A stretch of DNA of 64,000 bases, from assembly GCA_003427395.1 (NCBI GenBank), contig BFEA01000013.1:6683038-6747037 (forward strand), written 5' to 3'. The notes beneath the pieces are model-generated. The model saw nothing but the letters and a program-made list of their open reading frames with translations. It was not told the DNA's origin and did no database searches. Position 1 is the stretch's first letter, and every line of letters begins with the position of its first letter. Below, piece after piece: positions 1 through 64,000 of this stretch. This stretch comes from Chara braunii. Taxonomy: Eukaryota > Plantae > Charophyceae. The position numbers and the translations under genes are program-made.

Positions 1-13962: not shown

Positions 13963-15292
13963 ACGGACATACATCTTCTGTATTCGGCGATTACCTCGCC
14001 GATGCTCTCACGAAAGATAAATACCTTGAGGAATGCCGCGAATGATACGAGTATAACGCGACTATGGAGATTCATGAGAAGGATGAGTGTGAGCCTCGGT
14101 TTGGGTGTAAAGTGCCCTGCGGTGTTCGAGGTAAGGTTCCGAACGATTCCACGTTGAAGAGACAATGCGGCCGCTACATGACAGACAATGAAGGTCTTCG
14201 GTGGATCCATGACGAGTTGCTCATGATGTTGAAGGAGGTGAAACTGGCTGCACTCAGGAATGCATTTGAAAAAATCGAATTGAATGCATAATCAGTGGCT
14301 GAAAGTTTCCTTGAAAGGAAACGAAGTGAAAAAGTGAAATATTTTTTTTTGTCCGGTACTGTGGATGTGAGGAAGGAGAGGATGTTAGTGAGGACATCGA
14401 TAAGTTAATGCAATCCAACATTACAAATGGGTTGCTTGACCAAGTTGCTGAGTTTAGTGGTAGAATTGATCCGCATGTATGGCAAAAGTGTGAGTCTTTG
14501 CGTCTACAATGTGAAGCAGTCGAGAGTGGGATCAAAAAATTATTGTCGGCGGGTGGCTTGTCATCTATTGATCCTTCTTTTGCATCTGAGTTGTTTGAGC
14601 TTCCATTAGTTGAAACTTTAGAAGAGCTTCCAAAAAGTTGTTTGATTGTTATGTTGGAATCATTACGAAACGTTGGTTTAGAGCTTGCACATAGAAATGC
14701 ACTCTTGGAGGTGCAGAATACAATGAGGTTTTCGGTTAGCGATAGTCAGTTGAGGGCGGTGGTTGTTAGTCTCGGACAATTGTACAATCGTCAGTTGAGT
14801 TATTGGACGTTGTGTTTAGGGAACATTTCTCGGATCGATGCGATCAGGACTGGCGCATGGCCTAATGACGAAATATAAGGAACAATCGTATACCCTTAGA
14901 ATTTTAATAGTAAATGTTATTAGTGCTCATTCCCAGTACGGTTTATGACGGAGATGGAGTATGTGAGAAGAGAATTGAATGCTCTCGCGAGCACAAATAA
15001 ACAACATGAGAGTAAATTACATGAGGTGGTACTCGCATTGGTTCAAACTCTAAGGCATCCATGTCCACACTGTGGCTCTACCTGCCATTTCCGAAGAGGT
15101 GACAAGAGAAACATAAATGATTTGACGGTTATTAGACCTAGGTGTGACAACACAACAAACCTTTATCCTGAGGGAGATATTGTTGTTGATGAGCGCGAGG
15201 CGTTCGCAATGGAAGAAAGGAGGAGGCAACTTCGTGGACAGGATGATGTAGGTGAATATGGCGATTTGTGTTTATCGTTGAATATGCAGTGA
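13963..15292 (+). pseudogene. Degraded intron-containing gene of unknown function (~440 codons; Cys-rich patches including CPHCGSTCH)
   Basis: Acceptor-like TTTTTTCATGGTGGTCTCCGCAG at ~13962. ORFs 14064, 14408 and 14945 are joined by a frameshift in the T run near 14342 and by several in-frame stops. Non-repetitive, coding-like composition. Confidence 0.5.
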
Positions 15293-15480
15293 GTTGTATT
15301 GGAGTGAGAAAATTGAAAGCGGGAGTAGTTAGAGTGGGAGGGAGAACGAGGAGCTGGACTGGGATGGTAGGAGGAACGCGTGGTTTGACACTTTTTTTAT
15401 TTCGTTAATGATGATGACATTTGAAAGGTTTTTATGATAAGACGCTTGAAGTCTATCTTTTTTCTTTCTTATTTAAGTCG

Positions 15481-15512
<32 letters not shown>

Positions 15513-17321
15513 NTTTTTTTTTTCGCATTTTTTTTTCTTGACAACTATTCTTCACATTGGAAGAAAATGTTATTGTTGTATACAAATAAAGGTTGTCTTA
15601 GTCGTTTTTTGGTATGTGATCTCGTGTTGTACATATTCATGGTTATGAAGATGATATTAATGTTTAGTTGCTAACATTTGTTAAATTTTATTTTTTAATA
15701 TTGTATGGTCTTTTGTGTTCATTCTCATATTGTTCTACTTATTCTTGAAAAACAACCAAGTGAGTATCCCTCAAAATATAGACAAGATATAATATAACAT
15801 TCAAAAGCGGTTAAGATGAGTAAGAGGTTTGGAAAGAAAAAAGAAAAAAAATGGGCGTAAAGGTTGTGCGAGGTCATAATGGAAATGAATAATTAGAAAG
15901 GAAGAGTCTTGATAGTAAATAAAAAACAACAATAAATTTACGTCGTCTCCCAGTAAATAGTATCGAAGGAAAGCAAAGGATGTTCGAGAATAAACAAGGT
16001 ACGTATAACTGTTCTACATGAAGCGCTGAAAATACTAAGGCGCTTATGTGAAACAAAGTATTATTGGGAGAGTCGGGTCACACTATGTATTTCGAATGAA
16101 TATTGGAGAAGGAACCAATTCGATAAGAAGGAATAAAGCTGACAATAAACGTAACATTTTTCCCAAGGGACCCGTGCTATCCCGAATGACCTCCTCTCAC
16201 CGTGACTCGTTTCAAGAAGTTCTGTTCTCTACGCTCTTTGTTCCTATCTCATCACAGTCGTCCAAGCAAAAGAGGAGAAGAAAGGTGATGCCATCAACGG
16301 TTTGCCCGACCTCGATCGCTAGGAACGACTCTTCCTGAAACCACGACCTTCGAGGTTGGCTGGGGAGAGGTGCGACACGAGGCATAGACCCATTTATGGG
16401 GGTGGTGCATTGTTGTTGCGATGGAGCCAACACCTACTTCTGAGATCTGGTCCTCATGCTCAGGCGAGGAGAATGGGTACTACGGACTACTTCTTGGCGA
16501 TCGGGACTCAGAAAGGTCGACGAATACATTTTACCTTTTTCAAATCTTTTGTGGACGGATGACTGACTTAGGATACATAAGGCTGGCCGCAAGTAGGAGC
16601 CGCCTCGATTAATGTGGATTGGAGTCAAAACAAGTTTTGATCCCAGTGACAAATTTATCCGAACAGGAAAGTGAGCCCTTCCACAGAATGGTAAAAGGCA
16701 AACGTGGACAAACGAGATACTTATGACTCTATCGCATGGAGCCCTGAAAAGATTAAGGGGTGTATAAGATCACAAATCGAACATAAGAACTGAATGAGGC
16801 ATAGCAACAATATAGGAGGTGTCTTAATTAACCTCAATAAAAGTCCAAAAAAGTTTTGGTCCCGATTAAACGTTTGCACAAACATGAAAGTGGACCGATA
16901 CATTTATATTTGCACGAACAAATAAATTTTAATCTCAATTAACATTGATTAACCTCGATAAACGCGCTAAAAATAAAAGAAAATGAACCGACTCCTTATT
17001 TTCTTTGATCTTCTGTGCTTTGCATTTCAGATGCGTTCTATGTGTTTCACTATGTCTTCTTTGTTTTTCCTTTTTTTTTTTTTTTTTTTTTTTTCACTAT
17101 ATTACTCTTTTTCATATAATAACATTTATNNNNNNNNNNNNNNNNNNNNNNNNNNNNNNNNNNNNNNNNNNNNNNNNNNNNNNNNNNNNNNNNNNNNNNN
17201 NNNNNNNNNNNNNNNNNNNNNNNNNNNNNNNNNNNNNNNNNNNNNNNNNNNNNNNNNNNNNNNNNNNNNNNNNNNNNNNNNNNNNNNNNNNTGACGTGCC
17301 CATGTACAAATACGTACGTAC

Positions 17322-18901
17322 GTGCCCATTAATATGGCAGAGGACCAAGGTCCACATGACGATTCAACCAANNGTAATCTATCCACCGTTCCAACCTTCT
17401 CTTCACTTGCAGATAGATCCCAGCATGTTTCGTGGAAGCATCGCAAACGCCTTCGCCGTTGTGAAAGGGTTGTTAAGGATCTTTTGGTGTCTTTGCCGAT
17501 AGTATCAGAGTCTACTCGGTGTCCTTACGTTGTTTCATGTCAAGTCGGTTTGTCTTCGTTAGATTGCCCTTCTTCCTCGTCCAACCATGGATTGGGATTG
17601 CGTATAGGTTCGGATTTTACTCTCGGTCGCTTTGCGAGTGAGACAACGATGTCATCGCAACACGAACACCGCAAACGCGGACCACTAGTTTTTCAAAGTC
17701 GTCGAACTCGAAGGTCTTTAAAACAGGGAGTAGGTGCTGCATGTGAGGGGATTGCTCCCAGGCGAGATAAACAACCGATGGTAACTCAAGATGATGGTCA
17801 TGATTGTCCTCTCGAAGAACAATATAGTGATAGGTCTCTATCTTTTCGACAAACGATTCCATCGATGAATGATTTCACAAACCCTGTGTTTTTCGAAAGA
17901 ACAAGTCAAGGAAATATTAATGTTCATACGGATCGCATTAGTTGTCATGAAAATCTTCCATGAGCTTGCAAAGTGAATGTCCACTTGAAATTCGTACGGA
18001 TGTTGCAATTAACGCAGATTCCGTTTCGATGGTCGAAAGATCGGTTTTACTCGGTAATTTTCCCGTGCACTTGGCACATGTGCACAATTGTTCATTGTCG
18101 CCATTGACTACAGATGTCCGACAAAAACGTGAGGAGAACAACCTTTCTCCCACTTTGACAAATGTTCATGCACATCCATCTTTTGCTGCCACGTCCCAAC
18201 CAAATTTGCCGAATACATTTATTGAAAAGTTTGTAGGATCTCATAATCCACGAAGAAAATTATTATTATGGAAACCGATTCGTTCAAGGCGCAACAGACG
18301 GTACCGTATGTTGTTGACTCAACGACTACGTGCCAATAAAGTCGTGCGTCGTTTGAAACTTGAATCGTTGTCGTCGATGCCTCACCGTGTGTCATCGGGC
18401 TATGATAGAAGTGCAATACTTGTTGAAAGTACTGTAGAGGTTGGTGGAGGAACGAAACAAGTCGACAAAATGTATGTGAATGAACCATGTTCTACGTCGC
18501 GTAAGATTTCAAAATGAAGGAAAAAACAGAGAAGACGACCAAACTTTCATGTTAAACGCATGCGTGCATTGAGAACTGCAGTTAAGAATCATAGGAGGAA
18601 AAAAAATGTGCGTGCTCATAAAGATTTTGTGCGTGGTGTGAGGCGAAGTTTGTTCGCTGTGAATATCCTTCGAGAGATTCAAGCGAGCGCGTCTGCGCAA
18701 TCGAGGTGTGCATCTTCTCTTGGTAGACAATCGCAAAGTCAATCTTCTCGGGCGAGGCAGTCGCAGAGTCTGTCATCACGAGAGAGACAATCACATAATC
18801 TATCCATGAGAAATCGAAATTCAATGAACAATCGTAAAAACGGTGAGGCAAATAGTTGCGAGGAAGAAATGAATGATTCGCATGATGTTCCGAGATGTTG
18901 A
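17322..18901 (+). pseudogene. Degraded Ser/Arg-rich basic ORF
   Basis: ORFs 17960-18517 and 18560-18901 are in frame across a single TGA; 17322-17963 adjoins in another frame. No recognisable domain. Confidence 0.35.
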
Positions 18902-21841
18902 AATACAGACCGGGGTTTGAACCCAGATGATGGCACTTGGTGACGCAAGATCTAACTAATTTGAAGGGTCTGGGCGCGTATAGATTCCTAGGTGTCGTAG
19001 GGCACTATCGCGACCGAACTCCTTCGGGTCATTGGCTCAGCTTGGGATGAAACAAGAGAGCTTAGCGTGCCACTGGAAACTCGGCCGGGTCTGCCCGAGC
19101 AGAGCAAGCCGACCGATGGGCTTGGGTATAAAAGCAAGCGACCGAGCGGATTCGATCGATTGACCGATTTTTTTTCTATCGGAGAATCTATCCTCAGTAG
19201 GTCGGGCAGTCGGGCGCTCGCAGCTCGAGTGGGACGGTGTGCCGAGCTGATTCCCGCCAACGGCAACGAAGAGGGAGTAGTTGACGATAGCGGGGAGGAA
19301 GAAGCCATCTCAGGGTTTTGACCCCGAGCGAGTTGACTAATGGGCCTAGTTCAATAGTAAAGTGAGTAGATTAGGAGGTTGGTGAGAGAAAGAGTGCGCA
19401 AAGAGCTATGGAGGGAGGAGGCGAACGGGAATGAGGAATCCATTTACTCAAACGTTCCTCGACCGGTTCGGATGAGTAAGGATCTCATCTCATCGTTTTG
19501 AGGTATTGTGAGTCAAGCTGTGGAGTTGGATTTCGCGTGTGAGTGATAGGTTGGTGGGAGTACGATGTGGGGACTGCGCCGGGCATATGGGCAAACGAAC
19601 ATGCTTGAAACATGATGTATGCTTTCGCGAATTAGGAGAAGGTTCATTCATATTCCAACACATCTGGTGAGAAGAGGAATGAATCGGCGTCACTTCTTGT
19701 GATCGTTGCCCCTACTCTGGGGCATCTATTCTCACTGTCGCCATGGCGATCTAGGCACTGACAGCCGTGCCGACCTTGGAGGCCTTGGGGCTACTCTGCT
19801 CAGTACCAGATCATCACAGCATCTTTATGGGCGTTGTGGCAGTTTCCCCTAGGGAAATACTAGTGTTCGGATAACTGTACACCTTCCCATGTCCTAAGGG
19901 AAGAGTCGATCTCATTGCTCGGCTTGACAGAAGCTGATGGGCACGGAGGGGTTCGTCGCCTATCGTCGTGGTACAACCGCTGCATCGAACCGTGTGTTCG
20001 AGGGAGAGTACTTGGCGAGCCTGCGTACTCGGCCGCTTTTTAGCGGAGATTCGCTTTGGTTCTGCACATCCTATTGACGAAAGTAGCTTCTCTACCTCTC
20101 TACGTGCATGGTTGATTTCTAGCTGGTGGAGTGATCTGTGTGACTGATTTAGTTAACGAAACGAGAATATTCAATCTGGTAAATAACCCCACATCGAAGA
20201 GTAAAAGAAATAAGAAATAACCTTGCACATGAGAATGCAGTACGAACAAGAAAGGGAAGGTTAACCGTGTGCCTCCGCGGTCCACGGCGAGTTCATTCCA
20301 AGTTATCATATCCTATCGGTGGAGGTAGCATGAGGCTGCAGGAGGGAAGGAGGGATGGTGTGAAGGAGGCAACGATGAGCCTTGGGCTGGGCGTTTGCCT
20401 TTAGAAGCTGGCGACTTCAGATACTTCGGTTCAGATACTGTTGCGACAACGACGTTACAGGATTATAGATTAGTGATAGCTGTACTGACCACAGTTTGGG
20501 CGCCAAACACAGAACGAGCGGAGGTGCTACCGCTGGAGCTGCATAGGGAAGTCGGAGGCCATCCGCAAGGGGGACTGCGGATTACAAACTGTGAACTGCT
20601 GACTGCAGACTGAAGACTTTGGACTATAGACTGAGGGTTGTGCATGGACCGCCGCTGCATACAGTGCTCAGGTTGTTACTGCGGACTGTAGCTGCCGCTA
20701 GCTGCTATTGCTACTGTTGGTCGCCGCTGCTGTATGTTGTCGAACTGTTGCCGTACCGGTTGACCACGCTGCGTATTGCTGCTGGCCGCCGCTGGCAGCA
20801 CGATTTGTTGCTGCATCTATGGACTACAACAACGTACTAGGTGTGGACTGTTGTTGCTGCTGGCAACAACTGCTGTTGCTGTGACCGCTGCTGAGTGTTG
20901 CGGCTGCATCTATATGTTGTGCACAAACAGCAGCTGCGCCTGGTAACTGTGCACGCTACTGCCGACTGCCGTATGCCGATTGCACAAGGCTGCTGCGTGT
21001 TGTTGTGTGCTCCTGCTGCGGACATGACACGTGCTGCTGTTGTTTCTCTTTGACCCCCACTGAGTACTGCTGCTGTTGTTTTTATTGACCTCCACTAAGT
21101 ACTGCTGCTGCGTACGGACTGTTGTTGCGAATTGCTGCATATTGCTGCGGGCCATTTAGGGACTGTTACCAGCTACTGTGTGGATACGGTTAGGCTGAGG
21201 TAAGGTGTGGAGACTTGGGGAGGTGGCCATGCTGGATAAGTAAGGGGTTAATACTGCGATTTGGGAGGTCGTCAGGGGTTGATTTCGACAGTTTGACTTT
21301 AGAAGTAGAAGAAGTTGTTACATTGGCTGCCATTGCGGGATCCTCAGGCGAACGAAGGTATCAAGGCTCTCTCTGAGAGTTGAGTTGTCCCCTTCTTGTA
21401 TCTCGAGAGTCTGAAACCCCTACATTCTGCCTTTCTTACTCTAAGTCTAGTCTGTTGGTTACGAGAGGAAGGCGGCAGGCGGGATTGCAACCCGTAGGAC
21501 CGCAACAAGTCTCTGTGAGGAGTCATCCCACCGATTGCGGGAGCTCTGCCGGAACCTAGGCGAGGTTCTGGAGGCAGGGAACCATCGGGTAAACTATCTC
21601 TATCTGTATAACCCACTACACCCATGTTTGCATATTCCCCCTGTAGTTTAATTGGTGTATGCATGCCTGTCGTTATGATTTTTGTTTTCTCTTCAAGACC
21701 TAACCAGACTAAATAAAGGAACGCACGTATAATGTCAGTTTCAGCTTCTTTGCCTGATTGAAAGCAGATTGCGGGGTTGCATCTGGGGGAAGGGTGGGAG
21801 AAAGACTATATTGCATGAGTTTGACTGAGTCAACCAAAGGA

Positions 21842-22690
21842 TGGGTCAGTTTCATAAGTTTTGGGAAGACCCAGTGTTATGTTTTATTTTGAATTGCCTG
21901 GAGAACCATACATGTTTCGTAAGTTTGGGTGGTGTGGTTGCTGGGACTTGTGAGGGCTGAATATGATTGTTTTTTCAGGGACCAAGCATATTCCATAAGT
22001 TTGGGTGGCTTGGTCGCCTTGTTTACTTTGGATTTTTGCTAGTTTCTTTAGTTCCTGAACAAGAAGATCTAAGCATGTTCCATAAGTTTGGGTGGCTCAG
22101 CCTCTTCCTGCTTTGGCTTTTAGGAAAAATGAACCAGACTGAGGACCAAGACATGTTCCATAAAGTTTGGGTGGTCTTGGTCCAACGCCTCGAACATGCT
22201 GGAACTAGAAGATTATAACTTATTATACTGTATTATTATATTATCTATGAACAGGCTAGTCTGACAGGGTTCCATAAGTTTGGGTGGTCTGACTATAGTT
22301 TATCACCAACTGCAGAGAGTATTAATTAAGAATAAACTTGTGGTACGAAGGGGCAGACTGAGTCTTGAGCTGAAGATGATCGGCTTAGTTATATGTGCCG
22401 ACAATTATATAAACTTTGGATACTTAAACAATTCAGGGCGACTAGGGTGGCCTAGTCATGTGCCCAAAGAAGAGAAAAGTTGTTGTGCCCTGAAGATGAT
22501 TGGCTCAGTTATATGCTACCTCAAAAGACTAAGTGCTGACAATTATATAAACTCTGGATACTTAAACAATTGAAGGCGACTAGGGTGACCTAGTCATGTG
22601 CCCAAAGAAGAGAAAAATTGTTGTGCCCTATGTTTGTGTATACTTCATGGCTGGGCTAGACATGCTCCATAAGTTTGGGTGGTCTAGCCT
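21842..22690. repeat. Array of seven hairpins with conserved loop ATGTTCCATAAGTTTGGGTG (copy A)
   Basis: Units near 21842, 21904, 21980, 22068, 22143, 22258 and 22655, each flanked by its own inverted repeat. Confidence 0.85.
22369..22629. repeat. Two-copy tandem duplication (~120-140 bp) specific to copy A
   Basis: CTGAAGATGAT...GGCGACTAGGGT..CCTAGTCATGTGCCCAAAGAAGAGAAAA.TTGTTGTGCCC occurs twice; there is one copy in B (41095-41240). Confidence 0.85.
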
Positions 22691-22974
22691 TATGCCCTAT
22701 GTAAGCTGGGTATAAGGGGATAAAATAACTGAAAGACTATGAACTATTGTTTGCCAACTTGACTTGGGAATGGTGAGAGCATTTACCTTTGTGGGTTGGC
22801 CTGCATGTCACTGAGTGATGTTACTACTTAGTCTGAGTTTCACTTGATAGGTAGTTGCTTTAGTTGCTCGCCACGTGCTAGAGCCATAGGAGTTAGTTCC
22901 TACATTTTCTTGAGCTAAGATTTTTTTTACTTAGATCAATTTCTGCATTTTCTGGGATCTTTTATTCATACGTG

Positions 22975-23430
22975 GTCTTGTATAAATCTTGGTAAGCCAC
23001 TTTCTCTACGGGAAGCGCTGCCGAAATTTCTACAAAACCAAGGAGTTAGTAAAAACTTTGTGTTCTTCAGGATTCGGTCTTGTTGGCTTTTTGACTTAGT
23101 AAGAATCTGGGAAGCCTCCTTTTCTAAAGAAAGTGCTGCCCAAATTTTTACTAATTCAGGGAGTTAGACAAAATTGGGCCTCGAAGGGTCAAGGTCATTT
23201 TAGAGTTTAAACTTAACTTTGTATAAATCTTGGAATAACACTTTCTCTACAGGAAGCGATGCCGATATTTCTACAAATCTAAGGAGTTGGTTAAAATTCT
23301 GTCTTAACAGAACTCAGACTTTATGTTTGAGTTCATATCTGAATTTGTTTAAATCTGGGAAGTCTTCTTCTCTAAAAGAAATGCTGCCCAAATTTTCACT
23401 AAATTAGGGAGTTGGACAAATTTTGACTTT
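22975..23430. repeat. ~121-bp tandem repeat (about 4 copies here; about 5 inverted copies at 40190-40750)
   Basis: AATCT(T/G)GG.AAG...TTCTCTA...GAA.(C/T)GCTGCC..AATTT...GGAGTT(A/G)G recurs about every 120 bp. Confidence 0.75.
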
Positions 23431-26400
23431 CTAAAATTCAAAAGTTCGATTTTTGGGCCAGTATAAATTCTGCGATGGCACCTTTCCTACGGTTGGACAG
23501 GAGGTTGGGGCTTGCATGGCTAAAGTGAGGGGTATGAGTACAAAAGTGGTTGGGGTCGACTTCGTGTAATGCGTTGACTTTGTTGGACTTTGATGTGATT
23601 GCAGGTATGTTCTGTGGCTCGGATTTTGGATTTGACTGTTTGCGATCACACATATACATATGGTTGTGAGGAACCCTACTTTGATTGTGAGAAGTGATCG
23701 TCACATACTTATCCCCCCTTGTATATATATATATATATATGTGTGTGTGTACCTATGTTGGAAGTTCGCATGGCCCAAGAGACCAGCGTATTAAGGGTTA
23801 AATAGAGGTTGAGGTAGGCAAACCCCCCCCGCCTCTTGATTGTATACTTTTTCTGAGTTCTTAGTCGGACGTTGGTCCTGGGCCGGGATTCCAGGTCCTT
23901 ATCCAGGACATCCCTAGCCCTAGGCTCTGCGGGGAAGGAATTGTCCCCCGCGCAGAGCCTATTCGCCCCACCTGCCAAGACACTCAAGCCAAAGGCCTAA
24001 GGTCTCGCGGCGACCGCACGACTATTCCTTCAGCCGTGCAATATCATGAGGGAGTAGACCCTCACGATACTTCGAGTCTGACACTTGAGTGTCATAAGCG
24101 GTACTCGGATCCACGAGGGACCGCTTGTCTGTTGGCACTACATAGTACGCCATCACTGCGACTGCTTGCGTATGCTTGCATTGTGAGTCGATATGAGAAA
24201 GTCCGGCGTCCGCGCGGTTTTATACTAAGTCGCGCACGCGACGCCTATCCGAGTCCGCATCGGAAAAGTTAAGGGATGGCTACCGAGGGGCTAGGAGCGT
24301 TGTCGCGTTGGTTATGTTGTATCGTTTCGTGCGTATGTTGTGTGTGTGTTTTATTTTTATATTCCTTATAGTGGTGTGCGCGTGGCGTGTCGGATACGTC
24401 CTAGTCGACCGGCGACGAGTCGCACTTGGGACCTCAGCCCCCCAAAATGTCGGTTCTCGTGCGGGTCCGATAGAGGTGTAGTACCGCGCGTACCCCCTAT
24501 GCTACAGCGAACAAGAAACGCCCTCGGTTGGTCCACCTCTGCGATGACAACTGATTAACTTTCGTACTGTGGACTGGTAGTTCGGCGGGGATACGCCCAC
24601 TGAAGGGAGGTGACAGCTCCCGTAAGGTGGAGGTAAGTCGTGCCTCGCGTAGGCCCTATTCTGTCGTAGGGGCTCGCGAGAGGTATGGCTGGTGCACTCG
24701 GCCGGAGCGACTTTGCGGAAGCTCCATGTATATTTGCAACGAGGGATTGAAACCCAACTCCTGCGTGACGCGGCTGGGAGGGTCTCGCACTGCCCTTGAG
24801 TGGTGCCGGACCGATGCGCGCGACATCGTTACTTAGTCGGATGAATTTGTCTGAAAGTATCCCACCATTCACCTTAGTTAGTTCATGCAAGCAGTGTGAC
24901 GACTCCACGGGAGTCTCCATCACACGGCTTTGTCTCCCAAGCCCAAGCAGACTAGGTTCTTTATCGGTTCTCATAAGTTACTTCCTTACTTCAGACAATG
25001 TTCTTACTTCATGCATACGTTCATTCACTTTTTCTGAAAGTTTTACTCCTGAAGGAAACAAGAAGATATATAACATACATCAACTCATACAGTTTAATAG
25101 AGAGTTGTACCTAGTAAGGGATACGGGAAAAAGGAGCGAGTCATGCGTACCTTATGGTTCTCTGCGTCCAAAGTTCCTCCTGAACTCCGGCGGAGCTCCC
25201 GCAATCGCCCTGTTGTGTCTGTCTCTTTGGTCATCCTTTTCATTCTGGAATATGGCGGTTGCAAAGGATCTTGATTTTCTCTTGATTTTGCAGAGAAAAT
25301 CAAGAAACTTCAAGGCTCCATGCAACCGAAATACAACGGATTACACGGGGGAGGAGAAACACATGTTTTAAGTGCATCATGAACCAAAATTGAGCTCGGA
25401 TGCACTTGGAAGTTGGTCGTTTCTTTTTCTTTCAGTTGAGGGCTAGTTGGGGGGGATTTGGGCTAGGGAATTGACCCCCATTGCAGTCCGAGTTGCAACG
25501 GACTGCATGGGGAAGGAAAAACACATGTTTTAGGTGCATCCGGAGTCAATATTGAACCCGGATGCACTTGGGAATTAAGCACTTCATTTTCTTTTAGTAT
25601 GGGGCACGTTGTGGGCCTGTGGGCTATAAAAATTGCCATAATTGCAGTCCGAGAAATAGCGGACTGCATAAGGATGCCTAGGCTAAGGAAAAATGGGCCA
25701 TGGCAAACCCAAAGGGCTAGAAAAAAGTGTTTTCGGCATGAGGCAAATAAAGACGGTAAACGGCAACAGTGAGATAAGATCTCACGGCCAAGAGTAATCG
25801 GCACACATGAGGCACTTGAGGAAGGAATATTGGAACAAAAAAGGACAAGGAAGTCCAAAAATAAAATAGGACATTATCCAGGACGTTGCGGGGGACTAAA
25901 TGAGCCCAAATAAAAATAGCCGAAAAATGGGACACACGCCGGCGGGACTACATGCGGGACAAAAAAAATGAAACTAGTACGGGGAGAGTGGCGGGGACTT
26001 GAGTTGTCCCAAGGTAACATTGAGTCAACATGAGGAATGAACACGCAAAGCAAGCGGCACCGTCAAGATCAAAATCTAGACGGTGAAAAAATTTAGCACC
26101 ACTAGTGGGAGCAAGAGGGAGGACCGTGAGAGAAAAAAAAACGAAAAAATGGTGTTGGGAGGACTGTCCAGCAGTCCGAGATATCTCGGACTAGCTAGGT
26201 ATAAGAAAATAGAGCCTCAAGCGGCTCAACATGAGAAAAAGACTGTCCAAGGAAAATCGGAGTAAAGGGGGCTCAAAATTGGGATTAACGGAGGCAAAAT
26301 GGAGCCCCTTAGAAGCATGGGGGTGCCATTATTGTGATCCGAGATATGACGGCCAACTGCTGGGTCTGAATCTGGCCATGGATGAGGATCCATGGCCTAG

Positions 26401-28110
26401 AAAAAGACTCAACAACTATTTGACACTTGTCACATAAAAAATAAAAGCGAAAAAAAAAAAAAAAAAAAAAAAAAGTTGAGGGGGAATGAGACAAAAAGGG
26501 AGAAAAGGGTGGAGGAGAATGCGCCGGCTTATTGGGATCTGCACAGTAGGAACTGGCAGGTCCTTACTGTGACCTCATCCCTCCTAGAATTGAGGAGGGA
26601 AGTCCGATTGCAAAGATATGACCCTTGGGGCAATATCTCCACAAAATATGAATTAAAAAGAGAAAAATAAGAAAGAATACAAAAAGGGGGTGACTGTTTT
26701 TTTTGTGGAGCATAGATATCTGAGATCAGATCTCATGGTGGAGAGGAACTAGCCGTTTTTTGTGGGCCATCTCAAAACGGCTAGCTCCGGAATGAGTTGG
26801 CAGCCCAAAATGGAAAGAAACAAAAGAGGAAAAAAAACGAAAACGTGCATTTGGCCCAAAAAGAGAGCCAGATGCAAAAAAAATTGAAAAAGTGAGCTTA
26901 GAGGCTCAAATCTGAAGCAAGGGCTACTTGGGGGTGACACAAAATATTTTTGGCCTTGGATCTCAACCAGATCTAAGGCTGAAAAGGCACCGAGGCATGG
27001 AGAACGACCTCGGCGTACCAAAAATGGGGTAGAAACTGAAAAAATCGAGAAAAAGGTCCTCAAGGCCTTTTTCTCTTAAGTAAGGCTTCCCCTTGGGCAT
27101 TGGGACCTAAGGGGGCAGCATTTTGAAGATGAAAAGGAGGCTAAAGGAGGCCAAGGGGCAATCTGAGTTTGTACCAACCACTCGGATTGCATGTACTTGG
27201 CCAAAATAAGGTCCGGGTACCTCCGGAAGGGCCTAGTGGTGAAACTTTGCTTTGGGGGTACCTCGGTTCACCTCAAGGCACATGGGGAGGCCCATGGGCT
27301 GGCCGGAGTGCTGGTTTCAGCCTACATAAGCTGAGGATTCAGTCCTCCACACTCACATTTGCATGAGGAGTGCCCATGCTGCCCAAGTGAACTCATAGGA
27401 ACACTTTCTCACTTGGAGAGAGGAGAGGGGAACCCCTGCCAGTTGAAGAGCTTAGAGGAGACTGTGAGCTAGGAGAATGAGCTCTACAGGTTAGTGGTAG
27501 TGAGGCTGGCCTAGGAAGGTAATCCGCCATAGCCCTCAAGCTGTGAGAAAGAGAGAAAGGCTAGAGAGTGTCTCATTACCCCTCCTAGAGAGCCTTCGTA
27601 GAGGGGAGGATTCCATAGCCATAATGGAAGAAGTTTGTCATAGTTTGGGTAAGGTTGAGAGAAGAAAAAAAAAATGGCTTGGGGAAGAAGAGAATCATAG
27701 CCAAGGAGATTCTTGTGGAAGGAAGGGAGAGACTTCATCAAGGTTGATGCTCCATCTCCAAGACATCAAAGAGGTGAATGGAAAGAAATAAATTNNNNNN
27801 NNNNNNNNNNNNNNNNNNNNNNNNNNNNNNNNNNNNNNNNNNNNNNNNNNTTTTTTTTCCCTTCTTCTTTTTCTTCTTTCTCTTCTTCTTCTTCTTCTTC
27901 TTCTTCTTCTTCTTCGTCTTCTTTTTTTTCCTTCTTCTTCTTCCTCCCTTATCTTCTTTCTCCCCTTCATTCTCCTTCATCTTTTTCTTCTCCTTCATCT
28001 CCTTCATCTTTCTCCCTTCCCCCCCCCGCTCTCTTCTTCTTTCTCCATGGGAAATTTCCTAAGCTTAGAGTGAATTGTAGGTCACTAGTAATGATCTCTC
28101 CATGGGCTCA

Positions 28111-29095
28111 TTCTTCACTCCCATGTGAATCGTCACTTCTTCCCTTGTGATTTCATGCATTTGAGTGAGTTCTACTCACTTTTCTCTCCCTTTCTCTCCA
28201 TTTTTTCACTTAGGAGCAAATCACAACTCTTGTATGTGCTTTCTCTAGTGTTTAGGTGAAGATACTCTTTTGCTTAGTCAATTTCTTCACTCTCATGTGA
28301 AGCGCTACTTCTCTCCTTGTGATTTCATGCATTTGAGTGAGTTCTACTCACTTTTCTCTCCCTTTCTCTCCACTTCTTCACTTAGGAGCAAATCGCAACT
28401 CTTATATGTGCTTTCTCTAGTGTTTTGATAAAAATACTCTTTTGTTTAGTCAATTTCTTCACTCCCATATGAAGCACTACTTCTTCCTTTGTGATTTCAT
28501 GCATTTGAGTGAATTCTATTTACTTTTCTCTCCCTTTCTCTCCACTTATTCACTTAGGAACAAATCAAAATTCTTGTATATGCTTTCTTTAGTGTTTAGA
28601 TGAAGATACTCTCTTGTTTAGTCTATTTCTTCACTCCCATGTGAATCGTCACTTCTCCCCTTGTGATTTCAAGCATTTGATGGAATTCTACTCACTTTTT
28701 CCCCCTTTCTCTCCACTTCTTCACTTAGTAGCAAATCGCAACTCTTGCATGTATTTTCTCTAGTGTTTTGGTGATGATTATCTCTTGTTTTGTCAATTTC
28801 TTCACTCCCATGTGAATCGTCACTTCTCCCCTTGTGATTTCATGCATTTGAGTGAGTTGTACTCACTTTTCTCTCTCTTTCTCTCCACTTTTTTACTTAG
28901 GAGCAAACCGTAACTCTTGTATGTGCTTTCTCTACTGTTTTGATGATGATTATCTCTTGTTTTGTCCATTTCTTCACTCCCATGTGAATCGCCACTTTTC
29001 CCCTTGTGATTTCATGCATTTGAGTGAGTTAAGACTCATTTTTTTCTCACTTTCTCTCCTCTTCGTCACTTAGGAACAAATCACAACTCTTGTTC
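28111..29095. repeat. 172-bp tandem satellite, ~5.7 copies
   Basis: TTCTTCACTC(C/T)CAT starts at 28111, 28283, 28455, 28627, 28798 and 28970. Confidence 0.95.
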
Positions 29096-29149
29096 ATGGT
29101 TGCGCTAGTGTGTTTGATGGTTCCTTTCACATGCTTTGCTCAGTTTTCC

Positions 29150-29555
29150 CACATGATGACATTCCGTTACATGCTTGGTTACAGTCATGAACTTCAAGCA
29201 TGTGTTTGAGCAAGTCTCACTCACATGCATGACTCAACATTCACATGATAATGTTTCATTGCATTCTTGGTTGTAGTCATGAGCATCAAGTATGTGTTTG
29301 AGCAAGTCTCATTCACAAGCATTGCTCATCTCGTAACATAATGACATTCCATTTCATGCTTGGTTGTAGTCATGAGCTTCAAGCATGTGGTTGAGCAACT
29401 CTCACTCACATGCATGACTCAACACTCACATGATAATGTTCCATTGCATTCTTGGTTGCATCCATGAGGCTCAAGCATTTGTTTGAGCAAGTCTCACTCA
29501 CATCCATGACTCATCTCTCACATGATGACATTCCCATTCTTGATTGCATCCATGG
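29150..29555. repeat. ~92-bp tandem repeat with ~185-bp dimeric higher order
   Basis: CAT(G/A)AT(GAC/AAT) starts near 29152, 29244, 29337, 29429 and 29521; TTGAGCAA.TCTCA.TCACA recurs. Confidence 0.9.
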
Positions 29556-30037
29556 GCCTCAGGCTATGTATCATCCGCGGTCATGACCACGGGCTTTTTT
29601 ACCGCACGCGGTCAGGACCCCGCCCGCCCGCGGCCGAGTGCGGGCAAGAACCCCCGATAATTTTATCAGAGGTTAAAAATGGGCAAAAAAAAATAAAAAA
29701 ATGAGCGTGTAGATAAAAAAAAAATATACAGGCCTGTGATTTTTAATTTATTTTTGCAGCATTTGATGGAAGGGGAAAAAATAAATAAGAACATCGAAAT
29801 TCAAAAAATAAAAAAATAAAAAATGCTGATAATATTTTTTTCCCCATAATTTTTGGTTTGTTGGGCCGGTGGAAAAACACTGGCCCACACACACACACAT
29901 ACACGCACGCACGCACACACACACAATCAATCAATCAATCAACGAACGAATCGCAATCAATCAATCAGTCAATCAATCAATCAATCAATCAATTTGATTC
30001 ATTGATTGATTGATTGTCTGTGTATGTGTGTGTGTGT

Positions 30038-30073
<36 letters not shown>

Positions 30074-30078
30074 GTGTG

Positions 30079-30130
<52 letters not shown>

Positions 30131-30231
30131 CGCGCGTGNNNNNNNNNNNNNNNNNNNNNNNNNNNNNNNNNNNNNNNNNNNNNNNNNNNNNNNNNNNNNN
30201 NNNNNNNNNNNNNNNNNNNNNNNNNNNNNNN

Positions 30232-30315
<84 letters not shown>

Positions 30316-30397
30316 AGGTAAGTTTCTAATGTCGCGGCTAACCTCGTGGTACTTCCACCGACAAACAGAGCCTCGCGCATCAACGCTCGATAGTGTG

Positions 30398-30852
30398 AGG
30401 GAGCGGGGGAGGCAGCAGGAGCGGAAGAGGTAGTGGGAGTGAGAACGGGGGAGGCAGCAGGAGCGGAAGAGACAGTGGGAGTGGGAGCGGGAGAGGCAGT
30501 GAGAGCGAGGGAGGCAGGGGGAGTGGGGGAGGCAGCGGGAGCGGGAGAGGCAGCAGAATCGGGAGTGGGAGAGGCAGCGGGAGTGGGAGCAGGGGAGGCA
30601 GCGGGGGTAGGAGAGGCAGCAGGAGCGGAAGAGGCAGTGGGAGTGGGAGCGGGAGAGGTAGCGGGAGCGGGGGAGGCAGCGGGAGTGGGGGAGGCAGCGG
30701 GAGCGGGAGATGCAGTAGGATCAGGAGCGGGAGAGGCAGCGGGAGCGGGAGCAGGGGAGGCAGCGGGAGCGGGAGAGGCAGCAGGATCGAGAGCGGGAGA
30801 GGCAGCGGGAGCGTGAGCAGATAGGCAGCGGGGGTGGCAACGGGAGCGGGCA
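30398..30852 (+). repeat. G-rich 18-bp minisatellite (GCGGGAGAGGCAGCGGGA-like)
   Basis: Directly visible. It gives rise to the GAGEAA and LPLP pseudo-ORFs. Confidence 0.9.
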
Positions 30853-32339
30853 ATGTATGTGTGTATGTGTGTGTGTATGTGTGCATTTGTGTGGCCGTGT
30901 GTGTGGCTGTGTGTGTGTGTGTGTTAACCACCTTTGATATGAAGGAGGTCTCACTCAAGAGGTCTCTCAGTTATCCCTTCTCTTTCTAGGATGAGCTCTC
31001 ATGCGACCTTTCCTTAACACATCTTCCCTCTCTGAAGATGAGTCTTCCAAATAAACAAAAGACTGTCGTCCCACTCAAAGGCGTCTCTACCACAAAACAA
31101 GTCAAACTGAGGGACCAACTTATAAGTCCTCAGCACAACTCAATAATAAACATTTGGGATGGTAAAGCGTTCGAGTCTCAAAGACTCTTAAATCCTTTAG
31201 GATTCCCACACTCTTTCACAAAAACAGACTGCACTCCTTCTTCTTATACCCAGCCCTATCACCCGCCCGTGGGCAGATCGCACGAGTATACACTCAGGGA
31301 GGGTAATATCCTAACTCGAAAACGAACCAATATACACTCAGGGGGGGTAATATCCTAACTCGAAAACGAACCAAATATGGTCTTGAATTACCTATATACA
31401 CATAGAGTTGAACAATCTCAACTCAAACTGATACCGATATTACACAAAAATCGCGGTCCCCCTGATCAAGTTAAAACTGAAACAGTCTTAGTCAGGGCGT
31501 AATCACTATCCTCAAGTCAGAGAAATTCAAGTAATCCAAGACATATAAAAAAAAGTGACACAATGTCCGCTAAGCCTTGGTCATTCAAAAGTTAACAATG
31601 GCGTCGAGTTCGAACGCTGTGCATATTCCTCTCCCATATCTCAGCATAGCTACACTGACCTTCGAGGTTATAGAATAAAAAAAAACTTAAACTCAAACCC
31701 CACAATATTTAACGCCTCTCATATATACGGACGCATATGCAGACATATTTGCAAGGTCTCAGAGTGGTATGACTAAAAATAAACTCAATCCTCAAATACA
31801 ATCACTTCATCTCGAGTCTTAAGGTGACATTCCCAGAGGAAAGTACATGTCCAAAGGAGACAAGTACCACAATCAAAGTCAAATCAGTACTCCTAGCAAA
31901 ATCACATCCTTACATGATCTTAGGATGCACTTAAATCTATATTTTAAGTCATACCCTCATTTGTCTTCTACCCTCAGGAATTCATACATGCACGAGGCTC
32001 ACTTTCGTACTCCGATTATGCTCTCGCTACTCTACCCGGGAGCAGTCCCAAGAGCCTGAAAGGCAGTTACCTAATCTAAAAGCCTTTTATGATCTAGCAT
32101 ATACACCAAAAGCACCTAACGCACGCACATATAACTTCTAGCCTCATACACTATACAGTCAGGACCCTGCTGGCTAAAACAAGGAGTTAGGTTCACACAA
32201 ATGGTTAGCCTGCTATCCTGACTCCCACATATATACACAGCCCAAGTGATCAAGGGCCAACCTCTTACTGAAAACCTCCTAGCCTACAGGGTTGGGGCTA
32301 ATCACCTCCTCACACCACTATATTCTTTCTAACCCTATC

Positions 32340-33500
32340 CTTCTACCCTATAGTAACTGTCAGCACCATGCCCCCTTCTTCTTTGCGTTCCACTTATGGT
32401 TTCATTGGTGCCCCTCGCGTCCTTCAGTGTCTCCCCTGTCGTAACCACGTCCTCTATTATCGCGCGCACCATTCCCACGGCCCCTTCCAGCCTCCTGTGT
32501 TTGGCCTTCTCCATCAACCAAACTGCCTTGGGACATTTGTTGTGTCGGTGGCTGAAACGGTCTCATAGGTTGAGTTGGTTGAGTTTGGGTTGTTGGAGGC
32601 CTAGGCTGCATCATGCTCACCTGTGGATCTAAATAACTGGCATGTGCCCATGACCTATATGGATTATACATCGGTCATAAACTCATTTGATGGCATGACG
32701 TCCACTACCCATATCAGACCTGCTCAGTCGACAGAGGACTCTTTCTCGTTGCTTTATCTACCGACCCTTGTGGGGTAGCCGCTACTTGCTGCGAACATTG
32801 CCCCTTTCCGGTTCCTTGACCTCCCTCCGCTAGGTTCCTCGCTTTCCGCTCAGCCTTCGTCAACTTAGGAAGGTCACGTTCCTCCTCTACTTCAATCCCA
32901 TTTTTAACTTCATCTCTCCCTTGAGCACTAGTCCGCCTTCTCGGGGTTCCCCTGAGGGGAAGCGGCCCTTTGTCACCACCCTCTGCTCCTTCCTCGTCCT
33001 GTCCAGTCGACTCACTTGAGGCACCCTCTAAAAACTTCCTTTTGACTTTCTTAGTCTCTTCCAGTCGCGTCAACCTTTCTTCCAGTATTCCAACTTGCTT
33101 CTGTATACCACTCAACTCTCCTGGTGCTGACGCAACTCCAGTTCAATGCACATGACTCCTACGAGGTGCACTCTCTACTCCACCTTCTCGGGAACCTTAA
33201 CCTCAAAGAAGTCTCCAACTCACCCCAGGTCCGCGACTTTAACATCAGAGCATACACTTCCTCACTCAACTCTTCGCAGACGAACAACGACAACATGCTC
33301 CACATCGCTTTCTCGTCCCACATCTTTGCGAGGCTGAAGTTATGATAACCGCGTAGGAATGCAGACAAACCCCTTCCCCGAAACAACAAGGCACAAAGGT
33401 CATGGGGCATCGAGTAGTGTACCGACTCACACAGCAACACTTTACTAAGGCACGAGCTCTTCCAGTGCAGGATTTTGGCAAAACCACTTTCTTCAGCCAT
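32340..33500 (-). pseudogene. Degraded retrotransposon Gag-like sequence (capsid-like segment, coiled coil, Gln/Pro- and RG-rich tail)
   Basis: FRGRGLSAFLRGYHNFSLAKMWDEKAMWSMLSLFV...TWGELETSLRLRF fits the gypsy Gag pattern F.G....FL..Y......W......L..F...W..L...L...F. Downstream fragments contain ILEERLTRLEE and GRGRGNGARDNRGRG. Confidence 0.55.
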
Positions 33501-33797
33501 GATGTTGGTACCGGCCTGACACGCATGACAAGCAATCGATCATCAGACTGTGACGCAAGAAGGCTAAAAACAAATAAGGCTAGTAGAAATTGCTAATACT
33601 CAATTCACACTGACTATTTTCCCATTCACACCACAAGGTCTGAATTTTAGTCACCCTTGCTTTAACTTTAAGGGTACTATGAGCAGTATACTACCTATAT
33701 AGGCAGAATTTTCAAACCAGTCATAAGCCGGCTATAATTGTGGCTACAAAGGTTACTGACCCTCGCACTCGCACTTAGCAGAGCGTGAGGGTACTCT

Positions 33798-34472
33798 CTA
33801 TCCGTCTGCTACCGCCCGAATCTCGTCCCAATCTACAACCCTTTCATCTGGATCGTGGGAGCCAGCATAGGCATCGACAATATTGATCATATTCTTGTGC
33901 CCTTGATTATAGGGTATAAACCTTCGGTCCAGGTACAGGCCATATATCAACTCGCACGTGTACCGTGCATATCCCCATTCTCTCGTCCTCAAGGCGCCTT
34001 CTGCTGCAGCTTTTGCCCTCGCGTGTCCCCCAAAACACTTTTCTACCAGGAACTCGTGCATGATGACTCGTAAAGGGGCTGCAGGAAGTACAAACTCTTT
34101 GGCAGACTTGACCTCTATATGGATCTCCACTTGTTTCTCTCCTTCACGGACCCTGCCTCTCGCCCACTTTCCTGCAGCTCCCTCAGCTACCCTCAAAGGT
34201 CTCACGAGCAGGCTTTCATGCCCAAGCGTCAACTCAATCCCATGTAAGACCCAAAACGAGGGAGACACATACAAGGTCACCCTCACGAGCGCGCAGTCGT
34301 GACCATCATCAAGTCCAGAGTCGATCGAAATGAAGATACCCTTGTCTATCAGTATACCCCACCAGGAAGATATATATTCTCCTTCCTTGACTCGCCTTGA
34401 CAAGGATATCTCAAACCCATCTTCCTTCCTGACCGACAAGGTCACACTAGGATCTTCCCTAGCATAAGGCAT
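33798..34472 (-). CDS. 224-aa hypothetical protein, probable distant member of cassette family B, upstream of a gag-like ORF
   Basis: Clean, non-repetitive ORF. DKGIFISI...VRVTLYVSPSFW and LIYGLYLDRRFIP resemble family-B motifs at comparable positions (by eye). Confidence 0.6.
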   Translation of the reverse strand: MPYAREDPSVTLSVRKEDGFEISLSRRVKEGEYISSWWGILIDKGIFISIDSGLDDGHDCALVRVTLYVSPSFWVLHGIELTLGHESLLVRPLRVAEGAAGKWARGRVREGEKQVEIHIEVKSAKEFVLPAAPLRVIMHEFLVEKCFGGHARAKAAAEGALRTREWGYARYTCELIYGLYLDRRFIPYNQGHKNMINIVDAYAGSHDPDERVVDWDEIRAVADG

Positions 34473-35724
34473 CCTGAGTTGCCTTCGCTCTGGTCTAGGT
34501 TCTGCTCATCATAGAAAAAAACGTCCAGCATACACCTTTCGCTACTATGCAAACAATCGCGTCATAGAATCTCTCTATCTCTAAGGCCTTAGCCTCCAAT
34601 TATCTTTCACTAAAATACATCATTTCCAATGTTTATGACCACCCAGCTTAGAGAAAATAATAATGGTAATAAAAATAATAGCACATTCACATATATCAAA
34701 ATTCATAATAATATTTATGAAAAAATGATACATCACCTTAATAACTGACATCAACAATTCTTATAGCAACCAAACTCATTATGTACAAGCTAGTCAATTA
34801 TCCAAAGCACATACAAATATTTCATAGTAATCTTATATCAACAAATATTTCATATGATAGACACGTTATGATTAGAGATAAGGCCGCTAACAATTAGCAT
34901 TCTCATACATAATAGCAATGAGAGTACCATATTTTACTCGCCTAGTTTTGACATAAGTACACTATGGCGAGAGGCAGTGTAATCCTTTTTAGAGAGGATA
35001 ACATCTCAACTCCCCGAACCCTGCTCAAGGATCCAGCCTCACTGCTTCTCCCTCTGATTACAGCACTCGCTCCTTGCAGACCCTTCCCGACAAAGCAAAC
35101 AACCTCACCATACACGCTTCGGGATGCGTTATCTCGTCCTGTACTGGTGAACGTACTTGACGCAAAAATAGTTGGGGATTCACCCCCTACCTCTCTGCAA
35201 CATGTAATAGCTGGTTCCCTCATAGACCATGTTATGACAAGGCTCAAATACTTTTCTTCCTATTCAGTAGTAGTGTAGTTATCTTATCCCAAGAGATACA
35301 ACAACAACACCTCACGATGGACCAGGAACATAGTTTCAGCGTGGGTCTCACTACTACTTACAAGACAAAGTTATAACTTCTTAAAAGTCATCTTCCAGGG
35401 AACAATAACATAGGATTGCACACTTCCTTATGGTAGATCTTACATATGACCATTCTGTGAGAAAAAACTTATCTCAAGGAAATGGTTACTCCATTCACCT
35501 CTAAATCCATATCAGACATGGATTCTGCGCAATGCCTCTACCCCTCTTTGAAGAACAATCCAAACACACAAACTTTAATAAACAACCATAAGTTCACACT
35601 TGGACTTGAGACGCTCATATAAATTATTGAAAATTGATAAGTTAAAAAAAAATGCATACTTCAGATACATAGCCCATGTAAATATTTTTGACAAGGATAA
35701 CTATTAGAAGAATATAACAATTAA

Positions 35725-35861
35725 ACCACCAGTACCTCCCCGTTGTTTTTTAGAAGTCGCGGTCGTTAACGCGCCTCGACTTTCGGGGGTGCGGCAAGCC
35801 AACGTCCGGTGGCTTGTTTAATAAAAAAAAATAAAAATAAAAAAAGTACGAATCTCTCCGC

Positions 35862-35910
<49 letters not shown>

Positions 35911-35927
35911 CGCGTGGAGAGAGAGAG

Positions 35928-35961
<34 letters not shown>

Positions 35962-35969
35962 CGTGCGCG

Positions 35970-36035
<66 letters not shown>

Positions 36036-36079
36036 CACGCCGAGTTCGGTGCGGGTTCGGTGCACCGAACTCGGCGTGA

Positions 36080-36140
<61 letters not shown>

Positions 36141-36280
36141 GCAGACGCTCCCTTTCAAACTTGAATTTCAAACTTGAAAGAATGAGAAAGAATCTACCCA
36201 CGTTTTTGCAGAAGATTCATTCTCATTTCACACATACTGAGTAGCGGCTTCAGTGTTTCTGCTTCCATCTCCGATGCGTG

Positions 36281-36336
<56 letters not shown>

Positions 36337-36570
36337 GGCTCCACAACTACTGAAATTTGCAAGACGAGAGCGAATCTTCTATGCGAACATGAAAAGGTAC
36401 ATGGTGATGATTTTTGTCTACTGAAATTTGCAAAACGAGAGCGAATTTGTGTGAGAGAGAGAGAGAGAGAGGGCCTCATGCAAAAAAGACAAAAATCATC
36501 ACAATGTACCTTTCCATGTTCGCATGGAAGATTCGCTCTCGTTTTGCAAATTTCAGTAGTAGTGGAGCCA

Positions 36571-36630
<60 letters not shown>

Positions 36631-36716
36631 AAAAGACAAAAATCATCACCATGTACCTTTCCATGTTCGCATGGAAGATTCGCTCTGTTTTGCAAATTCC
36701 AGTAGTAGTGGAGTCA

Positions 36717-36774
<58 letters not shown>

Positions 36775-36908
36775 CCCCCACGCACAAGCGCGCACTTTCA
36801 AACTTGAAAGAATGAGAGAATCTAGCCGCGTTTTTGCGGAAGATTCATTCTTATTTTGCACATGGGGAGCAGTGGCTGCAGCGCGTCTGCTCTATCTCCC
36901 GATGAGCG

Positions 36909-36944
<36 letters not shown>

Positions 36945-37381
36945 CACACTGAGTTTTGTGCGCCAAACTCAACGTCTCTCTCTCTCTCTCTCTCTGAACT
37001 CCTCGTCAGTCACTGTCAGTGGGCGTCCCTCGACATGCAGAAAAGACAAAAATCATCACAGTGTATCTTTCCATGTTCGTGCGGAAGATTCACTCTCATT
37101 TTGCAAATGGCAAGAGTAGTGGAGCTACGACGCTCTTTGTTTTTTTATTTCTTGTTTTTCTGGGNNNNNNNNNNNNNNNNNNNNNNNNNNNNNNNNNNNN
37201 NNNNNNNNNNNNNNNNNNNNNNNNNNNNNNNNNNNNNNNNNNNNNNNNNNNNNNNNNNNNNNNNNNNNNNNNNNNNTTTTCTTTTTTTTTTTTTGTGCCT
37301 ATCGGTAGCCCGAGGCTCGGCAAGGTTCGGGTTACCAGTAGGCTGAGCCACGGGCCTTAACAACCGCTAGGTACTGGTGGT
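35725..37381. mobile_element. Non-autonomous cut-and-paste DNA transposon with TTAA target-site duplication (piggyBac- or Kolobok-like)
   Basis: TTAA|ACCACCAGTACCTccccGTTGTT ... AACAACcgctAGGTACTGGTGGT|TTAA: a 13-bp perfect, 19/23 imperfect TIR. The interior is microsatellites plus direct and inverted ~90-bp repeats; the flanks have similar composition on both sides. Confidence 0.8.
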
Positions 37382-38339
37382 TTAAGCACATAGCCTGATA
37401 TAATTAGGCATTCGACAAACTTACTCAGATAGTATCTAACATATATGGATGAATTCAACATATAACTCAAAAAAGATGCTCTTAGAAAAGAATAGTCTCA
37501 AGTCCTTAGCTCCAACCCATAGATTAAAATGGATGGTCCAAACCTGGAAAGATTCAAACAAAGGTCTAACATCATCTACACGTCGCCGCCTTATTAAAAG
37601 TAAGCAAAATAGTCTAAGTGTTAGCCCTTTCACTACTATCCCGACTGCCCCTAGGATCATATATCTTTCTCGCAGAGAGGTTACTATGCAGCCCAACTAC
37701 GTCTCGTAGTCTCTTCTATTGAGGTCATAGCATGGTGTTCCCTGCGTCTGTTTGCTGCCTTATATGCCTAGTTCAAACACATCATGCAGGGCAAACCTCA
37801 CATTATCATGATTATATAGGCCGAACAGCCGCTTAGAACCTAGACTCAAGGACCCCAATCCATGCTCATAAAGGTTTTTAACATTCTTAGCCTAACTCTC
37901 TTCAAGGTCCCTTGACGACTTCTAACGTAATAGGTTCCCTTACTCGTCCTCAACCTCACTCTAATGTCAAAGTACCCAGTTACTCTCATGACCACTGAAG
38001 CAACTCTCTCGACTTTAATAGGTAAGTATGCGGCAATCTCCCATAATACTTAGTTATGTTGGCACCGCCTCATCTCACCTTAGTCATATCAAACATGCAC
38101 TGCATCATCCAAACCTGTAAACTATCATGGTCAGTGGGGTACCAACTCCAACTACCATCTTACAAGTCAGAGTACATGGGCGCATAGCCAAAGCGCTTAT
38201 CACTCTCGTGTCACCCTTACTGCATCAAGCAAAACCAACTCGCACAGTCAACCTTCACTCGTTCTTTATCAAATACCATCAAACAATTAATCATAAAAAC
38301 TCAACAAAAGACTTCTCATTTTGCTTATTTCTCACATTC

Positions 38340-41300
38340 TCATACCAGGATGTCGTTCCACCAGGGACAACGACAGGCAACCGTTCTCCCCGGCAACGGC
38401 GCCACCTATCGAGCGCATCGGTCTGGCACCACACAAGGCAGCGCGGGACCCTCCCGGCCGCGTCACGCATGAGTTCGTTTTCATCCTCGTCGCAAATGCA
38501 TATGGAGTTTCCGCAAGCCGCTCCGGCCGAGTGCGTCAGCCATACCTCTCGCGACCCCCTACAATAGGATAGGGCCTACGCGAAGCACGACTTACCTCCA
38601 CCTTACGGGAGTTGTCACCTCCCTTCGGTGGGCGTATCCCCATCGAGCTACCAGTCCAAAATACGAAAGCTAATCAGGTACAATCGCAGAGGTGGACAAG
38701 CCGAGGGCGTTTCTCATTCGCTGTAGCATAGGGGGTACACGCATTACTACGCCTCTATCGGACCCGCACGCGAACCGACATCTTGGGGGGTTGAGGTCCC
38801 AAGCGCGACTCGTCGTCGGTCGACTAAGACGCATCCCACATGCCACACGCACACCACTATAAAGAACATAAAAATAAAAACACACACACATGCACGTACA
38901 TATACATATACAGAACGACATTGAACAAACAACGCGACAACACTCCTAGCCCCTTAGTAGTCATCCCACAACTCTCCGATGCGGAAATCGGATAGGCGTC
39001 GTGCGCGAGACTTAGTATAAAACCGCGAACTAAGTGATGACCTCATATCGACTTGTCATGCAAGCGTACAAAAGTAGTCATAATGATGGTGTACTATGTA
39101 GTACCCATACTCATGCGGTCCTCCTTAATCTCGAGGTTCGCATTCGACACTCGTGTCGGCTGACACGCGCCTTGAGGGATTGATCTCTCCATGTTGGACA
39201 ACCGCCAAGTGCGGTTGAGAACCACATCCTCTTCTGCACCCTGTGGAGAGTGGGTGATCCACAGGTTTATACCTGTACTGACAATCATTTCTTATCGCCC
39301 TGGAGACCAACTCCTTCATCTAGGGTCTAGAGAGAAATCAATGGGTTTGACATTGATGGCTGCCACGGACTACAACGTCCAACCATATAAAAAGCAAAGG
39401 CTAAAAAGGGAAGTCCCCTTTTTCTCGAAAACATAATTTGTTTAACCCTTACGCGTGGTCACAGTAGGCCGCACGAAACACTCAAGACATATATATCCAC
39501 ATATATAGAGAGGGTTATTAATATAGGACGATCACTTCTCATAGTCACATTGGGACTCCTCTCAGCCATATATATATGTATGTGAGCGCAGACAGTCAAA
39601 TTCAAAGTCCGAATCACCAAACATACATTGAATCACATCAAAGATTCAACCAAACAGTCCATGCATTACACGGGGTCAACTTCAACCATTCTTTGTACTC
39701 ACACCCCTTGCTTTAATCATGTAAGTCTCACTCTTATGCAACTCCTCAAAATAAAATACTTAGTACTTTTCTTAAATGGCCTGTCAAATAAAGTCCAGAG
39801 GACAACACAACAAAACAGTTCAAATCACAAGGCTAAAGTCTTTAGGTTGAGTGACAGAAGTGGATTGGAGTTGAATCGTAAACCGACGAATCGGCAACCG
39901 ACTTGTTATCAGTGATAACAGAAAGTGATCCTCGTAGGATCAAGCTGAATCTAATCCAAATCCTGAATCAATCGATCAAGAAGACCTGTAACACAAGACA
40001 TGTCAATCTCGAAGTCAAATCTATAAGTCCAGGGATAATAATTTCAATATCACAATCTCACTCAAGTTTCTCTTGCAAAATAAACCTAGGCCTACTTCTA
40101 AGCCAGTATCCAACGTAAGACAGACATATAGCAACATCTCCCCTATTCATGTTGGATTGTCAGAATTATCACCTGTCAAAATATAATCTGACTCCTTTAA
40201 ACTAGGAAAATTTTGGTCGCGCTTCCCGTAGGAAAAGTGTTTTCTCAGAATTTATATCAGCCTGAATATGAAAACACAAATAATATGAAACCTTTCAAAG
40301 TCAGTTTTTGTCTAACTCCCTGAATTAACAAATTTTGGGGCAGCACTCCCCTTAAAAAATGAGACTTCCCAGATTTTTACCAAGCCAGGTATAAAAATCA
40401 GACAAGTTGAACTTTAAAAAAGTCAAATTTTGACAAACTACTTGGATTTGCATAAATTTGAAAGCATTTTCCGTAAAGAAAGTAGCTTACCAAAATTTAT
40501 ATAAAGCTAAGTTCCAAATTTTAAATGACTTTGACTTCTCAAGGTCCAATTTTATCTAACTCCCTGAAGCAACAAAAATTTGGGCAGCACTTTTTTTATA
40601 AAAGGAGGCTTCCCATATTTTACTAAGTCAAAAAGTCAAACAAACTGAACCTTGAAAAGATAAAATCTGACCAACTCCTTGGTTTTGTAGAAATTTCGGT
40701 AGCGCGTCCCGTAGAGAAAGTAGCTTACCAAGATTTATACAAGACTAAGTATAACAAAAAAATCCCAGAAAATGCAAAAATCGACCTATTTAAAATAAGC
40801 TTAGCTCAGAAAATGCAAGAATTAAAACTAACTCCTATGACTCTAGCACGTGATGAGCAACTAAAACAACTACCTATCAACCAAAAACTCAAACTAAGTA
40901 ATAACCTCACTCAGTCACACGCACGCCAAACCACAAAGGTAAGTACTCTCACTATCCTCAAAGTCATCTTAACAAACAATAGTTCATATTCGTTCAATGA
41001 TTTATCCCTTTATACCCAACTTACATAGGGCATAAAGCTAGACCACTCAATCTTATGGGAACATGTCTAACTCAGTCATGGAGTATACACAAACACAGGG
41101 CAGAACAACTTTTCTGTTCTTTGAGCATATGACTAGGCCACCCTAGTCGCCCTGAATTGTTTAAATATCCCAACTTTATATAATTATCTGCACTCAGTCT
41201 TTTGAGGTAGCATATAACTGAACCGATCATTTTTAGCTCAATATTCAGTCTGCCTCTTCATACCACAAGTTTATTCTTAATTAGTACTCTCTTTAGTTGG

Positions 41301-54106: not shown

Positions 54107-54763
54107 TCAGATGCTCGGCGCAACGCAGGTAAGTGTTTGCTTTCCTTCAACTCCTTCTTCCTGACCTTTCTTCTCCTCTTCCTCCTTCTCCTTCCTTCTT
54201 CCTCCTCCTCCTTCCTTCTTCCTCCTTCTCCCCTTTCTTCTAGACGTCCACCTTTTTCCCAGATTCAGGGAACTTCTCTCCTTGAAACGTGCTGATGTGA
54301 GTGGACACGAAAGCAACTTCCTCTTCGACCCGCATTCATCGACCCGCATTCGTTTTTTTTTCCTTTTCTCCGAAGCCCGCGGGATAAGGGTGTCAACTGC
54401 CGAGAGACGGCGATGGACACCTTGGCTGTCAACTGGATTGACGCCTTCCTTTTCCCCCTCCGTCGCTGTCTTCTTCTTCTTCTTCCTCTTCTTCTTCTTC
54501 TGTATTCCCTTCTTCTCACGCTCCACCACTTTCCGCGCGAGTCTCCCGCTCTCCGGGTTTTCTCGCAATATCTCCTCTCGTCCCGATTGCTTTTCTTTTA
54601 AGTCATCTAGTACCTTGATCACGACAGCCTCTAACAACTTGATCCTCCGCAAGGCTCCTGGCCTCGCCCTTCTTTCTTCTTCCCAGCAAAGGGCTAATAT
54701 CCGATATAACTCTGCCCTAACCCTTTCTTAACCCACTAGTTCACCGATGTCGGGCTCACTCAT
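54107..54763 (-). pseudogene. Cassette ORF8, basic/helical protein with one early in-frame TAA (54728); the 3' part runs into low-complexity sequence
   Basis: The ATG at 54763 is in frame with track ORF 54107-54652: MSEPDIGELVG*ERVRAELYRILALCWEEE...LRRIKLLEAVVIKVLDDLKE. Confidence 0.5.
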
Positions 54764-55502
54764 GCCTCAAATTCCTCCGTCGGCAAGCTATAGCTATCCG
54801 TATGAGATCCGACGGGTCTAATCCTTCTAACCCTGCTTCACAGATTTTTCCCAGGTATCTCCAGGTGATGGTCGAGACCCTTACGTGTTGGCCCCAACCC
54901 TCAAAGGCNTAGCCCAGACCCTCTAATGATGACCAATTATCCTCGTATGGACTCTGAAGGCACCAGGTTAATAGGGAATGCAGGTCCGTCCTTGTGAACN
55001 GAAATTGGCTCAGNATCGCGATCCTAGGTCCTACCACCTTCCGAACTGCTTCCGAGGGATAAATCCGCTCAAGAATAAATNGAGGGACTCCGCCGGGGTC
55101 ACTGTCGAAAAACCTAGGTATCTCTTCCCAACCTGCGTAGGTCACTCGGCAGACCCTAGGGTATTCTTCTCGAGGACTCCCTTCTTCCATAAGCTTTTCT
55201 AAACGCTCTTGGATCGCCGGTGCGTCCACAAGCGGGTCCTCCCTTAATTTTAAATTGNGGACCACCTCCAGAAACCCTCCCTTAGAAAGGAACACTGTGG
55301 CCTCTCTGACTGCCAACCCTTCTCCGCTGCTCACCGTCGCCCGAACAAATACTCTCCCTCGGTGTATCTNTGCCACCTCCTTCCGAATGGCCCTTGTCGG
55401 GTCCCTCTGACTTTCCTTGGGCAAGGAGACTTGGACAATTTCCCCCTCCTCACTCACAGGCTCTATGGAGGCCCAAAGAGTCTCGGGAACCCCCCTTATC
55501 AT
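54756..55502 (-). CDS. Cassette ORF7, family B (248 aa)
   Basis: Open frame with RGRVFVRA, VREATVFLSKG and EEYPRV; the stop overlaps the next start (ATGAGTGA). Confidence 0.7.
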   Translation of the reverse strand: MIRGVPETLWASIEPVSEEGEIVQVSLPKESQRDPTRAIRKEVAXIHRGRVFVRATVSSGEGLAVREATVFLSKGGFLEVVXNLKLREDPLVDAPAIQERLEKLMEEGSPREEYPRVCRVTYAGWEEIPRFFDSDPGGVPXFILERIYPSEAVRKVVGPRIAXLSQFXFTRTDLHSLLTWCLQSPYEDNWSSLEGLGXAFEGWGQHVRVSTITWRYLGKICEAGLEGLDPSDLIRIAIACRRRNLRHE

Positions 55503-56293
55503 CGGGCTTCGTACCCCCGCCGGTTAGCCACTTGCTCTTCCCTGAAGAGGCGGGCGTACGGGACGTCCACGACGTGAGCTCAGATCCCCTCAAACTCTCT
55601 TAATCTCTCAAGTATAGAGGACAGCTCCCCCCTCGGGGGAAACCCCGCGTCCACACACCGCGTATAGAGCCAGAATAACCCTGTCGTCCATACCCCAGAA
55701 TCCCATGCGACTTTAAGTACCGCTACCACCCTTTCCCCCGTGCGACTTTAAGTACCGCTACCACCGCGTATAGAGCCANAATAACCTTGTCGTCCATACC
55801 CCAGAATCCCGTCCTCCCCAGGAATGAGCGTACNAGGAATTGGGGCAGCTCCGCGTGGAGGACTCCGGACGCACGAGGGACCTCTCCAGGTTCGGTGAAG
55901 GACACCTGTGTCCACGACTCGAAGGTCCCCTCTTCGTAATCACCCAGTACCAGGCTGTTTGCTAACAACCTTGTGGACTCACGATACTCCGTANGGGCCT
56001 CTTGGCCTGTTACTAATCCCCTCCACACTTCAGTCCACCTCGTTGAGGAAGATCGTAGCCCGAATCTCAAGGAAACGACCGAGGTCTGGCGGGCCTCCTC
56101 TTTGCACTCCTTCCTTCCAGGTGAGCCTGCGAGTTCGAACCCACACGTAGGCCCCTTCTCGGATGACTCCGCCTTTCTTAACGCTCATTCAATAAGGTGT
56201 CACGCGAGGGTCTCCCGGAATCAAGACTTTACCCGCGTCACTAGCCTCTACTGCCTCTACCACCCCGTTTTCACTGAGCACAAATCTCACCAT
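55499..56293 (-). pseudogene. Cassette ORF6, family B, disrupted by stops, a frameshift and a local duplication (55660-55810)
   Basis: MVRFVLSENGVVEAV...REGAYVWVR...EIRATIFLNE / VWRGLV...GEVPRAS...LYTRCVDAGFPPRGEL...GYEAR*. It starts 23 nt inside ORF5 and ends in an ATGA overlap with ORF7. Confidence 0.65.
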
Positions 56294-56957
56294 CTACCAA
56301 CGCCGTTTTGAAAACCCACCGGCGGTATCTTTCCGGCGAGAGAGTAAAGGGTTCCTCTAGGGACCCCAATCTCCTAAAAATACCCCAAAGCTTCCCGCGT
56401 GGTGGGATACCCTGATCGATACAATGCGTGTACAGCGTCCACATGGCCCCAAAGGGTAATCCCAAACTCCTCCCTCTTTCCAGGAGTCTCACCACTCTTC
56501 CCTCACTCTCTCTTGAGAACACAAAGTTTGGGACCCACACGGTCACAGGGTAACTTGCCCTTGGGAGTTCACCTGCCCTGGCGAACCTCCCGGCTTTCAA
56601 CGCCTCAAACTCGACCTCCTTTCGGACCCTATCTATCCACCTCCTCCTGACTTCTCGAGCCTCCCTGATTAACAAGTCCAGCCCACCCCCTTGGCCCAAG
56701 GCCAGGGTTACGATAATCTTCGACCAAGCCTCCGACTTGACGAAGATNACCGAGGTGACTTTAAGCCGCANCTCCGCCGTTCTCTCCTCAGCCCCTTCCN
56801 ATTCTATCCACACGAAATTACCTCCAGCCGTAATCTCCCCTCCTTCCAACCTTCTCCAATCGGGGATTCTCCCGTTGCTCGGAACCAGGCTACACACCCC
56901 TCGTTCTTCTAGAGGGGACTCGATGAACCTACCNACGCCCTGGTCAAATAGAATCAT
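56271..56957 (-). CDS. Cassette ORF5, family B (228 aa)
   Basis: Open frame with GGNFVWIE, KVTSxIFVKSEAW, GELPRAS and LYTHCIDQGIPPRGKL motifs shared with neighbouring ORFs. Confidence 0.7.
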   Translation of the reverse strand: MILFDQGXGRFIESPLEERGVCSLVPSNGRIPDWRRLEGGEITAGGNFVWIEXEGAEERTAEXRLKVTSXIFVKSEAWSKIIVTLALGQGGGLDLLIREAREVRRRWIDRVRKEVEFEALKAGRFARAGELPRASYPVTVWVPNFVFSRESEGRVVRLLERGRSLGLPFGAMWTLYTHCIDQGIPPRGKLWGIFRRLGSLEEPFTLSPERYRRWVFKTALVDGEICAQ

Positions 56958-57701
56958 TCATTCCACCCTTTGACGCACCCCAAACACCCTTTGGTATCGG
57001 TAGTCCCGTCCGCCCTCACGGTCTCTCTCCGACTCAAGAGAGATCCTCTCCCTGATCTGATCTGCCCTAACCCNGTACAGGANAGGGTTGTCCATGCAAT
57101 AGGAATAGAACTAGTGGAGCGAGCGAAAGGACAGGCCCCTCCTTCTCTCCCGCCTAGAAGACCTCACTACTTTTTCGTACGCGCCCCCTTCTCCANACAC
57201 CCTCCTGAAGACGTAAGAAGGGAAGATAGCCTGGACGCAACCCGCGGCTCGAGGATATTCCTCGTCCCGGGCGGAAGTCACCCGCAAGCAGAACGATAGA
57301 CTATGCTGAAGGGGCACCTCCTCCAAGATCCGCCTCAGGATAGGTTCCGCGCGTAACTCCCAGTGGTCCNCCCGATACCACCCTAAGGGCCAGTGGGTGA
57401 CGTACTCGACCCACNCCTCCCGACTTAGATAGACCGTGCCCTCAGCACGAACCGCCGCTCGCCGGGCCTTCCCCCNGTTCCTAGGTCTATTCCTAGTTTA
57501 CCGATATCCTTCCCAAATGCCTACGGCGAATCGTGCCCAAAGAAAGACTCCCTTCTCAAGTTCCACCCCTCTCTCACGCCCCGCTAGGTATCTCTCCGTC
57601 CNATGATCCAAGGGGACACTAAAGCATTCTCGTTCTTTGAGAAGGTCTACCTTCTCGATCTTCACTCTGCCGTCTTCTCCGGCTTCTACAATCCTAACCA
57701 T
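56958..57701 (-). pseudogene. Cassette ORF4, family B (~247 aa) with two in-frame stops (57498, 57111)
   Basis: One continuous frame MVRIVEAG...EKGVFLWARF...RAEGTVYLSRE...EEYPRAAG...QRVE*; the terminal TGA abuts the ATG of ORF5. Confidence 0.65.
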
Positions 57702-58065
57702 GCCCCTTCCGACTTTGCACCACCTTCTTAATGACTCCTATCNATACCTTCCACCCGTCGCACCCGTCGAGATAGGCCTCCGGTATGATCGGGGCGGGCC
57801 TCTCACCTCGTCGGAAAGTACGGTAACCTAGAGTATAGAAATACCGGGTCTCGTAGGCCCCCAGAAGTTCCTTTTCTAGCCGCGCGAGGCCAACAACCTC
57901 CTCCCAACTACTAAGAAACCCTTCTCCCAACGTCCCCTCTTCAACGTAGAGGGCGATGTCCCAATCTCCGGTCCATAGGAAGAACTTGTAGCACCACACG
58001 TCTACTCCCCCACAGTCACCCACGCTGATGCCTCCTGGCTCAAATTCTAAAACCCGTACGCTCAT
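57694..58065 (-). CDS. Cassette ORF3, family A (123 aa)
   Basis: MSVRVLEFEPGGI...WTGDWDIALYVEEG...YLDGCDGW...KGHG*; the stop overlaps the next start (ATGGTTAG). Confidence 0.7.
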   Translation of the reverse strand: MSVRVLEFEPGGISVGDCGGVDVWCYKFFLWTGDWDIALYVEEGTLGEGFLSSWEEVVGLARLEKELLGAYETRYFYTLGYRTFRRGERPAPIIPEAYLDGCDGWKVXIGVIKKVVQSRKGHG

Positions 58066-58425
58066 ATGTTCTTTACTATCTCCTCTATAATCGATACTAA
58101 CACTCTCCACCCGTCTGACCCATCCAGATATGCTTCCGGTACAACCGGGGCGGGTTGCTCCCCTCGTCGGAAGACTCGGCACCCCAGCGTATAGAAATAT
58201 TTGATCCCATACCCTCCAACAAAACCCCCTCTCTAGCTGCGCATGGGCAACCGCTTCCTCCCAACTGTTTAGGAAGGCTTCTCCTTGGTCAGTCCCTTCT
58301 TTTACGTAAAGTGCTATATCGAAGTCCCCAGTCCACAGGTAAAAATTGTAGCACCACACATTTACACCCCCACGGCTTCCCCCGCTAATGCCTGCTGGTT
58401 CAAACTCCAGAACCTCTAAGCTCAT
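58062..58425 (-). pseudogene. Cassette ORF2, family A (~120 aa) with a 1-nt frameshift near 58225
   Basis: MSLEVLEFEPAGI...QLERG; removing one base from the G/T run restores FVGGYGIKYFYTLGCRVFRRGEQPAPVVPEAYLDGSDGWRVLVSIIEEIVKNI*, ending in an ATGA overlap with ORF3. Confidence 0.7.
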
Positions 58426-58775
58426 AGGCGCCCCACTATTTCTTCTATAATCTTGACTAATACTCTCCACCCATCGGACCCGTCGAGATAGGTGTCCGGA
58501 ATCACCGGCGCAGGCCGACCGCCCCTAGGATAAGTTCGGTACCCTAAGGAGTAGAAGTAACTGAATCTGTACCCTCGCAGCTCACCTCTAGCCCCACGGG
58601 AGTCGTTGACCGCCGCCCCCCATCCGCGGAGGAAATTCTCTCCCTGGTCTCGCCCCTCTTCTACATAGATAGTCACATCAAAGTCTCCCGTCCACAGGCG
58701 GAAGGTATTGGACCACACGTCGACCCACCCATAGCTTCTTACGCTAATCCATTCTGGGACTGCTGCTAGGCTCAT
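58422..58775 (-). CDS. Cassette ORF1, family A (117 aa, unknown function)
   Basis: Shares VDVW..F.LWTGD(F/W)D..YVEEG and YFY(S/T)LG.R...G.(R/Q)PAP..P..YLDG.DGW with ORF2 and ORF3. Its TGA overlaps the next ATG (ATGA, 58422-58425). Confidence 0.7.
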   Translation of the reverse strand: MSLAAVPEWISVRSYGWVDVWSNTFRLWTGDFDVTIYVEEGRDQGENFLRGWGAAVNDSRGARGELRGYRFSYFYSLGYRTYPRGGRPAPVIPDTYLDGSDGWRVLVKIIEEIVGRL

Positions 58776-58845
58776 TCACCCTAATCAACGAGATATAATT
58801 TTAGTCCTCCTTCACTATTTGGCCACTCGAGAGACCACCCCTACC

Positions 58846-59372
58846 CTGCAAGAAGAAGGTGTCTGTGAGCCCAGCAGGATCAAATGGACCAGAGAAGGAA
58901 CGCCGTCTCACTCGGCTACCTTCCTGTCCTCTTCCGCTGAGAGGTCCTTCCACTTCCAGGTATAAGGACTAGCTGCGAACACAGGTTATCCCCGAAGAAG
59001 GGTGACAACCCCTCCTCCGGAGTCGGACTGAAGTCACACACCCGTGCCCTACGTCCCCCACCAAACCGACCCCTAGTCCTAGTTAGCCTATCCGGTACCA
59101 CGCCTCTACTCGGCCCACCTCAAGCGTGGAATTATCCGGGTCCCCGGACTCGATCCACCTATCGATCAGATATCACTAGCCTGTTTACTCCCTCCCGTTC
59201 TCCTTCTCGCATCGCGAACCCTTCTCACTTCGATCCCTTCCTTCTTTTCGCCACCGGCTGACTCTTTTCTCTCTTAGAATCAAAGAATTAGATCGGGGTA
59301 TCCGAAAAAAAAAGGGTGGGTAAGCAGAGATTTAGGAAGAGTCTCTCAGGTCAGGCAGATATATATACGCAC
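58846..59372 (-). other. Putative spliceosomal intron (527 bp) preceding the ORF cassette
   Basis: Donor CAG|GTGCGT at 59372; branch-point-like CTCAC near 58865-58869; pyrimidine tract and acceptor CCTTCTTCTTGCAG| at 58846. Confidence 0.5.
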
Positions 59373-59392
59373 CTGGTGGTTCTTGAGCCCTT

Positions 59393-59968
59393 TCAATATT
59401 CGTTTTCGTAGTCCCAATAATCCCCTAGGTCCGAGTCCGAGAAATCGGCGAGGCACCGGTCTACCCAAGACCCGTCCTCCGACCCCTCGTCCAAGGTACC
59501 CCACGTATCCCTAACCTCTTCTTCCCGAGGTAGTTCCNTATCCCCCTCGTTCANAACGNCACTTGAGGTTTCCTCGCCCNNTAGTCCCGGAGCCCGAAGC
59601 ACCACTCTCCTTACCCCCAAGTCCCGAACGGTCTCCGCTTGAGAACTCCGCTCCCNAGGGGGANGCATGTCTCTCGCGGGCCCCGCACACAACCCTCGCG
59701 GGTCGAGAACCGAGAACCCAAAACCTTCCCGCGGAACCCTTTCCGGTGCGGAAGTTGTNCCTCGTGCGGGTGCCCTCCACAGTCCGTGCGGGTCGAGGAT
59801 GTTTGGCGACCCCCTTGGATCCCAAATTGATAACGCTCTCAGATCCTCCCGAGTCCCCCTTTCCTCTCTCACCCTTGAGTCCACTCTCTCTCCCCCGTGT
59901 GCGGACCCTATCACACTATTTTCCCTCATGGCTCTTCTTACCGCCCTTTGGTTGCTTTTCACCCTCAT
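59393..59968 (-). CDS. Hypothetical 191-aa protein with an acidic C-terminus, upstream of the ORF cassette
   Basis: Open frame ending ...DFSDSDLGDYWDYENEY*, on the same purine-rich strand as the cassette. No recognisable domain. Confidence 0.35.
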   Translation of the reverse strand: MRVKSNQRAVRRAMRENSVIGSAHGGERVDSRVREERGTREDLRALSIWDPRGSPNILDPHGLWRAPARXTTSAPERVPREGFGFSVLDPRGLCAGPARDMXPPXERSSQAETVRDLGVRRVVLRAPGLXGEETSSXVXNEGDXELPREEEVRDTWGTLDEGSEDGSWVDRCLADFSDSDLGDYWDYENEY

Positions 59969-61116
59969 TCAAACCCCCACAAGCAAACTGTTTAGCCCNC
60001 TTAGTCCGTTGATTTTTGGAATAAACACTTNAAAAACATCACATTCCCNAGCAAAGACTGACCTGAATCATCTTGGAGCAGCAGGGCCGAAATCGCAAGC
60101 GGGGCCGGAGCGGACCTGCAAAAATCGAGAATTCCCGACACCCACAAGCCCTTTGCACCCAACAAGCCCGACACCCCTATCCCCATACCGAAACAAGGCC
60201 CCAATAGAACCCGCACCCCGATATCAATCAGAAACCCGAATGCCGCCAAGGAAAATAAGTCGTTGTGAACTGCTACGTAGGCCCGTGAAAAAAGACCCGA
60301 AGAAGTGCCCATACCGAAAAACCCGATGCCGGAAAGCCGAACTCTTGACGCCNAAACTCCGAAGAAAGTCCTGNCACTACCTGTCACGTCGGTTCTCCTT
60401 CACCCGTAGTCCTCGAGCTGGTNGAGGCCGTCGGAGAAANCCTCCCACNGNAACGGCGCNACTTTGTCGGCTTGTCCTTCCCCCTGTTCCCCCGGTCTCG
60501 GATACCTGGGCCTCCAGGGGTCAGGGGCTTGTCTCTTTTCGACTCACTTTCCCGACCACCGCCTGATCCGCCTAGACTGCTTTTGGCAGCCCCTGAGCTC
60601 CCCTTCGTCATGCCCCTTCTATGCACTTGCCCCGTCCCGGAACCGCGGCCCCGGTCGGACGTGAAAACCGCTTTCGAAACTCGAGTGGCTCTATCGGTTT
60701 GATCCCAGGCTTCGAGGGGCCGGAGTAACTTTCAGATCACAGGCCCCCCCCTTCGCTAGGCAGGCTAGTTCCTGCCCTGCAAGTCAGGTCACGCACAGAC
60801 TGTTCNCGGAGTCTTCAGATTGAGATATCCAGACAACGAACAACCTGTTTCCGGGACNTCCGTCCAGGANTGACTTTCGGATTGCGAGAAGGACGNCCTC
60901 CTGGACTTCGGGTTTGGGCTGAAAGATAGATCGCAAACAGGCCAACTCCGGGGCTTTAGATTAGGACTGCCATTCCAGTCTGCGAGCAGATTGATTNNNN
61001 NNNNNNNNNNNNNNNNNNNNNNNNNNNNNNNNNNNNNNNNNNNNNNNNNNNNNNNNNNNNNNNNNNNNNNNNNNNNNNNNNNNNNNNNNNNNNNNNNNNN
61101 NNNNNNNNNNNNNNNN

Positions 61117-61195
<79 letters not shown>

Positions 61196-63269
61196 TACGG
61201 CTGCGCTCTCTACCTCACGGCCGCTCTCCCTCTTCCTTTTTCGTGTCCAGCCTCCCCGACTTCTCGTGCGCTTCGTCGGAGGCAGGCATCGGGCGCATCT
61301 GAACGCGTGCTTTGATTCTCCGCTCCTGAGCGCTACCGTGCTCGTTTCTCCTCGCGTGAAGTGCGCGTTCTCCTCGTGCTCTCCCCCCTTCTTGTTAGCT
61401 CCAGTCGTTGTCGTGCTCCTCCATGCGGTCTAACATGACGTGCTCCCCTCCTCGATCACCCGGACTCACGTAGCCCGGTCGAGCTCAAAAATGCGCTCCG
61501 TCTAGCCTTCGTACGCTCCGTCCAGCCTTCGTATGCTCCTTCCTCCTCTCCCTCTCCAAGAAAGGGACCCTTCCTCTTTTTTTACTCTCCGTTTTCCTCC
61601 CAACCTTCCCTGATCAATCCTCCCTCNCTCCTTCTTCTCCAATCACTTTGCACCCTTCTCGCTCTCAATTCCCTTCCGACGTCCCGNGGCTTGTCTTNAC
61701 AANTTTTTCATCTCCCGCTCATTTGCGAATTTGTTCGTGCGTTCCCTCTTTTCGTAGCCACGCCCTCACTCGNNTTCNCGCTCTCTTTCTNGTTTCAGTA
61801 GACGAAACCCNCGCCTTTTCTCCCTCTCAGCATCCCTTCTTTCTTTCGTCCGGTTCCCCCACATTTTTGTNGGCCGCGTGGGGGCGCGTACCTGGCAAGG
61901 CCCCTTGCCCTGATAGATTCTCGTCGCGGCACGCACTCCAGCCCCTTCGTCCCGAACGATTTGCGATCTTAGCGCACTCCTCCCGTTCGCATCCTCTTTG
62001 TTCTTTGAGCAACATTGAATCTTGATCGTATTCGGCAAACACACTCCCTCCCTTCACCTCCATCCAGCTCATATGCAGTTAGCCGGTTCGTCTCCCTCAC
62101 CCTCGTCAGTACCCATCTGCCCCCNCAGATCTCGAGGTGGCCTGGCCCAACCTTCAAACAGTTATCAAGAAAGATTCTTGGCAGCTATACGTTAACNGCC
62201 CCGGTTCTTTCCCGCTTTCCCTTCAGTTCCGTGGGTCAACTCNTTTCCGGCCACCTCGGCCTGATCGTTGNGCGGGGCAGTGCTCTCGTGTCGTGGTTTT
62301 CCCGGTATCGCCAGAGGTCCGGTCTTCAAGGCTCTATCCAGGTTCACGTGCATCTCTCTTGGGCGCGAGGACAAGATCTCGCCTTCAACCCCAAANATCG
62401 TGCAGGCCAGTCGAACGATTTTCATCGGCAANCCATACGANAGGCTGGTAACCCAGCGTCCTTAAGCCCTCGCATGTTCCACNTCCCCGCATCGTTGATC
62501 CATCTCCCGCCCGACATNTGTGCCCCTGACAACCCAACTTCTGCTCGTAGTCACACCCCGTTCGTGGCTCTTGCTACCCCACTGCAGCTCATAGCCAATG
62601 TCCGGTGCCTTTCCTCGAACTCTCCATCCTAGGATCTCGATGGCCCCAGTCAAAGACCTGCCGCATCCGCCCTTCCCCTGACTTAAAGCCTTGAGAATGC
62701 CAATTTTTGTAGTCCGTGCGACCCCACCTGTGGCCGCTGTCCTTGTCGCCTCCTCCGGTCGTCGGAGGGTTAGTATCAGTCAAACAAACTCAAACCCCCC
62801 TTGAAACCCTTCATGCATATGCAACCACATATCGAAACCATGCAAAAAATCAGACAGGGAAGGTAATTTCTCTTTCCTTTTCTTTAACGAAGATCCCCTT
62901 GCTGGCAGGCAGCCGCCCAACAACCAGCCCACACCCCAATTCTCGCCGTCCCCGACGAGCCTTTCCCCACAAAACCCCTTTTTCTTTGCCCCATGACCAA
63001 TGGTCATCCCATGGTTCATATTAACCCTCACCCCTCTTTCGTAAGATTCGGTTCTTCCCTTTGGTCTTCCTTTCTCGTGGACTTAACTTTTTGTTTTCCA
63101 TACTCTCACTTTTGGAATCACGACATATGTCTTTGCTTAACTATGGTACAACGTTCGCTTCGGGATTACGACACATGGCCTCTCTCGACACATGTTTCTA
63201 TAACTATGGTACATTTTTTCTAACAACCTCTCCTCACGATACAAGATTCCCTAACTAGGGTACATCACA

Positions 63270-63280
63270 CCCCCTTCTCC
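63270..63280 (-). promoter_or_regulatory. Polypurine tract followed by the TG start of a 3' LTR at 63269 (LTR runs leftwards; far end not located)
   Basis: Minus strand reads GGAGAAGGGGG|TGTGATGTACCC about 12-20 nt after the pol stop codon. Confidence 0.7.
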
Positions 63281-63291
63281 ACTAGGTGATT

Positions 63292-64000
63292 CTATATTCG
63301 TCTCCGCCTCCTCATCCTTTTCTCTCTCCTCTCTCTTTTTCGTTTTCTTTCTTCCCTCTCGCGTCTGTCTCTCAAGGCTTTTCTCGAAGCGCTCCTTCTT
63401 TCTCTCAACCTCCGTTTTCCTAATCGGTCAGTTTCTCCGTCGTCTTCCCTTGGCCGTTTCTTCCTTCTAGGGGTCTTTGGCAAGGGAGGTCTCCGAACCT
63501 TATACCCCCTCTTAGGCGGTCGCGAGGAGGCTCCTTGTTTTGAAGTCTCTCCCCTCTCGTGGGTGAGGGTTATTTCCGTGCCGACCACTTCCTTCCGCTT
63601 CCTCTTTGGTTCCTCTCTAAAGGTGCCCCGCCATCGGAAGAGTTTGAGGCGAACCCCCACGATAGGGTCCCGTAACTTGGTTCCGTCTAATTCGGCAAGG
63701 AGATATACCCCTCCATCCAATCTCTTTAGGACCCGGTACAGACCCATCCATCAGTTGGCTAGCTTCCTGCTCCAAGTCTTTTCCAGTAACGAGTCATACA
63801 TCAGGACTAGGTCTCTAGACCCTATCGGCTCTTTTCGGACTCTCAAATTCTTGTCCCACCTTTCCTTCCCCTTCGTCCTCTCCTTCTCAATGTTCTTTCC
63901 TGCCTCGGCAAGCCCCGCGTCCAGGTTTTCGGTTATTTGTTGTATCCTTGCCTCCAGTAGCTCAGTCTTCGTCATGTTGGTATTCCATGAGACACTCGTC
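63292..64000 (-). pseudogene. C-terminal end of a Ty3/gypsy LTR-retrotransposon pol (integrase GPY/F-like module) with an Arg/Lys-rich tail; one premature stop; continues beyond the window
   Basis: ORFs 63751-63975 and 63292-63747 are in frame and read ...RDLVLMYDSLLEKTWSRKLAN*WMGLYRVLKRLDGGVYLLAELDG..., matching the gypsy integrase motif KLxxRWxGPY/FxV. The TGA sits at the expected Arg (likely CGA>TGA). Confidence 0.85.

Follow-up and report, generated by a model that had tools for sequence, protein, structure and literature searches.

In a 64-kb stretch of the Chara braunii contig BFEA01000013.1 (hereafter the window) we identified a minus-strand array of ORFs that probably represents the 5' accessory region of a multi-copy gypsy element, now decayed, which would be expressed from one RNA by ribosomes scanning through ORFs cleared of AUGs. 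The ORFs are supported as real, selected, retroelement-borne genes built for polycistronic translation. The copy studied is decayed and has no gag-pol of its own.

Layout of the array and its stop/start junctions

A first-pass annotation had described eight consecutive ORFs, and each of the seven junctions it listed was found in its place on the minus strand of the window (Table 1). These comprise ATGA overlaps at 58425-22, 58065-62 and 55502-499, an abutting TGA-ATG in the same frame at 56960-55, 8-nt overlaps at 57701-694 (ATGGTTAG) and 54763-56 (ATGAGTGA), and a 23-nt overlap between ORF5 and ORF6 (56293-71). The additional minus-strand TGA-ATG reported before ORF1 is present at 58778-73, but its TGA closes no upstream ORF. 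We do not count another TGA-ATG, at 56191-86, as a ninth junction but regard it as a lesion, because homology continues across the site. Reading frames change at most junctions, that between ORF4 and ORF5 being in frame.

Tight coupling was observed at six of the seven junctions, compared with 17-19% in the background (31/182 stops on the plus and 31/166 on the minus strand), defined as an ATG within -5..+3 of stops closing stop-free stretches of at least 60 codons in window positions 1-54000. The binomial P was 1e-4 to 2e-3, depending on stop usage, and without the two duplicated family-A junctions 4/5 were still coupled (P 0.003).

Comparisons supported seven of the eight ORFs. The eighth is uncertain, since no homolog of ORF8 was found in Pfam or in shuffle comparisons and held-out profiles against the other cassette ORFs, and its low-complexity, purine-rich part below about 54520 may be flanking DNA. 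Its start context, GGCATG, is that of ORF4. Lesions in the copy studied affect ORF2, ORF4, ORF6 and ORF8, and the 49-nt duplication in ORF6 corresponds to 55762-55810 / 55656-55704.

Table 1. Features of the array and related loci (window coordinates)
Feature	Position	Strand	Description
ORF1	58422..58775	-	family A, 117 aa, open
ORF2	58062..58425	-	family A, frameshift near 58240; ATGA overlap at each end
ORF3	57694..58065	-	family A, 123 aa, open
ORF4	56958..57701	-	family B, 247 codons, two internal stops; sole strong-context start
ORF5	56271..56957	-	family B, 228 aa, open; in frame after ORF4 stop
ORF6	55499..56293	-	family B; broken: two stops, frameshift, 49-nt duplication
ORF7	54756..55502	-	248 aa, open; distant member of family B
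ORF8	54107..54763	-	uncertain; stop at codon 12
ORF U	59393..59968	-	191 aa, acidic C-terminus; opens with TGA-ATG
Putative TATA-like box	59358..59367	-	sole TATA[AT]A match between 63300 and 58780
Putative leader	58776..59340	-	565 nt, acceptor-like YAG at 58846
Second locus	33162..34502	-	family-B ORF 34502-33798 directly 5' of gag remnant 33539-33162
Integrase-like C-terminus, purine tract, TG start of possible LTR	63267..63999	-	neighbours the cassette; link to it putative

Two protein families and their probable link to a Ty3/gypsy element

The array arose from two tandemly duplicated protein families. ORF1-3 constitute one paralog family (family A) and are under purifying selection, including the downstream ORF2 and ORF3: dN/dS, proposed earlier as a check for values below 1, was 0.07-0.18 in all five pairwise comparisons among these paralogs, with third codon positions least conserved. 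Between-copy differences in ORF1-4 were not significantly biased (10/23 synonymous, P 0.08, for the 40 best-supported of 292 rows). Shuffles and held-out profiles placed ORF4-7 in the second family (family B), with z 10.7 for ORF4 versus ORF5 and a profile score of 26 bits for ORF4 against a shuffle maximum of 3.5. For ORF7 the corresponding values were z 8.0 versus ORF4, 0.4 versus ORF5, and 12.0 bits against a shuffle maximum of 7.4.

Real homologs of the cassette were limited to four Chara braunii gene models (CBR_g19376, CBR_g39819, g72645 and g40479), three of which share the cassette start Met and run on into gag/protease or RT. ORF1 is 77% identical to residues 1-71 of CBR_g19376, where a Ty3-like RT follows, and ORF5 is 54-60% identical to the other three, of which CBR_g39819 continues into gag and an aspartyl protease and g72645 into the same pre-gag/gag region. 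The best PDB match of the linked RT was Ty3 RT (E 2.5e-19 to 3.4e-18). Residues 176-400 of CBR_g39819, with one Met in 225, were assigned neither to family B nor to ORF8.

A HMMER search with ORF5 against 1.84 billion proteins returned five matches, three from Chara and two marginal Ig-like repeat proteins (E 5e-4 and 7e-4) that were dropped as chance. No homologs of ORF1 and ORF5 were found among near-length proteins, and no relatives among viral contigs (ORF3 and ORF5), metagenomes (ORF1), prokaryote genomes (ORF5) or phages (ORF3). The ESM Atlas gave no match for ORF1 or an ORF5 homolog, and Pfam, queried with 16 + 7 pieces (two plus-strand pieces not counting), gave a best E of 0.013, below the cut-off. 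Structure models were unusable (pLDDT 44.7 and 33.7), and Foldseek returned no match at E 0.001 or better. In the searches run, in which queries of the large protein collections did not include ORF4, 6, 7, 8 and U, the two protein families are thus without match outside Chara. By analogy only, the cassette proteins, which resemble no known family, might be antagonists of host defence or of silencing required in graded amounts, a role we regard as unlikely.

The cassette was identified as a dispersed multi-copy repeat by DNA depth, identity spread and the occurrence of the four gene models on contigs that all differ in length. DNA-run depth, which is summed contig depth and not copy number, was 147-1039 over ORF1-4 versus 20-24 for two window-identical contigs. 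This multi-copy presence in DNA of the same organism is among the observations that largely refute an origin from a chimeric scaffold with DNA of bacteria or phages, or from a polyprotein broken by copy-specific stops. The operon-like junctions would fit such an origin, as would the in-frame ORF4/ORF5 junction with its potential for read-through, but the ORF5 search recovered Chara proteins plus two marginal matches only, the ORFs tried had no viral, phage, metagenome or prokaryote relatives, the reading frame changes at most junctions, and the start Met is shared by paralogs and other copies; we consider it extremely improbable.

At the second locus in the window, the family-B ORF at 34.5 kb scored z 8.6-8.9 against the ORF5 homologs, and the gag remnant z 7.4 against the gag of CBR_g39819 (0/500 shuffles). 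Since cassette ORFs precede gag or RT in three gene models as well as at this locus, we conclude that the array is probably the accessory region at the 5' end of a Ty3/gypsy LTR retrotransposon of Chara, upstream of gag-pol. The cassette had been described as lying beside a gypsy retrotransposon; its retroelement-borne nature stands, but most likely it belongs 5' of its own family's gag-pol and not merely beside an integrase remnant. Gag, protease and Ty3-type RT on the cassette strand were present in other copies only, via automatic gene models that may span more than one element: at its end g19376 has a second gag-like region, and in g40479 an ORF5 homolog is fused to DUF659. A search around the copy studied revealed neither gag-pol nor an LTR pair or PBS; the window contained no second copy of 63290-58780 and no tRNA, and no CA-TGG site was found near the leader.

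The neighbouring tail at 63999-63565, which we take to be integrase-like by its GPY/F-like motif, had no match in Pfam or PDB sequences. Because the cassette follows this tail and its purine tract on the same strand, with no gag after the cassette, the array could instead be part of a very long LTR, or occupy the interval between pol and the 3' LTR, of the element whose integrase tail is at 63-64 kb, with its own promoter and an independent gag. Isolated ambiguous bases continuous from 54909 to 62518 (60/63 in the window) and the TATA-like box directly upstream of the cassette are consistent with this location. We nevertheless regard it as improbable, given that three gene models and the 34.5-kb locus place cassette ORFs upstream of gag or RT, and an LTR of at least 9 kb would be needed to reconcile both, compared with 1.9-6.5 kb for Ogre LTRs in the accessible part of PMC6431247.

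AUG avoidance and the mode of translation

The evidence for scanning comes from the depletion of AUGs over the 3.2 kb of ORF4-8, in which two out-of-frame ATGs were present versus 19.7 expected from codon shuffling (P 2e-4 or less). Before G, NAT was used in 1/23 cases versus 26/61 elsewhere (P 4e-4), with the opposite trend in control two-fold boxes (18/28 vs 18/46), and before TG, A-ending codons were used in 1/40 versus 32/142 (P 0.0014). ATG was the rarest of the 64 trinucleotides on the sense strand (15 vs 34.4), and CAT was not depleted. Other copies likewise contained one Met in 532 cassette residues compared with 33 in 1300 gag/pol residues (P 1.8e-4). Start contexts of the eight ORFs were weak in five cases, moderate in two and strong in one, with R-3 or G+4 missing at 7/8 starts and the +4 A imposed by the ATGA geometry at three.

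AUG clearance, weak starts and the lack of UGGGA near the junctions point to scanning as a better fit than calicivirus/BM2-type serial reinitiation alone, and thus to leaky scanning of the RTBV type more than to pure TURBS-type coupling, with reinitiation as a likely helper. The accessory module had originally been proposed to be translated by serial reinitiation; polycistronic retroelement genes are retained from that proposal, and the mechanism shifts towards scanning. With most of the array stripped of stray AUGs, a single RNA would likely yield many proteins, the ribosomes moving along it from one ORF to the next. In the mechanism we favour, 40S subunits would load at the cap and traverse the nearly AUG-free leader, and at each weak AUG some would initiate and the remainder slide on. 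Where subunits complete an ORF, some may reinitiate at the AUG that overlaps its stop, those that miss it would scan the AUG-free ORF to the next start, and in intact elements the last would arrive at gag.

Against scanning, ORF1-3 are not significantly AUG-poor in the copy studied, although scanning from cap to end needs the 5' ORFs to be cleanest. Their out-of-frame ATGs numbered 10 versus 13.1 expected (P 0.19; 14 vs 14.9 in a second count), and three of their AUGs stand in strong context. Two of these (58732 and 58474) are missing from most other copies, and most ORF1-3 AUGs open mini-ORFs of 1-15 codons. As the ORF4 start is strong, flow to ORF5-8 should be limited. Nor are ATGs depleted in the family-B ORF at 34.5 kb (16 vs 16.7 expected).

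Tolerated internal AUGs beside coupled ORF1-3 junctions would be accommodated if each downstream ORF of the same element were reached only by coupled termination-reinitiation, whether of calicivirus, BM2 or SART1 type or with TAV-like help from a protein that the array itself encodes. Scanning alone does not require tight coupling at 6/7 junctions, and stop-start coupling is known in the non-LTR element SART1 (accessible part of PMC5972666). This explanation, which we consider unlikely, leaves synonymous-level AUG avoidance over 3.2 kb unaccounted for; moreover, UGGGA (motif 1) was found in the 110 nt upstream of 0/7 junctions (the TGGGA count in the cassette was 12), the ORF5/ORF6 overlap is 23 nt long, and Caulimoviridae, which use scanning or TAV according to the available text of PMC5902531, have fused stops and starts as well.

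AUG-poverty limited to ORF4-8 and the sole strong start of ORF4 would also be explained by alternative splicing into sub-genomic mRNAs, with entry for example before ORF4 and ORF1-3 and ORF4-8 as separate blocks, or with monocistronic ORFs. CaMV is an example of such splicing (PMC5902531, in part), and acceptor-like YAG occurs at 58846, 57828 and 55542. Before ORF3, ORF6 and ORF8, however, even the best acceptor-like sites contain no more than 8-9/14 pyrimidines, the site at 57828 is part of a conserved F-Y-S/T-L-G coding stretch with no AG there in ORF2, and AUG avoidance would be needless were each ORF on its own mRNA. Two raw RNA runs yielded 2/8.9 million and 90/16.7 million reads on ORF1-4 and the leader, and at this very low depth no read was 99% alike, no splice joint was seen and no expression of the copy studied was detected. 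Taken together, we regard splicing as quite improbable.

Returning to scanning with restart, it is possible, short of probable, that the intact element is an LTR retrotransposon with a true operon, in which 7-8 accessory genes and gag-pol share one genomic RNA read by scanning and restart over >4 kb, and in which one of the two new families may promote reinitiation or block silencing. If true, 40S scanning over >4 kb would be several times the distance documented for RTBV.

Known systems and the region upstream of the array

On RTBV/badnavirus pregenomic RNA the polyprotein is reached by leaky scanning through ORFs I and II (PMC5902531, accessible sections). Like the array, these viruses have accessory ORFs that precede (in the array, probably) a retroelement polyprotein, with stops and starts that are fused or overlap slightly, mostly weak start contexts and tolerance of short internal uORFs; their ORFs lack internal AUGs, as do the leader and ORF4-8 of the array for the most part. 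In contrast, RTBV has two accessory ORFs over about 900 nt and the array 7-8 over 4.3 kb, 3.2 kb of it AUG-poor; the array's proteins are unrelated, the RT linked to it is Ty3-like, and a search for a strongly folded shunt leader gave none. Regarding membership of the Caulimoviridae, cassette ORF pieces had no Pfam match and the linked RT scored best against Ty3; the likeness is in the way of working only.

Additional ORFs are carried by Ogre and other plant LTR retrotransposons (PMC6431247 and PMC7264820, in the parts available). Ogre-type elements resemble the array as gypsy elements with conserved extra ORFs of obscure function and origin, sometimes upstream of gag-pol, but Ogre has 1-2, the usual place of the additional ORFs described is between pol and the 3' LTR, and those parts of the two papers contained no coupled multi-ORF paralog array. 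Nuclear polycistronic transcripts of green algae, with up to six genes each (PMC7896298, PMC11291117), share with the array the green lineage, leaky scanning with weak first starts and, at some loci, overlapping stop/start; they differ in being chlorophyte host genes without a retrotransposon and mostly with inter-ORF spacers. Termination-reinitiation is described for caliciviruses (TURBS) and SART1, as is TAV transactivation for CaMV with its seven tightly spaced ORFs (PMC5972666, in part). Overlapping or abutting stop/start in eukaryotic RNA is common to these and the array, where stop and start lie within a few bases at six junctions, but TURBS motif 1 is absent from all seven, SART1 contains just one junction, no homolog of TAV was detected, and reinitiation routes need no AUG-free ORFs.

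LTR retrotransposons with extra ORFs are thus already known, as is leaky scanning in both plant pararetroviruses and green algae, and in the literature searched no LTR element had 7-8 accessory genes in a coupled array (the Chara braunii genome paper, outside the search, may describe one). Two protein families without match outside Chara in the searches run are added here. If confirmed, the array would offer a natural test of 40S scanning reach and restart frequency. It would then also provide a model for expressing several genes together in plants and algae and, in the algal sisters of land plants, represent a parallel to the genome design of caulimovirids or its precursor.

We infer a single transcript whose promoter would lie at the TATA-like box or upstream of it. 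The leader contains one ATG versus 5.7 expected, and its folding was not better than that of shuffles (z -0.91). A 20-nt leader motif matched one metagenome contig, but the match lay in a bacterial LysR region and was dropped as due to chance. Among runs recorded as RNA, none was listed as containing the stretch. Six contig sets presumed to be RNA contained 6-8% of the stretch's words, and one aligned set matched the leader only. ORF U, without Pfam match, is likely part of the same element family as the cassette; DNA depth in its region was 3086 at 59409-59477, with loose ends of relatives at 59392. Leader positions 58788-59132 are common to a much larger repeat family, with a DNA depth of 1935-8116 and loose ends at 58818.

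Gene content and state of the cassette

The ORF junctions proposed in the first-pass annotation were all confirmed, at the coordinates given there, by minus-strand translation. Six of the seven had an ATG at -5 to +3 relative to the stop; among stops of a similar kind in window 1-54000 this held for 31/182 and 31/166, giving a binomial P of 1e-4 to 2e-3. When only independent junctions were counted, four of five were coupled (P 0.003). The cassette ORFs are real genes that fall into two families. ORF1-3 exhibited mutual identities of 52-71% with aligned start codons, and the purifying selection for which a dN/dS below 1 had been suggested as a check was borne out in five of five pairwise comparisons (0.07-0.18; synonymous sites were nearly saturated). 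That ORF2 and ORF3 are under selection suggests translation of ORFs downstream of the first. The second family comprises ORF4, ORF5 and ORF6; ORF7 belongs to it more distantly (z 8.0 with ORF4, 0.4 with ORF5), and held-out profile scores gave the same grouping. ORF8 is the weak member of the array; its codon 12 is a stop, its 3' half is of low complexity and no match was found in the comparisons made. The cassette ORFs searched matched no Pfam family and no Atlas cluster and gave no usable fold; viral, phage, metagenome, prokaryote and protein collections gave no support for a bacterial or phage origin of the ORFs tried.

The copy in the window is decayed: ORF1, ORF3, ORF5 and ORF7 have intact reading frames, while stops, frameshifts or a 49-nt duplication affect ORF2, ORF4, ORF6 and ORF8. 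The cassette DNA is repetitive and present in many copies. When one DNA run was compared with window 57477-59537, 1231 contigs matched at 85% or more, with summed contig depths of 147-1039 over the ORFs and 1935-8116 over 58788-59132; two contigs identical to the window had depths of 20-24. Among the 40 best-supported of 292 listed rows, the 23 differences within ORFs (10 synonymous and 13 nonsynonymous, P 0.08) included no new stops. From the loose contig ends at 58818 it is clear that the leader is common to a larger family, whose sequence continues differently beyond it. One loose-end class carried a strong-context ATG right past this break, which suggests subfamilies with different first ORFs.

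Features of the cassette and its surroundings in the window
Feature	Position	Strand	Remarks
Cassette, ORF1-8	58775-54107	-	
Putative leader	59340-58776	-	565 nt
ORF U	59968-59393	-	191 aa, acidic end, good coverage in relatives; opens with TGA-ATG, as in ORF1 and ORF5
Integrase-like tail	63999-63565	-	presumed, by motif
Long frames	59667-60566; ~61850-62760	+	partly broken; antisense to cassette
Short segments	54092-54128; 54264-54297; ~52987	+	inside/below ORF8 tail
Ambiguous-base cluster	54909-62518		60/63 of the window's isolated ambiguous bases; suggests that the assembly merged near-identical copies or alleles
Second, older gypsy remnant	34502-33162	-	
Family-B ORF of this remnant	34502-33798	-	
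Dispersed inverted repeat pair	~21460-24710; 38510-42160		large; segments 77-91% complementary
Tandem array	28009-28995		period 172 nt

Probable association with gypsy gag-pol

The cassette likely belongs to a gypsy element, in a position 5' of gag-pol. Its real homologs were four Chara braunii gene models only, automatic models that can bridge separate elements; two further matches were dropped as chance. In CBR_g19376 the first 71 residues are 77% identical to the ORF1 N-terminus, with the same start Met, and lead into an RT for which Ty3 is the best solved-structure match. CBR_g39819 and g72645 begin at the ORF5 Met (56% and 54% identity), followed by a region common to both; in g39819 this region extends across gag as far as an aspartyl protease. 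CBR_g40479 joins part of ORF5 to DUF659. DNA-level support for this linkage comes from the family-B ORF at 34.5 kb, which lies directly 5' of a gag remnant. The window's cassette copy has no gag-pol downstream of ORF8, and neither paired LTRs nor a PBS could be located.

Residues 176-400 of CBR_g39819 (P0003), which separate its ORF5 part from gag, contain one Met in 225 and may represent a further cassette ORF of unassigned family. The integrase-like tail, without a Pfam or PDB match, may be a neighbour of the cassette; the plus-strand long frames located between the two could be antisense additional ORFs.

AUG avoidance and mode of translation

In ORF4-8, ATG was the rarest of the 64 trinucleotides against dinucleotide expectation (15, starts counted, vs 34.4 expected) and its complement occurred at normal frequency; with codon usage fixed, two out-of-frame ATGs were present vs 19.7 expected. 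T-ending Tyr/His/Asn/Asp codons before G amounted to 1/23 in ORF4-8 vs 26/61 elsewhere, with the opposite trend in control codon boxes, and A-ending codons before TG to 1/40 vs 32/142. The leader contained one ATG vs 5.7 expected. Other copies had 1 Met in 532 cassette residues vs 33 in 1300 of the gag/pol parts, the latter counted in two of the same gene models. Start contexts were weak in five ORFs, moderate in two and strong in ORF4.

ORF1-3 were not significantly AUG-poor (10 vs 13.1 expected). Most of these AUGs start mini-ORFs of 1-15 codons, two are absent from most other copies and none is common to paralogs, but decay should have affected ORF4-8 to the same degree. The strong ORF4 start and the 34.5-kb ORF, which is not AUG-poor either, likewise count against scanning. 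These points would fit a spliced RNA that enters ahead of ORF4, or a combination of reinitiation for ORF1-4 and scanning from there on. We favour ribosomes that would scan through the ORFs, because of the AUG avoidance, the start contexts, a design like that of rice tungro bacilliform virus (RTBV) and badnaviruses, and no evident TURBS, the calicivirus-type termination-reinitiation signal. As no UGGGA occurred within 110 nt upstream of any junction, a TURBS as outlined in PMC5972666 is not evident; of the serial reinitiation originally proposed, restart at coupled junctions is kept as a likely helper.

RTBV and badnaviruses place accessory ORFs, cleared of AUG, ahead of the polyprotein with short overlaps or fused stop/start codons and tolerate short uORFs (PMC5902531), a design that matches the one inferred from the cassette sequence. 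Additional ORFs are described as common and mostly single in plant LTR elements (PMC7264820), with one or two in Ogre (PMC6431247), and chlorophyte nuclear polycistrons as holding up to six genes read by leaky scanning, some with stop/start overlap (PMC7896298, PMC11291117). In the literature searched, no LTR element was described as having an array of this kind, and these Chara elements were not mentioned; the Chara genome paper may bear on this point. Our verdict is an operon-like accessory array of a gypsy element that would work like a tungro/badnavirus RNA but is not a caulimovirid.

RNA evidence for the cassette was negligible. Two raw runs, covered to about 6% and 12%, gave 2 and 90 matching reads, none of them 99% alike and none with a splice joint; leader reads occurred in both mate orientations, and the few reads covering the ORF3/4 junction came from relatives, with DNA carry-over possible. 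The short plus-strand segments near the ORF8 tail, bounded by eye by acceptor-like YAG and GTAAG/GTGAGT donors, are possibly exons of another transcript.
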